Shown here one piece after another: positions 1 to 64,000 of a stretch of 64,000 nucleotides of DNA (positions within the stretch are counted from its first letter, which is position 1; each line of letters begins with the position of its first letter). This DNA comes from a virus (Duplodnaviria > Heunggongvirae > Uroviricota > Caudoviricetes). Location of the stretch: the IMG/VR virus record IMGVR_UViG_3300032579_000006; one strand, given 5' to 3'. Made by a program: the position numbers and the translations under genes. The notes under the pieces were generated by a model. That model saw only the letters and a list, made by a program, of their open reading frames with translations, had not been told where the DNA came from and searched no databases.

Positions 1-462
1 CCGGGTTATTTAGAGAAACATTCCGAAAGAATTAAAGAACACTGGCAAAGACCGGAAGCAGTAGCTAGAAAAGAAGAAACTGCAAGGTCACTACGAAAAC
101 GTTTACACAATAATGAAAATTATGAAAAGGTGTCTAATACTAGACGCAAAAAGTTTGGAACATACGATCCGGAACGAGCGGTAGATTATCGCCACTACGC
201 CCGGCTTGTCCGGGCTCGGGCCCAAAAATGGGCTACTGAAAATGGGCATGTTTTGGGAAAACAGACTTATCATGTTGATCATCGGTTTAGTGTATTAGAC
301 GCATGGAAGAACAACTTACCGGAGCATATAGTTAATCACCCTGCCAATCTTCGCATACTTGAAGCAAGGGTAAACTCAAGTAAAGGGTCAAAAAGCGAGT
401 TGACTCTTGACGAATTATATACTATGATCGAAGAACATGATACACGAAATGATGACACCTAA
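1..462 (+). CDS. HNH endonuclease, 5-prime partial (frame open from window start)
   Basis: Frame 1 is open from nt 1. Motif HVDHRFSVLDAWKNN...NHPANLRIL...NSSKGSK fits the HNH (His-Asn-His) fold. No in-frame stop before nt 130. Confidence 0.55.
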   Translation, partial: PGYLEKHSERIKEHWQRPEAVARKEETARSLRKRLHNNENYEKVSNTRRKKFGTYDPERAVDYRHYARLVRARAQKWATENGHVLGKQTYHVDHRFSVLDAWKNNLPEHIVNHPANLRILEARVNSSKGSKSELTLDELYTMIEEHDTRNDDT

Positions 463-524
463 GCAAGTGCTTTCTAGGAACAAAATTTTAGAAGTTGACG
501 TTCAAGTTTCCATAATGGAACAAA

Positions 525-872
525 ATGCGTAATCACATTCGAGAAATGTGTGAAAAGCATTTCAACGAACCAGTACTGGTAGACACTGAGGTTGTGCGGT
601 TGATTGGATACGCCGAAGACAAACACGATGCCTATCTGATCATGAAAAAGGCAGACGGATCTGTCTACTGGCACAGTGCAGTAGGTGGATACATATTTCT
701 TGATTGCCTAAAAAGTCAAGGATATGTCATCTCAACTGAGGGTGAACCGTGGGATGATTTTTACAGGTTGGACTGCCAGTTGGAGTTTAGCAGTTGTCCC
801 AAAGAAAAAGAATTCTTAATAGACCTGAGACCAGAGCAAGGTTGGGAATGGGAAACTGATGACAGTGAATGA
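525..872 (+). CDS. hypothetical protein
   Basis: 115-aa ORF in the phage coding-dense region. Confidence 0.4.
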   Translation: MRNHIREMCEKHFNEPVLVDTEVVRLIGYAEDKHDAYLIMKKADGSVYWHSAVGGYIFLDCLKSQGYVISTEGEPWDDFYRLDCQLEFSSCPKEKEFLIDLRPEQGWEWETDDSE

Positions 873-1143
873 AGAAATTCTAGTTATTACAGCAGAAGAA
901 TGTGCCGAGGTAACACAGATAGTAACTAAATCACTTCGATTTGGTTTGGACTCTAACTTTACTGGTCCGACTAATAGACAGCTACTGGCTAATGAGTTAG
1001 GTGATCTATTGTGCATGGTAGACTTATTGGTATCACGAGGAATTATCTCAGCAGACCAACTAGAGATATCAAAGGCAGCTAAGCTAGAACGTCTAAAAAT
1101 CTGGTCTAACATTTTTGCAGGAAAAGGAGATGAAATTAATTAA
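859..1143 (+). CDS. small MazG/HisE-like all-alpha NTP pyrophosphohydrolase
   Basis: AEECAEV...ELGDLLCMVDLL pattern typical of the MazG-like nucleotide pyrophosphohydrolase fold (EExxE ... ELGDxL). Confidence 0.45.
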   Translation: MTVNEEILVITAEECAEVTQIVTKSLRFGLDSNFTGPTNRQLLANELGDLLCMVDLLVSRGIISADQLEISKAAKLERLKIWSNIFAGKGDEIN

Positions 1144-1378
1144 CATTAGGTTAGTATTACAGGCCATCTGGGACGGTGTAAAGTGGTTACCTATTACAAT
1201 TGGTGTTGTTGCGTTGATATTTAGTGAAATATATGCGTTAAGACATTTTGGATATGTTGCGACCGCCATCATATTTGGACTGATAGTACTGATAACAGTC
1301 ATTGTAGTTAGATATGTGCAACTATACGACGAAGACAAAATGGGTAAAGAAAAAATGATGGATGTGTTAAAGCGATGA
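1115..1378 (+). CDS. small membrane protein (two predicted TM helices)
   Basis: Hydrophobic stretches LPITIGVVALIFSEIYAL and ATAIIFGLIVLITVIVV. Confidence 0.4.
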   Translation: MQEKEMKLINIRLVLQAIWDGVKWLPITIGVVALIFSEIYALRHFGYVATAIIFGLIVLITVIVVRYVQLYDEDKMGKEKMMDVLKR

Positions 1379-1872
1379 AATTAGAACTCTTAAAAGAAAA
1401 CGATCCGCAACTATTAGAAGTTTCCGAATTATGGGATTTTGAAGTTGACGGTGATCCGACCGATCTAGTAAAGGAAATGGTTCGTGTTCTAACTGAAAAC
1501 GGGGGCGTCGGTCTTGCCGCTCCGCAGTGCGGAATTAAGAAGCGTATCTTTATCATGGGTAACTTTACTAAGATGGTTGTCTGCATCAATCCAAAGATTG
1601 TCGCGTTATCAGAGGAACGAGACTTTTCGCTTGAAGGCTGTCTAAGCTTTCCTAATCTTTACCTTAAGGTAAAGAGGCCCGCCGGCGCCATGGTTGAATA
1701 TCAAACGACCACAGGAGAAACCAAACAAGAAGAAATTTCTGGGTTTATGGCCCGTGTTTTCCTTCATGAGTATGATCATCTGATGGGAATAACATTTGAT
1801 CAGCGTGTGGGTGATCTTAGTATGAAAATGGCTAAAGAAAAGAGAACCAAAGACGCAAAAAAAGGCCGCTAG
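1375..1872 (+). CDS. def: peptide deformylase
   Basis: All three PDF motifs are present: GVGLAAPQCG, EGCLSFP and HEYDHLMG (HExxH metal site). Confidence 0.85.
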   Translation: MKLELLKENDPQLLEVSELWDFEVDGDPTDLVKEMVRVLTENGGVGLAAPQCGIKKRIFIMGNFTKMVVCINPKIVALSEERDFSLEGCLSFPNLYLKVKRPAGAMVEYQTTTGETKQEEISGFMARVFLHEYDHLMGITFDQRVGDLSMKMAKEKRTKDAKKGR

Positions 1873-2249
1873 GGCAAACGCTTAACCAGTGTGATGCTCT
1901 TTCTTTTAGCCCGCTTTTTAGTAAATTCAGTAATGCTAACTACGGGTCCGTGAAGAACGATCAAACTCTTGTTATTGAATGTTCGAATGTATGGTCTAAA
2001 GATAGCCCATTCTTCTTTGAGAAATATGTTGATGGGGATCGATCTATTCGATTCCCACCACCATATATCACCTAATTCTAAAAACTTAGCTCGCAACTCA
2101 GACTGAACTATTGCACCATAGTCATAGAGCGTAGTGACCATATCATCCCTGTTTTGAATGATGCCCACATAATCTTGTTGCGCATAGGAACACACCGAAA
2201 TAAACGGGTGATTTTCACTTAATTTCTTGAAAAATTCGTTGCTGCTCAT
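1869..2249 (-). CDS. hypothetical protein (isolated minus-strand gene)
   Basis: 126-aa ORF. An AT-rich divergent promoter region lies at 2250-2337. Confidence 0.4.
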   Translation of the reverse strand: MSSNEFFKKLSENHPFISVCSYAQQDYVGIIQNRDDMVTTLYDYGAIVQSELRAKFLELGDIWWWESNRSIPINIFLKEEWAIFRPYIRTFNNKSLIVLHGPVVSITEFTKKRAKRKSITLVKRLP

Positions 2250-2337
2250 ACTATACTATATTTACACTATTTTGCCCAAAGATAATATTTTCATATTTCT
2301 AAGACTAAATATATGATGATAGGGATAACAAGTAACC

Positions 2338-3117
2338 ATGGCTTATAGTACTCAAGTATTCGTGTATGTCCAACGCCAGATTGTTGTCCTACTAGTAGGT
2401 AACTCAGCGAGAATATACATGCCCCAGTACGCCAAACCACTAACGCTACACAGAGGTGTGGACAATAAAATCCAATTTCAGTTTCTCAATCAGGAACAAA
2501 AGCCCGTCGACATTACAGGTAAATCAATCACCTGCAGAGTTATCAGCTATGACGGTAATGCTGTATTAATTAACAAAGCCTTAGATTTGGATCTTCCTCT
2601 TACTGGAATTGCGTCTTTGAATTTAAATGCGGCTGACATCGAGGACATTCCTGCGCAGAAATGTCACTATTCTCTAGAGATTCCTATCGGAGACTTCGGA
2701 TATCCGGTCTTCGTGGATCAAAATGCAGGCGCAAGGGGCGATATGAATATTGTCAATTCTGTGCTTCCTGCATTTGTCCCTTCATCCAATGTTACTATTC
2801 CGTCTGGTCAAGCCTTTCCTAATCTAAACAATAATGCTGAATGGTCTGTTCCTGCGAATTCAAGAGCATACTATAGTAGTGTCATAAACACAGAAGACAA
2901 TCCTATACTCACTATACAGGCTAGCTATGACCAATACAATGGTGATGTGACAATTGAAGGATCTACCCAACCTGACGCTGATTGGTATCCTATTCTTAAC
3001 AATACATACGAGGATGTTACTGATACTTTTGGATACACTATAAAAGGTTTCCATCCGTTTGTTCGTATGGTATTTTCTAGCAACGCCGGCGCGGTCACCA
3101 ATATTCTATCTCGCTAA
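2338..3117 (+). CDS. hypothetical protein
   Basis: 259-aa ORF. The true start may be the internal Met near 2420. Confidence 0.4.
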   Translation: MAYSTQVFVYVQRQIVVLLVGNSARIYMPQYAKPLTLHRGVDNKIQFQFLNQEQKPVDITGKSITCRVISYDGNAVLINKALDLDLPLTGIASLNLNAADIEDIPAQKCHYSLEIPIGDFGYPVFVDQNAGARGDMNIVNSVLPAFVPSSNVTIPSGQAFPNLNNNAEWSVPANSRAYYSSVINTEDNPILTIQASYDQYNGDVTIEGSTQPDADWYPILNNTYEDVTDTFGYTIKGFHPFVRMVFSSNAGAVTNILSR

Positions 3118-3164
3118 GTTACCGTATTACTTGAGTTTTACTCAGTAAGTGTTACAATACCTTT

Positions 3165-4142
3165 ATGTTTAATATTCTGTCAGTAATTCCGGGAAAAAAG
3201 AAGACTACCGGTAGTGGCTGGATTAGCTTTAATGCACCGTGCTGTCATCATCGCGGTCATAAAGCAGATAAACGTATGCGCGGCGGAATCAAGTTTATAA
3301 CAGACGTTAACTGGTCGTTTCATTGCTTTAACTGCGATTACAAGTGCGGATTTACCTTAGGTAAACAAATTAGTAAGAATCTACGACAATTATTGCTTTG
3401 GTGCGGTGTCGGTGACAGTGAGATTACTAAATGGAATTTTGAGAGCCTTCAGCATCGAGATTTAGTAGACCTATATACGATAAAGAAAAATCTCAAGAAA
3501 GTAAGATTTAATGAGATACCGCTACCACAAAATGCTATAATGATTGATTCTGCCTGTCCTGAGCATAAACCTTTTATAGACTATCTTTCCACAAGAGGAT
3601 TTCAACCAAACGATTATCCATTTTTAATCACTCCTAAAGATGAAGGTAGAAATGCTAATAGAATTATCATTCCATATACTTTCAATAATAAAGTTGTCGG
3701 TCATATAAGCAGATATCTAGATGACAGATTTCCCAAATATATTAAGGAGCAACAACCCGGATTCGTATTTGGCTTCGACTTACAAAAACCAGAATGGGAA
3801 GTATGTATCGTTGTTGAGGGCATATTTGACGCACTCAGTATCAATGGCTGCGCACTAACTCATGATACTATAAGCGACGAACAAGCAGAGGTTCTTCGTC
3901 GCCTTAATAAACGTATTATTGTAGTTCCTGATTTGGATAAGACAGGGCTAGCTATATGTGACCGAGCGCTAGATTTGGGTTTTCAGGTGAGTATACCAAA
4001 TTGGGCCGAAGGAATAAAAGACACCAATGATGCTGTTAGAAAGTATGGAAGACTTCCTACTCTGCTAAGTATATTGCAAAGCGCAACTACTAGCAAAATC
4101 AAGCTTAAGATGCAACGGAGAACGCTTGACAAAAGAATATAA
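3165..4142 (+). CDS. DNA primase (CHC2 zinc finger + Toprim; T4 gp61 / DnaG-like)
   Basis: CCHHRGHKADKRMRGGIKF...CFNCDYKCGF zinc-binding motif. A Toprim-like acidic motif VVEGIFDALS...VVPDLDKTG lies downstream. Confidence 0.65.
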   Translation: MFNILSVIPGKKKTTGSGWISFNAPCCHHRGHKADKRMRGGIKFITDVNWSFHCFNCDYKCGFTLGKQISKNLRQLLLWCGVGDSEITKWNFESLQHRDLVDLYTIKKNLKKVRFNEIPLPQNAIMIDSACPEHKPFIDYLSTRGFQPNDYPFLITPKDEGRNANRIIIPYTFNNKVVGHISRYLDDRFPKYIKEQQPGFVFGFDLQKPEWEVCIVVEGIFDALSINGCALTHDTISDEQAEVLRRLNKRIIVVPDLDKTGLAICDRALDLGFQVSIPNWAEGIKDTNDAVRKYGRLPTLLSILQSATTSKIKLKMQRRTLDKRI

Positions 4143-5535
4143 CATAGACGTACAGACGCTCTTTCTACGTATGATGGTAACCAACGCCGAGTTATATACT
4201 CGCGTCATAAACATCATGAATCCAAATAATTTTGATAGGACGCTGAGAGCATCCGCAGAATTCTTGGTAGAACACGCTACCAAATATAATGTTATGCCGG
4301 ATCCTATTCAGATCAAGGCTACGACTGGTGTTAGCATAGAACCTATACCAGAGCTTACTGATGGACACTATGATTGGTTTCTAGAAGAATTCGAATCATT
4401 CACTAAGAGACAAGAGCTTGAGCGAGCCATTCTTAAAGCAGCGGATATGCTAGAGAAGGGCGACTTTAATCCAATTGAAAAATTAATAAAAGATGCTATT
4501 CAGATTTCATTGCAACGAGATATGGGTACAGACTACTTTGCTGATCCAAAAGAGCGACTAAACAAATACTTCAATGCAGGTGGTCAAGTAAGCACAGGTT
4601 GGCCACAGCTTGATCGTGTCATGTATGGTGGCATGAGTCGAGGAGAGTTGAACATCTTTGCAGGTGGTTCGGGCTCGGGTAAATCATTGGTGATGATGAA
4701 TCTGGCTCTAAACTGGCTACAGCAAGGGTTAAGCGGAGTATACATAACGCTAGAACTATCAGAAGAATTGACTTCGCTACGTACTGATGCCATGTTGACT
4801 AGCATGAGTACAAAAGATATTCGAAAGGATATGGATACTGCTGAGCTAAAAGTCAAGATGGTTGCTAGAAAGTCTGGTAAGTATCGTGTTAAGGGTCTTC
4901 CGGCACAGTCTAACGTAAATGATATTCGAAGCTATCTAAAAGAAGTTCAGATTCAGACTGGCATCAAAGTAGATTTTGTGATGATCGATTATCTCGATCT
5001 AGTCATGCCAGTCTCCGTAAAAGTAAATCCTAATGATCAGTTTATCAAGGACAAGTATGTTTCAGAAGAACTACGTAATCTAGCTAAGGAATTAGGTGTT
5101 CTGATGGTTACGGCATCGCAGTTGAATCGTTCGGCAGTTGAAGAAATTGAGTTCGATCACTCACACATTGCTGGTGGTATTTCAAAGATCAACACAGCAG
5201 ACTATGTGTTTGGTATTTTCACTTCCAGGTCAATGCGTGAACGCGGAAAGTATCAAATTCAGTGTATGAAGTCTCGTAGTTCCACTGGAGTGGGTCAAAA
5301 GATCGACTTAGAATATAACATCGAAACCATGAGAATAACCGACGAAGATCCAGAAAATGATTACAAACCACAACCGTCTGCTAATGACATTATCAGTAAA
5401 ATAAAAACAACTAGCCAAGTTGGCTCAGTAGACGCAGCGGTACATGCAACTGTAGAAGCAGCACCAAAGCACGTAGTTGCAGATGTCAAATCTGCACAAT
5501 TAAAATCGTTGTTAAATTCTCTCAAGAAATCATAA
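4126..5535 (+). CDS. DnaB-family replicative helicase (T4 gp41-like)
   Basis: Walker A AGGSGSGKS; RecA-like core; DnaB-like motifs ASQLNR and helicase C-terminal region. Confidence 0.75.
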   Translation: MTKEYNIDVQTLFLRMMVTNAELYTRVINIMNPNNFDRTLRASAEFLVEHATKYNVMPDPIQIKATTGVSIEPIPELTDGHYDWFLEEFESFTKRQELERAILKAADMLEKGDFNPIEKLIKDAIQISLQRDMGTDYFADPKERLNKYFNAGGQVSTGWPQLDRVMYGGMSRGELNIFAGGSGSGKSLVMMNLALNWLQQGLSGVYITLELSEELTSLRTDAMLTSMSTKDIRKDMDTAELKVKMVARKSGKYRVKGLPAQSNVNDIRSYLKEVQIQTGIKVDFVMIDYLDLVMPVSVKVNPNDQFIKDKYVSEELRNLAKELGVLMVTASQLNRSAVEEIEFDHSHIAGGISKINTADYVFGIFTSRSMRERGKYQIQCMKSRSSTGVGQKIDLEYNIETMRITDEDPENDYKPQPSANDIISKIKTTSQVGSVDAAVHATVEAAPKHVVADVKSAQLKSLLNSLKKS

Positions 5536-5560
5536 ATACTGTCAGTAGGATCTTTACCCA

Positions 5561-5809
5561 ATGCAAAAGAAAACAAAAAGCCTTCTTGAGGAATTACAAG
5601 CATATGGTGAAAACCGTGATGTCAATCATATTATTGAGTCTCGGGCTTCCAATATTATTACCAGTGCTATCAATCTAATTGAATTGATGAATCGTAATTA
5701 TTCTCCTGAAAAAGCAGAATTTCTTGAAAAGAAATTGCTTAGCGCTATCAAAGGTAAAGATCAAGCAAGATTTTCGAAGTCCATAAGGAGGAATCATGAA
5801 GATAAATGA
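5561..5809 (+). CDS. hypothetical protein
   Basis: 82-aa ORF preceded by an ATAAATA motif at about 5532. Confidence 0.35.
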   Translation: MQKKTKSLLEELQAYGENRDVNHIIESRASNIITSAINLIELMNRNYSPEKAEFLEKKLLSAIKGKDQARFSKSIRRNHEDK

Positions 5810-7133
5810 GTTTAATTCACCTAAGCAAGTAGATGAGGGTCTATTGAGCAACGTATTTGGAGATTACGGAGCATCTACTATTACGAATACACTCGGTAAG
5901 TACGCTGAGCCAATGATGAAACGGGCACAACAGAATTTAACCCAGAAAAACTTCATCAATAGCTTTCTTAAGAGTGCATCAACGGCTTTGGCTAATGTAG
6001 CTGCTCCTGCCACTAGGGTATCAGCAGCACCAGCTGCCCCGACAGGGTCTGCGGGTCCAACAGCAGCATCTTCTGCCCCGACAGGGTCTGCGGGTCCAAC
6101 AGCAGCATCTTCTGCCCCGACTGCTGCAACTGCAACTACACAAAATACAGCATCCACAGACCCTTATGAAAACCTTAAAGGACAAGTACGTAGTATTCAA
6201 CCTACACCAAATGCAAAGCCTCTTCCGGCTAATATGGTTGCAAGCTTGCAAGGAGATATGCAAAAATTAGCTAAGGGTGATAAGGAAAGTGGCGCCTTTG
6301 CTGCTAATAAGATTTTAAAATTTGCAAATGCTGGATACGATGTCAGTAAGCTAGCACCAGCATGGACAGCAAGCAGCAAGGCAGGTGAAAGGTTCTTGAC
6401 CCAGAGTGTATATCGCGCTATAAGTAAAATGCTTAAGGAACACGGACTGGTTTGGGCTAATCTAGGTCTTCGTATTAGGTTGACTGAAAGTGTTAAAGGA
6501 TCTGGAGTCTTTATAAGCACTTGCAAGCCAGTTTCCGTCGTAGTCTCACCGTATGATAGATTAAATTACGTACTTGAAAGTATCATATCAGAATATGATC
6601 CTACTTTGGCTAGAACTACCGGCAATGCACCAAAACCAACTGCGCCTAAAGCGGTTAATACTCCTAGATTCGGCACAAAGCCTGCGTCATCGGCCGCCGC
6701 ACCAAAGACGGTAGCGCCACAGGCCGCCGCACCAAAGACGGTAGCGCCACAGGCCGCCGCACCAAAGACGGCGCCACCACAACCCGCTGCCCCTAAAGGA
6801 AAACCTTCTCAGATATTGAATAGCTGGTTTTATAACTATATGCACGGAGTAAACATTAATGATAACCAACAAAAGCTAATCAGTGATTTACTTAGCCAAG
6901 TAGATGCTACGTATAGCAAAGACAAGGGCAATGAAGCACTCCAAAAATTGGCATTATTAGCGTTCAAACTTACAGCCGCAGCTAAACCTGAATTAATAAA
7001 AAATACCCCATCTACATCAGGGTCACTCTCTACTTCTTCGGAACAAATAAAGGCCTCGTTGGACTCACTAAAAAACAAAAACCCAGCTGAATATAAAAAA
7101 ATTATAGCAGACATTAATCAAACAGCACAATGA
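5796..7133 (+). CDS. Pro/Ala-rich repetitive protein
   Basis: Perfect tandem nucleotide repeats 2x39 nt (6037-6114, APTGSAGPTAASS) and 3x30 nt (6692-6781, AAPKTVAPQ). Confidence 0.5.
   Translation: MKINEFNSPKQVDEGLLSNVFGDYGASTITNTLGKYAEPMMKRAQQNLTQKNFINSFLKSASTALANVAAPATRVSAAPAAPTGSAGPTAASSAPTGSAGPTAASSAPTAATATTQNTASTDPYENLKGQVRSIQPTPNAKPLPANMVASLQGDMQKLAKGDKESGAFAANKILKFANAGYDVSKLAPAWTASSKAGERFLTQSVYRAISKMLKEHGLVWANLGLRIRLTESVKGSGVFISTCKPVSVVVSPYDRLNYVLESIISEYDPTLARTTGNAPKPTAPKAVNTPRFGTKPASSAAAPKTVAPQAAAPKTVAPQAAAPKTAPPQPAAPKGKPSQILNSWFYNYMHGVNINDNQQKLISDLLSQVDATYSKDKGNEALQKLALLAFKLTAAAKPELIKNTPSTSGSLSTSSEQIKASLDSLKNKNPAEYKKIIADINQTAQ
6692..6781 (+). repeat. 3x30-nt tandem repeat (GGCCGCCGCACCAAAGACGGTAGCGCCACA)
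   Basis: Two perfect copies plus one variant copy, coding AAPKTVAPQ. Confidence 0.8.
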
Positions 7134-8275
7134 GTGACCTCAGGGCCTTAATAGATAAACTGGAATCCATCAACACCGTAGTTGTTGAAGGCAAAGGTCA
7201 TTTGGATCATCCTGAAGATTTAGTTTTTTTAGGGGATGAGGAAGGTGCAAAACGCGCAATATCTGCAATAGAAGCAACTGTAAATCAACCAAACTCTATA
7301 ACTATCAAATGGGACGGGTATCCTGCGCTTATATTCGGTCGAGGATCTGATGGAAAATTCTCCATCATGGATAAGCACATGTTTAATAAAAAGGACGGCA
7401 CTGGTAGAGCAGTATACAGTCCTGAACAATTTATGGAATATGATCGGGCCAGAGGAGTAGACAGAGGAAATCTATACCATCTGATTGGTACTATTTGGTC
7501 TGGTTTGGAAAAAGATGATCGCGGTGGAAATGGTTACTACTGGGGTGATCTTTTATTTAGCAGTCCACTTAAGGATGAAAATGGGGTATTCAAGTTTAGA
7601 GCCAATCCTAATGGAATTGCATATACAGTAGATGTAAACAGCGACGTTGGTAAACTACTAGCAGGAAAAGCCGCTGGTATTGCTGTCCACCAGTTTATAC
7701 CGGCTCAGTCGGCGTCAACTGATGAGGCTGTTTCATTGAACGGATCATTGGGTAATCTACAAAATGCTTCTAATGTAGCTATAGTACCTAGTAAGATGCC
7801 GATTACACCTAAATTAAAAATGCCAGCTAGACTCAAGAACGTAGCAGAAAGAGAACTACAGCAGTATGGACCATCAATCAAAGATTTGATGAATACTGCC
7901 CCTCAGGCTAGAAATACATTCAATCAACTTTTTACAGTTTACATCAACAAGAAAATTGTGTCAGGTAGTCTTACTAATTTAATAAAAGACTTTTTAGAGT
8001 ATGTAAAAGCTAGACCTATGTCCGACGCCATGAAGCAAAAAATTCTAGAACATCTAGAAGTAAACAAAGAAGGCCTAGTAGGTGCCTTCAAAGTTTGGAT
8101 ATCATTGTACAATCTTAAAATGAATGTAGTGAAACAATTAGACGCATCAGCTACACATAGTCCCGTAAAGGGATATTTGCAGGATGGATCACAGACACAT
8201 GAGGGTTTCGTCGCACAAGGTCTTAAGTTTGTTGATCGTATGGGATTTTCTCGTCAAAATCTTCAAGGCCGATAA
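7130..8275 (+). CDS. hypothetical protein, possible ligase-like nucleotidyltransferase
   Basis: TIKWDGYP resembles ligase motif I (KxDG). HEGFVAQGLK near the C-terminus resembles motif IV/V. The motif spacing is atypical, so this is weak. Confidence 0.3.
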   Translation: MSDLRALIDKLESINTVVVEGKGHLDHPEDLVFLGDEEGAKRAISAIEATVNQPNSITIKWDGYPALIFGRGSDGKFSIMDKHMFNKKDGTGRAVYSPEQFMEYDRARGVDRGNLYHLIGTIWSGLEKDDRGGNGYYWGDLLFSSPLKDENGVFKFRANPNGIAYTVDVNSDVGKLLAGKAAGIAVHQFIPAQSASTDEAVSLNGSLGNLQNASNVAIVPSKMPITPKLKMPARLKNVAERELQQYGPSIKDLMNTAPQARNTFNQLFTVYINKKIVSGSLTNLIKDFLEYVKARPMSDAMKQKILEHLEVNKEGLVGAFKVWISLYNLKMNVVKQLDASATHSPVKGYLQDGSQTHEGFVAQGLKFVDRMGFSRQNLQGR

Positions 8276-8356
8276 CCCAAAACCGACTTTTTTGTTGCCA
8301 GGCATAAATATTAATATGGAACAGCAGGTTCCAAATATTAATAAGGATCCATCAAG

Positions 8357-8740
8357 ATGGCACAATTTACAAAGACACATGGTGATTTTCAACCAGTACT
8401 ACACATTGACTCACCAGCATATACAACTGGCGCTCTTAACGCTGTAACTTCAGGCGTAGCTGTACAACCACAGGGCCCAAAGCTTGACTACTTCACTTCT
8501 ACTGCTACTGGCCACTTGACTGGCGCCCAAGTTCTAACCATTGTTCAGACTCTTGAGCAACTTGCAACAGTACACATCTATCAGTTCACAACTGGTGGCT
8601 CAAACGACACCTTCGCTGCTGCTCTTTACCCAGCATCAGCTTGGACTGCTTCTGCAATCGACACTGCTCTAACCGCAGCTGGCGTAACTGGTACAACTAC
8701 TGCAACCGGCGCAACTTTCGTTGCTGGTTCAGACCTCTAA
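8357..8740 (+). CDS. small Thr/Ala-rich protein, likely highly expressed
   Basis: SD AAGGA 9 nt upstream. Followed immediately by a strong intrinsic terminator. An ATAAATA motif lies at about 8305. Confidence 0.5.
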   Translation: MAQFTKTHGDFQPVLHIDSPAYTTGALNAVTSGVAVQPQGPKLDYFTSTATGHLTGAQVLTIVQTLEQLATVHIYQFTTGGSNDTFAAALYPASAWTASAIDTALTAAGVTGTTTATGATFVAGSDL

Positions 8741-8766
8741 TATAAAAAGTTATTATTAACTAACGA

Positions 8767-8799
8767 AGCCCGGAAATAATATTATTTCCGGGCTTTTTG
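8767..8799 (+). terminator. rho-independent terminator
   Basis: GCCCGGAAATA-atat-TATTTCCGGGC hairpin followed by TTTTT. Confidence 0.75.
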
Positions 8800-8816
8800 T
8801 TGCTCTAAATAACACT

Positions 8817-9257
8817 ATGCATAGAATTCGGTGCTATACGTTATTTGACATCACCCAAACTGGAGTGATGAATCGTTCTAGACCGAATGTGGATGACATT
8901 GACGGTTGGCTACGTAAACGTAATACACAATGCAATTTCGATACAGTACTTCAGATTATATCTTTAAGATCGCAGCCTGAGGTAACTAAATTACCTACTA
9001 AAATAGAAATGAGTGAATCTGAATTTGAAAAATTTGGGTTTGCATATGAGATGCAAGATAAATTTAGTTACTGCTGGAGTTTCGAGTTTGAGATTCAACA
9101 CACTAGCGTATTTGAAAATGGAATTGTACCGTTGGGATCATTGTACAGCGATTGTGACGGAGTACCGATGATAGTTTGCGGAGAACAGAATGTTCCCACT
9201 TCATCCTTTTTAAATACTACAGTAGAGTTAAAAAATATCTATTTTGAGATAATGTAA
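8817..9257 (+). CDS. hypothetical protein
   Basis: 146-aa ORF. Confidence 0.4.
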   Translation: MHRIRCYTLFDITQTGVMNRSRPNVDDIDGWLRKRNTQCNFDTVLQIISLRSQPEVTKLPTKIEMSESEFEKFGFAYEMQDKFSYCWSFEFEIQHTSVFENGIVPLGSLYSDCDGVPMIVCGEQNVPTSSFLNTTVELKNIYFEIM

Positions 9258-9258
9258 T

Positions 9259-9747
9259 ATGAAAAATGTGGTAAAACTAGCTAAATTTTTTGACGAAGAA
9301 TTGAATTCTAACCTCAGTGAAGTGTTAGTTACTAAATACCAATTTGGAGAATATGGTCTATTTGGTAAATATTTAGTTAAACTCACACCTGCAGGTTGGT
9401 ATAAAGTAGTTGTATTAAAAAATAAAGACGCCCATGAGTTTACTACACTAAGAAATGCTGTTACCTGGTGTACATTGCAGCATGCTGATTTGGGAAAACA
9501 AGCAAGAAGGTTACAACAACTAGATGCAAAACTTAGTAGCTTGCAAGTAGAGATTACTCTACATAAAAATATGAGCAGAACATCAACCAATGTTTACACT
9601 AAACAAATGTATAGAATGAAGTTACAGGAAGACACCTTTCAGAAAAAACAAGTAGTCAATGAAGTCAATTCTTTCATAAATAGTTCTATGATGATTCAGG
9701 CTCGTAAGTTTGACAAGTCAAAAGAACGTAAATTTACATACCGATGA
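9259..9747 (+). CDS. hypothetical protein
   Basis: 162-aa ORF. Confidence 0.4.
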   Translation: MKNVVKLAKFFDEELNSNLSEVLVTKYQFGEYGLFGKYLVKLTPAGWYKVVVLKNKDAHEFTTLRNAVTWCTLQHADLGKQARRLQQLDAKLSSLQVEITLHKNMSRTSTNVYTKQMYRMKLQEDTFQKKQVVNEVNSFINSSMMIQARKFDKSKERKFTYR

Positions 9748-9778
9748 TAAATATTACAATCAACAGGAAGATTAACTT

Positions 9779-10486
9779 ATGAAACTTAACGATTTAGACA
9801 AGAATAACGTTGCTGAAAGAGCACTTAAGGAATCCTTTTCTATGAATTTTGACGTATCGAACTTAGACCGCGCAAAAACCCGTGCTATGTTAAAGAAGGT
9901 TACTGGTCTGATCAACGAATCAAGACGATCACCTAATTTTCATAAAGCACAGAACAATCCAACTTATTTGAAGTTGAAGTTTATGGAGCAGGCTCTAACT
10001 CAGCATTTACCTTATGCTAAGTCTCCTCGCATCGTATTTGAAAATGAAGAAGTAGAGAAGTCACAGGTCATTCTTGCTGCACAAGATATGGTTGACACTG
10101 TACAAAAGTACTATGAAGATGTCAATGATATGCTTGTTAAGGAACTTCCGGCACTGGTCGATTCGATTCAATCAGAAATTGGTGTCAACGAAAGCACACA
10201 ATTCAATCAGCAAGTGTCCGAAGCACTTACTACTCTCAATAGCACTCTACAAGAAACAAAGGCTGCGCTTCAAGGTGCGCTAGGCACACTCACTGGTCAA
10301 GGCGGCGAAGATGCATTTGCAACCAACGAACCTGAGCTTGGAGCTGACATGGGTGCAGAGTTAGGAGCCGACTTAGGTGGCGAACTTGGTGACGAAGAAG
10401 ATTTAGATATGGATCTCTCTGAACCAAAGTCTGATGAGGAAGAACTTCCACCTAGATTCAGCGGTGCAGGCCGCCCAAAGCGATAA
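9779..10486 (+). CDS. acidic protein (Asp/Glu-rich C-terminus)
   Basis: ATAAATA at about 9747 plus SD AGGAAG. The C-terminus is very acidic (GADMGAELGADLGGELGDEEDLDMD). Confidence 0.45.
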   Translation: MKLNDLDKNNVAERALKESFSMNFDVSNLDRAKTRAMLKKVTGLINESRRSPNFHKAQNNPTYLKLKFMEQALTQHLPYAKSPRIVFENEEVEKSQVILAAQDMVDTVQKYYEDVNDMLVKELPALVDSIQSEIGVNESTQFNQQVSEALTTLNSTLQETKAALQGALGTLTGQGGEDAFATNEPELGADMGAELGADLGGELGDEEDLDMDLSEPKSDEEELPPRFSGAGRPKR

Positions 10487-10490
10487 TTTA

Positions 10491-10847
10491 ATGTTTCTTT
10501 TTGAATTCGATCAGGATAGCGCACAAGTCGCAAAAATTGTTGCGCTAACCAATCAATTGAAAGATGATGTAGAAAACGGCGAAGTTGATAGTGACAATTT
10601 TACCGTTGATGAATTGCTGGATTACTTTCAACAATATGACGTTATTCTAGATGTTAACGATTTATACAACATGATTAAGGTCGCGCCGCTCAAAACACTT
10701 GTTAAGAACATTCAAGGTGATAAAGTAGTCTTTAAAGGACAAGAAGATGATTCTGCTGAGACAAAAGCACCAGAAGATGAAAACAAAAAGATAGTATCTA
10801 AAATGGCCAATTCTGCGCTATCTAATCTTAAGTCAGCCAATAAATGA
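10491..10847 (+). CDS. acidic hypothetical protein
   Basis: The ORF track lists 10434, but the ATG at 10491 avoids overlap with the preceding gene. Confidence 0.4.
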   Translation: MFLFEFDQDSAQVAKIVALTNQLKDDVENGEVDSDNFTVDELLDYFQQYDVILDVNDLYNMIKVAPLKTLVKNIQGDKVVFKGQEDDSAETKAPEDENKKIVSKMANSALSNLKSANK

Positions 10848-10894
10848 TAGCCCAATACCATTGATTTGATTATACATTACTGTATACTGTACAG

Positions 10895-11581
10895 ATGGCT
10901 ATAACTAATAAATTCCCTTATACAGACCTACAAAGAGTAAATGTTGACGGATCAAGAAGATACGTAACTCCTGATGGTAACAAACTACCTTCTGTAACGA
11001 CTATACTCGATGCTACAAAATCAGAAGATTCGAAAAAAGCACTTCAAAATTGGCGAAATCGTGTAGGTCATGCCAAAGCTCAGGAAATCACCACTGAGGC
11101 AGCGGGTAGAGGTACTCGTATGCACAAGTGGATCGAAAACTACATTAAGTTAGATGCTACTGGTGATCCAGGTACTAATCCATACAGCACACAAAGTCAT
11201 GCTATGGCACAGAGCATTATTTCTCAGGGACTAGTCAATTGCACTGAATATTGGGGAACCGAAGTAGGTTTGTATTTTCCTGAAATCTATGCAGGCACGA
11301 CAGATTTGGTCGGAGTTCATGCAGGTGATGAAGCGGTTATGGACCACAAACAAACAAATAAACCTAAAAAGCGCGAATGGATTGACGACTATTTCGTGCA
11401 AACCACTGCATATGCTAATGCTCATAACGAAGTTTGGGGAACCAAAATTCGAAAGGGTGTTATTTTTATGTGTTCTGCTGACGTGATCTATCAAGAATTC
11501 ATAATTGAAGGAAATGAGTTTGATCGTTATGCTGACTTGTGGTGGAAACGAGTAGAACAGTACTACACTAAATTCCTTTAG
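10895..11581 (+). CDS. PD-(D/E)XK family nuclease (phage exonuclease / Cas4-like fold)
   Basis: GTTDLV...DEAVMDHK gives a D...D-x-K arrangement typical of PD-(D/E)XK. Confidence 0.5.
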   Translation: MAITNKFPYTDLQRVNVDGSRRYVTPDGNKLPSVTTILDATKSEDSKKALQNWRNRVGHAKAQEITTEAAGRGTRMHKWIENYIKLDATGDPGTNPYSTQSHAMAQSIISQGLVNCTEYWGTEVGLYFPEIYAGTTDLVGVHAGDEAVMDHKQTNKPKKREWIDDYFVQTTAYANAHNEVWGTKIRKGVIFMCSADVIYQEFIIEGNEFDRYADLWWKRVEQYYTKFL

Positions 11582-11641
11582 CGGAATTCTAATATGTAAA
11601 GACTAAATAAGAGTATATACCAGTTGGGTGAAAATACTCTT

Positions 11642-13741
11642 ATGTCGATTTTACAAATTTCAAAACTTCAAGTTCGTACAGGTAACCTAGTTGATCTACC
11701 GCAACTAGATGAAGGTGAATTTGGTTGGGCCACAGATAATAAACGTTTGTTTGTAGGTAAAACTACTCCTAACGAAAACATTGAAGTTCTTACTGGCTAT
11801 TCGAAAATAGCCTTCAGTCAAATTGATGGCGTGGTTGGGAACCTTTTAATTACTTCTCCAACTGCTGGACAGGTACTAGCGTACAATGGAAGTAGTTGGG
11901 TAAACACAGGTGGGTCTTCTGGTGGCACTTTAAATTTTGGTAGTATATCAAATGTAAAAATTACCGGCGGAGCTATTGGTTATGTGTTAAGCACTGATGG
12001 TTTAGGTAATCTTTCTTGGACACCAAAAGGTTCACTTTATACCAACATCGTGGCTCTAAGCAATGATACTCCTGTTGTCATGACAGTAGCAAATACTACT
12101 CCATACACAAATGACTTGCAGGTTACTATTAGTGGTGTTAACGGTGTTGCTAATGCCAATGTTAATGGTAACACATTTTATGTTAAGCTTGCGAGTGATT
12201 TCCCTTCGTCTGGTAACGTATCCTTGTATACTGATGCAGGTTTAACTACTGGAGTTAATGGAACTGGATTAACTTACACCAATTCTCCCAACGCTATTGC
12301 AACTGCTATTATTTCTTCGGGTAGCGGAACCGCAGCAGCTGGCGGTTCAAACACTTCAATTCAATATAATGCCAGCAGCGTGATAACTGGAGATGCAAAC
12401 TTAGTTTATGATTACACAGGTAAGGTTTTATCTCTTAATGGTGACGCAAACGTAGGTAATCTCAACTCCAACGGTATTGTTACATCTACTAGATTTGTGT
12501 CAAATGTAACTACCGGAACTGCACCATTTACAGTTACATCGACTACTCAAGTAGCAAACTTAAATTCTGCAACCGCAGGTACCGCAGGTACGGTAACAAC
12601 TAACGCACAACCAAATATCACATCAGTTGGTACACTAACATCATTAACAGTTACTGGAAACATAAGTGGTGCAAATATAATTGGAAACCATTATGGTGCC
12701 GGCAACAACCTATCTAACATTCAAGGTGCAAACGTATCGGGTGCAGTCGCATACGCAACTACAGCAAACGCAGTGGCAGGCGCCAATGTTTCAGGCGCGG
12801 TAGGTCTAGCCACATATGCTACGACAGCAAACGCAGTGGCAGGCGGCAATGTTTCTGGTACAGTTTCTTCTGCAACTAGTGCTACGAATGCAGCCGCAGT
12901 CCTTAATAATTCAGCATCAACTGGTACTTATTATATTCCATTCATCTCGTCTACTGCGAATGGCAATTATACACACGCATCAAATGCCAACTTCTTCGCT
13001 AACCTAGCTAATGGATACATCACTGCTACTGGTTTTGTAGGAACACTTAGTGGTTCTGCTACATCTGCAACTACAGCAGGTACAGTGACAACTAATGCAC
13101 AACCAAACATCACATCAGTTGGTACGCTGTCCGCAGTCTCCGTTACTGCAAACGTAACAACGGGCGGAATTAAGACTGATAATTATTATTATGCCAATGG
13201 CGTAGCAATTAGTTTTGATGGCGCATATAGCAACTCAAACGTCGCCTCATATTTGCCTACGTATACCGGAACGGTAGGAGCAACCGCGCTTACTACTGGA
13301 GCAAACACAACTGCCGGAACAATCACAGGTAATTGGTCCCTGTCTAGCGGATCAAAACTACAATCAACTTACGCTGACTTAGCAGAATACTATACCGCTG
13401 ATATTAGCACATATGAACCCGGCACCGTATTACAGTTTGGGGGAACAGCAGAAGTAACTGTAGCCTCCCCCGAAACAAGTAGGGTCGCGGGAGTAGTTTC
13501 TACTAATCCTGCATTTGCCATGCATGAAATATGTGCAGCACCTGCGGTTCCAATTGCACTACAAGGACGTGTGCCATGTAAAGTTACGGGTTCTATTAGA
13601 AAAGGTGACATGCTAGTAAGTGCGGGATATGGACGCGCAATGGCGTCATCTTCTCCGTCTATGGGCACAGTTATAGGTAAGTCTCTAGAAGACTTCGACG
13701 GTCTCTTCGGTGTGATCGAAGTAGCAGTAGGTAGACTATAA
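11642..13741 (+). CDS. tail fibre protein with C-terminal intramolecular chaperone (peptidase S74-type) domain
   Basis: Ser/Thr/Asn/Gly-rich repeats. The C-terminus (YADLAEYY...SRVAGVVSTNPAFAMHE...[12 protein letters not shown]...GKSLEDFDG...IEVAVGRL) matches the self-cleaving chaperone domain of phage fibres and endosialidases. The ORF track start is a TTG at 11624. Confidence 0.75.
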   Translation: MSILQISKLQVRTGNLVDLPQLDEGEFGWATDNKRLFVGKTTPNENIEVLTGYSKIAFSQIDGVVGNLLITSPTAGQVLAYNGSSWVNTGGSSGGTLNFGSISNVKITGGAIGYVLSTDGLGNLSWTPKGSLYTNIVALSNDTPVVMTVANTTPYTNDLQVTISGVNGVANANVNGNTFYVKLASDFPSSGNVSLYTDAGLTTGVNGTGLTYTNSPNAIATAIISSGSGTAAAGGSNTSIQYNASSVITGDANLVYDYTGKVLSLNGDANVGNLNSNGIVTSTRFVSNVTTGTAPFTVTSTTQVANLNSATAGTAGTVTTNAQPNITSVGTLTSLTVTGNISGANIIGNHYGAGNNLSNIQGANVSGAVAYATTANAVAGANVSGAVGLATYATTANAVAGGNVSGTVSSATSATNAAAVLNNSASTGTYYIPFISSTANGNYTHASNANFFANLANGYITATGFVGTLSGSATSATTAGTVTTNAQPNITSVGTLSAVSVTANVTTGGIKTDNYYYANGVAISFDGAYSNSNVASYLPTYTGTVGATALTTGANTTAGTITGNWSLSSGSKLQSTYADLAEYYTADISTYEPGTVLQFGGTAEVTVASPETSRVAGVVSTNPAFAMHEICAAPAVPIALQGRVPCKVTGSIRKGDMLVSAGYGRAMASSSPSMGTVIGKSLEDFDGLFGVIEVAVGRL

Positions 13742-13852
13742 CATCTCCTATTTTTTTAACCTTATGATAAATATAGAAAGAACACTCTGTTGAGAGTTTA
13801 CGCGGTTACCCACCGCGTAGTGGCTAGAACCCACACATAAAGGAGAAAACAA

Positions 13853-15121
13853 ATGGGACGTCCTCTAAAGATTGCGAAGGCACAAGCAGTCGTAACTATC
13901 ACAAACACAACTACTACGACCAACGTCGTAACAACTTCAGCAAATTTCACCACGCTAGGTATTATTGCAGGTATGCCGTTCGTAACTGCATCTAGCATCG
14001 GTGGACTTACTGCCGGAAAGCTATATTGGATTCTTAGCATATTGAATGCAGGAAACAATAGCACCTTCACTGTTTCTGCAACACCGCTTAATGCTAATCC
14101 AACTAATGCACAAGTTCCACTAAGCACTGCTTCGGGTTCTGTTTCGACTACTGTTGCTCCAGTTGACATGTATTTCAACAATCCAACCGGATCACAATGG
14201 CCTGCAACTAATGCAAACACTTACTCAGTAGTAGGTGGAAATACTGCTCTTTACGGTAATCAAGTTCTATGTAATGTAGGATTTGGTGTAAACGGCACTG
14301 GTACTGAGTTTGCTTCCACGTCAAGCAATGTGGTTGTAGGATTAGGTACTGATTTTGCAAACGTTGCAACTGGTACTATTCTTTACGCAATTTGGGCTGA
14401 TGGATCACAACAACTTTTAGGAACTACGACCTCAACTAACGGCAATCTAACGGTAGCTGTTGCTAACACTACTGCAACAGGTAACGTTATAGGTACTTCA
14501 GGTAATGCTCAAACACTTACTGTAAATACTCCGGTGGTATTTGACGCATCCTTCGGTAACCTAACTGCAGGTACAACTTACTTTGTCAAAACTATCGCTA
14601 ACGCAGCAGCATTCACTGTTTCTACTACACCAGGCGGCGCGGTGCAGGCACTAACTTCAAACGTTAGCGTAACTGGAAATGCAGTTCAAAATCGTGTTGT
14701 GTTGAGTGCCGTTTCAGCTAATAACTCAAGTGGTCCAACTGGTTACGGAGACCCATTCGTTCAGGTTCTTCCAGAAGCAGGATACATTGTGCGTCAAAAG
14801 GGCAAGCAAAAGTATTTGGTAAAGGGCACTACAACTGGTATCGTGGGTGCAGCATATACTGCTAATCTTGCTAATACTGCTCTAACACCAAACACAATGA
14901 CTATTACTGCAACTTATGCAAATAGTTCAACTGTTAATGTTCAAAGCTTGAGCGATCACACTGCGGAACTATTCAGTTCCACTTCAGGAACTACTGCTAC
15001 CGGCAACATCGTTCTAGAAAATGCAAACCCTGCATATGCAACGTTCAATAGTGCAGCGGCAGCAGACGCAAATACAGCAAATGCTCAACCTTACCCAATC
15101 GTGACTATCGGCGCAGCGTAA
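13853..15121 (+). CDS. Thr/Asn/Ala-rich structural protein (fibre- or decoration-like)
   Basis: Strong SD AAGGAG. The composition is like that of the fibres. A 7-bp hairpin lies in the leader at about 13807-13827. Confidence 0.45.
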   Translation: MGRPLKIAKAQAVVTITNTTTTTNVVTTSANFTTLGIIAGMPFVTASSIGGLTAGKLYWILSILNAGNNSTFTVSATPLNANPTNAQVPLSTASGSVSTTVAPVDMYFNNPTGSQWPATNANTYSVVGGNTALYGNQVLCNVGFGVNGTGTEFASTSSNVVVGLGTDFANVATGTILYAIWADGSQQLLGTTTSTNGNLTVAVANTTATGNVIGTSGNAQTLTVNTPVVFDASFGNLTAGTTYFVKTIANAAAFTVSTTPGGAVQALTSNVSVTGNAVQNRVVLSAVSANNSSGPTGYGDPFVQVLPEAGYIVRQKGKQKYLVKGTTTGIVGAAYTANLANTALTPNTMTITATYANSSTVNVQSLSDHTAELFSSTSGTTATGNIVLENANPAYATFNSAAAADANTANAQPYPIVTIGAA

Positions 15122-15134
15122 GGCGTAGAATACT

Positions 15135-15455
15135 ATGGCGATTCAAACTTCAGTTGAGCAATTAAATCAGACCGAAACCGAAGTTGCGGTCCTTCAGGTA
15201 AAGTACAAAAACATTGATGAAAAAGTCAGTGATTTGAAAACTGACTTGAAGGACCTTCGCACTCATATAGATAAGCACATAGAAGATACTCAAACGCTTA
15301 TTAAAGAATATCAAATTGAAAATGTTAAGGCTCACAAAGAAATGGCAACCAAAATCACCGCTTTAGAAAAGTGGAAATGGATGATTATGGGAGCAAGTGT
15401 ACTGGCAGGAGCAATGGGTTGGCCAGTACTGGGCAAATTATTAGGTATGCACTAA
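15135..15455 (+). CDS. coiled-coil protein with C-terminal transmembrane anchor
   Basis: An N-terminal heptad-like region is followed by WKWMIMGASVLAGAMGWPVLGKLLG. Confidence 0.4.
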   Translation: MAIQTSVEQLNQTETEVAVLQVKYKNIDEKVSDLKTDLKDLRTHIDKHIEDTQTLIKEYQIENVKAHKEMATKITALEKWKWMIMGASVLAGAMGWPVLGKLLGMH

Positions 15456-15863
15456 TTATTTTTCAAGCGATCTTAGTTTTTCATTAACGATATCAATATT
15501 GACAGTAGAAAATAAACCAGGATGTAATGGTTTAGGGTACTGTCCTTCTTTAACCCAAGCATATCCCACGTGTTCGTCGTTCAACACCGGAATAAATTCT
15601 TCTGTAACTTCACAAAAAAATGTATTATATGTGAATGAGTTATTCACAAATTTTTGAATTGGAATGAGCTTCCATAATGGATTAAACATTCCTATTTCTT
15701 CAGTACATTCTCGTTGGATCCCTTCATACAGGGTTTCAGTTTTTTCTATTTTTCCGCCCGGTATACTCCATGTAGGATTTTTTTGGTCGGCTCTCAATAG
15801 ATACAGGTATCTATTAGTAGAGGTGCTGTAGAAAAACACACCTGCTGCTTGAATAATTGTCAT
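15456..15863 (-). CDS. Nudix hydrolase
   Basis: Canonical Nudix box GGKIEKTETLYEGIQRECTEEIGM (Gx5Ex7REUxEExGU). Confidence 0.8.
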   Translation of the reverse strand: MTIIQAAGVFFYSTSTNRYLYLLRADQKNPTWSIPGGKIEKTETLYEGIQRECTEEIGMFNPLWKLIPIQKFVNNSFTYNTFFCEVTEEFIPVLNDEHVGYAWVKEGQYPKPLHPGLFSTVNIDIVNEKLRSLEK

Positions 15864-15895
15864 ATTGGTATTTAATCTGATATATCGGTGATATA

Positions 15896-17272
15896 TTAAA
15901 TGACTATCGAATAGTCACCCTGATCATACCAACCCTCCACAGATTTAATCCACATTCCCTGAGTGTTTACATAACGATACTGAACGTTTGTGGTTAGATT
16001 GGTCACAAATTCTACACCAGAAGAAGCTTGGCTATCAAATGCAACAAACCATTGTCCCGTTTCAGCATCATATTCGATGATGTCATTTGCATTGGCTACT
16101 AAATTTCCCCAAGCAATAGTGCTGTCACCGGTATGACCGATATGTTCAACGATTAAATATCTTTTATTTGTAGTAGGTCCCGGAAGCCCGGCATTAGGAC
16201 CAGTTAGTAATGGATTGATAACACTATCTACTGGTGGCATTGTGTTTTGAGGTAGTGTATCCGGATCAATATTATAGATCAAGAATCTGTCATCCGTTGG
16301 ATTAGGTACGATAGTCCCCACAATGTCATTTTCCATATATGGGTTCTGTAGCCAAATTTGCGAGATACCCGGCACTACCGTACCGTATACATTTAGTAAA
16401 CTAGACCAATACAAGTCGGTGTTAGGACTGATTGGTTGTTCAAGGTCTGAATTACTAGGAAAGAATGCCTCATCTGCCGGAAGAAGTTGCAGTTGATTGC
16501 CTATTAATAATAACTTATAGCCATATGGCGTAATTTTTTGTCTAGTACCCAATAGAAGGTCTTCATCCTGAACATCTTGTAATGCAGTACCTTGATAGAT
16601 AGATGCTATAATTTTTTGAATGACTCCCATCTTCTTGAGTTTAGCAGCAGTCGAGAGCCAAACAGGCATATAGAACTTCCAAGTCATGATGTCGATAGGA
16701 TTACCTGTACCTTGAGGAATAGAACGACTAGTGAATGTAAGTCCGTCTTGGAACACAGATGACAACGAAGTCCAGTCTATAAAGTTATCAGTGCTTTGAA
16801 TTTCAAGAGCAGGATTGAATAGTGTCCCCAGCTGTTCGATGATTTCTAGTTTCTGCTGATAGTTGGTAGTCCAAAAGTCAACAGTTATTCTTAGAGTATA
16901 CGGCACTGGCATCAAGCGCTCAATCGTAAATGCTTGTCCTTGCGTAGTGTCATATGTCTGGGTTTCTTGATTATATGCACGCTGTCTCACATTCAATCTA
17001 TCAACAAACGTGGGATCCTGAGTCCACTTTTGATTATACTCTAATCCACTGATATAATATGTAATTAGCGGCGCCGTAGGTAGATTGCTCGCACTGTTGT
17101 TGGCGATAATGGTAGCAGCTTGTCGGCTACTATCCCCGTACATGACAGGTATTCTAACGATAATATTGTTACCGTTAGGATCTTTTCCTTTAGTGACGTT
17201 CCAAGAACTAAAAATCTTAGCAAATTGGATTAGATAACGTCGGATTTGATTGTCGTAGAAGAATTCAGCCAC
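15896..17272 (-). CDS. structural protein (baseplate/neck candidate)
   Basis: 458-aa ORF co-oriented with the 593-aa ORF in a minus-strand block inside the structural region. Confidence 0.4.
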   Translation of the reverse strand: MAEFFYDNQIRRYLIQFAKIFSSWNVTKGKDPNGNNIIVRIPVMYGDSSRQAATIIANNSASNLPTAPLITYYISGLEYNQKWTQDPTFVDRLNVRQRAYNQETQTYDTTQGQAFTIERLMPVPYTLRITVDFWTTNYQQKLEIIEQLGTLFNPALEIQSTDNFIDWTSLSSVFQDGLTFTSRSIPQGTGNPIDIMTWKFYMPVWLSTAAKLKKMGVIQKIIASIYQGTALQDVQDEDLLLGTRQKITPYGYKLLLIGNQLQLLPADEAFFPSNSDLEQPISPNTDLYWSSLLNVYGTVVPGISQIWLQNPYMENDIVGTIVPNPTDDRFLIYNIDPDTLPQNTMPPVDSVINPLLTGPNAGLPGPTTNKRYLIVEHIGHTGDSTIAWGNLVANANDIIEYDAETGQWFVAFDSQASSGVEFVTNLTTNVQYRYVNTQGMWIKSVEGWYDQGDYSIVI

Positions 17273-17283
17273 TTAACATCTCA

Positions 17284-19065
17284 TTATTCTGGTGGTGGTA
17301 CGTCGGGAGTCAATTGTAAAATTGAAGATAGAGGCTGCGCTTCTGGCACACGCTTCCCTTCATTATTTACATAAATTTCATTGGTATCATTAATAAAGCT
17401 TGACAGCAACGATTGGTTTGCGTTAGATTCGAATCCGGTTTGTGTTCGAACATTTTCGGAGATTCTAACCCACATTACTCCGTCCCAACGATATAGAAGT
17501 TGCGGTAAGTAGTCGATACGTAAGAAGTATTCCCCGACTTGTGGATTTTGCGGGAACGAAATGCCGGCGCCAGTCGCTTCACCGTTTGGTGCAGTGCCGT
17601 CTCCTATCAAATAACCCATCGTATATCCGAACGATCTAGGTGTAGAACGAGTGATATATTGATAACCTGGAATACAGTCTGCACGATAGTCCATGTTTAT
17701 GGTTATATCGCCGATAAATCCGGTTGCAGTAGGATCCTGGTCTGCTGTAGCATATGTGTTATCAGCAGTACCGTACGGGCCATACGCCATACCTAAGGAT
17801 TCAATAGTGAGTAATTTATCTGATTCGACAGATCCTGATCCTCCCGCCGTTCTTTGAGGAGCTACCTCCACCACTTGCAATTGTGCCTGAACAAACGAAT
17901 CTATTTTTTCTATTCCGACCATATCCGCGGTCATGTCCCAAATACTTTGCATTACTTCTTTGGAAACTTTAATTCCGGCCGCTGCATTTCTATAGCGAGG
18001 ATCACGTATCATCACGACTGATCCATATGCTACTGGCGTATTATTTAAGTCTACTGCAAGATTGATAGGCGGAGCAGGTTGGTTAATTTTATCGGACAAC
18101 GTTCCATTAGACTCATACGTACCATAAGTAGGTACGATATAAAGATTGCTGGTATCGTGTCCTGATTTTGGAAGCAAGCGCTCTGCTTCCTTTAAAGCGG
18201 CATCATTGATTGCAATATTTTTGTTGTACGTTGATAGAATATCTGCCAAACTGCCGTCTGACACAACTTCCCAGTATGCTGCATTTGGTGGTGTTGTACC
18301 GACGGGAACATCGGTTGTTGATTGATAAACAACACCGCCGTAGGTAACGGTATATCCCGGCGGATAGGTTTTAGTAGGATCAAAGTCCCCTAAATAATTA
18401 TCCTGTTGAATTGGAGCGTTAAGAATATCAGCAAATTCTTCAGAGTTCACTAGAGGCTCGCACTTAATTCGCCAAAGATGCGGGAACCATGTTTGCGAAA
18501 ACCCTTCACTTGCATAGTTAGCATCTGTTATTTGCATGAAACGTTTCAGTGCAGTAGGGATAGCTTCGTTGAGAGGATTATAGTCCAGCAAGTGCGGCAA
18601 CTCCAACACATCTCCTACCATCAGTTTACGACCGATTATGTCAATCATATCGTTATAGTGAACTGTGATAAAAATGATGTCGTTATTCAGAAAAAGTCCA
18701 AATTGACTTAGATCAAAATCCAGATTCTGCACATTATAGTGCCCTCGCAGGCGATATATGTTTGAGTCGTATTTTCTATCTCTGTTTTCCAAAAACAGTA
18801 GATCCTGAATTTGAGTCGGATCAGGATCTACATACTGCGGCTGCGTGTAATCTATAGAAGGTCCTTGATTCGTGACTCCTGCATATTTATGGATATACAG
18901 GTCTGTTCCGCCGACCGTTAACATTTCTGAAATCGTGCGGTCTAAGAACCTATAATCGTTCTGCTTATTCGGGCGGTATAAACTAAGTCGTGGCATATCT
19001 TTATTTATCGTCGGGTCTACGATAAAAATGTTGACAAGTCTACAGTACCCTGCTAAGTTGAACAT
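17284..19065 (-). CDS. structural protein (baseplate candidate)
   Basis: 593-aa ORF. No diagnostic motif was recognised. Confidence 0.4.
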   Translation of the reverse strand: MFNLAGYCRLVNIFIVDPTINKDMPRLSLYRPNKQNDYRFLDRTISEMLTVGGTDLYIHKYAGVTNQGPSIDYTQPQYVDPDPTQIQDLLFLENRDRKYDSNIYRLRGHYNVQNLDFDLSQFGLFLNNDIIFITVHYNDMIDIIGRKLMVGDVLELPHLLDYNPLNEAIPTALKRFMQITDANYASEGFSQTWFPHLWRIKCEPLVNSEEFADILNAPIQQDNYLGDFDPTKTYPPGYTVTYGGVVYQSTTDVPVGTTPPNAAYWEVVSDGSLADILSTYNKNIAINDAALKEAERLLPKSGHDTSNLYIVPTYGTYESNGTLSDKINQPAPPINLAVDLNNTPVAYGSVVMIRDPRYRNAAAGIKVSKEVMQSIWDMTADMVGIEKIDSFVQAQLQVVEVAPQRTAGGSGSVESDKLLTIESLGMAYGPYGTADNTYATADQDPTATGFIGDITINMDYRADCIPGYQYITRSTPRSFGYTMGYLIGDGTAPNGEATGAGISFPQNPQVGEYFLRIDYLPQLLYRWDGVMWVRISENVRTQTGFESNANQSLLSSFINDTNEIYVNNEGKRVPEAQPLSSILQLTPDVPPPE

Positions 19066-19342
19066 TCACTCAATAGGAAATACGATGAACAAGAATCAAG
19101 AGTACGTAAAGCAAATTGACGGTCAAATCATGAGCTTGCAAATTAATAAACCTGAAGGCTGGGAAGGAACTGTTTCTTATCTCCAAATGGCTCTGACCGA
19201 CGTAATGGGACGATTAAGTGCAGAAGAACTTGCAGAAGTTCGTGCCTCTCAAACTCAGGTCATGAGTGCCGAAGAAGCTAAGGTCCGACGGGCCGAAGAA
19301 GCCAAGGAAATGGCTAACAATCGAGATAAACCGAGTATCTAA
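19028..19342 (+). CDS. hypothetical protein
   Basis: 104-aa ORF at the start of a GC-richer island. Confidence 0.35.
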   Translation: MLTSLQYPAKLNIHSIGNTMNKNQEYVKQIDGQIMSLQINKPEGWEGTVSYLQMALTDVMGRLSAEELAEVRASQTQVMSAEEAKVRRAEEAKEMANNRDKPSI

Positions 19343-19371
19343 CATAGGCTAGAAAGCCTAAAAGAGCAGAC

Positions 19372-19743
19372 ATGCTACCTCCGATATCTGATGAACAAAT
19401 GATGTGGTATATCCTTAAGGGGTATACTATTAACGTGGACGTATTCGGAAATCGGGAGTGGTGTCTAAACGGGCAGTGGCACCGAGAAGGCGGCCCGGCG
19501 GTTGAAGATGCGAACGGAACTCGGTATTGGTATCTTAACGGGCAACTTCACCGAGAAGACGGCCCGGCGGTTGAAGATGCGAACGGAACTCGGTATTGGT
19601 ATCTTAACGGGCAACTTCACCGAGAAGACGGCCCGGCGGTTGAAGATGCGGATGGAACTCGGTATTGGTATCTAAACGACCAAAGCATGACCGAAGAAAA
19701 ACACCGAGAACTCACACAAAAGAAAATGGCTAATATCGGTTGA
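19372..19743 (+). CDS. MORN-variant-like repeat protein
   Basis: Four copies of a 23-aa unit NGTRYWYLNGQLHREDGPAVEDA. Two 69-nt units (19492-19560 and 19561-19629) are identical at the DNA level. Confidence 0.55.
   Translation: MLPPISDEQMMWYILKGYTINVDVFGNREWCLNGQWHREGGPAVEDANGTRYWYLNGQLHREDGPAVEDANGTRYWYLNGQLHREDGPAVEDADGTRYWYLNDQSMTEEKHRELTQKKMANIG
19492..19629 (+). repeat. perfect 2x69-nt tandem duplication inside the MORN-like gene
   Basis: 19492-19560 is identical to 19561-19629. Confidence 0.8.
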
Positions 19744-19793
19744 CTCCTACTTCAACTGATATATAATCAAACAATCGACAACGGAGATATCCA

Positions 19794-21041
19794 ATGGCTC
19801 GCGCTAAAACGACTACTGTTCGTAGGACTAAGAAGACAGTCAAAGCTGCCCCTCGTGTAAAGCGCGGAGCTAAGGTTGTTGGTCCTAGCTTTGATGGTTG
19901 GGAATCCTGGTCCGGTGAAGTTTATCACCTCAATCGACTTAAGGCCCGTGACTTCTTCTACGAAAATTACAAGTTGGTTGACCTTCTTCCCGATGTTTGG
20001 GCTTGGATGAAGGATAATAAGTATAACGTTAATGATATTCGTGCTGCAAAGACTCAAAGTATCGGTTTTGGTGTCGCTATTAACTGCAAGCTTCTTCGGC
20101 AAGGAATGCCGGACTACAACAAGACCCATGCAGAATACTGGGAAGCTTTGCCTGGTACCGGTGACAAGCTGTATCCAGTTACAGAACACACTCGTCGTAT
20201 GATTGATGAAGCTGTGAAGAAGGGTAAGCAGATCGTAGATGCTGAAAAGAAAGCAGAACAAGAATCTGCTGCCAAGCCCGCTCGTCAAAACGTTCAAGAA
20301 ATCATGCGTGAGCGTGCTAGCGAAGCTGCTGCTGAGATTGAAGGTATGTATGATTCCTTCATCGCTGCTGGCTGCCCCAAAGAGTTTAGTATGGACAAGG
20401 TAGTCCAAAAAGAATTGGACGAACGCAAAGTTCTTCCGCAACATATTCCGACGCTGATTAAGCCTTGGGAACGTCTTCGTGCCGAATACGTCGATCTGCA
20501 GGATGGTAGGGACAAGCAACTTGTCGAAGGCTACGCTCGCTTCTCTAAGATGCAAGTTCGCAACATCGTCAAGATGATTGATCAAATCATCAATGATCTG
20601 AATGCGTATATCGCTATTAAGAAAGCCACTAAAGCTACTGGTGTTCGGACCCGCAAGCCTGTTCCGATTGAAAAGATCGTTGCGAAGCTTAAGTATCTCA
20701 AAACCTTGAAGGATGAGGCCACAAAGGTTGATCTGACCAGTCTGCATCCTTCTAAGCTTCATGGGTGCACCGAAGCCTGGGTGTACGACACTGCAAAGCG
20801 AAAGCTGCATCACTATGTGGCCGATAACTACAGTCAGGTGCTGTCTGTGAAGGGCAACACTCTGCTCGGGTTTGACATAAAGGACAGTGAAGTTAAGACT
20901 GTTCGCAAGCCGGCTGAGCAACTCAAAGCTGTGATGGGCAGTCGTCCAGCTGCACGCAAGTTCTTCAAGGACATCAAGGCTGTCGCTACGTGCCCGAATG
21001 GTCGCTTCAACGACAAGATGATTATTTTGAAAGTTTATTAA
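19794..21041 (+). CDS. hypothetical protein with highly basic N-terminus
   Basis: 415-aa ORF with a good SD (GGAGATATCC ATG). Local GC is about 50%, against about 38% for the flanks. The antisense ORF 19767-20921 is judged an artefact. Confidence 0.5.
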   Translation: MARAKTTTVRRTKKTVKAAPRVKRGAKVVGPSFDGWESWSGEVYHLNRLKARDFFYENYKLVDLLPDVWAWMKDNKYNVNDIRAAKTQSIGFGVAINCKLLRQGMPDYNKTHAEYWEALPGTGDKLYPVTEHTRRMIDEAVKKGKQIVDAEKKAEQESAAKPARQNVQEIMRERASEAAAEIEGMYDSFIAAGCPKEFSMDKVVQKELDERKVLPQHIPTLIKPWERLRAEYVDLQDGRDKQLVEGYARFSKMQVRNIVKMIDQIINDLNAYIAIKKATKATGVRTRKPVPIEKIVAKLKYLKTLKDEATKVDLTSLHPSKLHGCTEAWVYDTAKRKLHHYVADNYSQVLSVKGNTLLGFDIKDSEVKTVRKPAEQLKAVMGSRPAARKFFKDIKAVATCPNGRFNDKMIILKVY

Positions 21042-21050
21042 GGAAAAAAG

Positions 21051-21500
21051 ATGAAAAATATTGACCTAAACAAGTACAAGGACTTTGTACAAGCTGTAAC
21101 TAGCAAAGAAAGCAATGATCTGCAGGAGTTTCAGCGGCGTCTAGCCCAACTGGATCAAAACTTCGAAGACTATGGCCCTAATGGTGAAATGCAGAATGGC
21201 CCAAACATTAACGTCCCGCTTCTAATCACTTCGGGACTAGGTCTGGGCAGTGAAGCAGGTGAATTCCAAGAAATCCTAAAGAAGCTTCTCTTTCAAGGAA
21301 AGCCTCTTACCGAAGAAAACGTATTCCACATGAAGCGTGAGCTAGGGGACGTTATCTGGTATTGGGTAAATGCGTGTCGCGCTCTTGGTCTTGACCCAAA
21401 TGATGTTATCGTAGAGAACGTCAACAAGCTAGAATCTCGCTATCCAGGCGGAGAATTTGATCCGTTCTATAGCGAAAATCGTCAAGTCGGTGATCTGTAA
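21051..21500 (+). CDS. mazG: MazG-family nucleoside triphosphate pyrophosphohydrolase
   Basis: EAGEFQEILKK...RELGDVIWYWVNACRALGLDPNDVI core of the MazG fold. Confidence 0.8.
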   Translation: MKNIDLNKYKDFVQAVTSKESNDLQEFQRRLAQLDQNFEDYGPNGEMQNGPNINVPLLITSGLGLGSEAGEFQEILKKLLFQGKPLTEENVFHMKRELGDVIWYWVNACRALGLDPNDVIVENVNKLESRYPGGEFDPFYSENRQVGDL

Positions 21501-21762
21501 CACAGAAAGCAGTGCAATGGTTGAAGATGATCATCTGAACCTACGAGCCATCGTAGTAGCTAAACGAATGAAATGGTTTGAGGAAAACATCTATGACATT
21601 CGTAGGAGCGAATTTGCTAAGGATCTATCAAAGTATAAGGTTTTGTTTGATCTACAATCAGGCTACTTTACTCTGAATGAAAAGTTGATTAACGAACTTG
21701 AATCCATTGCTACTGTTTTAGAAGAAAAATATAAGCCAGAAGACGCTTTTATGTTTGAATAG
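21457..21762 (+). CDS. hypothetical protein
   Basis: 101-aa ORF. Confidence 0.4.
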   Translation: MIRSIAKIVKSVICNTESSAMVEDDHLNLRAIVVAKRMKWFEENIYDIRRSEFAKDLSKYKVLFDLQSGYFTLNEKLINELESIATVLEEKYKPEDAFMFE

Positions 21763-21813
21763 GAGCTGCGGTATGCGTTTCCTGATAAATACTATCAACA
21801 GGAAACGCACATG
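21761..21813 (+). promoter_or_regulatory. translational coupling device: SD + 13-codon uORF (MRFLINTINRKRT) + 11-bp hairpin occluding the RBS of the downstream gene
   Basis: AGGAG at 21761, ATG at 21773. Stem TGCGTTTCCTG (21774-21784) pairs with CAGGAAACGCA (21799-21809). The uORF stop TGA overlaps the ATG at 21811 (ATGA). Confidence 0.5.
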
Positions 21814-22596
21814 ACCGCAAGCATTCTATCAACACCGACAAACTACAATCTTGAAGAAATCAAAGAAGCGTTCTTTGAAAATATCAGACTGCGTTTAGGC
21901 GGAGATATAATCGACCTAGAAATTGATCCGCAGCACTATGAGGCTGCGTACAACTATACGATCAAAACTTATCGTCAACGTGCGCAAAACGCGACCCAAG
22001 AGTCATATACTCTGATGACGGTAATCAAAAACGTAGACACGTATACACTACCCAGTGACTTTATCAACGTGCGCTGTTTGTATCGTAGAACAGTGGGTTT
22101 AGAAACAGGGCCATCGTCATCTTCGTTCGATCCATTCTCAAGCGCAATTCTCAATACGTATTTGTTGAATTACAACTATACGGGCGGCATGGCGACGTAT
22201 GACTTCTATGCAGGATACGTTGAGCTAGCAGCACGTATGTTCGGTGGATACTTGACATACACATTTGATCCGGTAACAAAGGTCCTACGTATTACTCGTG
22301 ATTTTAAAGGTACGGGTGAACGCATTCTTATTTGGGCTGACATACAACGCCCAGAAGCTGTTCTTTTACAAGATCCGGGCGCCGGCGTTTGGATCGGAGA
22401 CTTCATGCTTGCGGTGCTTAAAGGTATCATGGGTGAAGCTCGTGAAAAGTTTAGCACCGTTGTGGGTCCAGGTGGAGGAACTACCCTAAACGGTACTGCT
22501 ATGAAAGCAGAGTCAAAGGCTGATATGGAACGACTGCTAACTGAACTCAAGAAGTATGTGGATTATTCACAACCCCTGACATGGATTCAAGGTTAA
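21811..22596 (+). CDS. hypothetical protein (possible virion/neck component)
   Basis: 261-aa ORF whose RBS is sequestered in the hairpin above. Confidence 0.4.
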   Translation: MTASILSTPTNYNLEEIKEAFFENIRLRLGGDIIDLEIDPQHYEAAYNYTIKTYRQRAQNATQESYTLMTVIKNVDTYTLPSDFINVRCLYRRTVGLETGPSSSSFDPFSSAILNTYLLNYNYTGGMATYDFYAGYVELAARMFGGYLTYTFDPVTKVLRITRDFKGTGERILIWADIQRPEAVLLQDPGAGVWIGDFMLAVLKGIMGEAREKFSTVVGPGGGTTLNGTAMKAESKADMERLLTELKKYVDYSQPLTWIQG

Positions 22597-22597
22597 C

Positions 22598-22945
22598 ATG
22601 AGAATTGCTGAAATATTTTCTCCAAGTGAACCATACCGTGCTCCTCACCATGGTCGGGAACTTGAGTTGATGCTTGCTGGTACAAAGCCGGCTGCATTGA
22701 TTGACGCCTCTCCCGGATTCAAGGAAAAAGCGGATAAGTTAATACAGCAAGGTCGTATCAAACTTATTGCAAAAGACCAAAACGGAGATTATGTTATCAC
22801 TTTGCCCGGTGAAGAATGGCGAGGGGAAGAGATATTAAAACTTATATCTTCTTCAGATAGAGGCAGGGAGTATGACATCAAATTGGGTAAATTATTGGGA
22901 TACTCCGACGAAGCTATTCAGTGGTGGATAGATCAAACCGATTGA
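22598..22945 (+). CDS. hypothetical protein
   Basis: 115-aa ORF, translationally coupled (TAACATG). Confidence 0.4.
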   Translation: MRIAEIFSPSEPYRAPHHGRELELMLAGTKPAALIDASPGFKEKADKLIQQGRIKLIAKDQNGDYVITLPGEEWRGEEILKLISSSDRGREYDIKLGKLLGYSDEAIQWWIDQTD

Positions 22946-22976
22946 CATTCTATAGCTACTGTGCTATTATAATTAA

Positions 22977-23612
22977 ATGATCATAGGAATTACAGGCAAG
23001 ATCGGATCCGGCAAGGATACCGCAGCAGACTATCTGTGCACCGTTCATGGATTCAAACGCATGAGCTTTGCTGGAACTCTTAAAGATGCTGTATCAGCAG
23101 TCTTCAACTGGGATAGAGAACTCCTTGAAGGCTCTACCAAAACAAGCAGAGAATGGAGAGAGACTGTTGACCAATGGTGGGCTGACAGACTAGGTATTCC
23201 AAATCTAACTCCTCGTTGGATTCTTCAGCAATGGGGGACAGATGTTTGTAGGAAAAGCTTTCACAATGACATCTGGGTAGCTTCAGTCGAGAATCGGCTC
23301 CTAGTTACAAAGGATGATATCGTCATCACTGACTGCAGGTTCCCAAATGAGATTAATGCTATCCAGTCAGCAGGCGGAATCACTATGAGAACTAATCGCG
23401 GCGGCACCTACATATGGGAACAGTTCGCTGCTAAGTTCAACAACTCGACGGATGAAGAAGAACGCAATCATCTTAAGCTCATCCTAGAGAAGGAATATGA
23501 AGTTCATGCTAGCGAATACAGTAGCGTTGGTCTAGAATATGATTGCCAGATAGATAATAATGGCACGATTGACAGTCTGCATCAGCAGATTGAATCAATA
23601 ATCAACGGTTAG
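22977..23612 (+). CDS. deoxynucleoside monophosphate kinase (T4 gp1-like)
   Basis: N-terminus MIIGITGKIGSGKDTAADYL closely parallels T4 gp1 (SGVKRSGKDTTADF). Confidence 0.65.
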   Translation: MIIGITGKIGSGKDTAADYLCTVHGFKRMSFAGTLKDAVSAVFNWDRELLEGSTKTSREWRETVDQWWADRLGIPNLTPRWILQQWGTDVCRKSFHNDIWVASVENRLLVTKDDIVITDCRFPNEINAIQSAGGITMRTNRGGTYIWEQFAAKFNNSTDEEERNHLKLILEKEYEVHASEYSSVGLEYDCQIDNNGTIDSLHQQIESIING

Positions 23613-24178
23613 GGTTAGACTTACAGTTATCAAAATGCCATCTAGCTAATATTAACTTTGTTCCTTCTTTACCGCAGTGCGGACAGGTTGTCTTTACAAC
23701 GCATTGATGAGTACCTTCGTCCGTGCGTTGTTTTGCTGATCTTCGTTGTATGTCTCCGGATAATAGATGGTGTTTTCCACTAGCTACTAATTCCCTTTGT
23801 AGCTTTCCTCCGACTAGGGCACTTTTTCCGTCTGCTATTTGTCTTCTCACCATGCTTCGTTGAAACTCACTATCTAAAAAGAGGTGTGTTCCGTTCTCTA
23901 GTCTTTTCTTATTGTGAAGGCTTGACAATTCGGATATTTTGCTAGGGGACACACTCATTCTTTGGGCTATTCTAATACACGCACCCCAGTCTCCTTGGGA
24001 ATAATGTATGTCGTAGTGATCTTGTATAGAGACGGCAATCAGATTGTTAGGATCGTTGTTTTTTCTATTCCCATCTAAGATGGTGTATTTCATAGGTTCT
24101 CCCATCCTCATCTACGGGGATGGGACCATTGTGGTCTTCGTATATTTTGCGGTAGTTGGTTTTTCTATAAATAGACAT
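23602..24178 (-). pseudogene. HNH homing endonuclease interrupted by a frameshift
   Basis: Minus-strand ATG at 24178 with SD AAGGAG gives MSIYRKTNYRKIYEDHNGPIPVDEDGRTYEIHHL and then a stop. The other frame continues DGNRKNNDPNNL...; together these form the canonical EIHH-DGN-NN-NL HNH core. One extra nucleotide near 24085 separates the two frames. Confidence 0.5.
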
Positions 24179-24186
24179 TGCTGATA

Positions 24187-24250
24187 CTCCTTGACAGTAT
24201 TAGAGTAGTTGGGGATTGCCGTCCCGCGAACTACATCTTTATTTATACCA
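24187..24250 (-). repeat. conserved ~65-nt element, copy A: TATAAATA late-promoter-like box + GTAGTT/AACTAC hairpin + AAGGAG SD, read on the minus strand
   Basis: Aligns over about 65 nt with 63446-63511 (copy B). Confidence 0.6.
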
Positions 24251-24595
24251 ATCTACTGTCAAATCTCCGCGTTTCCAAGTGACTTCTTTGCGCTTCACTA
24301 CTTCAACGCAATTCAAACATATCGTCCTTAAATTATTGAACGATACATTAGTTAAGTCCCCGTCAATGTGGAACACCGTTGTTTGGCTGGGATAAACTAC
24401 TTTAAATCCGCATAGGTCGCAAGTGGATTTTTTCTTGTATCCAGCCTTCTCCCAAGTATGAACCTGTGCCTTCTTTTTAGGCTTGTTCTTTCCACACCCA
24501 TCACAAATACTACGGTAATGCGTCACTCCGTTCTTCTTGTAGTTGACGGCACAGTAGTTCTTATTACAGGTCTTACAGATGGGTCTTTTCAGCAT
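24239..24595 (-). CDS. HNH endonuclease (Cys-rich, zinc-binding)
   Basis: FHIDGDLTNVSFNNLRTICLNC and CKTC...CDGC motifs. The start was chosen at the ATG MLKRPICKTC; the ORF track extends it to a TTG at 24637. Confidence 0.55.
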   Translation of the reverse strand: MLKRPICKTCNKNYCAVNYKKNGVTHYRSICDGCGKNKPKKKAQVHTWEKAGYKKKSTCDLCGFKVVYPSQTTVFHIDGDLTNVSFNNLRTICLNCVEVVKRKEVTWKRGDLTVDWYK

Positions 24596-24736
24596 ACTAA
24601 TACTTATCAAAAAACCTTCGAAGGTGCGTCTAACCAAGGATTTTTTAATCCTACGCTAAATAAGTGTTAGAAACCTAGTGTTACTAGCATTAGGGGACAG
24701 GTGGTAAACCTCATAATTATACAAAGGAAAAATAAT

Positions 24737-27700
24737 ATGACACTAGTTTCTCCAGGTGTAGAAGTAACGATCATTGATCAATCTCAATATCTTCCGGCCC
24801 CGCTCGGTACAATTCCTTTTGTTTTGCTCGCGACCGCAGCAAACAAAGCTGATCCTACTTCTACTTCTGTAGCAGTCGGAACCACAGCAGCAAACGCAAA
24901 CACGCTATTTCAAATCACTAGTCAACGTGATCTTGTAACTCTATATGGTAATCCATTCTTCTATACGACTTCGAATGGTACTCCTATTCAAGGATACGAA
25001 CTCAATGAATATGGTTTGCTAGCTGCATATTCTGCACTAGGTGTATCTAACTTAATTTACTGCCTAAGAGCAGATATCGACCTCGCAAGTCTAGTAGGAC
25101 AGACTGGTCGTCCTACTGGAAATCCAGCTGACGGAACTTATTGGTTAGATACTACTAACACCACTTGGGGCATTTACGAATTTAATTCTACTACTGGGCA
25201 ATTTGAAATTCAATCTCCGATTGAAATTAGCGATATTACGCTAGTATCTGCTGGATATCCAATTCAAAGCTTGGGTTCAGTGGGTGATTACGCGGTGATC
25301 GCAATTCCTAATTACACATATCCTTCTGCAAACAATGCTAAACAATTCTTCTATAAGAACTCATTTAATCAATGGGTGGCAATCGGAACGTCTGCTTGGT
25401 TCGCTTCGGTTCCTACGGTTCAAGGTAGCAATTCACTACCAACGTTGAATTCAGGTGATTCTATCAGCATTGCGATGGGTGGCCCTGCAAACGGAGCGAA
25501 TGGTCCCGTTTATACTATTACTGGACAGACTACTGTTTTTGGTCTAGCATCAGCTATTAATGCTTTACAGCGTCCGTATTTGTCAGCAAGTGTTGTAGGC
25601 GGAAATCTTCAACTTTTCTCTACACAAACTGGACAGGCTCCTAATAACAGCGTTCCGTTTTACATTAATATTTCAGGTACCGGCACAATGCTTACCTCCT
25701 TGGGCATTACCGCAGGTAATTATTTCCAACCGAATGTTGCCTATGGTACATCTGCACAGCAGCCATTATGGCAACAAGGTCAACTTTTCCCGAGCCCAAC
25801 TGGATCAGTTTGGATCAAGATTGGATCTGCTGGCACTGGATTCAATCCAGTAATATCACAATGGGACAGCACACAGGCAGTTTGGTCTTCTAAAACTGTA
25901 TCATTCGCTACTAGCGACGTTGCTGCGATCAATTCATTAGATTCAACTGGTGGAAAAAACATTCCAGCTGGAACGGTCTATGCGCAATACAACTATGATG
26001 CTGATATCATCAATACTTCAGGCGTTCCTGGTTATCAAGCAGGTCCAATTTATTATTGGGAAAGACTTACATCTGGTCCAACTGTAATTACTGGTTCTAT
26101 GCAAGATCCTACATTTACTAATGGCCCATATACTAGTCATGTGTATGTTTCAATTCCAGGATCAAACGGATTGTCAGCACCTTATACGCTTAGTGTCGCA
26201 GATAACGCTACAGCGCTTGACTTTGTAACTGCTTGGACGACTGCTGCTATTCCATATACAACAGCTATGTTATTGGATACTGGAGAAATTCAATTGACTC
26301 ACACTGAGGGTGGCGTGATCGTAGTAAATGACTTTGACACTAGTACATTCCAACCAAACGGTTTAATGAGTGACGCTGGATTTGTTGTAAGTTATACTGA
26401 AGGAGTCAAAGTTGGTCCGTTTGTATCACCATTGATGACACCTACACCAACATATACTACTGGCGTAGGAACCGATTTGTCAATTAGCGTTACTAATAAC
26501 TTCCAAAATTATCAAGTAAATCCTATTTCTTTTGCAAATCCAGGAACTGGTTATACTGTAGGAGACTTAGTAACATTCCCAGGTAGCCAATTAGGTGGTA
26601 CTGGTACTGGTGGAATTACTCCATCAGGAAATGACTTGACTGTAAGAGTTGAAGAAACTTCAACAGGAGCAGTCACTAAAGTTTCTTACTATGCAGGCTC
26701 CGGCGCCGCAAACTACATGGTTGAATTGTCAAATTGGATACAATTTTACATGACTGCAAACGAAGGCGCACCAACTGCGGCTCCTGCTGATCTAACAAAT
26801 TGGTTTTATAGTGTAGTAGATCAAGTAGATATTATGGTAAATACTACTACTGGATGGAAGGGCTATAGAAATGCATCATACAGCAGTTCAGGTCTTCCTC
26901 TTCCATCAGGATCAAACATGACCGACCCTAACGGACCACTTATAAGTGCTTCAGAACCAATGCTGCAATCAAGCGGTCAGGCCCTTGCATATGGTGATAT
27001 TTGGATCGACACTAGTGATCTAGAGAATTATCCTCTTATAAATCGTTGGGAAAGCGTAAATGGCGTAGATCAATGGGTAAGATTAGATAATACTGATCAG
27101 ACCAGTTCAACTGGTGTTCTGTTTGCAGATGCACGTTGGGCCACTACACAATACGTTAGCCCGGTTAATGATCCTATTCCAACGATCAAGTCATTGTTGA
27201 CTAGCAACTATCTTGATTTGGATGCACCAGATCCTACTTTATATCCAGTAGGTATGTTATTGTTCAATACTCGTCGTTCGGGATATAATGTAAAGCAATT
27301 CCGTTCTAACTACTTTAACAATAACAGATTCCCAGGAGCAAATATTCCCAATCAAACTGATGCCTGGGTAACAGAATCCGGGTTGCAAACAAACGGTGCT
27401 CCGTATATGGGCCGCAAGGCACAAAGAGCAATGGTTGTTAAGGCAATGCGTGAGGCAATCGACACAAATACTGCAATTCGTGACGAAGATAACGCATTCA
27501 CCTTGATTGCAACTCCGAACTATCCTGAACTACAACCTAACATGGTTGTTCTCAATAACGATAGAGGAGACACTGGATTCATCATCGGTGATACGCCGAT
27601 GAGACTAGCAGATGATGCTACCTTAATTCAAGCATGGGCAACTAATGCTGCCAACGCAACGTCAACTGGTGAAGACGGTCTTGTAACTCGTGATACTTAT

Positions 27701-28363
27701 TTGGGTCTGTTCTATCCATCAGGTATCACTTCTGACTTGAGCGGCAATCTTGTTGCAGTTCCTGCATCGCACATGATGATCAGAACATTCTTACGTAGTG
27801 ATAGTGTTTCTTATCCATGGTTTGCTCCAGCAGGTACGCGTCGTGGTATCATAGACAACGCTACCAACATCGGATACGTTAGTGCAATGACGGGTGAATT
27901 TGTAGTAGTTAAGAATTCTAGAGTCGGAATTCGTGACGTTCTATATTCTAATCAAATCAACCCACTGGTATTCTTCACTGGAAATGGATTGCTAAACTAC
28001 GGTAATAAAACTAGCTATGCATCAAATTCTGCACTTGATAGAGTTAACGTAGCAAGACTTATTGGATACATTCGTCGTCAATTGACAGTGGCAGCAAGAC
28101 CATTCGTATTCGAACCAAACGATAGTATCACTAGACAGCAAATCTCTGGTGTCATTCAAACCCTGTTTGTAGACCTAGTAGCAAAGCGCGGTGTATACGA
28201 TTATTTGGTTGTATGTGATTTGTCAAACAACACACCAGCAAGAATCGACAGAAATGAACTTTGGGTAGACTGTGCGATTGAGCCGGTGAAAGCAGCAGAA
28301 TTCATTTATATCCCAGTTCGCGTTCTTAATACTGGTGCATTGGGTAACAATGCTAGCTCATAA
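24737..28363 (+). CDS. contractile tail sheath protein (T4 gp18-like)
   Basis: N-terminus MTLVSPGVEVTIIDQS parallels T4 gp18 MTLLSPGIELKETTVQ. C-terminus YDYLVVCDLSNNTPARIDRNELWVDCAIEP parallels gp18 YEYRVVCDTTNNTPSVIDRNEF. The ORF track start at 24701 has no RBS; the ATG at 24737 has AAAGGAAAA upstream. Confidence 0.85.
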   Translation: MTLVSPGVEVTIIDQSQYLPAPLGTIPFVLLATAANKADPTSTSVAVGTTAANANTLFQITSQRDLVTLYGNPFFYTTSNGTPIQGYELNEYGLLAAYSALGVSNLIYCLRADIDLASLVGQTGRPTGNPADGTYWLDTTNTTWGIYEFNSTTGQFEIQSPIEISDITLVSAGYPIQSLGSVGDYAVIAIPNYTYPSANNAKQFFYKNSFNQWVAIGTSAWFASVPTVQGSNSLPTLNSGDSISIAMGGPANGANGPVYTITGQTTVFGLASAINALQRPYLSASVVGGNLQLFSTQTGQAPNNSVPFYINISGTGTMLTSLGITAGNYFQPNVAYGTSAQQPLWQQGQLFPSPTGSVWIKIGSAGTGFNPVISQWDSTQAVWSSKTVSFATSDVAAINSLDSTGGKNIPAGTVYAQYNYDADIINTSGVPGYQAGPIYYWERLTSGPTVITGSMQDPTFTNGPYTSHVYVSIPGSNGLSAPYTLSVADNATALDFVTAWTTAAIPYTTAMLLDTGEIQLTHTEGGVIVVNDFDTSTFQPNGLMSDAGFVVSYTEGVKVGPFVSPLMTPTPTYTTGVGTDLSISVTNNFQNYQVNPISFANPGTGYTVGDLVTFPGSQLGGTGTGGITPSGNDLTVRVEETSTGAVTKVSYYAGSGAANYMVELSNWIQFYMTANEGAPTAAPADLTNWFYSVVDQVDIMVNTTTGWKGYRNASYSSSGLPLPSGSNMTDPNGPLISASEPMLQSSGQALAYGDIWIDTSDLENYPLINRWESVNGVDQWVRLDNTDQTSSTGVLFADARWATTQYVSPVNDPIPTIKSLLTSNYLDLDAPDPTLYPVGMLLFNTRRSGYNVKQFRSNYFNNNRFPGANIPNQTDAWVTESGLQTNGAPYMGRKAQRAMVVKAMREAIDTNTAIRDEDNAFTLIATPNYPELQPNMVVLNNDRGDTGFIIGDTPMRLADDATLIQAWATNAANATSTGEDGLVTRDTYLGLFYPSGITSDLSGNLVAVPASHMMIRTFLRSDSVSYPWFAPAGTRRGIIDNATNIGYVSAMTGEFVVVKNSRVGIRDVLYSNQINPLVFFTGNGLLNYGNKTSYASNSALDRVNVARLIGYIRRQLTVAARPFVFEPNDSITRQQISGVIQTLFVDLVAKRGVYDYLVVCDLSNNTPARIDRNELWVDCAIEPVKAAEFIYIPVRVLNTGALGNNASS

Positions 28364-28371
28364 TATAGTTA

Positions 28372-28397
28372 AAGTGGGTGCTTTAGGGCACCCACTT
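28372..28397 (+). terminator. hairpin downstream of the sheath gene (attenuator-like, no T-run)
   Basis: AAGTGGGTGC-tttagg-GCACCCACTT, a 10-bp stem followed by an A-run. Confidence 0.35.
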
Positions 28398-28433
28398 TAA
28401 AAAGATAAATACTTATAACAGGAGAATACAAAA

Positions 28434-29078
28434 ATGGCAACAGCCTCACAATCATTGTTCAATATGACCGTAGCGTCTGATAATGCTGGTGGCAATCAAG
28501 GCCTGTTGATGCCTAAACTACAGTTCAGATTTCGTGTCAATTTCTTGAACTTCGGGGTTGGGTCAACAGCAGGACTGAGTTTGACTAAGCAAGTAGTAGA
28601 TTGCTCTCGTCCAAACGTTACGTTTCAAGAAATCACTCTTCCAGTATATAACTCAACCCTATATCTAGCTGGCAAGCATCAGTGGCAAACAATCTCGATC
28701 AACATTCGTGATGACGCTTCAGGCAGTGTTTCTAAGGCAGTAGGTCAACAAGTGCAAAAGCAAATGGACTTTGTTGAACAAGCATCTGCGGCTACCGGTC
28801 AAGACTACAAGTTCCAAACTAACATCGAAATTCTCGATGGTGGTAACGGTACTGCTACTCCGCAAGTTCTTGAGACCTGGGAGCTTTATGGTTGCTTCGT
28901 TCAAACTGTAAACTACAACACATTGAACTACGGAACAAATGAACCGGTAACTATCGCACTTACTATTCGTTTCGACAACGCAATTCAGTCTCCGCTTGGT
29001 TCTGGTGTTGGAACACCTGTAGTCCGCCCACTATCAGGTACAACTGGTTCTGTAACAGGTATCGGTGGAACTACTTAA
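28434..29078 (+). CDS. tail tube protein (T4 gp19-like)
   Basis: Immediately follows the sheath. The C-terminal region (ETWELYGCFVQTVNYNTLNY...PVTIALTIRFDNA) resembles the gp19 core. ATAAATA lies at 28405 and the SD is AGGAG. Confidence 0.65.
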   Translation: MATASQSLFNMTVASDNAGGNQGLLMPKLQFRFRVNFLNFGVGSTAGLSLTKQVVDCSRPNVTFQEITLPVYNSTLYLAGKHQWQTISINIRDDASGSVSKAVGQQVQKQMDFVEQASAATGQDYKFQTNIEILDGGNGTATPQVLETWELYGCFVQTVNYNTLNYGTNEPVTIALTIRFDNAIQSPLGSGVGTPVVRPLSGTTGSVTGIGGTT

Positions 29079-29093
29079 TAAAGGTCATACAGT

Positions 29094-30272
29094 ATGACTG
29101 GATTTATTCAAGATTTACTACAGGACGCTGCCGGAGCCTTCTTCGGCAGCGACTACCTTAGAGACTATACACACGCATCAAAAACGTTTAGGACAAATGC
29201 ATATCAAAATGCTCCTAAACTAAAGTTCCTTTTTCATACATATTTTGAAATTAATCCGGCGGTGTACTTTCCTGGATCTCAGACCAATTATGGTCTATTA
29301 GTAAAAGAGGTTAAATTACCATCATTCTCTTTCAGTACTTATCAGATGAATCAATACAACAGAAAGAGAATAATTCAAACTAAAATCAAGTACGAACCTA
29401 TAGAAATTACTTTCCACGATGATACTGCAAATCAAGTTAACAAAATGTGGGAAGCATATTACGTTTATTATTACAACGACGGTGCTAGATCCGGATCGGT
29501 ATTAGCTGGCGACCCGGGTAGTCCGCCCGGAGCAAATGGCCCGCGTGATGCAGCATATAATGACAGAAATATCTATCAAAATAGCCCCGCTGCAACATAT
29601 GATTGGGGTCTTGTGGGCGGCACTGGCGGAACCCCTACGGACGTGCAAGCAAACAAAAAGGTTCCCTTCTTCAAGCGCATAACCGTGTTCGGGTTTGATC
29701 AACACAAGTATACTGCATATACCCTAATTAATCCTATAATCACGAATTTCTCACACGACTCGTACAATTACGCCGAGGGTGCCGGCACAATGGCTAACAG
29801 AATGACAGTCGATTATGAGACGGTGTTGTATAATAACGGTGGAATGGATGGCAGAACTCCAGGTAACATTGTAACTTCCTTCGGTGATCCCGCAAACTAT
29901 GATACTACTCTGAGTCCTATTGCTAAGCCAGGTTCTCAGGGCACTATTTTCGGACAAGGCGTATTAGTGGATGCAGCAGGAGGGTTTGTAAATTCACTAA
30001 ACGAGGGTAACCCAATTGGTGCTATTATGGCTGCTGGAACAGCGTACAACACGTTTAAAAATACCAACCTTGCGCTCACTGCTAAAACTGAATTGAACAC
30101 TATGTTAGTGAACTCAGTACAAAACACACCAAATACTAGAAACACATTATTCAACTTCCCAACTGCAAGATCAACTCCAGGTCCTGCCGGATTAGCAGCA
30201 TCACCTGTCATTGGTGCAGTGACCTCTGCTATAACAGGAAGCAGAACAGCCGGAACTCAAAACAATAGTTAA
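29094..30272 (+). CDS. tail tube-like paralog (tube initiator or terminator candidate)
   Basis: N-terminal 150 aa have a tube-like pattern. The C-terminal extension is Gly/Ala/Thr-rich. Confidence 0.4.
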   Translation: MTGFIQDLLQDAAGAFFGSDYLRDYTHASKTFRTNAYQNAPKLKFLFHTYFEINPAVYFPGSQTNYGLLVKEVKLPSFSFSTYQMNQYNRKRIIQTKIKYEPIEITFHDDTANQVNKMWEAYYVYYYNDGARSGSVLAGDPGSPPGANGPRDAAYNDRNIYQNSPAATYDWGLVGGTGGTPTDVQANKKVPFFKRITVFGFDQHKYTAYTLINPIITNFSHDSYNYAEGAGTMANRMTVDYETVLYNNGGMDGRTPGNIVTSFGDPANYDTTLSPIAKPGSQGTIFGQGVLVDAAGGFVNSLNEGNPIGAIMAAGTAYNTFKNTNLALTAKTELNTMLVNSVQNTPNTRNTLFNFPTARSTPGPAGLAASPVIGAVTSAITGSRTAGTQNNS

Positions 30273-30292
30273 TTTACAGCATAAATACTAAT

Positions 30293-30652
30293 ATGGCAAG
30301 CATTTCATCGATAGATCAAGTAGATCAAACTATTCGCATTTATGACAACTTCTATAATAAGCAGTTGACTATAAATGCGGCTGACTACGATATAGTGTAT
30401 TCATATTTTAAGGGCAAGTCAAACAACGCAGACATTGCATCTAACATGACAACTATTCTGTTTAGAATCGCGCAAACTGGAAATTATAACGTTATGGACT
30501 TGTTAGAGATTGTTCAGGGCGCCCCTAATAATCTACAGATGAACACTATTCTTTGTTATTATTTGAATACATTTAAGTCAAATAATTCTTTGTATGGCGT
30601 CGGAAATATTCCAAAACCAAACGAAGCAGTACAGCGCAATGTAGTGCAATGA
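30293..30652 (+). CDS. hypothetical protein; predicted leaderless
   Basis: ATAAATA at 30281-30287, then 5 nt, then ATG. No SD. Confidence 0.4.
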   Translation: MASISSIDQVDQTIRIYDNFYNKQLTINAADYDIVYSYFKGKSNNADIASNMTTILFRIAQTGNYNVMDLLEIVQGAPNNLQMNTILCYYLNTFKSNNSLYGVGNIPKPNEAVQRNVVQ

Positions 30653-30653
30653 T

Positions 30654-31088
30654 ATGGGTAAATGGGCAAACGGCATATACACTCCCAAAAACCCTGAGAA
30701 ATATATAGGTAAACACGCACCTAGATATAGATCAGGCTGGGAAATGACGTTCATGACCTTTTGCGACAGTAACAAAAATGTGCTTGCTTGGGCAAGTGAA
30801 TCAATGTCGATTCCATATCGTAATCCATTAACAGGAAAACCATCCAACTATATTCCTGATTTTTTCGTAGTGTATGAAAACAAATTTGGTAAAAAGATTG
30901 CTGAAGTAGTAGAAATCAAACCAAAGAAGCAAAGTCTGATTGAAAGCAGGACAGCAAGTGCTAGAGATAGAGCCGCAGTTGCAGTGAATCATGCTAAGTG
31001 GGCCGCGGCCAAGGCCTACTGCCAGTCGCAAGGGTTTGCCTTTCGCGTAATTACGGAAGAGGATTTGTTCTATAATGGGCGCAAGTAA
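30654..31088 (+). CDS. PD-(D/E)XK fold protein (T4 gp4 head-completion-like)
   Basis: IPDFFVVYE...EVVEIKPKK gives a PD...E-x-K arrangement. Confidence 0.35.
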   Translation: MGKWANGIYTPKNPEKYIGKHAPRYRSGWEMTFMTFCDSNKNVLAWASESMSIPYRNPLTGKPSNYIPDFFVVYENKFGKKIAEVVEIKPKKQSLIESRTASARDRAAVAVNHAKWAAAKAYCQSQGFAFRVITEEDLFYNGRK

Positions 31089-31100
31089 ATAAATACTTGC

Positions 31101-31586
31101 ATGAAAAAACTTGAAGAACTATTTGAGTTATCATCCAAATCCAACGAGCCAGACTCGTATGATGACGCCTCCTTACCAGAAAATACACAAGAAGTAACCG
31201 AATCTGCACTTACAAATTTAGATAAAATTGAAGCAGCCTTACCGCTGGTTAAAGGTTTAGAGGCCGCTGATGAGGAGATGGATGAACTTGCTGATATGGC
31301 AAAATCTAGCTATAAGGATCTTGTCGATTTAGGTATGCAAGTTGAATCCAGATTCAGTTCGGAAATATTCAACGCAGCTAGCAGTTTTCTTGGACATGCA
31401 ATTACTGCTAAGACAGCCAAAATAAATAAAAAACTAAAGATGCTGGACATTCAGCTTAAGAAAGCGCAACTGGATCAAAAGGTTCAATCCAAAAATGAAG
31501 AAATAGAAAGTACTCCGTTAGGAGAAGGGAAATCACTCGACCGCAACGAGTTGCTTAAGATGCTTAATCCGAAAAAAAATGAGTAA
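31101..31586 (+). CDS. acidic coiled-coil protein (scaffold-like); predicted leaderless
   Basis: ATAAATA at 31089-31095, then 5 nt, then ATG. Confidence 0.4.
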   Translation: MKKLEELFELSSKSNEPDSYDDASLPENTQEVTESALTNLDKIEAALPLVKGLEAADEEMDELADMAKSSYKDLVDLGMQVESRFSSEIFNAASSFLGHAITAKTAKINKKLKMLDIQLKKAQLDQKVQSKNEEIESTPLGEGKSLDRNELLKMLNPKKNE

Positions 31587-31603
31587 CAAGAATAAATAGT
31601 ATT

Positions 31604-32038
31604 ATGAGCGACATTAGAGAAATAATTGAATTATTAGAAGATATTTGGGCTGAACCCTCTGAGGGCGATGTTTTGGAAATCGAATTAGGTGATCAGGTTA
31701 TTGAAACCACGATCAGTGAAGTTTTAGACGATGGCGTAGTCATTCATATAGACGAACAAGCTATTAGAATCCTAATTGATGCTAAAAAGCAGCTAGATGA
31801 AGCAAAGTATCAAGGGCGTACTGTCCCATTAAACAAGCCTATGCAAGGTGATGTTAAGAAATCAAAGGTATATGTTCGCAAACCGAACGGCAAAGTTGTA
31901 AAGGTCAACTTTGGTGACAAAAATATGCGCATAAAGAAAAATAGTCCAGGCCATCGCAAGAGTTTTCGTGCCAGACATCACTGTGAAAATCCGGGTCCAA
32001 AGTGGAAGGCTCGTTATTGGTCTTGCCGAGCTTGGTAG
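31604..32038 (+). CDS. hypothetical protein with basic Cys/His C-terminus; predicted leaderless
   Basis: ATAAATA at 31592-31598, then 5 nt, then ATG. Confidence 0.4.
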   Translation: MSDIREIIELLEDIWAEPSEGDVLEIELGDQVIETTISEVLDDGVVIHIDEQAIRILIDAKKQLDEAKYQGRTVPLNKPMQGDVKKSKVYVRKPNGKVVKVNFGDKNMRIKKNSPGHRKSFRARHHCENPGPKWKARYWSCRAW

Positions 32039-32109
32039 TCATAGTGTCGATTCGTTAAAAATCGACAAACAAATGATAAATATAATATAAGCTAATTGCA
32101 AGGATCCAC

Positions 32110-32733
32110 ATGCGCTCATTAAAACAATTCATTGCGGAAAGTGTATATACTTACAACTACACGATCAAGATCGCTGGTGAAGTTGACAAGAATTTCCTAG
32201 AACTCTTTAAGTTCAATCTAAAAAAGTTTGATCCGATAAAGATTTCAGATCCAGTGTCCACACCAATTCAAAAAGACCCATATGGTTTCGTAGGGATCAC
32301 TAACCAACCAGTACACGTCATTAAAGCAGAATTCAGATATCCTGCTACTGAAACGATGATCCAGCAAATCGCACAGTTATTGGGTCACAACATCAATTAT
32401 GTTCGTGTAGTAGGTACAGCATTTGATGACAGCATCAATAGTGAAGCCGAAGGCTATGCAAACGAAGCAGATCATAGTCCGGTACTAAATCACCTAGAAC
32501 TAGAAGAACAACCTGGTGCAAAAGAAGCAGCCAAAGCATATGGCAATTCTTATCTAGACAGCATCAAAGATCAAGCAAAAGATTCAAAACTTGACATTCC
32601 TTATTCCGGAACAAAGACTCCTAATTCATATGATCCGTTCAAGCCAGAAACTCAATTTGCTTCTATGGGCAAAGAAAGTCCTATGACTAAGATTACTAGA
32701 CCTGCGAAGCCTTCAACTGGTGCAAAAGGATAG
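32110..32733 (+). CDS. hypothetical protein
   Basis: ATAAATA at about 32076, then an AAGGA SD. Confidence 0.4.
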   Translation: MRSLKQFIAESVYTYNYTIKIAGEVDKNFLELFKFNLKKFDPIKISDPVSTPIQKDPYGFVGITNQPVHVIKAEFRYPATETMIQQIAQLLGHNINYVRVVGTAFDDSINSEAEGYANEADHSPVLNHLELEEQPGAKEAAKAYGNSYLDSIKDQAKDSKLDIPYSGTKTPNSYDPFKPETQFASMGKESPMTKITRPAKPSTGAKG

Positions 32734-32736
32734 CCC

Positions 32737-35250
32737 ATGAAAAATTTATTAGATAAAATGACCCAATTGGAAGCTAAAGCAATTCCAGAAAAAGTGAACA
32801 CTGCACCAAAGAAGAAAGTACTTAAGGAGTCTGCTGCAAAAAAGGCACCTACCACACTTAAAGGAATGTTTGAGCAATTGAGCGAGACTCTTGCGCCCGG
32901 GCAAAAGCCAATTCCTGTAGTAAACAAGCAAGGTGGAACTCAACAGACTGGTGCGGGTTTTCTAAACATCACAGATACGTCACCTAGCGGTAAAGCATTG
33001 CAACAAGCATTAAGCCAATTGGGTCCGGCTCAGGCACAAATAGTAGTTCCTACTCAGCCAGGTCAATCAGGACAACAGTCTGGCACATCAGCCGCAGGTA
33101 AGCCTAATCCAAATCAAATGCAACAAGGACAACAGTCTGGCACATCAGCCGCAGGTAAGCCTAATCCAAATCAAATGCAACAAGGACAACAGACTATGCA
33201 AGAAGATGATCTTGACGAAAAATGGGCTGGCAACACAAAGGTAAACCCAGCCAAGAAGGGTATGTTCGCTGGTAAAACTAAGGCTGAATTGGAAAAGCAA
33301 CTAGCTGCATTACACAAGTCAGGACCGCACAAGAAAGGTTCACCTGAATACACTAAGCAACAAGAATTAAACTTCGCTATTCGTGCAAAGAGCGGATGGA
33401 AGAAGGACTCAGTTGAAGAAGACCAACTTGATGAAAAGTATATGGGTTTTGAAAAGGTTGAAAAGGCCGCAGCTAAGTCCGGTGCAAGAGACCCTGGCGC
33501 AGTAGCAGCATCAATCGGTCGTAAGAAGTACGGCAAAGAAAAGTTCCAAAAGGCAGCAGCATCTGGCAAAAAGTTGGGTGAGGCTGATTTTGCTTCAACT
33601 CAGGGTATTGACACACGAGGTGCTGGCTTAGGTGCTGGCCGCAGTCCAACTACACTAGAAGGTAAGAAGGCTAAACCAGATTTTCTAGATTTAGATAAAG
33701 CTGAAAAAGATGCTTCTGATGAAAAATCAGCACTTCAAAAAGATAAATTCAAGAAGAAAACAGTCAATGAATTAAGTGCTAATACTTTAAATTCCTATAG
33801 GGATAAAGCATTAACTGACATTGATAAAAAGAACGCAAAAGGTGATTATTTTGGACCAAAAGGTTCCTTATATAGGTCATTCAAAGCTGCGACAGCTGGA
33901 GAAAAAATTACCAAACAAGGTTGCACACCAATTACTAGAGATAACAGAAAAGAAGTGAAGGAAAGCATGAGCAATAGAATCTCGGCCGCCCGCCTCGAGG
34001 GCAAATCACATGGTCTTAGAGGCCATGCTTACGCAGGTAAAAACTATGATGATATGGAAGAGTGCAGAGCATATCATGATGGATACAAAGAGGGACTCGA
34101 TGAGTGTCATGGTCAAGGAATGTATGAAAGCGCACTAGACATGCCGATTGAATCTACACCGGCTGCAACAGTGCCTGGTATGGCATCAAAGGCTCTTCCT
34201 GAAGACGATATGGATGAAGGCAATGCTTTCACTGCGGCTCTTGCAAGAACACCAAAAGGTTCTAGCTTTAAGTTAGGTGGAAGAACTTTTAAGGATCGTT
34301 CGAATTATGATGCACCAATGCATGAATCTGACTTTGCATTTGAGGCTTTGGATAAGCAACTAAACGATTTACTCAACGAGGGTCTTTCAGTTTCTATTTC
34401 TAAGGGCAATCAAAATGCACCTGACTCCGTAACTATCACTGCACAGGATGCAGAAGCAGAACATCTTCTTGCGTTCGTAAAGAATGCAGGTCTTGGTATC
34501 TTTGGTGGAGAAGAAGTTTCTGAACCAGTAAGAGGATTCAGTGTTGCACCATCAAGTGAAGTCAACACTCCAGGGGACATTGAAGTAGTAGATGACCATG
34601 ATGATATGCTTTCACTCATGAAGAAGTTATCAGGAGTTCATTCGGGAGGCCATGAAGGATCTTCTGAAGACTACGCAGACGAAGATGAAGATAGTGGATG
34701 CGATGCATGTGGTCAAGCAGAATGCGAATGCGATGCACCTCCTATGAGACAAATCGGAGAAGTAGAATCTGAAGATCAAATGGAGTTTGAAGTCGCAGAA
34801 GATAATGCACCGGATAACGGTTCGGCTAATTCAACTAATGATACTCAAGGCAATGCTGAAGCCAATTCATCGGTAGCATCGTCAGACGTTGGTCAAGACG
34901 AAGAAGAAGGTGAAGAAGACGAACGCGTACAAGAAAGCTACGATGACGAAGAAGAGGAAGAAGACGACGACGAGGATCCTAGATTCCCTCGTAGGCACCC
35001 AGACGATCCACGCGGCGGCGACGACGACCTCACTGAGTGGGCAAATGATGCCGGCGGCAACGTAGCAGATACTACATTCGAGCAGGACATAGATTTCATG
35101 ACCAAAGTCATCTCTGGCGGGCTAAACAAGCAGAAGTCAACCGGTCAAACTACTATTCCAGTTATTGCTAATCAAAAGGGTCGCACTAAGTATCACGACA
35201 TAAACGAATCTATCAATGATTGGGCTAAGTTAGCAGGAATCAAAAAGTAA
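32737..35250 (+). CDS. large low-complexity, highly charged protein (internal/ejected or scaffold-like candidate)
   Basis: 837 aa with a 57-nt perfect tandem repeat (GQQSGTSAAGKPNPNQMQQ x2, about 33067-33180) and a poly-acidic tract EEEEDDDEDPRF. Followed by a terminator. Confidence 0.5.
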   Translation: MKNLLDKMTQLEAKAIPEKVNTAPKKKVLKESAAKKAPTTLKGMFEQLSETLAPGQKPIPVVNKQGGTQQTGAGFLNITDTSPSGKALQQALSQLGPAQAQIVVPTQPGQSGQQSGTSAAGKPNPNQMQQGQQSGTSAAGKPNPNQMQQGQQTMQEDDLDEKWAGNTKVNPAKKGMFAGKTKAELEKQLAALHKSGPHKKGSPEYTKQQELNFAIRAKSGWKKDSVEEDQLDEKYMGFEKVEKAAAKSGARDPGAVAASIGRKKYGKEKFQKAAASGKKLGEADFASTQGIDTRGAGLGAGRSPTTLEGKKAKPDFLDLDKAEKDASDEKSALQKDKFKKKTVNELSANTLNSYRDKALTDIDKKNAKGDYFGPKGSLYRSFKAATAGEKITKQGCTPITRDNRKEVKESMSNRISAARLEGKSHGLRGHAYAGKNYDDMEECRAYHDGYKEGLDECHGQGMYESALDMPIESTPAATVPGMASKALPEDDMDEGNAFTAALARTPKGSSFKLGGRTFKDRSNYDAPMHESDFAFEALDKQLNDLLNEGLSVSISKGNQNAPDSVTITAQDAEAEHLLAFVKNAGLGIFGGEEVSEPVRGFSVAPSSEVNTPGDIEVVDDHDDMLSLMKKLSGVHSGGHEGSSEDYADEDEDSGCDACGQAECECDAPPMRQIGEVESEDQMEFEVAEDNAPDNGSANSTNDTQGNAEANSSVASSDVGQDEEEGEEDERVQESYDDEEEEEDDDEDPRFPRRHPDDPRGGDDDLTEWANDAGGNVADTTFEQDIDFMTKVISGGLNKQKSTGQTTIPVIANQKGRTKYHDINESINDWAKLAGIKK

Positions 35251-35270
35251 TCATTATGACAAATTGAAAT

Positions 35271-35298
35271 AGCCGGGTTTGTTCCCGGCTATTTTTTT
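35271..35298 (+). terminator. rho-independent terminator
   Basis: AGCCGGG-tttgtt-CCCGGCT followed by TTTTTTT. Confidence 0.75.
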
Positions 35299-35337
35299 GG
35301 ATAGGGAGTTTATAATCTAAAACGATAAATACATATC

Positions 35338-35922
35338 ATGAATGACCCGTTATCCTTTTACGTATATGCATATCTTCGCAGCGACGGGACGCCTTATTAC
35401 GTCGGTAAAGGTAAGGGCGACCGAGCATGGAACCATAGTAGGTCTGATACCGTACATCCACCGCAGGATAAGCGAAAAATTATAATTTTGGAATCCGGGT
35501 TGACCAACTTGGGTGCTTTGACACTTGAACGAAGAATGATTCGTTGGTATGGGCGCATTGATTTGGGCACAGGTATACTTAGGAACCAAACTGATGATGG
35601 TGGTGATGGTGCATCTGGTGTCAAACAATCACAAGAAACGATAGCAAAACGAGTAGCCTCTTCCAAGGGAAAGGCTATGGGAATGACAGGAAAAAAACAC
35701 ACGGTTAAATCTAATGAACAACGTAGACTGTCGATGTTAGGTAAAAATACAACTCCTCATACTACGGAACGCAGATTGGCTAATTCTAGGTCAAAGCTTG
35801 GTATGAGATACAAATCACAATATATCCTTAATTGTCCACATTGCAATACTTCCGGAGGAAGTTCAAACATGAAGCGATATCACATGGATAATTGCAAACA
35901 CCTACAAAAGGTAATAGTATGA
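35338..35922 (+). CDS. GIY-YIG homing endonuclease
   Basis: [27 protein letters not shown] matches the GIY-(x10)-YIG core. ATAAATA lies at 35325-35331, 6 nt before the ATG. Confidence 0.7.
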
Positions 35923-38900
35923 GTCAACAGAACATAGATTTTGGTACTTTTCCAGACGATCCAAATGCGGATGCAATTCGTATTGCATTTCAAAAAACCC
36001 AGAATAACTTTAGTCAACTGTTTGACACGCTACAATCTCAATCAGTTTTATCTGTAAATAAATCTCAGGGCGCTGGAATTACTGTCAACTCTCCTACAGG
36101 AAATGTGGTAGTATCAGCTAATATTGCCTGTGTTCAGGTAACCAGCACTACATTAGCCGTCGGTATCAACGGGTCAAATAACTCCGGTAAATCAGGAGGC
36201 CTTGCAACAGTAACTAAATCTACAGACATTCTTCTAGTAGATTTACCATATGATGTTGCTAACATTAATAATATTACTGCTGCACAAACTATCACGGCAA
36301 ACGACATTGTAGCTAACAATTCCTTCACATCTACTTCATTTTCTGCTACTGGTAATGTGTCTGCAGGAAATCTATTTTCTACTGGTAACATCTATGCTAA
36401 TTCAGGCAATGCGAATGTATCAAATGTTAATGCGGGAAATGGTTACTTTACAGCGAACCTATCAGTAATTTCTAATGTTTCTGCTGGCAATGTTTATGCA
36501 AACTCAGGTACAGTGGGCGCAGCTACTGGTAATTTTTCTGGAAATGTTAATGCAGCTAATGCTAATTTAGGTAATACCGTAACTGCAAATTTCTTTAGCG
36601 GAAATGGATACTATCTTACTGGTGTAATTACTGCACCCGGACCTAAAATTGTTAATGGTGCTAGCTATACCAATATCGCTACTTCAGGTGGAAACGTAGT
36701 TACAGCGGTAAATGGCAACACAACATTTACGGTTACGTCGACCGGAGCTAATATATCTGGTACCTTAGGTGTTACTGGAAATATTACTGCCGGTAATCTC
36801 GACGGCGCCAATAGTGTTTTCGCTAATTATTTAACCGGAACATTAACTACTGCTGCACAACCGAACATCACATCAGTTGGTACTCTCTCTAGCTTAAGTG
36901 TTAATGGAACTGTTACGGCTCCCAACTTCACTGCTAATACAGGGGTGTTTACAGGTAATGGTAGCGGTCTATCATCTATTGCCGGCGCCAATGTAACCGG
37001 TGCAGTCGCATATGCTACAACTGCTAACTCGGTAGCCGGAGCCAACGTTTCAGGTACAGTAGGTAGCGCAACCAATGCAGCCGCAGTTCTTAGTAACTCA
37101 GCCTCAACTGGTACTTATTATATTCCATTCATATCATCAATCGCAAATGGTAACTATACACACGCATCAAATGCTAATTTCAGCGCAAATCTATCCAATG
37201 GCTATATCACAGCAACTGGTTTTGTAGGCACACTTAGTGGCTCTGCTACATCTGCAACTACAGCAGGTACAGTGACAACTAATGCACAACCAAACATCAC
37301 ATCAGTTGGTACTCTCTCTAGCTTAAGTGTTAATGGAACTGTTACGGCTCCCAACTTCACTGCTAATACAGGAGTGTTCACGGGTAACGCTAATGGATTG
37401 ACTGGAATTCCTGGAGCCAATGTCACAGGTGCAGTCGCATATGCTACCACTGCTAACTCAGTAGCAGGAGCTAATGTGTCTGGTGCAGTCGCATATGCTA
37501 CCACTGCTAACGCAGTAGCAGGGGCGAATGTTTCAGGTACAGTTTCTTCGGCTACGTCTGCAACTAATGCGTCCGCAGTATTAAACAACGTACAAACAAC
37601 TGGTACTTATTACCCAGCATTCATATCATCTACTGCTAACGGCAATTATGCGCACGCATCTAATAGTGCATTTAGTGCTAATTTTGCAAATGGTGCACTT
37701 TCTGCTACTACTTTCGTAGGTACATTAAGTGGTGCGGCCACTACAGCAGGCACAGTAACAACAAATGCACAACCAAATATTACATCGGTTGGCACTTTAA
37801 CAGGGCTAAATGTTAACGGTACAATAACTGCGCCTAACATCACTGCAAACACTGGTGTATTTACCGGTAATGGTAGTGGTCTGTCAGCTATTGCTGGCGC
37901 TAATGTTACTGGTACGGTTTCGAGCGCATCGACTGCAACTACTGCAACTACTGCGGGTACAGTAACGACGAATGCACAACCAAATATCACTTCAGTTGGT
38001 ACTTTAGCTAACTTAACAGTAGGAAACGCATCGGCCAATACTCAATTTGGAAATGGAACAATTAACGCCGCTGGTAATGTTCAAGCTGCAAACTTGATTG
38101 GTCCTCTCGCATCTGGTAATTCTAACGTTACTATCACTGCCAACAGCAACGTCAACATTTATGTTGCAGGTAATGCTACATCTCAATTAACAGTGACCTC
38201 AACTGGTGCAAACATCGCAGGTTATGCAACGGTTGCCGGTAATTTAACTTCAGCTAATGCAAACTTAGGAAACTTAGCAAAAGCTAATTACTTCCAAGGA
38301 GACGGCGGACTGTTAAGTAACATTACCGTTTCAGGGGGAACTTCTATTGTTAACGGTAATAGTAATATTGCTGTAGGTGCCAATAGCAACATTACGATGA
38401 GTGTTGCTGGTGTTTCCAATGTAATGGTAATTACCAGTACTGGAGCAAACATTACCGGAACATTAACAGTAGGAAACGTATCTGCAGGAAACATTACCGG
38501 TAATGTCACTACTGCTGCTCAAGGAAATATTACCTCATTAGGTACTCTTACAGGGTTAACTGTTGCTGGTCCCGTAAACTTAGGACCAGCAAGCAATCTA
38601 ACATTATCCGGTGGATCAGCTAATCAGCTACTTGTCTCTAACGGCGCCGGCGGCGCAGCATGGCAAACTGTAACTAGCTTAACCCTTGCTCCGGGCTCTA
38701 ATACACAAGTATTGTTTAACGATTCGGGTAGCTTTGCTGCAAACAGCGGTCTCACCTTTAACAAAACAACTGGAGCACTTACTGTTACTGGAAATGCTAA
38801 TACCGGTAATATTGGTGCAAACAATGCAGTGTTCACGTCTGTTACAGGTACGTTAACTACTAACGCACAACCAAACATTACTTCAGTTGGTTCGTTGACC

Positions 38901-40454
38901 TCGCTGATTGTAACTGGTAACATCAATTCTGGTAATATATCTGGTGGTAATTTAGTAAGTGCCAATTATTTCAGCGGTAACGGTAATGCACTGTCTAGTA
39001 TTCAAGGTGCAAATGTAACTGGTACAGTAGGTAGCGCGACCAATGCGGCCGCAGTTCTTAGCAATTCAGCATCAACTGGTACTTATTATATTCCATTCAT
39101 ATCATCAATCGCAAATGGTAACTATACACATGCATCAAATGCCAATTTCTATGCTAATTTGGCTAATGGATACATTACAGCAACCGGATTCGTAGGCACA
39201 CTGAGTGGCGCCGCAACATCTGCAACTACCGCAGGCACAGTAACGACGAATGCACAACCAAACATCACATCAGTTGGTTCGTTGACCTCACTGATTGTAA
39301 ACGGTAATATCAATTCTGGTAATATATCTGGTGGTAATTTAGTAAGCGCTAATTACTTTACTGGTTCTCATGCTAATGGTAACTCAAACATAAACATTCC
39401 ATCAGCTGATGGTAACATAAACTTTAGTAGTGCAGGTAATGCGAATGTTGTTGTAGTAACCGGGACAGGTGTCAATGTTTCTGGCACATTAAACGCAACC
39501 GGCTACGCGAACGTTGGTAACTTAGGTACCGCACAAGTACTTGCAACTGCAAACGTAACTGCTCCGCAATTAATCTCAAACATAGCAACAGGTACTGCAC
39601 CGTTCGCTGTATCAAGCACAACACAAGTTGCTAACTTGAACTCGCAATATGCAGGTACAGCTAACTCAGTAGCAGGTGCAAACGTAACCGGTGCAGTAGC
39701 GTATGCAACGACTGCTAACTCAGTAGCAGGTGCTAACGTAAGTGGTGAAGTTGGTCTTGCTACATACGCAACAACAGCAAACGCGGTAGCAGGTGCTAAC
39801 GTATCAGGTACTGTTGCTAACGCAAATAATTCTGCATATTTAGGTGGTACTGCGGCAGCAAGTTATCTATTAACAAACGGTACTGGTAGTGGTTTAACTG
39901 CAATTACTGGTGCAAACGTAACCGGCGCAGTTTCACAAGCAACAACTGTGATGGGTAACACTCAGAACAATATTAATACACTTGGTGCATTAACTACATT
40001 AAGTACAGGTGCAAACACTACATCAGGTACTATCACTGGTAACTGGTCATTAAGTGCAGGTTCAAAATTAGCCGCAACTTATTCTGACTTGGCAGAAAAA
40101 TATGTTAGTGATGCAGAATATGCTCCGGGTACAGTATTAGTATTTGGTGGTGAATATGAAGTGACATTAGCTAATACATTTGATAGTACACGTGTAGCAG
40201 GTGTAGTAACAACTGCCCCGGCTTACACTATGAATAGCGAATGTCAAGGTGAACATGTTGTTAACATTGCGCTACAAGGTCGTGTACCATGTTTAGTAAT
40301 GGGTCCGGTAAGTAAGGGTGACTTAATGGTTGCAGGTACAAATGGTCGTGCAGTTGCTAATAATGAAGCACGTGCAGGTACTATTATCGGTAAGTCATTA
40401 GAAAACTTTACAGGTACTGAAGGTATTATTGAAGTTGCTGTTGGTAGATTCTAA
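35919..40454 (+). CDS. long tail fibre with modular internal repeats and C-terminal intramolecular chaperone domain
   Basis: [14 protein letters not shown] modules repeated about 6 times. Internal perfect DNA repeats (36891-36960 = 37311-37380). The C-terminal 150 aa are homologous to the 11642-13741 fibre chaperone domain. The ORF track start is 35892. Confidence 0.75.
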
Positions 40455-40505
40455 AAAGGTCACATTGTATTTTATTAAACATTTATTAAAAATGATAAGT
40501 ACAAT

Positions 40506-40775
40506 GTGATTAATGTTTTTCAATTAGAATACGAAACAAGACTAAAGAGTTGGTACGAACTCAGGCAATCCCTCGAAAACAAAGATATTGCCACTAAGTG
40601 TTTAGAAATAGACAAATGGTGGCAGTACGCACCTTTGGTTAATTATTATCTTCATCCAGATGATATTGATAATTGGCCCGGTCCGTGGGAATTACTGAAT
40701 GATAACAATTATTGCCAAATTGCCAGGGGTTTGGGTATGCAATTTGCGTTCTCGTTTCGGTGTATAATACAATAA
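40506..40775 (+). CDS. small protein, paralog 1 of a tandem pair
   Basis: GTG start. Shares W-x-ELR...DK...W-x-APxxxxYLHPDDIxxWPxPWELLN with the next ORF. Confidence 0.4.
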   Translation: MINVFQLEYETRLKSWYELRQSLENKDIATKCLEIDKWWQYAPLVNYYLHPDDIDNWPGPWELLNDNNYCQIARGLGMQFAFSFRCIIQ

Positions 40776-41219
40776 ATGAACATATTTTTACAGGATTACT
40801 ATTTACGCCTCAAGGCGTGGCATGAACTTAGAGAAATCCTTAAGGACAAAGATTTGCAAACAATCTGCGTCGAGGTTGATAAGTTTTGGCAATGGGCACC
40901 TATTAGTGCCCATTATCTTCATCCAGATGACATAGAAGACTGGCCTAATCCATGGGAACTACTCAACGTGAATACTTACTGTCTATATGGTCGTGCATTG
41001 GGCATGATTTATACTCTTGTGTTATTGGGCGTACAAGACATTGACTTTGTTGAAGGAATAAGTGATAATGACAAAGATGTCATATTAGTTCTGGTTGATA
41101 ACGCAAAATATGTTATGAATGGTGGTATAGATACAGTGTTAAATACTGATCTTGCGTCGTTCGACATAAAGAAACATATCAACATAGATCCATTGACACA
41201 GAAGATAGGCAAGCAATGA
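40776..41219 (+). CDS. small protein, paralog 2 of a tandem pair
   Basis: TATAATA, then 6 nt, then ATG, with no SD. Confidence 0.45.
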   Translation: MNIFLQDYYLRLKAWHELREILKDKDLQTICVEVDKFWQWAPISAHYLHPDDIEDWPNPWELLNVNTYCLYGRALGMIYTLVLLGVQDIDFVEGISDNDKDVILVLVDNAKYVMNGGIDTVLNTDLASFDIKKHINIDPLTQKIGKQ

Positions 41220-42871
41220 CAATTAATGTAACAAAAAGATCAGGAATAATCGAACCCCTACAACTAGAAAAGTGGCAGTCGCAAATCGCTAAAATTTGTA
41301 GCGGCATCGCTGACATTAGCCAATCGATGATTGAAATCAAAGCTTCTCCTCATTTTTTTGATGGCATTACTACTAGAGAAATTGACGAGCTAACCCTGCG
41401 CGCAATAGTAGACCTAATTGATATTGAATCTAATCCGGACGTTGGTCATACCAATTACCAATTTGTGGCAGGTAAGCAAAGACTGTCTATGTTGCGCAAA
41501 GACGTATATGGACAATTTCAGCCGCCGCATCTTTATGAGATAGTAAAGAAGAACGTAGAAGTAGGGCTGTATACATCTGAACTGCTTGATTGGTATACGG
41601 AAGACGATTGGAATAAAATGAATGAAATGCTTGACCATGAAAAGGATGAGCAATATTCATATGCGGCGATTGAACAATTAGTAGAAAAGTATCTAGTTCG
41701 CAACAGAGCAACTAAAGAAATCTACGAAACTCCACAAGTTAGATACATGATCGCCGCCGCGACGGTTTTTCACAGCGAAGAACCTAATACAGCCAGAATG
41801 CGATATATTAAGGAATATTATAATGCTGCGAGTGATGGGCTTTTTACTCTTGCTACTCCTGTGCTTGCTGGCCTTGGCACTCCTACTAAACAATTTAGTA
41901 GCTGCGTTCTTATTCGTAGCGACGATGATCTAGATAGCATCTTTGCTTCCGGAGAGATGATGGCAAAGTATGCGAGCAAGCGTGCTGGTATTGGACTAGA
42001 GATAGGAAGATTGCGTTCATTAGGTTCGCCAATTCGCGGCGGAGAAATCATGCATACCGGTATGATTCCTTTTCTAAAGAAATGGTTCGGAGACCTCCGT
42101 TCGTGTTCTCAGGGAGGAATCAGAAACGCATCCGCCACTGTCTTTTATCCTATCTGGCATCACCAATTCGATGACCTAATTGTATTAAAGAATAATCAGG
42201 GAACCGAAGAAACCCGTGTTCGTCATATGGATTATGGCGTTGTTCTCAGTGCATTCTTCTGGCGCCGATTCAAGAATAAGGAAAACATCACCTTCTTTGA
42301 TCCAAATGAAGTTCCAGATTTATATGAAGCGTTCTATAAGAACACAGCAAAGTTTGAAGAACTTTATGTAAAGTACGAGAAACGTAAAGACCTTCGTAAG
42401 AAGACAATGAGTGCTGAAGAAGTGTTTAAGGGAGGCATACTAAAGGAACGCACAGACACTGGCCGCATCTATTTGGTCTTTATCGACAATGTTATGAAGC
42501 AAGGCCCGTTCGATCCTGAGTACCATACTATATATCAATCTAACCTTTGCTGTGTAACCGGTGAAACACAAGTAACTTTCTTGCACGAAAACGGCAACAC
42601 AGAACAAATGTCTGTTTCTAGTGCTGTGGAAAGATTTGAATTAGGTAATTTAACTACTTCAAAGATTAAAAGTTTTAAGAATGGTGAAGTTTCCTGGGAA
42701 AATATTTCTGCGGCAATTAAAACTAAAACAGTCACCGAACTGTATGAAATTGAAGATGAAAACGGTAATGTATTGAGATGCACAGGAGACCATCGTGTTT
42801 TTACTAAGAATAGAGGTTATGTAAGAGCCGATGAATTAGTTGAAACTGACGAGTTATGTGTTGAAATTTGA
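41216..42871 (+). CDS. nrdA: ribonucleotide reductase class I alpha subunit, N-terminal extein fused to an N-terminal split-intein half
   Basis: ATP cone (VTKRSGIIEPLQLEKW). The catalytic-site approach ends ...YQSNL(C) and is followed by intein block A (CVTGETQV) and block B (TGDHRVFT), then a stop. The tail RCTGDHRVFTKNRGYVRADELVETDELCVEI is nearly identical to the published NrdJ-1 N-intein tail. Confidence 0.85.
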   Translation: MTINVTKRSGIIEPLQLEKWQSQIAKICSGIADISQSMIEIKASPHFFDGITTREIDELTLRAIVDLIDIESNPDVGHTNYQFVAGKQRLSMLRKDVYGQFQPPHLYEIVKKNVEVGLYTSELLDWYTEDDWNKMNEMLDHEKDEQYSYAAIEQLVEKYLVRNRATKEIYETPQVRYMIAAATVFHSEEPNTARMRYIKEYYNAASDGLFTLATPVLAGLGTPTKQFSSCVLIRSDDDLDSIFASGEMMAKYASKRAGIGLEIGRLRSLGSPIRGGEIMHTGMIPFLKKWFGDLRSCSQGGIRNASATVFYPIWHHQFDDLIVLKNNQGTEETRVRHMDYGVVLSAFFWRRFKNKENITFFDPNEVPDLYEAFYKNTAKFEELYVKYEKRKDLRKKTMSAEEVFKGGILKERTDTGRIYLVFIDNVMKQGPFDPEYHTIYQSNLCCVTGETQVTFLHENGNTEQMSVSSAVERFELGNLTTSKIKSFKNGEVSWENISAAIKTKTVTELYEIEDENGNVLRCTGDHRVFTKNRGYVRADELVETDELCVEI

Positions 42872-42904
42872 TTCCCGAACATAAATACATATGGAGAAAT
42901 TCAT

Positions 42905-43840
42905 ATGTATAAAGAACTTTATAAGACTATAATTGACAACGCAAGAAAAGAAAACAGAATGAGAAATCAAGGAACATATTATGAACGACACCATATCGTT
43001 CCTGATTTCTTGTACAAGAACAGAAAGAGAACAGGACCAAACGGGCATCTAGACGGTAATCCAGATAGCGCGGAGAATTTAATTCTATTGACTTTTTCCG
43101 AACACTTAATGGCTCATTACTACTTGTATGAGATTTATAAAGGAACTCGTTATGAATACTCTGCTGGTTCTGCCCTGCAATTCTTTTTTGTAAAAGCGAC
43201 AGGCAACCACAAACGACAAATTAATTTGTCAGATGTTGATGAAAAGTTTCTTAAAGAAATGGAACACTTAAGACTACTAGGCAATGAATGTATTAGTAAG
43301 GCAAGAAAAGGAAAGATGCCTGTTGTCGATGCTGTGACTAGAGAAAAAATAGGATCAGTCTCCGTAGATCACCCTAAAGTTTTATCAGGGGAATGGGTTC
43401 ATCATAGTAAAGGCGTTCCTGGAAAGTCTGCAAGAGATATGTCTGGTTCTAAAAATACTAACTTTAAGGAATTAACTCAGGATCGAAGAGAAAGAATGTG
43501 GAAATGTGTGTCTGAATCTTGTCAAGAGGGTTACTTGAAGTTACACTTATTGCAGGATAATATGAAAAAAGAATTTGTAGAGTTTAAGAAAATTTCATTG
43601 GCGTGGATAGGCAAAAAGTTTGGATCTTTAGAAAATCTAATAAACGAAACGAATAAGAACTTGAATCTAAACATCAAATATAATCCATATCATAGAAGCG
43701 CAGAGCAACGACGGGTTGCAGCAGAACACTCAAAAAAACATCGATGGTACAACAACGGCGTACAAAATGTAAGAGTCACAGACGAAGAAGAATTTTGTAA
43801 ACATAATCCAAATTATGTATTAGGAAGAATAAAAATATGA
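42905..43840 (+). CDS. free-standing HNH homing endonuclease lying between the two intein halves
   Basis: YYERHHIVP...NLILLTFSEHLMAH HNH core. Paralog of the 44982 gene. The start lies in a CATATG...CATATG hairpin. Confidence 0.75.
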   Translation: MYKELYKTIIDNARKENRMRNQGTYYERHHIVPDFLYKNRKRTGPNGHLDGNPDSAENLILLTFSEHLMAHYYLYEIYKGTRYEYSAGSALQFFFVKATGNHKRQINLSDVDEKFLKEMEHLRLLGNECISKARKGKMPVVDAVTREKIGSVSVDHPKVLSGEWVHHSKGVPGKSARDMSGSKNTNFKELTQDRRERMWKCVSESCQEGYLKLHLLQDNMKKEFVEFKKISLAWIGKKFGSLENLINETNKNLNLNIKYNPYHRSAEQRRVAAEHSKKHRWYNNGVQNVRVTDEEEFCKHNPNYVLGRIKI

Positions 43841-44925
43841 TTAAAATTAAAAAAATTAAAGTAGAACCAACCGATGTATATGACTTATCTGTGCCTGAAA
43901 CAGAATGTTTCTTTGCTAATAACATATTAGTTCATAACTGCGAGATCCTACTACCTACAAAGTCATTCAAGAGACTAGATGATGAGGCCGGCCGAATTGC
44001 GCTGTGTACCTTAGGGAGTATTAATTGGGGTGCGTTCCGTAACCCAGAAGATATGCGCCGAGCATGTCGTATTCTACTAAGAAGTCTGAATAACATTTTG
44101 GATTATCAAGACTTCCTTTCTATTCAGTCTAAGTTATCGAATGACGAGATTCGTCCAATCGGTATCGGTGTAACTAATCTCGCATACTGGCACGCTAAGC
44201 GCGGATATAAGTACGGAGACTCAGATGCACTACAGGACGTAAAGAGTTGGGCAGAACACCAGACTTACTACCTCATGGAAGCAAATGTAGAATTGGCAAA
44301 AGAGCGTGGAAAGTGCATTGACTCTGACAAGACCCGCTATGGTCAAGGAATCTTTCCCTGGGAACTTAGAGCCAATGGTGTAAACGAGCTAGCAGACTTT
44401 AATCCTGAGCTTGATTGGGAATCACTACGATTTGAAATGAAAGAGTATGGTGTGCGAAACAGCACAGTTGGTGCCATTGCTCCGGTTGAATCTTCATCTG
44501 TTGCCATTAATTCAACTAATGGTATTGCACTACCAATGAGTTTGATTTCTGTTAAGGAATCAAAAGCGGGATCCTTCGTGCAAGTTGTCCCAGAATATCA
44601 TAATATTAAGGTCAGAAAGAATTATCAGTTGATGTGGGATCAGGTTGATTGCGTCGAGTATCTTAAGACCTCTGCTGTTCTTGCTGCATACATGGATCAA
44701 TCAATTTCAACTGATACGTTCTATAATCCAGCACATTTCCCTGATCGCAAGATACCAACTACGCTAATTGCTAAAAATTTGATGCTAGCACATAAGTTCG
44801 GTCTCAAGACGCTTTATTATAGCCTCGTGTGTAAACAAGGTTCTAAAGAAGAAGCCGACGATGCACCTCTTATGCCTATAGACTTTTTTGAAGATGAAGA
44901 TTCCTGCGAGAGTTGTAAGTTATAG
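43837..44925 (+). CDS. nrdA: C-terminal split-intein half fused to the ribonucleotide reductase alpha C-terminal extein
   Basis: MIKIKKIKVEPTDVYDLSVPETECFFANNILVHN|CEILLPT: intein blocks F/G with terminal HN and +1 Cys. Splicing would restore the SNLCEILLP thiyl-radical site. Confidence 0.85.
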   Translation: MIKIKKIKVEPTDVYDLSVPETECFFANNILVHNCEILLPTKSFKRLDDEAGRIALCTLGSINWGAFRNPEDMRRACRILLRSLNNILDYQDFLSIQSKLSNDEIRPIGIGVTNLAYWHAKRGYKYGDSDALQDVKSWAEHQTYYLMEANVELAKERGKCIDSDKTRYGQGIFPWELRANGVNELADFNPELDWESLRFEMKEYGVRNSTVGAIAPVESSSVAINSTNGIALPMSLISVKESKAGSFVQVVPEYHNIKVRKNYQLMWDQVDCVEYLKTSAVLAAYMDQSISTDTFYNPAHFPDRKIPTTLIAKNLMLAHKFGLKTLYYSLVCKQGSKEEADDAPLMPIDFFEDEDSCESCKL

Positions 44926-44981
44926 CATGTAAACTATAAGTTTTCTGTAAACTATGATAAATAAGTTTACAGGAGATTTAC

Positions 44982-45650
44982 ATGAACTATGAAAAAATAT
45001 ACAATACATTAGTAAGTAGAGGACAGAGTAGAATACTAGAAGGATATAGCGAGAAGCATCATATTGTTCCTAAATGTCTTGGTGGAACCGATGACGCATC
45101 TAACTTAGTATCATTGACTCCTGAAGAACATTATTTGTGTCATCTGTTATTAGTTAAACTGTATCCTAACAATATACGACTGGTAAAGGCCGCTATGTTT
45201 ATGCTATCATCAAATAGTGAACAACAGAGAAACAACAAGTCATATGGCTGGTTAAAGAGACAATATTCCGAATATATGCGCGGTCCTAATAACCCGGCAA
45301 AACTAAACGGACCATGGAACAAGGGTATGACAGGCTATAAAAATAAAGTCAACTTTTCGGACGACACATTAAAATCAATGTCTACCCGAATGACGGGTGA
45401 AAAAAATCCATGTTCTGGTGTTAAGCCCTGGAATCATCCAAGAGCAACAGATTATTCTAAATCTGTTTGGAAACAAGCAGAAACGATTTACAATGTTTGG
45501 GTAGAAAACAATAAACCCTCGTACTGTAAGTTATATACATTAGTGAACGATAAGAGTTATATTAATGAAAGCAAAGTTATAGGACCGTATATGAATATGG
45601 TAAAATATTTTAGAAGTGGTTGGATTCCAACACAAGATACCGAGTTGTAA
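44982..45650 (+). CDS. HNH homing endonuclease
   Basis: EKHHIVPKCLGGTDDASNLVSLTPEEHYLCH. The SD lies partly inside a 9-bp hairpin (CTGTAAACT / AGTTTACAG). Confidence 0.7.
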   Translation: MNYEKIYNTLVSRGQSRILEGYSEKHHIVPKCLGGTDDASNLVSLTPEEHYLCHLLLVKLYPNNIRLVKAAMFMLSSNSEQQRNNKSYGWLKRQYSEYMRGPNNPAKLNGPWNKGMTGYKNKVNFSDDTLKSMSTRMTGEKNPCSGVKPWNHPRATDYSKSVWKQAETIYNVWVENNKPSYCKLYTLVNDKSYINESKVIGPYMNMVKYFRSGWIPTQDTEL

Positions 45651-45903
45651 AGGAAAGCAGATTAAATACACCTACAGCGAAAGCATTGCTCCGTACGTAA
45701 AGAAGACTACTAAAGGTATTAATAAAACAGAAGAGCATAAAAAGAATCAAAGCAAAGCAATGAGCGGCCGTAGTGGGACAAAAGAGTGGTGCGAACAACA
45801 TAGCGAAGCAATGAAGAAGTATCACGCAAAGATGAAAGACAAACTTTAGGAACGGTTGGGTTCCTATAGAAGATTTAGAATGGAAAGAACTAAAGGAAAA
45901 AAA

Positions 45904-46488
45904 ATGAAATTTAAAAATATCGTAGCAACAGCATTAGTATTATTCGCCGTCGGCGCCGGCGCAGTTTTAGCTGAGCCACTGCATGTCTGTAAAAATATTG
46001 ACTATGCTCTATGTGCCGCAAGTCCAACTACGCCAACAGGTAAAACCATGAAGGTCAATGGCAAAACATTCAAAGAAGGCATGGCAGCATGTCCAATACT
46101 TCACGGTGATGCTGCGGCCAACCTAAACCTGATGAATGGGTCATGTGATGCTCCTGGTCCAGGTAAAATTTGGAGTTTGTTTGGCATTCCAGCCCAGACC
46201 AGTTATCCACAACAACCCACTTGGGCGGTGGCACCTGCACAATTTAGAAGCTTCATTATTGGCACAACGCCTACAACCGGTATGAGCAATATGTGGAGTT
46301 TTCCATGCGAGATCCAAGCACAAAAAGTCAATGGAGTAAAGTTGGCTTCGTGTTATGGACCTATCATGGAAAGTCCTTGGACTAACGATCATGTTAAACC
46401 TGGCCAGATTGGATTTACCCAGGCCGCAGAAGGTGTGACATATCCGGTTGGTGGTAATGCTCCGGCTAACATTGGATCTAAAAAATAA
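45904..46488 (+). CDS. secreted Cys-rich protein (signal peptide)
   Basis: MKFKNIVATALVLFAVGAGAVLA signal peptide, then 8 Cys. The start was chosen at the ATG with an AAGGA SD; the ORF track lists 45856. Confidence 0.5.
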   Translation: MKFKNIVATALVLFAVGAGAVLAEPLHVCKNIDYALCAASPTTPTGKTMKVNGKTFKEGMAACPILHGDAAANLNLMNGSCDAPGPGKIWSLFGIPAQTSYPQQPTWAVAPAQFRSFIIGTTPTTGMSNMWSFPCEIQAQKVNGVKLASCYGPIMESPWTNDHVKPGQIGFTQAAEGVTYPVGGNAPANIGSKK

Positions 46489-46489
46489 T

Positions 46490-47590
46490 ATGAGTAAAGC
46501 GCAATACAATCTCAATACCAAGACAGACTACCTGCATCGCAAGATGTTCCTGGATCCAGCAGGTCCCGTAACCATCCAACGATTTGAGGAAGTAAAATAT
46601 AATAAGCTAGCAAAAATAGAGCAAACTGCCCGCGGCTTCTTTTGGATTTCAGAAGAAATCAGTTTGACTAAAGATGCCAATGACATGAAAGATGCTAGCG
46701 AGACAGTAGCACATATGTTTACTAGTAACCTATTGAGACAGACAGCCTTAGATAGTATACAAGGCCGAGCACCTGCGCAGGTGTTTACGCCAGCATGTTC
46801 TATTCCGGAACTAGAAGCAATCATGTCCAATTGGTCCTTTTTTGAAACAAATATTCATTCTCGGGCGTATTCACACATTATTCGTAACATCTATAACGTC
46901 CCTAAGGAAGTTTTCAACACCGTTCACGATACTAGAGAAATCATCGATATGGCTGCAAGTGTAGGTGAATACTATGATCGTTTACATCTATTAAATTGTA
47001 AGAAAGAATGCGGTATTGATGTTTCTGAGGAAGAACACATTAATGCTATTTGGCTAGCGCTACATGCATCTTATGCACTTGAGGCTTTTCGATTTATGGT
47101 TTCATTTGCTACGTCACTTGCGATGGTAGAAAACAAAATCTTTATGGGTAATGGCAACATCATCAGTCTTATTTTACAAGATGAGTTACTGCACAAAGAG
47201 TGGACTGCCTGGATGATTAACCAAGTGATCAAAGAAGATCCTCGATTTTTGCGAGCAAAAAATGAATGCGAAGCAGAAGTCCGTAAGATTTATGAAGATG
47301 TTATACGTGAAGAAAAGGAATGGGCCGGATATCTGTTCAAGAAGGGCCCGGTTATAGGTCTTAACGAACGAATCATGATAGATTTTGTGGATTACAATGC
47401 TGTAGATGCATTGAAGCAGATTGGTATTAAGTATTGGAATCCGGCTCCAAAGTCCACTCCTATTCCATGGTTCAACAAACACATGGATACTAGTAAGAAA
47501 CAAACGGCGCTGCAAGAGTCAGAAAGTACTAATTACGTAGTCGGAATCATGTCACATGACCTAAATTACGATGAACTACCCAATATTTAA
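46490..47590 (+). CDS. nrdB: ribonucleotide reductase class I beta subunit
   Basis: NIHSRAYSHIIRNIY (radical and iron-site region) and a ferritin-like diiron pattern. The ORF track start is 46448. Confidence 0.85.
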   Translation: MSKAQYNLNTKTDYLHRKMFLDPAGPVTIQRFEEVKYNKLAKIEQTARGFFWISEEISLTKDANDMKDASETVAHMFTSNLLRQTALDSIQGRAPAQVFTPACSIPELEAIMSNWSFFETNIHSRAYSHIIRNIYNVPKEVFNTVHDTREIIDMAASVGEYYDRLHLLNCKKECGIDVSEEEHINAIWLALHASYALEAFRFMVSFATSLAMVENKIFMGNGNIISLILQDELLHKEWTAWMINQVIKEDPRFLRAKNECEAEVRKIYEDVIREEKEWAGYLFKKGPVIGLNERIMIDFVDYNAVDALKQIGIKYWNPAPKSTPIPWFNKHMDTSKKQTALQESESTNYVVGIMSHDLNYDELPNI

Positions 47591-47599
47591 GGAGAAGAA

Positions 47600-47833
47600 A
47601 TGAAGGCATTAATTTGGTCAAAGGAAAATTGCACCTACTGTGTGCAAGCAAAGGCTCTATTGGATTCTAAGGGAATCGAATATGAAGAACGTAAGATCGG
47701 GTCAGGATACGCAATAGAAGATTTGCTTGAGGCAATTCCAAACGCTCGCACTGTTCCGCAAATCTTTTTAGACGGAGCGTATGTCGGCGGCTTCCGCGAG
47801 CTACAAGCTAAGTTTTTAGCGGAGTCAGTGTAA
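47600..47833 (+). CDS. glutaredoxin (NrdH/Grx-like)
   Basis: WSKENCTYCVQAK with a CxxC active site and ...TVPQIFLDG. Confidence 0.75.
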   Translation: MKALIWSKENCTYCVQAKALLDSKGIEYEERKIGSGYAIEDLLEAIPNARTVPQIFLDGAYVGGFRELQAKFLAESV

Positions 47834-47834
47834 T

Positions 47835-48134
47835 ATGAAGTTTGAAGAAAACGAAGTGTACTCGTTCAAGATGCACAGCGGCGAAGAAATGATCGCAACG
47901 TATTTGGGTATGGACGGTGATGAATTGATCATTCACAATCCGGTATCAGTCGCACCTGGTCCGCAAGGTATGGGACTCATTCAATCCATGTTTACTTCAG
48001 ATACGAAGTCTGATCCTAGACTAAATAATAGCAGCTACTCACTAGTATGCAAGACTGATGCCACTATTACTGAAAAGTATGTGGAAGCAACGACTGGTCT
48101 AGTAGTACCTAAAAAGAAGTTTATCACGGGCTAA
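47835..48134 (+). CDS. hypothetical protein
   Basis: 99-aa ORF. Confidence 0.4.
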   Translation: MKFEENEVYSFKMHSGEEMIATYLGMDGDELIIHNPVSVAPGPQGMGLIQSMFTSDTKSDPRLNNSSYSLVCKTDATITEKYVEATTGLVVPKKKFITG

Positions 48135-48403
48135 TGGCAAAGCTATCCAGAAAAAACGATACGACGGAAGCTAATGGTAAGATAGTTCGCGGGGCCAGTA
48201 CCGTGTTTGCGAACGGAATTGCTGTTGGTTTGCATGTCAGCGACATCACTCCTCACCCTGGCGGAGGTAAGCATAATGCCTCTAAGACTACTGAAGGTAG
48301 TCCTAGCGTATTTGCTGATGGTGTCGCGGTCCTTCGTGTAGGTTCTGGGACTACATGTGGTCACAAAGTCAATCAGGGTAGTCCTGACGTGTTTGTGCCT
48401 TAG
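48134..48403 (+). CDS. PAAR-repeat spike-tip protein (T4 gp5.4-like)
   Basis: VFANGIAVGLHVSD...VFADGVAVLRVGSGTTCGH...SPDVFV repeats characteristic of PAAR. Confidence 0.65.
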   Translation: MAKLSRKNDTTEANGKIVRGASTVFANGIAVGLHVSDITPHPGGGKHNASKTTEGSPSVFADGVAVLRVGSGTTCGHKVNQGSPDVFVP

Positions 48404-48411
48404 GATAAAAA

Positions 48412-51339
48412 ATGGCTGATTCAGGAAAACAAAGTCCCTTAGGTGTTAATGTACTGGGATCGCTGCTAGCTAACGCCGGCTTCGTCATCAATCCAGTAGC
48501 ACAATCTTATATGGGAATCAGTAGGACTAATGCCGGATACGCATTTGGTAGTATACTGAATAATACAGTACTGCATCTACTCACGTGGGCAATAAATGAC
48601 GGATATGTTCGCGGTTGGTTTCCGGGAACAACGTTAACTACGACAACATATAACAATCTTATATCTATTGGTGCTGACACTATTCCTGCTCTAGGCAACT
48701 CGATGCCACCTACATATACTGTAACGGATCCTGCTGGTGTGTGGACTAATGCTGCACAAGCATACGGTTTACAGACCACAGGAAGTGCAGTTCTTCCTGG
48801 CCCTGCTACATCTGGTTATGGTAACTATAGTAATTCAATAGGAGATCCGCTTGAGGGGTATGGTGTTGTAGATCAACAACAAAATGCAACATGGTACCCT
48901 TATAATACAACTAATCCTAACAATTCGATCACGCAATGGGGATATATTAGACTTCATGCATTGCAGGCATGGAATGAATTTAACTGTAATGGTACTACTG
49001 TAAACACAACTACTCCGGAATATAAAGAATTTTGTGCATCATTTTCTAGTGCAGTTTCAGCAGCCGGTACTTCAAATCAAACGATCAGTACGGTTGTAAA
49101 CTCAAATACCTTCTTAGACGGAACATACAGCAACATGGATGACCTCATGAGTGCTGATATATCTGGTGTAAATCTTTCCACTAAGGATTTTGGTACTGAT
49201 CTAGAAAATTTAGGAAAGGCTATAGACCTAAAACAGATCGAGACGTTTGGTTTACCATCCAACCTACTCAGAACAATAGGTAAAAATTCAGCAGTCACGC
49301 AAGATTTGTCTTTGGCTCTTTTGGCTGCAGGATTAACCACTAAGGAAATATCTGACATTACGGGTGGAGTAACACCAAATGTATCTAAGGCACTAGAACA
49401 GAAAATCTATGGTGCATTTTTAATCATAACAGGTGAAAATTTAGCCCATGTTTTGGCACCTCTACAATGCGTGACACAAGGACTAAACTCCTTAGCGGAT
49501 CTACTAAATCTAAAGATGTTGTTCCCTATCAGCTATTCAGCATTAACTGTTCCAATCTATAATGCTATCGCAGGAACAACCAACAGCAAAACTTACTACC
49601 TCATTTATCAAAATGGCGGCGTCAATGATGCACTAGACACTCCTGCTCTACAAGAATATGTAGGAACAATCATTCCTAGTGGTAAGCCTCCTATTTTTGA
49701 TAAAGCATCTAATCCTGAAAATTATACGGAGCTTCCTAAAGGATTCGCCTCATACCTGCAGGACATTATTCCATACGATCAGGCATTAGCCGCAGGCGCA
49801 TTCTCATATACGATGAGACAAATTAGAAACATTCAAAATGTTGACATACAAAAATTCGCTAAAGTAGTTAAGGGTATTGAAAATACATCTAATCTAAATT
49901 TAGTCAATGGCACCAGTAAACCTACGGATCAGACGCAGATAGATTTTGCGACTAGTGTTCAGGCGCTAGGCAGCGGCCCTAGTGGATCGCTCACGCTTTC
50001 AGACTTTTTTGGATGCATGTCGGGCCTCCCTTACCCATGGCAACTCATAGAACAGCGAATTCAAGAAGCACAAACTGATAACTTGGCTGCAATATATCGC
50101 GGATTATTTTTAGCTGTTACATGGGATCCGGCTATAGTAACAGTTCAATATACTACATATACTGTTGGTCCTCCGGGCCCACTCACTACATACTATCATG
50201 TTACCGGAGTAACGCTCACTCATCCAGGTGGTGGATATATTCGCGGTGATGCACCTGTGCCTACAATAACACTGTCTAACGGCGGAACCGCAGTAGCCAC
50301 TGTCGAAACCGGTGAGTTTGCACAGTCAGTAGATCACGTTAATACAGGGTACGGGAGAGTAACATCAGTAACACTAACATCATCCGGTCCGGACTCCACG
50401 TCTATTCCTACCGTAACAATCGAATGCCCACCTACTAGTACATCGGGTGGAACTAATACACCAGCCGGAACAACTGGTTGGCCGAATCCAATGAATGCGG
50501 TAGTTCAGGGATATATCGATCAGGCTAATGCGGAAATAGCTTCTATCTTAGTAAACAAACCAGATGCTGCACAACACCTGAATGCGTACTGGAACATTTT
50601 AGGAACCCAACTAGCAAGAGAACAGCGAACTCGATACACTTATGCACCTCCTGTATCGGTCCCTAAAGACTTTTTCTTAAACGCATATCCTAGCACACAA
50701 TCGTCCTTTGTAGATTCGCTACCTCAGATGGCACTAGACACTCGCCCTCATATGGCAGCACAGACATTAGAAGCAATTTCGGACTTGTCTACGGTCGGTG
50801 GTCAAAGCCTAGTAGCGCTACTGCGCCAAGAAAGAAATCAAGCCCGCTTGCAGCAAGTTGGTATTGATTTGGATAATAGTATTGCAGATGTTCTTCCAAA
50901 TCAAATTGCGCTCACTACAAACGGAACAACATCGAATGCAGTTAATGGTATTCCAAGTTGCGGTACTGAATATACGTTCCCTGCATGGCCTTCTAATATA
51001 GACGACACTGGTAATACCATAACGCCTAAACCTGCAGGGATTTATACGTCTTCAGAAGGGTTTCAACAGATTTCAGGATCAGCACCCGGCGATATTACTC
51101 AGATTCTAAATTGTAATCCAAATCCGGTTGCCGGCACTGTCGTTCCTGCTGGCCCAGTCGTTACTCCGCCGAGCAGCGAAATAGTCATCATCGCTCCGGC
51201 GCCCGCATATGACCCTAATAATTTGCCACCGAATTTAGATCCAAATTACACTAGTACTACGTTGCTTCCGGCCACTCCTTCTATACCCGATGCAATTGCG
51301 CAGGTTACTGCTTGTAACTGTGATTGTTGGGTCAAATAA
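48412..51339 (+). CDS. large structural protein (baseplate hub/spike or adhesin candidate)
   Basis: 975 aa, Thr/Asn/Gly-rich, directly follows the PAAR gene. C-terminal CNCDCWVK. Confidence 0.45.
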   Translation: MADSGKQSPLGVNVLGSLLANAGFVINPVAQSYMGISRTNAGYAFGSILNNTVLHLLTWAINDGYVRGWFPGTTLTTTTYNNLISIGADTIPALGNSMPPTYTVTDPAGVWTNAAQAYGLQTTGSAVLPGPATSGYGNYSNSIGDPLEGYGVVDQQQNATWYPYNTTNPNNSITQWGYIRLHALQAWNEFNCNGTTVNTTTPEYKEFCASFSSAVSAAGTSNQTISTVVNSNTFLDGTYSNMDDLMSADISGVNLSTKDFGTDLENLGKAIDLKQIETFGLPSNLLRTIGKNSAVTQDLSLALLAAGLTTKEISDITGGVTPNVSKALEQKIYGAFLIITGENLAHVLAPLQCVTQGLNSLADLLNLKMLFPISYSALTVPIYNAIAGTTNSKTYYLIYQNGGVNDALDTPALQEYVGTIIPSGKPPIFDKASNPENYTELPKGFASYLQDIIPYDQALAAGAFSYTMRQIRNIQNVDIQKFAKVVKGIENTSNLNLVNGTSKPTDQTQIDFATSVQALGSGPSGSLTLSDFFGCMSGLPYPWQLIEQRIQEAQTDNLAAIYRGLFLAVTWDPAIVTVQYTTYTVGPPGPLTTYYHVTGVTLTHPGGGYIRGDAPVPTITLSNGGTAVATVETGEFAQSVDHVNTGYGRVTSVTLTSSGPDSTSIPTVTIECPPTSTSGGTNTPAGTTGWPNPMNAVVQGYIDQANAEIASILVNKPDAAQHLNAYWNILGTQLAREQRTRYTYAPPVSVPKDFFLNAYPSTQSSFVDSLPQMALDTRPHMAAQTLEAISDLSTVGGQSLVALLRQERNQARLQQVGIDLDNSIADVLPNQIALTTNGTTSNAVNGIPSCGTEYTFPAWPSNIDDTGNTITPKPAGIYTSSEGFQQISGSAPGDITQILNCNPNPVAGTVVPAGPVVTPPSSEIVIIAPAPAYDPNNLPPNLDPNYTSTTLLPATPSIPDAIAQVTACNCDCWVK

Positions 51340-51396
51340 AATAGTTTGACATCATAGTTCATGTTTGTTATTTACGTATAACAACGGAGTACAATC

Positions 51397-51669
51397 ATGT
51401 GGACACTCGCTAAGGTCAAGAACGGGTTTCATGACCTCCCCAACGAACGCTTTCATACGTTCGTCATTAAAAATGACGGAGAAATCGTAGGCGAACTTAA
51501 GTTCGACCGTGCCCGATGGAAGTCTGCCGGCGGTCCCGCATGGAAGGGTACTCTGTTCAAGACTTCTCTGCACAACAGAACTATGTCTTCTGGATGCACC
51601 GGTGTCACGTATTACAGCAAGAAGAAGGAAGACGTGCTTACCTGGTTTAAGACCGGTGAGGTTCGATAA
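51397..51669 (+). CDS. hypothetical protein
   Basis: 90-aa ORF. Its stop overlaps the next start (TAATG). Confidence 0.35.
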   Translation: MWTLAKVKNGFHDLPNERFHTFVIKNDGEIVGELKFDRARWKSAGGPAWKGTLFKTSLHNRTMSSGCTGVTYYSKKKEDVLTWFKTGEVR

Positions 51670-51875
51670 TGGTTGTTAAACCTCGATCACGTACTAAATC
51701 TCGATCTGCTCGAATTAAAGATTCTGAAAAGAAACTTAAAAAGATACACGAAGAGGTAACTGTTATTTGGCGCAATGCACCTAACCAAGCTGAAAAAATG
51801 GTGCTGCTTGATATACTTTCCGGATTGGATCATGCTATGTCAGCTATAAAATCCCACAAGGAAATTTCCAACTAA
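51669..51875 (+). CDS. basic hypothetical protein
   Basis: 68-aa ORF coupled to the upstream gene. Confidence 0.35.
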   Translation: MVVKPRSRTKSRSARIKDSEKKLKKIHEEVTVIWRNAPNQAEKMVLLDILSGLDHAMSAIKSHKEISN

Positions 51876-51956
51876 AATATCGTTTGGTAATTTTACGGTT
51901 GACATAATCTTTTCGTGAGTTTATTGTAAGAAATAATCAATTGAGGAGATATCGAC

Positions 51957-52370
51957 GTGCTTACTCTATCTGACATCGACAACATGTTTCCTGAAACTCG
52001 GGAAGGTTCCGTGTATTCGGATCTGTTTAAGGACGTTAACGGATTCCGCCCGCGCGCCGAACTTGCTCAATTTGCAAATCTCAATGATTTCCGAAACAGC
52101 TGGGACGCTCTAGTAATTGATTTGGAAAACCAAATGGAGCAGGATCGCAAGGCTAAGCTAGCAGCGGTAGCCCGACTCAACAAGGATATCGAACTTCTTC
52201 GTACCTATTTCCCTCATGCTACTCAGTTGGATATGATGCGTTACCTCGCTGACGCCAACGGTTGCTACAGTGACAACCAGGGTTTCAGTTACTATGATTG
52301 GGAATTTTTGGACTACAAAATGGGCGTTAAGTATGGTACGTGTGAGGAATTGGCTAATGCTGAACGTTGA
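51957..52370 (+). CDS. acidic hypothetical protein
   Basis: GTG start with a GAGGAG SD. Confidence 0.35.
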   Translation: MLTLSDIDNMFPETREGSVYSDLFKDVNGFRPRAELAQFANLNDFRNSWDALVIDLENQMEQDRKAKLAAVARLNKDIELLRTYFPHATQLDMMRYLADANGCYSDNQGFSYYDWEFLDYKMGVKYGTCEELANAER

Positions 52371-52689
52371 TCGATTTGCATTTGGAGTCGGAATCCTTGG
52401 TATAATTTATTTTGGACTCCATCTGATGGTATCCTTAGTATTTCACCGCACACTAATGTAACGGAGATTTAACATGTGTGACGAATGTGACTGTGAGCAC
52501 AAGACTATGGATTTTGATGGTTCTACTACCGAAAGTAAGAATCCAACAATTCTTTTTTGGAATAGACTAGGTATGGCTGCTATTATCTTCTCGCTCTGTA
52601 TGGGCATTGGGTGCTGCACAGCAATTGCCAACCTTCATCAATAGTTATTATTTAAATAGTTAACATAAATATACTCACATATAAGGAGT

Positions 52690-53532
52690 ATGTTTATGAA
52701 AAAGTTTTTTGCAGTAGTATCAATACTGCTAATATCTCTATGTCTTTATGATACAAGCTACGCATTTACACCTCGCGCACCTTTGCCTATTGCGAGTTGT
52801 TCAGTACATGCACCTTTTGGACCGCCGCAAAGCACTAAACCAGTTCAATCTATATGCCGTCAGGCATATCTGGTTGGGTATGACGCTAGTTCAAAAATAC
52901 CAGAATACGTAGAGTGGACACTTACTCCGCAAGCTGCGTTAGGTTGTGTTGTGCGATCAAATGCATTTACCGCTGACCCATCTATAGCAGGCGGAGCAAC
53001 GCCTAACGACTATGCAGGCTCCGGTTACGATAAGGGCCACATGGCGCCCGACGGCGACCAAAGTTGGAATCAACAAGTTGAGTATGAGTCATTTCTAATG
53101 ACTAATATGACACCTCAGGCTCCTTCTCTCAATCGCGGGATTTGGAAATTGTTAGAAACTTCCTTTCGTGGTTGGGCGTTCCAACAGAACCGTCCATTCA
53201 CCGCAATTTCCGGAGCAATCTATGCAGCTGGAGATAAAAAGATTGGGTCCGGCGTCGTTGTGCCTCATGCGTTCTACAAGATTGTCATTGATGATCAAAC
53301 TGGAATGGTAGCAGGTTGGTATTTCCCTCATACGGCTCCGTATCCTAATTTAGGAAACGATCTAACTAAGTATCGTACATCTATTGCCGCTATTGAAAAG
53401 GAATCAGGTGTAATTGTAGCATTACCTAAGAATGCTCAGGAACTTCCGGTAGGAAAAGAATGGCCGGTTGATTTTGGTAAACTGACTGCTTCTAAGAAGG
53501 CAGCATGTGGACCAAGTGCGAGTGTAGACTAA
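52690..53532 (+). CDS. secreted DNA/RNA non-specific endonuclease (Serratia NucA / Endonuclease_NS family)
   Basis: Signal peptide MFMKKFFAVVSILLISLCLYDTSYA. Active-site motif DKGHMAPD (the DRGH box). ATAAATA about 22 nt upstream plus an AAGGAG SD. Confidence 0.75.
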   Translation: MFMKKFFAVVSILLISLCLYDTSYAFTPRAPLPIASCSVHAPFGPPQSTKPVQSICRQAYLVGYDASSKIPEYVEWTLTPQAALGCVVRSNAFTADPSIAGGATPNDYAGSGYDKGHMAPDGDQSWNQQVEYESFLMTNMTPQAPSLNRGIWKLLETSFRGWAFQQNRPFTAISGAIYAAGDKKIGSGVVVPHAFYKIVIDDQTGMVAGWYFPHTAPYPNLGNDLTKYRTSIAAIEKESGVIVALPKNAQELPVGKEWPVDFGKLTASKKAACGPSASVD

Positions 53533-53706
53533 CAAAAATACAGGTGTTATTTCAATAGCACCTGTATTTTGCGCAATAAATAGCTTGAGAGGTGGCTGAC
53601 ATGAATCTAAACAATATGGGCGCCGGACGAAAGCTGTTAAATCAAATATTAATGCAAGGTAAGTTACGGACGATGGGTTGGTCTCCGCAGCAGCAGCAAG
53701 AAACAC

Positions 53707-54018
53707 TTGCTAAACAAAAAAATCCACATAACCCTAAATCAAGGCCAACCAATCGTGAGTGATTCCGAAAGCAGACTTAAGAAATCTAAACGTAGAGCAG
53801 CGGCGAACACCGCAGCCAAGAAACAATACAGTATCGCAAAATCACATGGAATGAATCCTGATCCTAACAAAATGCATCGGTACGCAAAAATGCATTCTTT
53901 GAATTGCGGAGATCCAAATTGTATGATGTGTGGAAATCCTCGTAAGTTTTTCAATGAAATAACTATGCAGGAGAAAAAATTTATTGATGGTGTCGATTTT
54001 GGGTACAAAGACGATTGA
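53707..54018 (+). CDS. basic protein with C-terminal zinc-ribbon-like CGDPNC..CGNP
   Basis: TTG start in the ORF track; the true start is uncertain. Confidence 0.3.
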   Translation: MLNKKIHITLNQGQPIVSDSESRLKKSKRRAAANTAAKKQYSIAKSHGMNPDPNKMHRYAKMHSLNCGDPNCMMCGNPRKFFNEITMQEKKFIDGVDFGYKDD

Positions 54019-54346
54019 CTTTACGTCTAGTCGCTGATAAATTGTAGTTATCGATACAGAGAAGGCTCTGTACGAAACTAAGAGGCTACCTGTGAATAAG
54101 AAATCAGTATATGGTTTTCTAATCGAGTTCATCAAGGGTTTTGCAGTAGTTATGGTTCCTCTTATGTTATGGTTCCTCTTATTTGGTTCCGTGCTATCAT
54201 GCCCTGGATGATTAACATTCACAACGACTTCGCGATCTTCGGCGCACTGCTGGGAACCATGCTCGTTGTGATTCTTACCGCAACACTAATCATTGAATTT
54301 GTGTTCAATATTATCAAACAACCTCAATCAAAGGACTAATCAAACT

Positions 54347-55195
54347 ATGAATAACATTAAGACGGTTCTTATCGTCGGTGCTGCCGCTGCGGCTCTTGCT
54401 GCATGTGGTCAAGTGCAACCCGGATATGTTGGCCTTAAGGTTAATCAATATGGTTCAGGTTCTGGTGTTGACCCTAATGTTCTAGGTGTCGGTACGTATT
54501 TTACCCCAATGGGAACTCAAATTATCGAGTTTCCGGTTTATACTCAGCAATATATCTACACCGCTTCTAAGAATGAAGGCAAGGCTGTCAACGAAGAATT
54601 TACGTTCAATGACAAGCAAGGTCTGAATATGGGTGCCGACATTGCTGTAAGCTATTCGGTTGACTCTAGCAAGGCTCCGGTTCTTTATCAGAAGTTCCGC
54701 TCTACTGCCGAAGGTCTTGTCGAAAATCAAATTCGTAACGAAATTCGTAACGATCTGAACGACATTGCTTCTGCCTATGCGGTCGATGAAATCTTCGGTC
54801 CTAAGAAGAAGGAACTGTTGGATAAGGTGCAGGTTGAAGTCGCTGCTCACTTCAAGCCTTACGGTCTGAACATCGAGCGTCTGACTTGGGCGAATACTAT
54901 TCGTATGCCCCAATCGATTCACGATCAAATCAACCAACGTATCGCTAACGAACAGCAAGCTAAGGCTGCTGAGGCTAACGTGATCACGGTTGAAGCCAAT
55001 GCTCGCTCTGCGGTTGCTAAGGCTAAGGGTGAAGCTGATGCTAACGCACTGCTTGCTCAATCGATTAAGGCTAGCCCAGAACTCGTCAAGCTTCGTGCGA
55101 TTGAAGCCTGGAAGGAAACTGGTGGTAAGATGCCGACTTATGTTGGCGCTGGGGCTGAAATCCCGATCATCGGCAATCTGATGAAGGGTAACTAG
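54347..55195 (+). CDS. SPFH/band-7 domain lipoprotein
   Basis: Lipoprotein signal MNNIKTVLIVGAAAAALAAC. SPFH-like body (prohibitin/stomatin/HflC family pattern). Confidence 0.6.
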   Translation: MNNIKTVLIVGAAAAALAACGQVQPGYVGLKVNQYGSGSGVDPNVLGVGTYFTPMGTQIIEFPVYTQQYIYTASKNEGKAVNEEFTFNDKQGLNMGADIAVSYSVDSSKAPVLYQKFRSTAEGLVENQIRNEIRNDLNDIASAYAVDEIFGPKKKELLDKVQVEVAAHFKPYGLNIERLTWANTIRMPQSIHDQINQRIANEQQAKAAEANVITVEANARSAVAKAKGEADANALLAQSIKASPELVKLRAIEAWKETGGKMPTYVGAGAEIPIIGNLMKGN

Positions 55196-55196
55196 T

Positions 55197-55481
55197 ATGG
55201 CCCGCATGCTATCGATGATTATCGGGCTTGCTTCTATCGTGGCGCTAGCGGGGTGTAATAAACCCGCTAGCGGTTCGTTTGTTCAGCAAGGCTCTGATAC
55301 ATCAAGCGATCCTTCAATCCCTGCTGATTACAAGCTAGCTAATCCATGCCCACCAGGAGTTCCTTCGGTTTACTTGCGCCCGGACGGGTCTTACGTGGTC
55401 AAGAACTCAGAAGATCATGATAACTTTATTGTGATCGCTCAGACACCAGAAGATTTCTGTAAGTCTTTCCAAAAGAACTAG
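55197..55481 (+). CDS. small lipoprotein
   Basis: MARMLSMIIGLASIVALAGC lipobox. Coupled to the upstream gene (TAGTATG). Confidence 0.45.
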   Translation: MARMLSMIIGLASIVALAGCNKPASGSFVQQGSDTSSDPSIPADYKLANPCPPGVPSVYLRPDGSYVVKNSEDHDNFIVIAQTPEDFCKSFQKN

Positions 55482-55545
55482 TTATACATAATATGTGCTA
55501 AATACTTGACAATAAGAGGATTATTGCCATTTAGGACATAAAAAA

Positions 55546-58500
55546 ATGAAGCACGCGAAGGCTATTTTACTAGCAGTTACCGCTATAGTTTCCACACTCA
55601 CACTCACAGCTTGCTTTACATCTAGACAACAAACTGCAAACGCAGAAAATATTCCAAACAATCCTGACTACAATTGGGACGTTCGTCCGATTTTGTCACA
55701 AAATTGCTTTGCTTGTCACGGGCAAGGAACACAGAAGGCTGGTCTACGGTTAGACATACAAAAAGCCGCTTACGATTCCATACCAGAAGACAAAACCAAA
55801 CACGCTTTTGTTCCGGGTAATCCTAGTAAAAGCGAGGCATTTAAACGCATTACTTCGACTGATGCAGACTACAGAATGCCACCTAAAGATTCTCATAAAA
55901 CCCTGTCTGCACATGAAATCGCAATTATAAAGCGATGGATTGAACAAGGTGCTCACTATAAACAACACTGGGCATACATAACACCGACAGTAGTAAAGCC
56001 AGAAAGAACTAAATGGGACAAGCAAGCTGTCAACGCCATTGATCGATATATCTATGCCAAATTAGCTACAGAAGGGTTATCTCCTTCTGCGGAAGCGGAC
56101 AAAGAAACGCTTATAAATCGTGTTTATCTAGACCTAACTGGACTTCCTCCCTCGCTTCAAGAAGTAGATGCATTTATCAATGACACCTCTCCTAATGCTT
56201 ACGAGAAGATAGTAGATCATCTTTTATCATCTACCGAGTATGCAGAACGCCAAACAAATATTTGGATGGATGTTGCTCGGTATGCAGACAGCCGCGGAGG
56301 ACTAAATGACGGGGAACGAGGAATCAGTTTCCCGTATCGTGATTGGGTCATCAATGCGTTTAAACGCAACATGCCTTATGATGAGTTTGTGACCTGGCAG
56401 CTTGCCGGCGATAAACTTAATAATGGTCATCCGACTCGTGAGCAATTACTTGCAAGTGCCTTCCTTAAAGAAGGTCGTCAAGATTCAGAGGGCGGATCAA
56501 TTGATGAAGAATTTAGAACTAATTATGTCCAAGAAAGAACAGAATTAATAGGTAAAGACTTTTTGGGTCTAACCGTTGGGTGCGCCAAATGCCACAATCA
56601 CAAATATGATGTGATTGCCCAATCAGATTACTATTCATTAGCTGGATTCTTTAATCAGATGGACGAGCGAGGACAAGGATCCGGTTCTCGTGGTACACCC
56701 GGCGGCGCCACAATCGAATGGCCGACTCCGCTGCAATCAAAAAGACTTGAGGCCGCCCATGCAATTACAGTAGCTAAAGAACAAGCTTATCAAGTTGCTT
56801 TACAATCTGCGCAGATCAATAAAATAGCATTAGACACAAACCGAACAACATTTATACAATCATCTATTCAAGCAGACACACAAGCCTATTATCCATTAGA
56901 TGCAGGGTACAAAGATTCATTTGATGAACTGTACCTAGATCCGCAACCAACGGCACCTGGTGAACCTCTACCTAATCAAAAAAATAACTTTCCCGGATTA
57001 ACTGCGGCTCAAGTTACTGCCATATTACAAAATAAAATTCTTGCAGATGTAAAGGTCGGTAAACCAACTCCTAGTATGACACCTAAAGATGATTCTATGT
57101 CTCCTAAAACCATCAAGTCTTCAGATATAAAGGACCCTAAAAAAGCACCCCTTCGCCGCTCACGATTCGGCGGTATGGACGGAGACATTGCTGCAATGAA
57201 GGCGGACCCTAATCTTCCGAGAATAGCTTCTCATGAAATCGATTGGGCTATGGAACAGCTTGTAGCATCCGGATTTACTGATGATCGTTTAGGAGACCCA
57301 CAACGTATCATGAAACGTCAACTTCCACAATGGATTCATGAAGATTCACTGTTGTGGACAGATGCAGGGATTCAGGGTGAAAAGCGTGGATTTGTAAGTA
57401 ATGTAAAGTTTGTTTCCGGTCACAAGGGACAGGGAATTCAACTAAAAGATTCAGTTTTTGCTGCGGACAAAAGTGTAGGTATGTTTGAAAGAACTCAACC
57501 ATACACATTAGATTTTTGGTTGAAGCTTCCAAAGAAACCATATTACGACAATACTCGTCCATTAGGACCGTCTGCATCTATAATTTATAACAACGGCGGC
57601 ATTGAAGGGCTTGGTTATGAATTAACCATGTCTAATAATAAAATGGCATATTCTATTACTCACCAAGCTCCAACCGACATGCTTAGAATTTCTACGATTC
57701 AAGATGTTCCCACAGGTCGTTGGGTTCATATAACTTCTACTTATGACGGTAACTCCAAAGCGGCTGGTATGCATCTATATTTTGATGGTGTAGAACAAAA
57801 AGCTCAAATTGATCATGACCACTTAACACGTAGCGCATTTCCGCGCGGCGGAAACAGTCAGTTTGTGAGTTATTTTGGGTTGTCTGCTGGAGTTAACTTT
57901 AATAGACCGGAATTAGTAGACGGCGCCATTGATGAGCTACGTGTGATTACACGGGCATTGACTCCTACGGAAATTACTTATCTGCAGGATCCTGCACTAC
58001 TTAAACAAGTTCCGGCACAGCAAGCAATATCTGATATGAAGTTAATTATGGCTGAACTGGATCCTGCGGTTCAACGAGCCTGGCAAGAGATGACAGATGC
58101 ACGACTTGCTGAACAACGCATAGAAACTCCGATCTATCGTGTCATGGTTGCAGGAGATCAGGCTATTCCTCGTAAAAACTTCGTGTTAGATCGTGGGGTC
58201 TATAACAGCTATCTACAAGAAGTAAAACCTCAGGCACCGAACCGAGTATTTGCATGGAACGAAACTTTACCTAGAGACCGTTTGGGACTAACTGAATGGA
58301 TGTTTGATCCGAAAAATCCGCTCGTTGCTAGGGTTTATGTAAACCGCATATGGCAAAATCATTTCGGTACTGGTATAGTTCAAACGGTAGATGATTTTGG
58401 TACACAAGGAACTAATCCAACTCATTCGGAACTACTTGATTACCTAGCCGTAGAGTTTATTAGGTCTGGTTGGGATATAAAGCACATACAAAAACTAATA

Positions 58501-59217
58501 GTTATGTCTGCAACTTATCGTCAAAATTCTAATATTACGCATGACGCATTAGAAAAAGATCCACGAAATTTTCTTCTAGAACGAGGACCACGTTTTAGAA
58601 TGCCAGCAGAAGTTATTCGTGATAATGCATTAGCTGCCTCTGGTCTGTTACTTAAGAAAGTGGGCGGAGATGCAGTATTCCCATATGCTCCAGATGCAAT
58701 TTGGGATGGTGTAGCGCAAGGTGCGGTTATTTATCCTACAAATGAACCGGATGATCAAATGCACAGACGATCTATGTATACCTATATAAAGCGGAACTCA
58801 CCAGTAGCCAACTTAGTACCGTTTGACATGCCAGATCGCTACAATGCACAAGTTCTACGTCCAGTGTCAACTACACCTCTGCAATCATTGGTTATGTTGA
58901 ATGACGTTCAATTTATGGAAGCTTATCGTAAGCTATCTGAAAGAGCAATCAAGTCTTCTGCAAATCAAGATCAACAACTGATAACGATGTTCCGTTTGGC
59001 TGTTCGGCGCCATCCAAATGATAATGAACTATCAGTATTGAGGAAATATCGTGTTGCTGAAATTAGCAGAATGCAGAATTCCCCTGATGAAGTAAAAAAG
59101 ATACTTTCTATGGGGGTTTCTCCTACCGATACTTCGATTGATCCGGCCCAACTCGCAGCAATGACTATGGTCACTGCAAGCGTCATGAATACCCCAGACG
59201 CATATACTTTGCACTAA
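55546..59217 (+). CDS. PSCyt1 (cytochrome c CxxCH) - DUF1549 - LamG - DUF1553 protein, lipoprotein signal
   Basis: LTLTAC lipobox. NCFACHGQG...LRLD is the PSCyt1 signature. [10 protein letters not shown]...[15 protein letters not shown] matches DUF1549. The LamG-like middle is GFVSNVKF...YFDG. [41 protein letters not shown] matches DUF1553. Confidence 0.8.
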   Translation: [1223 protein letters not shown]

Positions 59218-59228
59218 GAGGAATAAAC

Positions 59229-60692
59229 ATGAATAATGATCCAAATGAATTAATAAATTTTGCCCGCCGGTCACTTTTAGGCACGAGTATGGGATTGGGT
59301 GTGATAGCCGGCGCCGAATTATTAGGTGCTACCAAATCACAAGCAGCCAGTGCTGCACCTTCCAGCGAGACTGGCCCAGATTTAGGTAAGTTAACTACAG
59401 GTCAATTTCCAGCAAGAGCAAAGCGTGTAATTGACATTCACATGAAAGGAGCAGTATCCCAAATTGATACTTTTGATTATAAGCCAGAAGTTATCAAGCG
59501 CCATGGGCAAGAAATTCCACCTTCTGTAAAGGGTCATGGCAAAATATCATCAATGTCTAATGGACAAACTTCTTTCCCTCTTATGGGTCCTATTGCTCCA
59601 TATAAACAATATGGTCAATGTGGTCGTTGGGTTTCAGACCTAATGCCACATATAGGGTCTATATCAGATGATCTAACCTTCATTCATTCTATATGGACTC
59701 CCCAAGTTAATCACGATCCAGCAGACATTCTCATGCATACTGGGTTTCAATTAGCGGGCCGCCCTGCCGCTGGAGCATGGGTTAATTATGCATTAGGGAC
59801 TGATAACTCTAATCTCCCTTCATATGTAGTCATGAAATCTCAGTTCCAATCAGCAGGGGTTGGCGCTACTCAGGCTACTTGGTCAGCAGGATTTTTGCCC
59901 TCTAATCACCAAGGTGTTGAATTTCGTTCTGGTAATTCTCCTGTTCTTTATGTAAGCAATCCAGATGGCATTAGTCGTGAAGAACGAAGAAGTCAAATTG
60001 ATCTTATCGGTGAATTATCGCGCTATCAGTATCAGACGACCGATGACCCAGAAGTCTTAGCCAAAATTGCTCAATATGAAATGGCATATCGTATGCAAGA
60101 TTCTGTACCTGAGGTAACTGATCTATCTGATGAACCACAATATATACTCGATATGTATGGTCCTCAGGTTCATCAACCAGGTAGCTTTGCTCGCAATTGC
60201 CTATTAACACGTCGTCTTATTGAACGCGGTGTTAAGTATGTCAACCTAATTCAAGTTGGATGGGATCACCATAATGGTATTGCCCGCCGACATCCTAGTG
60301 ACTGTTGGGCAGTAGATCAGCCATCTGCTGCTTTGGTGACGGATTTAAAGCAGCGAGGACTTCTAGATGATACTCTTGTAACTTGGAAGGGTGAATTCGG
60401 TAGAACTGTATACGCGCAAGGAGGAATAAATCCAAACTGCGGGCGTGACCATCACGGAGGAAACTTTACGATGTGGATGGCCGGAGGCGGAACAAAACCT
60501 GGCATCGAATACGGCAAATCAGATGATTTCTCTTATAATGTTGTGGAAAATCCAGTAGAAGTTCACGATTTAAATGCTACTGTGTTATATCTTTTAGGAA
60601 TTGATCACAAACAACTTACATACCATTATCAAGGTAGAGATTTCCGTTTAACTGATACTGCAGGTAAAGTAGTTCAAGGAATAATTGCTTAA
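59229..60692 (+). CDS. DUF1501 (sulfatase-like superfamily) protein with twin-arginine signal
   Basis: RRSLLGTSMGLGVIAGA Tat motif. DUF1501 hallmarks FIHSIWTPQVNHDPA and GRDHHGGNFTMWMAGGGTKPG..YGKSDDF. Confidence 0.8.
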   Translation: MNNDPNELINFARRSLLGTSMGLGVIAGAELLGATKSQAASAAPSSETGPDLGKLTTGQFPARAKRVIDIHMKGAVSQIDTFDYKPEVIKRHGQEIPPSVKGHGKISSMSNGQTSFPLMGPIAPYKQYGQCGRWVSDLMPHIGSISDDLTFIHSIWTPQVNHDPADILMHTGFQLAGRPAAGAWVNYALGTDNSNLPSYVVMKSQFQSAGVGATQATWSAGFLPSNHQGVEFRSGNSPVLYVSNPDGISREERRSQIDLIGELSRYQYQTTDDPEVLAKIAQYEMAYRMQDSVPEVTDLSDEPQYILDMYGPQVHQPGSFARNCLLTRRLIERGVKYVNLIQVGWDHHNGIARRHPSDCWAVDQPSAALVTDLKQRGLLDDTLVTWKGEFGRTVYAQGGINPNCGRDHHGGNFTMWMAGGGTKPGIEYGKSDDFSYNVVENPVEVHDLNATVLYLLGIDHKQLTYHYQGRDFRLTDTAGKVVQGIIA

Positions 60693-60695
60693 GGC

Positions 60696-60724
60696 TTGAC
60701 ATTCAGCGTATATTATCGTATTAT
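60696..60724 (+). promoter_or_regulatory. sigma70-like promoter (TTGACA-17-TATTAT)
   Basis: Near-consensus hexamers with 17-nt spacing, reading toward the tRNA-like element. Confidence 0.4.
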
Positions 60725-60791
60725 TCGTTACATAAGAGTTATGCGCGCCTGAGGCTGAATGGTTTCACAAGAGTCTCTAAAGCTCAAGATT

Positions 60792-60819
60792 GCAGGTTCA
60801 AATCCTGTCGGGCCCGCCA
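60792..60819 (+). ncRNA. tRNA 3-prime portion only (T-arm GCAGG-TTCAAAT-CCTGT, acceptor 3-prime strand CGGGCCC, discriminator G, CCA); no matching 5-prime half
   Basis: A perfect tRNA T-arm and CCA end. The required 5-prime acceptor strand GGGCCCG (or a GU-tolerant variant) is absent in the 120 nt upstream. Confidence 0.45.
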
Positions 60820-60868
60820 CTCTTAAAATATATCTTGACTCCGTATACACCTTATAATAATGTGACTT

Positions 60869-61174
60869 ATGGACATGATCACACAAGAACTGAAATCGCT
60901 GCACGAGGAATTCACTTCCCGTGTTTTTCAACTGCGTCTGGTTGACGGTGTTCGACGTGATTGGGCAGTTTCTTGGGCTCTGCTGCAAGATCAAAGTCCC
61001 GACTATGCCGAATGCTATGTTCCTCCGATCTTTCCGATTAAAGGACAAGACCTGCTGGAAACTGGTATGAAGCCTGGCAAGGAAGTTGGTCAACGGCTGC
61101 AAGTCATGCGTGATGCTTGGGTTAAATCTCGTTTTACTATGACTAAGGAAGACCTGCTGTCCCATAATAATTGA
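60869..61174 (+). pseudogene. cca: C-terminal fragment of a CCA-adding enzyme / poly(A) polymerase family protein
   Basis: PIKGQDLLETGMKPGKEVGQRLQVMRDAWVKSRF...KEDLL parallels the C-terminal tRNA-binding region of bacterial CCA enzymes (e.g. ...NGKDLMQLGYKPGKQMGEILKKLEEAVLDGEI...). The nucleotidyltransferase head domain is missing. Confidence 0.45.
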
Positions 61175-61224
61175 CATATACTGCATTAAGTTGTAGTATA
61201 TGTCATTATTATAAAGGAGACATT

Positions 61225-61758
61225 ATGAGTGCTGACCTTCCTACGCTAGTCCCTAGCGTAGTCTTTAAGACTCGGGTTCGTGACGATAGTATCGAAGGAC
61301 CCAATCCATATCGCTGGCAAGAAGTAACTTCATTTGACTATTTCGCAGGAAAGCGAGTTGTGCTATTTGCGCTGCCTGGAGCATTTACCCCTACTTGCTC
61401 TACTTACCAACTTCCGGGTTTTGAAAATAACTATCAACAATTTAAGGATTTGGGTATTGACGAAATCTACTGCTTGTCAGTGAACGATTCGTTCGTCATG
61501 AACAAGTGGGCTCAAGACCAAAATCTAAAGAACGTTAAGGTTATTCCGGATGGTTCTGGTGAATTCACTAGCAAGATGAACATGCTTGTTGCTAAGGATA
61601 ATTTGGGTTTCGGTGTTCGTTCTTGGCGATATGCGGTAATCGTTGACAATGGACGCATTGAAAAGTGGTTTATTGAACCTGGCATCGAACACAATTGCGA
61701 TACGGATCCCTACGGTGAATCTTCACCTGAAAACATCCTCGTATATCTGAAAAACTAA
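61225..61758 (+). CDS. peroxiredoxin, Prx5-like (AhpC/TSA family)
   Basis: FALPGAFTPTCS peroxidatic Cys motif. AAAGGAGA SD 6 nt before the ATG. The ORF track start is 61171. Confidence 0.75.
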   Translation: MSADLPTLVPSVVFKTRVRDDSIEGPNPYRWQEVTSFDYFAGKRVVLFALPGAFTPTCSTYQLPGFENNYQQFKDLGIDEIYCLSVNDSFVMNKWAQDQNLKNVKVIPDGSGEFTSKMNMLVAKDNLGFGVRSWRYAVIVDNGRIEKWFIEPGIEHNCDTDPYGESSPENILVYLKN

Positions 61759-62286
61759 CAACCGCGGACAAGCTTCGCATAAAAAAAGAAGAGGAAACCC
61801 GCATCATCTTTCTCTACGGTAGTGCAATACATAAGGCACTAGAGCGCAATGAATTCCAACATACTCCTTTTAAAACTACGACAGGAGGATGCGGTAATCC
61901 ATGGGTAGTGTGTGATATGCTCGATAAGCAGGAAGTTGTATTTGCCCTATTGAAATACGATTTTCGAATCATGACGCCCAACGAACCTCTCTACAAAGAA
62001 TACGATAAACGAGCCAAAACACTAGATTACGATGAAGCAGATTGGATTGATGAAGATGAAGACCTGTAAAATTTTCGTACCAACCTAGGTTTTCCATCAA
62101 ATTAATAAGGCAATACGAGAATCGGGAATCAAACACCTGCCGTATCAAAAAAAGTTTGATGGGTACAACATTGAATTTATGACTAATGATCATCCTCTAA
62201 TTTGTTATCTTATTCTTAAATACGACGTGAAATATGAAATATGAAATATGAAATGTCATAAATATACACAGTATGAAAGATTCAGT

Positions 62287-63183
62287 ATGTCTGTAGTAAT
62301 TTTGACCAAAAGAGAAAAGGATTATGAGAATGCTCGTCTCCTAGAAAGTTTTGCCAACCAAGGTATAAACGTACAGTTTGCCAATCCAGAAAACTTTGAT
62401 TTAGTTGTTAGGCAAGGTATAGAAACTGGTATAAATTACAATGGATTGACCCTTGAGAAACCCAAACTTTTGTTGACTAGAACTGGATCAGGTACAAATG
62501 AGTTTGCAAGGGCTTTGATCAGACAGTTTGAAGAAGAAGGAACACCTTGTGTAAATTCCTCTGAGGGAATTGAGATTGCTAAAGATAAACTTAGAACATC
62601 ACAATTACTAGTGAGCAATGGAATTCCAATTCCAAATACGATGCTAGTTAGGTTTCCAGTTGAAGTTGATATTGTAGATAGAAATATTGGTTGGCCTTGC
62701 ATAGTAAAAGTGATTAGTGGAAGCTATGGTGAAGGTGTATATCTATGTGAAAGAAAAAAAGATTTCAAAAAGCTTATGGACTTCACTGATAGTCTAAAAA
62801 GTGCAAAAACCTTAATAGTACAAGAATACGTAGGACACCGCCCAGGTGAAGACCTCAGAGTGTTTGTTGTGGGCGGCAAGGTGATTGGGGCAATGAAACG
62901 TATTGCTCCAGTCGGTGACTTCCGTGCTAATATTTCAAATGGTGGTCACGGTGAAACATTTGAGGTCACCGACGAAATTGAATACATTGCGAGAGAGACT
63001 GCTAGAGTTTGCGGATTGCAAATTGCAGGGATAGACCTCTTGTTTGATGAAAACGGATTTAAAGTTTGTGAAGCAAACTCAGCTCCAGGCTTTGAGGGCT
63101 TCGAACGATATTGCAATATAAATGTAGCAGACCACATCGTAGGATTTGTTAACTTCAAGTTAAACGGGTTAACCCGCAATTGA
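62287..63183 (+). CDS. RimK-family ATP-grasp ligase (alpha-L-glutamate ligase-like)
   Basis: GSYGEGVYLCE...DLRVFVVGGKVIGAMKRI..GDFRANISNGG...EANSAPG ATP-grasp motifs. ATAAATA at about 62258. The ORF track start at 62248 lies inside a 7-mer tandem repeat. Confidence 0.7.
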   Translation: MSVVILTKREKDYENARLLESFANQGINVQFANPENFDLVVRQGIETGINYNGLTLEKPKLLLTRTGSGTNEFARALIRQFEEEGTPCVNSSEGIEIAKDKLRTSQLLVSNGIPIPNTMLVRFPVEVDIVDRNIGWPCIVKVISGSYGEGVYLCERKKDFKKLMDFTDSLKSAKTLIVQEYVGHRPGEDLRVFVVGGKVIGAMKRIAPVGDFRANISNGGHGETFEVTDEIEYIARETARVCGLQIAGIDLLFDENGFKVCEANSAPGFEGFERYCNINVADHIVGFVNFKLNGLTRN

Positions 63184-63206
63184 CACAAGTAAAATAAGGA
63201 ACTAAA

Positions 63207-63422
63207 ATGTCAAAGATGTATAAGAGTGAGGCTTCTTCTACGAAGGTAGATCACATTCAACCCATTACGGTTGAAAAACAAATCGAGCTACTTGAATCAA
63301 AGATTCGTAGACTAGCAGAGACAGTAGCTAATGTTCAGTCTGAGTTGGGCCTAATGCAGAGGCATTATCGCCGCCAAAAAACTGACATATCTAATTTAAA
63401 TACTGCTGTTCGCAATAGATAA
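63207..63422 (+). CDS. small coiled-coil protein
   Basis: 71-aa ORF with an AAGGA SD. Confidence 0.35.
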   Translation: MSKMYKSEASSTKVDHIQPITVEKQIELLESKIRRLAETVANVQSELGLMQRHYRRQKTDISNLNTAVRNR

Positions 63423-63445
63423 ATAAATTTGTAGCATGGTGCTTG

Positions 63446-63511
63446 CTCCTTGATAGCGTTAGAGTAGTTGGGATATTGTCGAGACATCCGTGAACTACAT
63501 TTTTATTTATC
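63446..63511 (-). repeat. conserved ~65-nt element, copy B (ATAAATAA box + GTAGTT/AACTAC hairpin + AAGGAG + ATG followed by only 13 codons)
   Basis: Aligns with 24187-24250. On the minus strand the ATG at 63436 opens MLQIYLSIANSSI, then a stop. Confidence 0.6.
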
Positions 63512-63518
63512 TTTGTTA

Positions 63519-63547
63519 TTGACAATGGTTTGATGCTACTATATTAT
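63519..63547 (+). promoter_or_regulatory. sigma70-like promoter (TTGACA-17-TATTAT) facing the GC-rich segment
   Basis: Same hexamers and spacing as the 60696 promoter. Confidence 0.45.
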
Positions 63548-63725
63548 AGATATGTCAATCAGACATTTATGATGGAGAAAAGCTATTTCATTTTATTTAA
63601 AATCGGGCACGAATTGGCGCGTTACTTCTAAGGATGCGATGGATTTGCATGAGCATCTTCCAGCAGGCAACTACACGGTTGGTCAGGACATGCAAGGTAA
63701 TTACGGGCTGGGCTGGTAAAAGAAA

Positions 63726-64000
63726 ATGAACACTACGACGACATGCACGGAATGTGGCAATGGCCACTATGAGGAGTACATCCTCCCGGAGCACCTGGAG
63801 GATGTCGGCGGAATTGAGGTGTGCCTGAAAAACACCGTCCACGTGCGTCGCTGCGCTGGATGTGCGGACGAGATGACCATGATCCCGGACATGCGGGGTC
63901 TAGTGCGGACGGTGGCTGTGGCTCGTTGCCTGCTGCCGATCAAACTGAACGCGGGTGATATGCGTCTGCTGCGCCGTGCTTTGGACATGACGCAAAAGGA
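63726..64000 (+). CDS. MqsA/YgiT-family antitoxin-like protein (zinc ribbon + HTH), 3-prime partial
   Basis: CTECGNGHYEE...VHVRRCAGCADEMT gives the two CxxC pairs of the YgiT zinc finger. LNAGDMRLLRRALDMTQKE matches the HTH_XRE start (LSQ/TQKE). The ORF runs off the window end. Local GC is about 57%. Confidence 0.55.
   Translation, partial: MNTTTTCTECGNGHYEEYILPEHLEDVGGIEVCLKNTVHVRRCAGCADEMTMIPDMRGLVRTVAVARCLLPIKLNAGDMRLLRRALDMTQK

Follow-up and report, generated by a model that had tools for sequence, protein, structure and literature searches.

The class Ia nrdA gene analysed here very probably is fractured by a split intein into which a cassette with a Mob-like HNH homing endonuclease gene (HEG) has invaded, the two gene products being joined by trans-splicing. 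The gene belongs to a large freshwater myovirus, and the phage context is evident from the tail sheath and tail tube genes present in the window (the whole 64,000-nt stretch of DNA analysed). The locus is a well-supported new example of the “fractured gene” layout and no new kind of system. An earlier sequence-only reading of this DNA is partly confirmed in its observations and partly supported in its interpretation: the three open reading frames and the other features lie where it had placed them, and NrdA is most probably restored by protein trans-splicing, as it had proposed.

Anatomy of the fractured gene

Table 1. Features of the split nrdA locus and its neighbours, with positions in the window.
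Feature	Position	Strand	Size and sequence	Basis
nrdA N-half ORF (N-extein + IntN)	41216–42871	+	551 aa, 63.3 kDa	
nrdA N-extein	41216–42550	+	445 aa, ending ...YQSNLC	NF006578, Pfam, X1 alignment
IntN (N-intein)	42551–42871	+	106 aa, CVTGETQV...CTGDH...ELCVEI, then TGA stop (42869–42871)	TIGR01445
Endonuclease cassette	42857–43851	+	995 bp	DNA alignment with L007 and L011
ATAAATA box, T4-type-late-promoter-like	42881–42887	+	24 nt 5′ of HEG start codon	
RNA hairpin	42885–42910	+	11 bp	Folding energy, covariation
Free-standing HEG, predicted Mob-like HNH	42905–43840	+	311 aa, pI 9.5	
IntC (C-intein)	43837–43938	+	34 aa, MIKIKKIKVEPTDVYDLSVPETECFFANNILVHN	TIGR01443
nrdA C-half ORF (IntC + C-extein)	43837–44925	+	362 aa, 41.2 kDa	
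nrdA C-extein	43939–44925	+	328 aa, CEILLPT...SCESCKL	NF006578, Pfam, alignment with X1 NrdA and P0082
Second free-standing HNH homing endonuclease gene, nrdA–nrdB gap (outside the split gene; context only)	44982–45650	+		phrog_655, E 6e-57
nrdB, class I small subunit	46457–47590	+	Start uncertain; 46457 is the gene call on an identical JGI contig (L004)	Pfam Ribonuc_red_sm, E 1e-38
Glutaredoxin gene	47600–47833	+		Pfam Glutaredoxin, E 1e-14

The class 1a NrdA profile NF006578 (761 positions) is colinear over both halves: residues 2–447 of the N-half correspond to profile positions 4–441 and residues 35–361 of the C-half to positions 440–760, with the junction at position 439/440. In Pfam, the N-half matches Ribonuc_red_lgN and the first half of the RNR barrel (Ribonuc_red_lgC), and the C-extein covers barrel positions 213–522. 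The N-extein is colinear with the NrdA of Xanthomonas phage X1, which has 772 aa and no intein, and about 60% identical to it. Counterparts of C225 (FSSCVLI), N437 and the thiyl-radical C439 lie in the N-extein; those of E441, C462 (IALCTLGS), the YY pair and the C-terminal CxxC lie in the C-extein, whose +1 Cys is position 440. The ATP cone named in the sequence-only reading gives a sub-threshold Pfam match (22.7 bits, cut-off 25.8); even so, the class Ia profile is matched from its position 4 onward. The nrdB and glutaredoxin genes reported downstream are borne out by their Pfam matches.

Intein blocks had been seen on both reading frames, and the NCBIfam models agree: TIGR01445 (intein N-terminal region) matches N-half residues 446–530 at 29.2 bits (cut-off 24.5) and TIGR01443 (intein C-terminus) matches C-half residues 13–35 at 25.6 bits (cut-off 15.6), with the second half of the barrel coming next. 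The C-half begins MIKIKK...FFANNILVHN/CEILLPT (a slash marks the splice point). Among 79 IntN homologues, Cys1 and two block B residues, the Thr T78 and the His H81, never vary, and every related C-half seen keeps the terminal HN with Cys next to it; purifying selection acts on both IntN (dN/dS 0.04–0.11) and IntC (0.05–0.10). The best PDB match of the intein, and its closest solved structure, is the NrdJ-1 intein (8ubs/9omb, E 7e-19).

The N-half junction reads ...YQSNLCCVTGETQV; the N-extein ends SNLC and the intein begins at the second Cys, therefore the intein sits after the thiyl-radical Cys. One Cys had been dropped in the sequence-only reading, where the N-extein ended SNL and the rejoined loop became SNLCEILLP, a version that deletes a residue from the invariant N-x-C-x-E motif; the actual junction is SNLCCEILLP. 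The predicted ligation product SNLCCEILLPT is the sequence of 40 of the 41 intein-less alleles of related phages (extein identity 90–93%), and the NrdA of X1 (SNLCQEI) is colinear across the junction without a gap. The spliced alpha subunit is predicted to have 773 aa and 88.6 kDa, not the 95 kDa or so expected earlier, and its junction peptide would be SNLCCEILLPTK (SNLCEILLPTK if the intein were parsed at SNL/C). The catalytic Cys occupies position −1 in a run of three cysteines (−1, 1 and +1), and disulfides among these could slow splicing.

The endonuclease cassette and its control region

The 995-bp cassette is the sole difference from the contiguous mini-intein allele L007, in which it has no counterpart. 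From the cassette come the final four IntN codons and the stop, a control region, the HEG itself and the opening five codons of IntC, whose ATG overlaps the HEG stop codon (ATGA). Its GC content is 32–37% vs. 39–47% in the exteins. Nucleotide identity to diverged loci peaks in the cassette (82–94%), over the 3′ end of IntN and the 5′ end of the HEG, where it exceeds host-gene identity; synonymous sites are saturated in the exteins, so relative-age comparisons are only semi-quantitative. Like this identity peak, the following comparisons speak for a mobile cassette. The loci L019 and L024 are both 74% identical to the window in the extein, yet their HEG identities are 81% and 55%. Empty, mini-intein, split and adjacent-site alleles occur among the relatives. 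The IMG/VR loci of the HEG family number 17; all 15 with a readable upstream gene place the HEG between nrdA intein halves, and the other two show only the IntC–nrdA half.

The gene between the halves had been described as an independent HNH gene with its own ribosome-binding site. The latter part stands, with a GGAG Shine–Dalgarno sequence (42893–42896) 8 nt 5′ of the ATG (42905–42907), while the HNH assignment rests on weaker evidence: the Pfam search of the HEG gave no match, no curated HNH threshold was passed, and fold searches with a model of pLDDT 83 found nothing. Its prediction as Mob-like HNH draws on similarity to phrog_655 “homing endonuclease” (E 5e-13), to the HNH ORF at 44982 (BLASTP E 3e-8), to a Yersinia phage TG1 protein named “HNH homing endonuclease” (34% identity over 84% of the length) and to MobE-like genes. 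Sub-threshold AHH (HNH/EndoVII) matches were obtained in 24 of 35 family members, the residues of the HH-N-H motif (H29, H30, N58, H67/H71) are invariant, and the HEG is under purifying selection (dN/dS 0.05–0.09). The HNH gene at 44982 (Pfam HNH 18.3 bits, below threshold) has an ATAAATA box 25 nt upstream; it is missing from the empty allele L011, in which nrdA directly adjoins nrdB.

The ATAAATA box upstream of the HEG is invariant in 12 related loci. The window has 20 copies of this motif on its + strand and 5 on its − strand, mostly just 5′ of ORFs, tail genes among them, and we infer that it serves as a promoter. The hairpin pairs both the GGAG sequence and the HEG start codon (−11.2 kcal/mol, z = −2.6). 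Across the 12 loci, 92% of cells are paired and both-sided changes are found in 5 of 11 pairs; not one of 500 shuffles reached the observed percentage paired, both-sided-change count or covariation score. The ATGA overlap and the hairpin agree with the cassette model of 2009 (Dassa et al.).

Probable trans-splicing and the rival explanations

Very probably, a mini-intein resided directly after the thiyl-radical cysteine (SNLC/C) and the HNH cassette invaded it at the usual endonuclease loop. Besides its own control region, the cassette would have provided the stop codon that ends the upstream half and the start codon that opens the downstream one. Two products would result, NrdA(1–445)–IntN of 63.3 kDa and IntC–NrdA(446–773) of 41.2 kDa, which the acidic tail of IntN (RADELVETDELCVEI) and the basic head of IntC (MIKIKKIK) may draw into the HINT fold. 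Class 1 trans-splicing would then proceed through an N–S acyl shift at Cys1, trans-thioesterification to the +1 Cys, cyclisation of IntC Asn34 and an S–N shift, giving an 88.6-kDa NrdA with the native SNLCCEI loop as a partner to the NrdB and glutaredoxin encoded downstream. The HEG is probably silent in read-through transcripts because its start codon and ribosome-binding site are base-paired in the conserved hairpin, and is probably expressed late, from the ATAAATA late-type promoter abutting the hairpin. A T4-like start 6 nt after the box would put the 5′ end of the late mRNA at the Shine–Dalgarno sequence, and the promoter–hairpin logic is therefore offered as an analogy, not a demonstration. 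In mixed infections, the presumed endonuclease would cut cassette-free alleles and the cassette would spread via gene conversion.

The break at 42869–42871 might be a sequencing or assembly artefact, the sequencing error being a possibility raised a priori in the sequence-only reading, or nrdA might be a decaying, dispensable pseudogene; nothing further speaks for this. The N-halves form 78 protein clusters drawn from JGI, ENA, NCBI and Logan assemblies (75–100% identity), all of which stop after IntN (mostly 549–560 aa; four of 701–743 aa with an extra intein; one cut to 514 aa), and 17 contigs, the longest of 314 kb, encode precisely this protein. The layout recurs in the cultured phage TG1, dN/dS does not exceed 0.11 in either half, the intein or the HEG, and a systematic error shared by independent platforms is implausible: the TGA stop is real, and the artefact or pseudogene reading is effectively refuted, retaining a negligible probability. 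We consider it just as improbable that an RNA-level event (a group I/II intron with an HNH ORF, or a recoding bypass) yields one contiguous intein-containing NrdA. Phage group I introns within nrd genes commonly carry HNH genes (e.g., I-TevIII in T4 nrdB), but an intron-family search of 40000–48500 gave no match even at E up to 1, the cassette borders lie inside the intein coding sequence with a clean stop, a clean ATG, the ATGA overlap and a Shine–Dalgarno sequence of its own, and the division into IntN and IntC (106 + 34 aa) falls at the canonical split site, where NrdJ-1 is split too.

Slightly less remote is the possibility that the intein occupies the classical RNR site SNL/C, with a Cys-Cys start and the thiyl Cys at +1, like the NrdA loci of Dassa et al. 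This site (SNL/CLTGD...HN/C[AQ]E) is used by 9 of 79 related N-halves and 9 of 17 HEG loci; however, such a parse would here give SNLCEI, one residue shorter than every intein-less allele (SNLCCEI) and than X1, the TIGR01445 match begins at residue 446, and block A C-V-T-G-E-T fits the classical C-L-T-G-D-T only with the second Cys as residue 1. We regard as unlikely, though the least so of these rivals, that an active RNR forms from the two halves by non-covalent association with no splicing, the intein parts serving only as interaction domains like the tails of the mobE-split NrdA of Aeromonas phage Aeh1. There, a Mob-family HNH gene splits nrdA and the (alpha-a/alpha-b)2 beta2 holoenzyme works (PMC3045599), and the relative L007 has an intein-less break of that sort with short tails. 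Against this, Cys1, T78, H81, the terminal HN and the +1 Cys are invariant or strongly constrained, which docking alone does not need; class I RNR structure suggests that an unspliced 140-aa intein at the thiyl-radical Cys, mid-barrel, would obstruct the active site; and the homologues NrdJ-1 and NrdA-2 splice.

Relation to known split systems

The cyanobacterial DnaE split intein (Ssp/Npu) restores an essential replication enzyme from two polypeptides by natural trans-splicing. Its canonical split site and electrostatic pairing of halves resemble the present intein, but the DnaE halves lie at distant loci, without an endonuclease gene between them, in a cellular host.

The sequence-only reading implied that a class I nrdA host is novel, whereas the “fractured gene” architecture described by Dassa et al. 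in 2009 includes seven class I NrdA loci, NrdA-1 to NrdA-7 (PMC2677866). These phage loci from freshwater and marine metagenomes share with ours a split intein at the thiyl-radical loop of class I nrdA, a free-standing endonuclease ORF amid the halves, an HEG stop overlapping the downstream start, and a hairpin with a late-promoter-like box 5′ of the HEG. They insert at SNL/C, one residue earlier than here, and their endonucleases are GIY-YIG or Vsr-like instead of Mob-like HNH; our locus has the NrdJ-type insertion point, yet in a class Ia gene, and differs also in its relatives with empty, mini-intein, split and adjacent-site alleles. NrdA-2 (class I, junction SNL/CNE), since shown to splice in cis and in trans (PMC7090010 and supplement), has the same IntC end, FFANNILVHN, but its intein is only about 43% identical.

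NrdJ-1 (GOS metagenome; PDB 8ubs, 9omb) has the insertion point after the thiyl Cys, the same split site (105 + 40 aa vs. 106 + 34 aa here) and the TKNRGYVRADEL and FFANxILVHN motifs in common with our intein. The “near identity” claimed earlier did not hold: alignment gives 41% for IntN, 53% for IntC and 44% combined, and the tail quoted in its favour matches at 23 of 31 residues. Furthermore, NrdJ-1 resides in a class II NrdJ, has Ser at +1 (SEI) instead of Cys, and differs in the endonuclease family at its locus.

Yersinia phage vB_YenM_TG1 (KP202158/NC_028820), a cultured T4-like coliphage relative, has the same order of nrdA-N + IntN (532 aa), HNH HEG (316 aa) and IntC + nrdA-C (354 aa), a TATAAATA box inside a hairpin 5′ of the HEG, and an overlap of the HEG with the C-half; it uses the classical SNL/C site and its intein is about 37% identical. 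Its record lists no more here than two nrdA CDS and one HNH gene, and our literature search found no description of the TG1 locus as a split intein. In Aeh1 (nrdA-a/mobE/nrdA-b), class Ia nrdA is likewise divided close to the active site by a Mob-family HNH gene, which overlaps the downstream half and is controlled by a hairpin and a late promoter; Aeh1 lacks an intein, its halves being assembled non-covalently by short charged tails, and the break lies between C439 and C462 instead of at C439. The novelty of the present locus is confined to two points, an endonuclease of the Mob-like HNH family and an insertion point shifted by one residue.

Fractured nrdA and its phage setting

The nrdA gene of this phage is a genuine, well-conserved fractured gene whose product is very probably assembled by trans-splicing, a prediction made because the splicing residues are conserved and because the homologous split inteins NrdJ-1 and NrdA-2 splice. 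The three-ORF layout proposed by the sequence-only reading was confirmed: an N-half (NrdA-N extein plus N-intein, IntN), a free-standing homing endonuclease gene (HEG) and a C-half (C-intein, IntC, plus NrdA-C extein), with the TGA of the HEG and the ATG of the C-half overlapping as ATGA.

Features of the fractured nrdA locus, its surroundings and related loci (window positions unless a record is named)
Feature	Record	Position	Strand	Description
NrdA-N + IntN		41216-42871	+	551 aa; residues 1-445 extein, 446-551 intein N-terminal region
HEG		42905-43840	+	basic 311-aa protein, pI 9.5; GGAG 8 nt 5' of ATG
IntC + NrdA-C		43837-44925	+	362 aa; residues 1-34 intein C-terminal region, 35-362 extein
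Cassette		42857-43851		995 bp; HEG, control region and flanking intein codons
HEG hairpin		42885-42910		11 bp, -11.2 kcal/mol
Repetitive ORF		35892-40454		1520 aa, just 5' of the nrd cluster
nrdA-nrdB insert		44926-46456		about 1.5 kb
Second HNH gene		44982-45650		free-standing, within the insert
Further ORF of the insert		45856-46488		signal-peptide-like N-terminus
ATAAATA boxes		5532, 8304, 9747, 21785, 28405, 30281, 31089, 31592, 32076, 35325, 42881, 44957, 52665, 53576	+
TG1 (L029) locus	KP202158	137532-141179		T4-like phage
L030 locus	ENA ERZ27247435	2013-2535		same-class split-intein nrdA
L007 locus	JGI 3300082978, Ga0672872_0001853	6001-9606		mini-intein allele
L001 locus	OP617745	30877-36407		Klebsiella jumbo phage KP13-7

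The two exteins match the class 1a NrdA profile NF006578 colinearly, at positions 4-441 of 761 (518 bits) and 440-760 (288 bits); either half alone falls below the cut-off of 813 bits, and the two sum to 806. This match, together with the nrdB and glutaredoxin genes found downstream, bears out the earlier assignment of the host gene to a class I nrdA with its cognate partners. The N-half extein also matches Pfam Ribonuc_red_lgN and the first half of the barrel domain, while its ATP-cone score is 22.7 bits against a cut-off of 25.8, with PF03477 matching in close relatives. The class Ia catalytic residues are readable (FSSCVLI, SNLC/CEI, IALCTLGS, LYYSL and SCESCKL, the slash marking the splice point). 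The break divides them: C225, N437 and C439 are carried by the N-half, and E441, C462, the YY pair and the C-terminal CxxC by the C-half, the intein being located at the centre of the RNR barrel.

The spliced NrdA would have 773 aa and be 60% identical to the uninterrupted NrdA (772 aa) of Xanthomonas phage X1, which is also nearest to the extein in tblastn (64%). None of 50,697 phage records was matched by the locus in megablast; the phage is without a close sequenced relative. Virion genes elsewhere in the window, those for tail sheath and tail tube among them, indicate a myovirus, probably of large size because the identical N-half is found on contigs of up to 314 kb.

Two neighbouring regions deserve mention. 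Relative to the empty allele L011, in which nrdA and nrdB abut, the window has extra DNA between these genes, including a second free-standing HNH gene (phrog_655, E 6e-57) with its own ATAAATA box and hairpin, in the position that mobE has in T4, and an ORF of higher GC content without a family match. The 1520-aa ORF, built of long, highly repetitive Asn/Gly/Ser/Thr/Ala-rich units, probably encodes a fibre protein; the proteins at this position in relatives have 1462-2034 aa and give faint or weak Mtd_N, Collagen and Ig-like matches.

The split intein and the reality of the break

By its sequence, the intein is the split form of a class 1 intein. Its halves score above the curated thresholds of TIGR01445 (IntN, from residue 446, 29.2 bits against 24.5) and TIGR01443 (IntC, 25.6 against 15.6), and the single halves reach 34.2 and 27.6 bits with PF14890, just under its cut-off of 35.8, as expected for half-domains. 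The N-terminal nucleophile, Cys446 of the N-half (intein Cys1), is invariant in 79 homologues, as are T78 and H81 of the block B TxxH motif (C-T-G-D-H) in the 79 IntN sequences. The intein ends in ...ILVHN/C (C-half residues 33-35), and HN followed by Cys occurs in every related C-half examined. Pairwise Nei-Gojobori dN/dS against five loci of the same class is 0.04-0.11 for IntN, 0.05-0.10 for IntC and 0.05-0.09 for the HEG. Opposite charges are found on the IntN tail (RADELVETDELCVEI, strongly acidic) and the IntC head (MIKIKKIK, basic), as has been described for NrdA-2, NrdJ-1 and IMPDH-1 (PMC2677866).

The N-half junction reads ...YQSNLCCVTGETQV. The sequence-only reading had joined SNL to CEILLPT, by which one Cys is lost and the product becomes one residue short of the N-x-C-x-E motif. 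When both candidate ligation products were aligned to X1 NrdA (SNLCQEILLPT), only SNLC + CEILLPT was colinear; the SNL/CC parse was therefore rejected, and the -1 residue is the thiyl-radical Cys (E. coli C439, profile position 439). The intein begins with the second Cys, position 440 supplies the +1 nucleophile, and the predicted ligated-junction peptide is SNLCCEILLPTK. Two other early statements needed revision. The spliced alpha subunit, put at about 95 kDa, has a computed mass of 88.6 kDa (precursors 63.3 and 41.2 kDa). The IntN tail and IntC were called nearly identical to NrdJ-1, which is the best match of the intein among solved structures (8ubs/9omb, E 7e-19), but identity is 41% for IntN, 53% for IntC and 44% overall, the likeness being confined to the quoted tail (23 of 31 residues). 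AF2 modelling of fused IntN and IntC, from the single sequence without an alignment, was unusable (pLDDT 32). More speculatively, the three adjacent Cys residues (-1, 1 and +1) could place splicing, and with it the activation of the RNR, under redox control.

A split gene of this kind might also arise from a sequencing error that created the stop codon, be repaired at the RNA level or encode halves which assemble non-covalently. The first reading is rejected by the recurrence of the break point. A search of the N-half against 5.8 billion proteins returned 79 intein-carrying clusters at 75-100% identity, of which 78 stop just past IntN; most have 549-560 aa, four are of 701-743 aa with an extra upstream intein, and one is shortened to 514 aa. 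Moreover, 17 contigs assembled independently by JGI and Logan encode the identical protein and share the three-gene layout, so the stop is real. RNA-level splicing was likewise rejected, as the Rfam scan of 40000-48500 for introns and other RNAs gave nothing beyond one chance-level match. Covalent trans-splicing appears far more likely than non-covalent assembly given the conservation of the splicing residues, the low dN/dS, the oppositely charged tails, the divided active site and the position of the intein at the barrel centre.

The next 41 matches are intein-less NrdA proteins (770-807 aa, 90-93% identical over the extein). Their junction is SNLCCEILLPT in 40 cases, which equals the predicted spliced junction, and SNLCVEILLPT in one. 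The residue after the catalytic Cys is thus natively Cys in this phage lineage, which makes the downstream insertion point chemically permissive. Separately, four N-halves (P0036, P0055, P0056 and P0067) have, besides the split intein, a contiguous one of about 150-190 aa at LRSC/CVTPDT...LTHN/SQGGIRNAS; the nrdA of this lineage therefore hosts inteins at three or more positions.

The endonuclease cassette, its control region and its mobility

The earlier description of a free-standing HNH gene with its own ribosome-binding site stood as regards the ORF, the GGAG and the HNH-type relatives, but the curated HNH threshold was not reached: no Pfam or NCBIfam model matched the HEG at threshold, no match was found among PDB sequences, and whole-chain fold searches with its model were uninformative, with no solved HNH fold matched. 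The HEG product is a predicted Mob-like HNH protein. It matches phrog_655 "homing endonuclease" (E 5e-13) and phrog_12434 "HNH endonuclease", and its N-terminal 78 residues align to the neighbouring canonical HNH ORF (E 3e-8). In tblastn it is 34% identical, across 84% of its length (E 3e-34), to a product of the cultured Yersinia phage TG1 annotated "HNH homing endonuclease"; T4-type phages also gave matches, in MobE- or mob-like genes. Sub-threshold matches to the AHH family (HNH/EndoVII superfamily) fall on residues 20-71 in 24 of 35 family members. The residues H29, H30, N58, H67 and H71 of an HH...N...H motif are invariant in all 35. The AF2 model (pLDDT 83) places them on two strands (27-30 and 59-62) and a helix (64-78), the inter-strand loop of 28 residues being unusually long. 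The family includes 265 members at E <= 1e-3, the best 120 of which are all "hypothetical protein" without a Pfam match.

The borders of the cassette are given by L007, where the same intein at the same site is a contiguous mini-intein (protein P0007) and twelve residues (MTETRLSKSRVN) replace the CVEI-stop, control region, HEG and MIKIK of the window. The cassette provides the stop codon of the upstream half and the start codon of the downstream one, exactly as proposed in the gene-breaking model of Dassa et al. (PMC2677866). It has a lower GC content (32-37%) than the exteins (39-47%). Around the insertion point (^), the empty allele of the L011 type reads AACCTTTGC^TGTGAAATC.

The control region contains an invariant ATAAATA box directly 5' of a hairpin which pairs the Shine-Dalgarno sequence and start codon of the HEG. 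Across 12 loci the hairpin is 92% paired, with both-sided changes in 5 of 11 pairs, and L023 and L026 have other bases at the inner stem positions yet still pair there; none of 500 shuffles reached the observed percentage paired, both-sided change count or covariation score. The hairpin would block HEG translation on read-through transcripts, and the HEG would be expressed late from a putative promoter within its own cassette.

The window contains 20 ATAAATA copies on the + strand and 5 on the - strand, the majority just 5' of the start of an ORF; tail genes and the second HNH gene are among those preceded by a box. A sigma-70 promoter and terminator scan gave no enrichment relative to shuffles. 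The boxes at 30281, 31089 and 31592 end exactly 6 nt before the A of ATG (ORFs 30293, 31101 and 31604), and for the box at 35325 the gap is 7 nt; if T4-like late-promoter spacing applies, these gaps would give leaderless late mRNAs. The box at 21785 is within a perfect 10-bp hairpin (GCGTTTCCTG...CAGGAAACGC), whose 3' arm includes the ribosome-binding site of ORF 21811.

With the HEG as query, the IntC-nrdA-C half lies 3' of it in 17 of 17 IMG/VR loci, and nrdA-N with IntN lies 5' of it in all 15 loci with a readable upstream gene. These loci form two classes, that of the window, SNLC/C[VIL]xG[DE][TS]...HN/CEI, and the classical SNL/CLTGD...HN/C[AQ]E. Across the two classes, identity in IntN 1-70 is only about 41%, even where the exteins are 88% identical (L008), while IntN 71-106, the HEG and IntC reach 78-85%. 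In L019 and L024 the exteins are equally distant from the window (74%), but HEG identity is 81% versus 55%. At the nucleotide level, identity is highest (82-94%) in the IntN 3' end and the HEG 5' half and exceeds that of the host gene, in which synonymous sites are saturated.

These patterns would be most simply explained by horizontal movement of the cassette, together with short co-converted flanks, among diverged phages as well as between two different inteins inserted one residue apart, which suggests a target in or beside the intein. The discordant HEG and host divergence and the identity peak over the cassette may also point, indirectly, to homing by site-specific DNA cleavage. A bolder proposal, which we put forward tentatively and consider rather doubtful, is that the HNH cassette targets the intein, not nrdA, and shuttles between the non-allelic SNL/C and SNLC/C inteins in the same phage nrdA lineage. 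The native Cys-Cys would then make the downstream site permissive, and the lineage would retain every stage of the 2009 gene-breaking model: empty, mini-intein, split intein with HEG, split intein with a non-HEG insert, and an Aeh1-like tail-assembled break.

Several related loci show other arrangements. In L030, two small unrelated ORFs (58 and 119 aa) replace the HEG, so the split state persists in the absence of this endonuclease. The nrdA of L007 has a second break, located between the equivalents of C439 and C462, where ...DDEGEF with a 42-aa tail is followed by a 235-aa GIY-YIG-like ORF and then by MRIIKKECVRKVPK + ISLCTLGS; intein catalytic residues are not recognisable at this second break, which resembles the tail-assembled mobE-split NrdA of Aeromonas phage Aeh1. 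In L001, five "hypothetical" ORFs lie between the annotated nrdA_1 and nrdA_2, and in tblastn the window N-half is matched along 99% of its length in two segments, the intein part included, which suggests a multiply interrupted nrdA with intein-related pieces.

Relation to known fractured genes

Dassa et al. (2009; PMC2677866) described 26 metagenomic fractured loci, seven of them class I NrdA and two NrdJ, in which the endonucleases are GIY-YIG or Vsr-like. The window shares with them a free-standing endonuclease ORF inserted inside an intein and not at the point where the intein itself entered, its borders here mapped against the mini-intein allele, and the putative control elements, namely the hairpin, the late-promoter-like box and the overlap of the HEG with the downstream start. 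In contrast, its endonuclease is Mob-like HNH; the GIY-YIG or Vsr-like type is not a defining requirement. The 2009 paper anticipated HNH genes fracturing genes but observed none (PMC2677866), and our literature search found no later description of an HNH endonuclease at this position. The class I host is not new, given the 2009 NrdA loci and the splicing of NrdA-2 (class I, junction SNL/CNE) in cis and trans, orthogonally to NrdJ-1 (PMC7090010 and supplement). In the 2009 loci, the NrdA inteins lie immediately before the thiyl Cys and the NrdJ inteins one residue later (PMC2677866); the window thus represents the NrdJ-type point in a class Ia gene. NrdJ-1 has this point after the thiyl Cys in common, but its host is a class II NrdJ; the different host protein and the 44% identity make the window intein its homologue, not an allele, since allelic inteins are defined by sharing both the type of host protein and the insertion point.

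The window adds three modest points: a Mob-like HNH cassette, an insertion register that is shifted, as the native Cys-Cys allows, and an unusually complete allelic series; the general understanding of inteins or RNRs is unchanged. The locus offers a naturally split member of the fast NrdJ-1/NrdA-2 intein family, with Cys at +1 and -1, and at least 78 natural N-half variants with two junction registers represent raw material for orthogonal trans-splicing tools and the mapping of extein tolerance. Empty, mini-intein, split-plus-HEG and HEG-replaced alleles occur side by side in one phage lineage.

The same layout is present in the deposited genome of vB_YenM_TG1, and since this phage is cultured, the system is open to experimental study. 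Its nrdA (532 aa) ends in IntN and is followed by an HNH HEG (316 aa) and then by GTG-VLKIEQ...ILVHN/CAEIAIPT; 5' of the HEG, a 12-bp hairpin holds a TATAAATA box in its loop. The record annotates two nrdA CDS and an HNH gene but no split intein, and our literature search found no description of one, although such a description may exist. In tblastn against the 50,697 deposited phage genomes (E <= 1e-8), the TG1 HEG matched TG1 itself only, so no connection to the Aeh1 mobE is established by it.

The mobE-split nrdA of Aeh1 is the intein-less analogue of the window locus, and the T4-type late promoter and hairpin of the fractured-gene endonucleases and of Aeh1 mobE (2009 paper) resemble the HEG box and hairpin. 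The Mob-like HNH cassette links metagenomic fractured genes to the Aeh1 system. Crona et al. speculated that the Aeh1 tails are split-intein remnants (PMC3045599). The lineage described here shows such a precursor in an intact version, and if the cassette does shuttle between inteins, it would represent the intact precursor of the mobE-split RNR about which they speculated.

Follow-up and report, generated by a model that had tools for sequence, protein, structure and literature searches.

A DUF1501 and PSCyt/PSD1 gene pair carried by an uncultured, probably jumbo myovirus and apparently captured from a Caulobacteraceae bacterium

DUF1501 and PSCyt1/PSCyt2/PSD1 proteins are encoded together in a bacterial two-gene module (Kamneva et al. 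2012, PMC3542564; He et al. 2017, PMC5615132) that is commonest in PVC (Planctomycetes/Verrucomicrobia) genomes. Such a pair lies within a 64,000-nucleotide stretch of viral DNA (IMGVR_UViG_3300032579_000006, hereafter the window). Does this cassette belong to the phage, from which bacterium did it come, and what could it do during infection? The original prediction placed the two open reading frames at 55546-59217 and 59229-60692, and both are present at precisely these positions on the plus strand. We consider it probable that a jumbo phage received the pair by insertion, captured it from Caulobacteraceae and kept it under purifying selection, an account that extends to the inferred host, expression, export and biochemistry. 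The features of the region are as follows.

52690..53532, plus strand: non-specific endonuclease (Endonuclease_NS, Pfam 3.8e-37; phrog_14168) with a Sec signal peptide, a conserved phage gene upstream of the variable slot
54347..55195, plus strand: Band7/SPFH lipoprotein gene (Pfam Band_7, 1.7e-25; phrog_200 'lipoprotein', 1.4e-64; lipobox AALAAC), start taken from public gene calls
55197..55481, plus strand: small lipoprotein of 94 aa (lipobox IVALAGC), a conserved phage gene and the left border of the insertion
55482..55545, plus strand: left intergenic junction, with a perfect -35 hexamer TTGACA at 55506-55511, a weak -10 and an AGGA lying 9 nt 5' of the ATG
55546..59217, plus strand: 1223-aa lipoprotein gene (PSCyt1, PSCyt2/DUF1549, low-complexity linker, LamG/ConA-like jelly-roll, PSD1/DUF1553)
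59218..59228, plus strand: 11-nt spacer, with the Shine-Dalgarno AAGAGGA overlapping the stop codon of the upstream gene
59229..60692, plus strand: 487-aa Tat-signal DUF1501 protein gene, alkaline-phosphatase-superfamily metalloenzyme fold
60696..60724, plus strand: near-consensus sigma70-like promoter TTGACA-17-TATTAT (promoter scan, 11/12 matches), directly 3' of the cassette and driving the tRNA
60745..60816, plus strand: tRNA with anticodon CUA (amber-suppressor type) and encoded CCA (Rfam RF00005, 34.6 bits against a GA of 29), a conserved phage gene and the right border of the insertion
61225..61758, plus strand: phage peroxiredoxin (Pfam Redoxin, 2.4e-27; phrog_2281, 1.4e-67)
62248..63183, plus strand: RimK-family ATP-grasp ligase (Pfam/NCBIfam; phrog_2599), closing the variable slot; probable true start 62287

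Pfam searches recover all of the domains that had been proposed (PSCyt1, DUF1549, LamG-like, DUF1553 and DUF1501), each well over its gathering cut-off. In the 1223-aa protein, PSCyt1 occupies residues 54-115 (3.8e-15, 56.7 bits against a cut-off of 22), PSCyt2/DUF1549 residues 165-373 (1.3e-78, 264.2 bits against 29.8), Laminin_G_3 residues 646-810 (1.2e-16) and PSD1/DUF1553 residues 911-1168 (2.9e-89, 299.1 bits against 28.5). The order PSCyt1, PSCyt2, PSD1 is that of the family (PF07635/PF07583/PF07587). The translation contains a lipobox (LTLTAC), a predicted c-type haem motif CxxCH in PSCyt1 (CFACH, residues 54-58) and a second CxxCH within PSCyt2 (CAKCH), the last two invariant in 65 homologues. 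The AF2 model of this protein has a pLDDT of 77.5 and a pTM of 0.75, and counterparts in the PDB were found for the LamG part and for no other.

The 487-aa protein matches DUF1501 (PF07394) over the entire model (1-390 of 390; 3.3e-147, 491.1 bits against a cut-off of 27). Its N-terminus, FARRSLLGTSMGLGVIAGAELLGA, reads as a Tat signal by motif rather than by predictor score. The twin-arginine motif is FARRSLLG, in which R13 is nearly invariant and R14 invariant among 74 homologues. The protein has the core alpha/beta fold and metal-binding Asp/His residues of the alkaline-phosphatase superfamily, with conserved D/H clusters WDHH and RDHH and a conserved serine, S77. Identity to NPP/ENPP, PafA, PhoK and S1 sulfatases is only 10-14%. 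Assignment as an S1 formylglycine sulfatase is ruled out, because the C/S-x-P-x-R formylglycine motif is absent from the entire 487-aa sequence; similarity to arylsulfatases reaches only E 0.12, over the C-terminal part. Furthermore, DUF1501, Tat-exported by motif reading, is obligatorily paired with a haem-motif lipoprotein, and no characterised member of the superfamily is so paired.

Carriage by a phage had been predicted to be new for this family, and database searches bear this out. No DUF1501 or PSD1 homologue was found in 50,697 GenBank phage records, no PHROG family covers the cassette proteins, and the only IMG/VR match lies in planctomycete host DNA that flanks a prophage (L175). The window phage is the first phage-borne example found for the PSCyt/DUF1549/DUF1553 plus DUF1501 family.

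The window comes from an uncultured freshwater myovirus, probably a jumbo phage, of the same lineage as Atu_ph07 (Agrobacterium), Phosso (Sinorhizobium) and PA5oct (Pseudomonas), with which it shares 40-48% identity in the giant tail sheath, virion protein and DnaB helicase. These phages are likewise AT-rich relative to their GC-rich hosts (GC of 38% for Atu_ph07 and 49% for Phosso), with a large tRNA complement and many homing endonucleases, but differ in having no DUF1501 or PSD1 homologue. The window itself measures 64 kb; the identical DUF1501 protein occurs on contigs of the 0.2-1 Mb class in three collection blocks, a syntenic relative spans 360,683 bp, and the closest isolates have genomes of 287-490 kb.

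Comparison with IMG/VR relatives defines the insertion. L184 (the 360,683-bp relative), L183, L182 and L186 share the order orf975-nuclease-o103...tRNA(CUA)-prx...RimK, and the cassette is absent from all four; it therefore represents an insertion into an accessory slot of variable content. The endonuclease is 72-75% identical in L184, L182 and L186, and RimK 77-79% identical in the relatives, with the alignment starting at residue 14. Orthologues of the tRNA(CUA) occur in L184 and L186 (ARAGORN and Rfam), directly followed in both by the peroxiredoxin. L186 also has a positional homologue of the 94-aa lipoprotein gene (3455-3739) with tRNA(CUA) 55 nt after it, and this comparison sets the left boundary. 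Thus, a block of ~5.2 kb (about 55482-60695) is inserted between the small lipoprotein gene and the tRNA(CUA)-peroxiredoxin unit.

A prophage-host junction had been offered as the alternative to phage carriage. In this case, or in that of a chimeric assembly, the DNA from about 52.7 kb on would be bacterial chromosome joined to phage DNA. The family is otherwise chromosomal, and L175, the sole IMG/VR contig with a homologue, is precisely such a junction, its cassette lying in a host flank of 63-66% GC beside GlnA, PALP and DUF1570 genes. The window, in contrast, encodes sheath, tube, primase/helicase and RNR within 0-52 kb, and phage genes continue 3' of the cassette: the tRNA, a PTH2-like hydrolase and homing endonucleases of the HNH and GIY-YIG types (PHROG matches), with the endonucleases and a 15-tRNA array lying past the window end. 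Neighbouring genes on both sides are members of phage families and keep their order in related jumbo phages, and neither an integrase nor att-like repeats were found beside the block. The same joins at the cassette recur in seven independent assemblies from JGI, Logan and ENA samples (99.9-100% identity), and a deletion variant, L007, has lost neighbouring genes and retained the cassette. Composition agrees with that of the phage, as had been claimed: cassette GC is 42% and GC3 27-30%, as in the phage sheath and fibre genes, against a GC3 of 85-96% in every bacterial copy. Tetranucleotide content correlates with 0-52 kb at r 0.869 (5-kb windows of the phage itself give 0.838 +/- 0.081) and codon usage with the phage at an RSCU r of 0.79, the corresponding values for bacterial copies being -0.56 and -0.52; neither GC nor the tetranucleotide profile shows a break. 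The junction or chimera is effectively refuted, and the pair is an accessory cassette of the phage, with phage genes on both flanks of one contiguous molecule.

As for its source, the cassette appears to have been captured as one DNA segment from a high-GC Caulobacteraceae (Phenylobacterium-like) bacterium. Identity to Caulobacteraceae-type chromosomal copies is 85-91% for DUF1501 and 76-83% for the large protein. The DUF1501 protein is 90.8% identical to bacterial P0001 on contig L174, which also carries the nearest PSD1 match, and 85-88% identical to proteins of Caulobacteraceae MAGs. In GTDB genomes, identity declines from 81% in Caulobacteraceae to 68% in a proteobacterium, 58-60% in Gammaproteobacteria and about 50% in PVC, Bacteroidota and Acidobacteriota. 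In a neighbor-joining tree the window copy is sister to P0001 within the Caulobacteraceae-type group, so that, as expected of a phage auxiliary gene, its closest homologues are cellular and it is nested in a bacterial clade. The homologues in Caulobacteraceae MAGs lie in high-GC, chromosomal contexts with ThiG, ThiS, AccC and TonB receptors. The AccC encoded on L008 shares 93-94% identity with Caulobacteraceae proteins and 88-89% with those of Phenylobacterium, and this neighbouring housekeeping gene confirms the Caulobacteraceae taxonomy of the cassette-bearing contigs. The nearest bacterial copies come from samples other than the phage's.

These data do not support the PVC-type host of the original prediction, from which the cassette would have been taken. 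The module does reach its greatest abundance in PVC genomes (PMC3542564, PMC5615132), and freshwater Verrucomicrobia with many PSCyt genes inhabit similar lakes. Yet identity is only 48-53% to homologues from PVC bacteria but 81-91% to those of Caulobacteraceae, a single type of alphaproteobacterial contig accounts for both genes and the junction between them, and the nearest cultured phages all infect Proteobacteria (Agrobacterium, Sinorhizobium and Pseudomonas); a PVC host is thus highly improbable. The description of the module as a hallmark of PVC genomes alone is likewise imprecise: it is also widespread in Bacteroidota, Acidobacteriota and some Proteobacteria, and the published PVC-specific view does not fit a Caulobacteraceae donor. 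Correcting the module as a marker of PVC hosts is relevant to host prediction from auxiliary genes.

The donor lineage would also be that of the host. It is rather unlikely that the phage now infects a different proteobacterium and obtained the cassette from Caulobacteraceae, perhaps via another phage or co-infecting element. The phage GC of 42% is indeed far from the donor's 64-69%, and a further AT-rich copy, L172, clusters with another bacterial sublineage, so transfers into AT-rich genomes recur. Against this, gene capture requires co-residence in one cell, the export signals and haem motif call for a host whose Tat, Lol and Ccm systems are compatible, and identity to the copies of the Caulobacteraceae clade is still about 90%. 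Atu_ph07 and Phosso, moreover, are precedents for AT-rich jumbo phages on GC-rich alphaproteobacteria.

The Shine-Dalgarno between the cassette genes had been taken for phage style. It is instead the donor's own junction after an AT-shift: its architecture and length equal those of the nearest bacterial loci, L174 and L011, with G-to-A changes as the sole difference. Translational coupling of the two genes is likely, given that the AAGAGGA overlaps the stop codon. The pairing is kept in all of the bacterial loci inspected (15/15), and the phage spacer is 11 nt. The ATAAATA motif described for the flanking genes is real. Seventeen of the 20 plus-strand copies lie in the intergenic 5.8% of the window, and 13 copies stand within the 5-60 nt that precede a gene start, where 1.09 would be expected; the motif precedes the nuclease gene (at 52665) and the probable rimK start (62258 for 62287), as proposed. 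Directly 5' of the cassette, the motif list has no ATAAATA and the consensus scan calls no strong promoter, the -35 being perfect and the -10 poor. Because the TTGACA hexamer is present and the late-type motif absent, host RNA polymerase may transcribe the cassette independently of the late regulon.

Recoding to phage composition is complete in the cassette, yet the encoded proteins are as conserved as any bacterial orthologue. Between phage and bacterial DUF1501 genes the same codon is used at a frequency of 0.26 against 0.24 by chance, dS is saturated and dN is 0.065. The phage protein departs from the bacterial consensus (>=80%) at 12 of 487 sites, within the bacterial range of 2-16. For the large protein, domains are 77-90% and the linker about 60% identical to bacterial P0122, and both proteins retain all family-invariant residues. 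Saturated synonymous sites (GC3 of 27% vs 85-96%) with so low a dN indicate a cassette long resident in the phage and held under strong purifying selection, hence one that has a function there. A neutral passenger, recently acquired, without a role and heading for loss, might be expected in a hyperplastic region whose gene content varies among close relatives. However, complete amelioration implies long residence, both reading frames (5.1 kb) are uninterrupted with low dN at saturated dS, and L007 shed flanking genes and kept the cassette. This alternative is strongly disfavoured, its probability close to negligible. The selected cassette offers a clean case of full codon amelioration, in which GC3 fell from about 90% to 27% at a protein identity of about 91%.

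With respect to function, no solved structure or functional paper for either cassette family was found in databases or literature. Both proteins would be exported via host Sec/Lol and Tat and act together in the periplasm. By analogy with other auxiliary genes, the pair would do what the host copies do, supplementing or replacing host protein during infection. DUF1501 may be a metallo-hydrolase of the alkaline-phosphatase superfamily with an NPP/PafA-like core, and its lipoprotein partner may contribute c-type haem sites together with a lectin-like LamG domain. Genes for TonB-dependent receptors are frequent neighbours of the pair in donor bacteria. On account of the hydrolase fold, the LamG and haem partner and these neighbours, our speculative suggestion is periplasmic cleavage of phospho- or sulfo-esters in an imported glycan or organic ester, which could supply phosphate (or S/C) for replication of a very large genome. 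A simple hydrolase model leaves the haem/cytochrome part without explanation. Moreover, the phage lacks PSCyt1-LRR, the third gene that bacteria often carry after DUF1501; the pair may therefore rely on the host's copy, or may fall short of the complete host system.

The cassette closes a run of five consecutive genes for exported proteins (Sec nuclease, Band7 lipoprotein, 94-aa lipoprotein, PSCyt/PSD1 lipoprotein and Tat-DUF1501). Within this island, the pair could instead change the periplasm or a surface glycan and block adsorption or injection by other phages, a role in envelope remodelling or superinfection exclusion that we consider unlikely, if worth entertaining. The phage proteins are no further from the bacterial consensus than bacterial orthologues are, which argues for an unchanged host function over a new anti-phage role; no match to known defence families was found; and relatives that lack the cassette still have the nuclease and lipoproteins, so that it is not integral to the island.

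Returning to ester cleavage, a bolder version is of similarly low probability: the module would be a self-sufficient periplasmic nutrient scavenger, releasing P/S from TonB-imported organics, captured at least two times independently by AT-rich Caulobacteraceae phages. Two captures are proposed because the window phage and L172 copies have no derived residues in common and each branches with its own bacterial sublineage. If true, this would be the first two-gene auxiliary metabolic gene set exported by Tat and as a lipoprotein, and the first functional handle on a family with dozens of copies per PVC genome.

The DUF1501/PSCyt/PSD1 module is among the most duplicated systems of unknown function in Planctomycetes, Verrucomicrobia, Bacteroidota and Acidobacteria, and has been without an experimental handle since its description in 2004-2012. 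Phages retain only what pays in one infection cycle. That two genes were kept, their synonymous sites recoded and their proteins essentially unchanged argues that the pair is the minimal functional unit, and that it functions in an alphaproteobacterial periplasm with rapid benefit.

Cyanophage psbA, phoA and pstS are familiar host-derived auxiliary metabolic genes. The pair resembles them in being host-derived, set among phage genes within the hyperplastic part of a T4-related genome and ameliorated in composition, with proteins near those of the host. It differs as a two-gene, predicted periplasmic module needing Sec/Lol, Tat and cytochrome c maturation, and 'metabolic' is an inferred label. 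The accessory repertoire of jumbo phages thereby gains a periplasm-targeted gene pair that draws on three export pathways. Compared with the bacterial module (PMC3542564, PMC5615132), the phage pair has the same domain architecture (+Laminin_G_3), gene order, 11-nt coupled junction and export signals, namely a signal peptide or lipoprotein signal on the large protein and a twin-arginine signal on DUF1501. Unlike that module it is virus-encoded, with viral codon usage (GC3 of 27% vs 85-96%), and lacks the PSCyt1-LRR gene and TonB-dependent receptor that often accompany bacterial copies. Finally, its low-complexity linker is shorter, giving a protein of 1223 aa against about 1270-1310 aa in bacteria.

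Both genes of the cassette lie where the original prediction placed them, and a Pfam HMM search recovered every domain that it had assigned:

55546-59217, + strand, 1223-aa lipoprotein with PSCyt1, PSCyt2, Laminin_G_3 and PSD1 domains
59229-60692, + strand, 487-aa DUF1501 protein

The larger product matches PSD1/DUF1553 (2.9e-89, residues 911-1168), PSCyt2/DUF1549 (1.3e-78, residues 165-373), Laminin_G_3 (1.2e-16, residues 646-810) and PSCyt1 (3.8e-15, residues 54-115), and the smaller one matches DUF1501 from end to end (3.3e-147). In translation, the large protein carries the lipobox LTLTAC, a CFACH motif and a second motif, CAKCH; the DUF1501 protein carries the twin-arginine motif FARRSLLG. 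Alignments with 73 and 64 homologues show that the window copies keep all family-invariant residues. The predicted model of the large protein has a pLDDT of 77.5. Its matches to solved structures are confined to the LamG jelly-roll, which resembles lectin-like toxin-binding domains and the carbohydrate-binding domain of an arabinanase; the fold search returned nothing informative on PSCyt2/PSD1.

The cassette resides in a phage. The first 52 kb of the window encode a giant tail sheath, tail tube proteins, fibre-like proteins, a primase, a DnaB helicase and a class Ia ribonucleotide reductase (RNR), and the nearest cultured relatives are jumbo myoviruses of the Atu_ph07, Phosso and PA5oct group (40-48% amino-acid identity). 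The neighbours of the cassette belong to phage families as well, namely a nuclease (phrog_14168), a Band7 lipoprotein (phrog_200, 1e-64), a peroxiredoxin (phrog_2281, 1e-67) and RimK (phrog_2599). The public collection has an identical DUF1501 protein in 43 of its blocks, with contigs of the 0.2-1 Mb class among them. Beyond the window end, the retrieved loci carry homing endonucleases of the HNH and GIY-YIG types, a PTH2-like hydrolase and a tRNA array, as on contig L001:

L001 16673-21337 (7-12 kb past the window end), 15 tRNA genes, among which lie genes for HNH and GIY-YIG (SegE-like) homing endonucleases and for a PTH2-like peptidyl-tRNA hydrolase

Across both joins, the window agrees at 99.9-100% identity with seven independent assemblies (from JGI, Logan and ENA), and no codon differs within the cassette. 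There is no compositional break at the cassette. In tetranucleotide profile, its correlation with the remaining phage sequence is r = 0.869; 5-kb windows of the phage itself give 0.838 +/- 0.081, and bacterial cassettes -0.56. For codon usage (RSCU), the cassette gives r = 0.79 and bacterial cassettes -0.52 to -0.55. The phage-family flanks, the agreement of seven assemblies and the phage-like composition therefore refute the alternative, raised in the original prediction, that the region is a prophage-host junction. A true junction is seen in L175 (IMGVR_UViG_3300026064_000011), the single contig returned by an alignment-based scan of IMG/VR. In this planctomycete-like genome the pair sits in a 63-66% GC host flank with GlnA, PALP and DUF1570 genes, adjoining a lower-GC prophage with a terminase, and we rejected it as a phage-borne cassette. 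L175 is a caution for counts of auxiliary metabolic genes taken from IMG/VR.

The PSCyt/PSD1 plus DUF1501 family is new to phages, since tblastn with both proteins found no match in 50,697 GenBank phage records, PHROGs holds no family for either, and IMG/VR yielded only the host flank of L175; a single-protein pattern scan of IMG/VR for DUF1501 returned nothing. Host-derived accessory genes are already known from jumbo phages, but the two-gene, triple-export design is unusual.

IMG/VR contains relatives of the window phage, one of them a contig of 360,683 bp. They share the order orf975, nuclease, o103, a variable segment, tRNA(CUA), peroxiredoxin and, further on, RimK, at 59-79% protein identity, and all those that share this order lack the cassette. 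Related jumbo phages keep the tRNA in front of the peroxiredoxin gene; it and its orthologues are as follows:

60745-60816, + strand, tRNA with anticodon CUA (amber-suppressor type) and encoded CCA; above the Rfam threshold, missed by ARAGORN in the window
L184 8160-8234, orthologue in an IMG/VR relative
L186 3794-3868, orthologue in an IMG/VR relative

In L186, the genes for the Band7 lipoprotein and a 94-aa lipoprotein come first, and the tRNA begins 55 nt later; the window has the 5.2-kb cassette at precisely this point, between the 94-aa lipoprotein gene and the tRNA. Because the relatives share this order without the cassette and the two bordering features are neighbours in L186, the cassette (about 55482-60695) is an insertion in a hyperplastic accessory slot. 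A search for direct and inverted repeats around it revealed no convincing att-like or transposon-like ends. L007 (ENA ERZ28594139), a variant within the population of this phage, keeps the cassette but lacks two stretches of the window, both cleanly deleted. The first deletion (53877-55399) removes Band7/lipo94 and fuses the lipoprotein gene's 3' end with o103; the second (60751-61182) removes tRNA/o101 and fuses the tRNA's 5' end with the promoter of the peroxiredoxin gene.

The nearest homologues (DUF1501 85-91%, PSD1 76-83% identity) lie on high-GC contigs (59-69% GC, GC3 74-96%) in ordinary chromosomal contexts, among them ThiG/ThiS, AccB/AccC, TonB-dependent receptors and MarR. Contigs of ~485-570 kb bearing homologues were considered as megaphages and ruled out, their contexts and 66-69% GC being those of bacterial chromosomes. 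Many of the nearest-homologue contigs are labelled 'Caulobacteraceae bacterium' at NCBI. Identity falls off steeply across 185,579 GTDB species representatives, from 81% in a Caulobacteraceae MAG through 68% in an unclassified proteobacterium and 58-60% in Gammaproteobacteria to 48-53% in PVC, Bacteroidota and Acidobacteriota. To check the MAG labels independently, we searched with the AccC gene of the 352-kb contig L008, which precedes the cassette there by 300 bp; every named match is Caulobacteraceae (93-94%) or Phenylobacterium (88-89%). The closest bacterial contig for both genes is L174, and the junction between the genes is inherited, TAGGAGGGATGGACATG in the bacterium having changed to TAAGAGGAATAAACATG in the phage; the 11-nt spacer and a Shine-Dalgarno sequence that overlaps the stop are common to both. 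The pair was therefore captured as a single piece of DNA from a Caulobacteraceae lineage. The PVC-type host that had been proposed finds no support, given a donor trace to Caulobacteraceae at 81-91% and PVC homologues at 48-53%, and the assumption that the module is a PVC marker is corrected. A phage of 42% GC infecting a host of ~65% GC would have precedent in its own clade: Atu_ph07 has 38% GC and Phosso 49% GC over 41 kb, and their hosts have about 59-62%. The nearest bacterial copies derive from other samples than the phage. In donor-clade bacteria, TonB-dependent receptors are frequent neighbours and DUF1501 is often followed by a third gene, encoding PSCyt1 and leucine-rich repeats (about 505-530 aa); the phage has neither. 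The third gene was located on five contigs:

L010 11563-13077
L011 5438-6988
L094 11127-12701
L095 11627-13222
L173 2303-3862

Where the phage and its nearest bacterial homologue share an amino acid, they use the same codon in 26% of cases, as against 24% expected from codon bias alone; dN is 0.065 and dS is saturated. At 12 of its 487 sites the phage protein differs from the strongly conserved bacterial consensus, a count within the range of the bacterial members (2-16). All four domains of the large protein are 77-90% identical to its homologue P0122, and the low-complexity linker alone has drifted and shortened. Such complete recoding of an essentially unchanged protein indicates that the cassette is long resident and under strong purifying selection, and argues that the host biochemical function was retained rather than swapped for a new one.

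Diverged phage-borne copies were also sought by amino-acid composition. One candidate, P0047, proved bacterial (GC3 0.92). Another, P0032 on the 2302-bp contig L172 (Logan SRR12983742), has a GC3 of 28%, and its DUF1501 is 84% identical to the window copy in protein and 73% in DNA. Common ancestry of these two AT-rich copies after amelioration finds no support: same-codon frequency is at chance level (0.426 vs 0.421 expected from codon bias), the L172 copy is sister to the window copy in 0 of 200 bootstraps of a neighbour-joining (NJ) tree on simple distances, and the two have no derived residues in common. The PSD1 fragment of L172 shows no greater similarity to the window than to bacteria, and nothing in the window or its relatives matches the flank of L172. 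These comparisons suggest a second, independent capture by another AT-rich genome, possibly a phage, although a tree of this kind is of limited rigour and a 2.3-kb contig is too short to be assigned to a phage.

The searchable literature on DUF1501, DUF1553, DUF1549 and DUF1800 describes the module and its signals and holds no functional data; the sole co-mention of 'phage' is a weak CDD match in a 61-aa ORF. Neither family has a solved structure. By motif reading, the pair lies within a run of five genes that all have export signals. We tentatively propose that it is a host-like periplasmic module that would cleave a phospho- or sulfo-ester carried by an imported glycan or other organic substrate, and that by expressing it the phage may maintain the supply of nutrients that a very large genome demands. 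The chief alternative, in which the pair serves envelope remodelling or superinfection exclusion, seems rather unlikely to us, and defence-system models gave no match. Neither the nutrient nor the envelope model explains the role of the haem sites. With phage and host uncultured and function inferred, the cassette offers a modest handle on a long-standing unknown.

The cassette is not preceded by ATAAATA, the motif marking many structural genes; a TTGACA hexamer is present instead. ATAAATA is not over-represented in the window (25 copies vs 20.7 expected), but on the + strand 17 of 20 copies are intergenic, although intergenic sequence makes up only 5.8% of the window, and 13 copies precede a gene start by 5-60 nt, where 1.09 would be expected. 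The motif resembles the T4-type late-promoter element (TATAAATA) minus its first T. Examples are:

28405, 30281, 31089, 31592, 32076, 35325, 42881, 44957, 52665, + strand, ATAAATA sites

In some cases only 12 nt separate the motif from the ATG, an unusually short distance for a promoter. Immediately 3' of DUF1501 comes the tRNA(CUA), which has a near-consensus sigma70-like promoter of its own (60696-60724). TAG still terminates 12 of the 73 ORFs in the window, which thus gives no hint of stop-codon recoding.

The sigma70-like promoter of the peroxiredoxin gene (TTGACA-17-TAGTAT) lies within a hairpin with a 14-bp stem, TGACATATACTGCA...TGTAGTATATGTCA (61171-61205), and one of the L007 deletion endpoints falls inside this hairpin. 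It is reminiscent of the promoter-stem-loop cassettes of T4-type phages, proposed drivers of modular shuffling in hyperplastic regions. The peroxiredoxin itself was considered as a CcmG/TlpA-like cytochrome-maturation helper and rejected; it matches ordinary peroxiredoxins and phrog_2281, and relatives without the cassette have it too. Two ORFs separated by a homing endonuclease gene encode the RNR large subunit, an arrangement like that of split genes in T4-type phages:

41216-42871, RNR large subunit, first ORF
42905-43840, homing endonuclease (phrog_655/HNH)
43837-44925, RNR large subunit, second ORF

At 1220 aa, the tail sheath (24701-28363) is far above typical sheath length. Only about 56% of it aligns to the PA5oct and Atu_ph07 sheaths, in two pieces, which implies a large lineage-specific insertion. 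Finally, the proteins encoded at 11624-13741 (705 aa) and 35892-40454 (1520 aa) have in common a domain of about 110 aa at the C-terminus, with matches to the fibre-related families phrog_22593 and phrog_19602.
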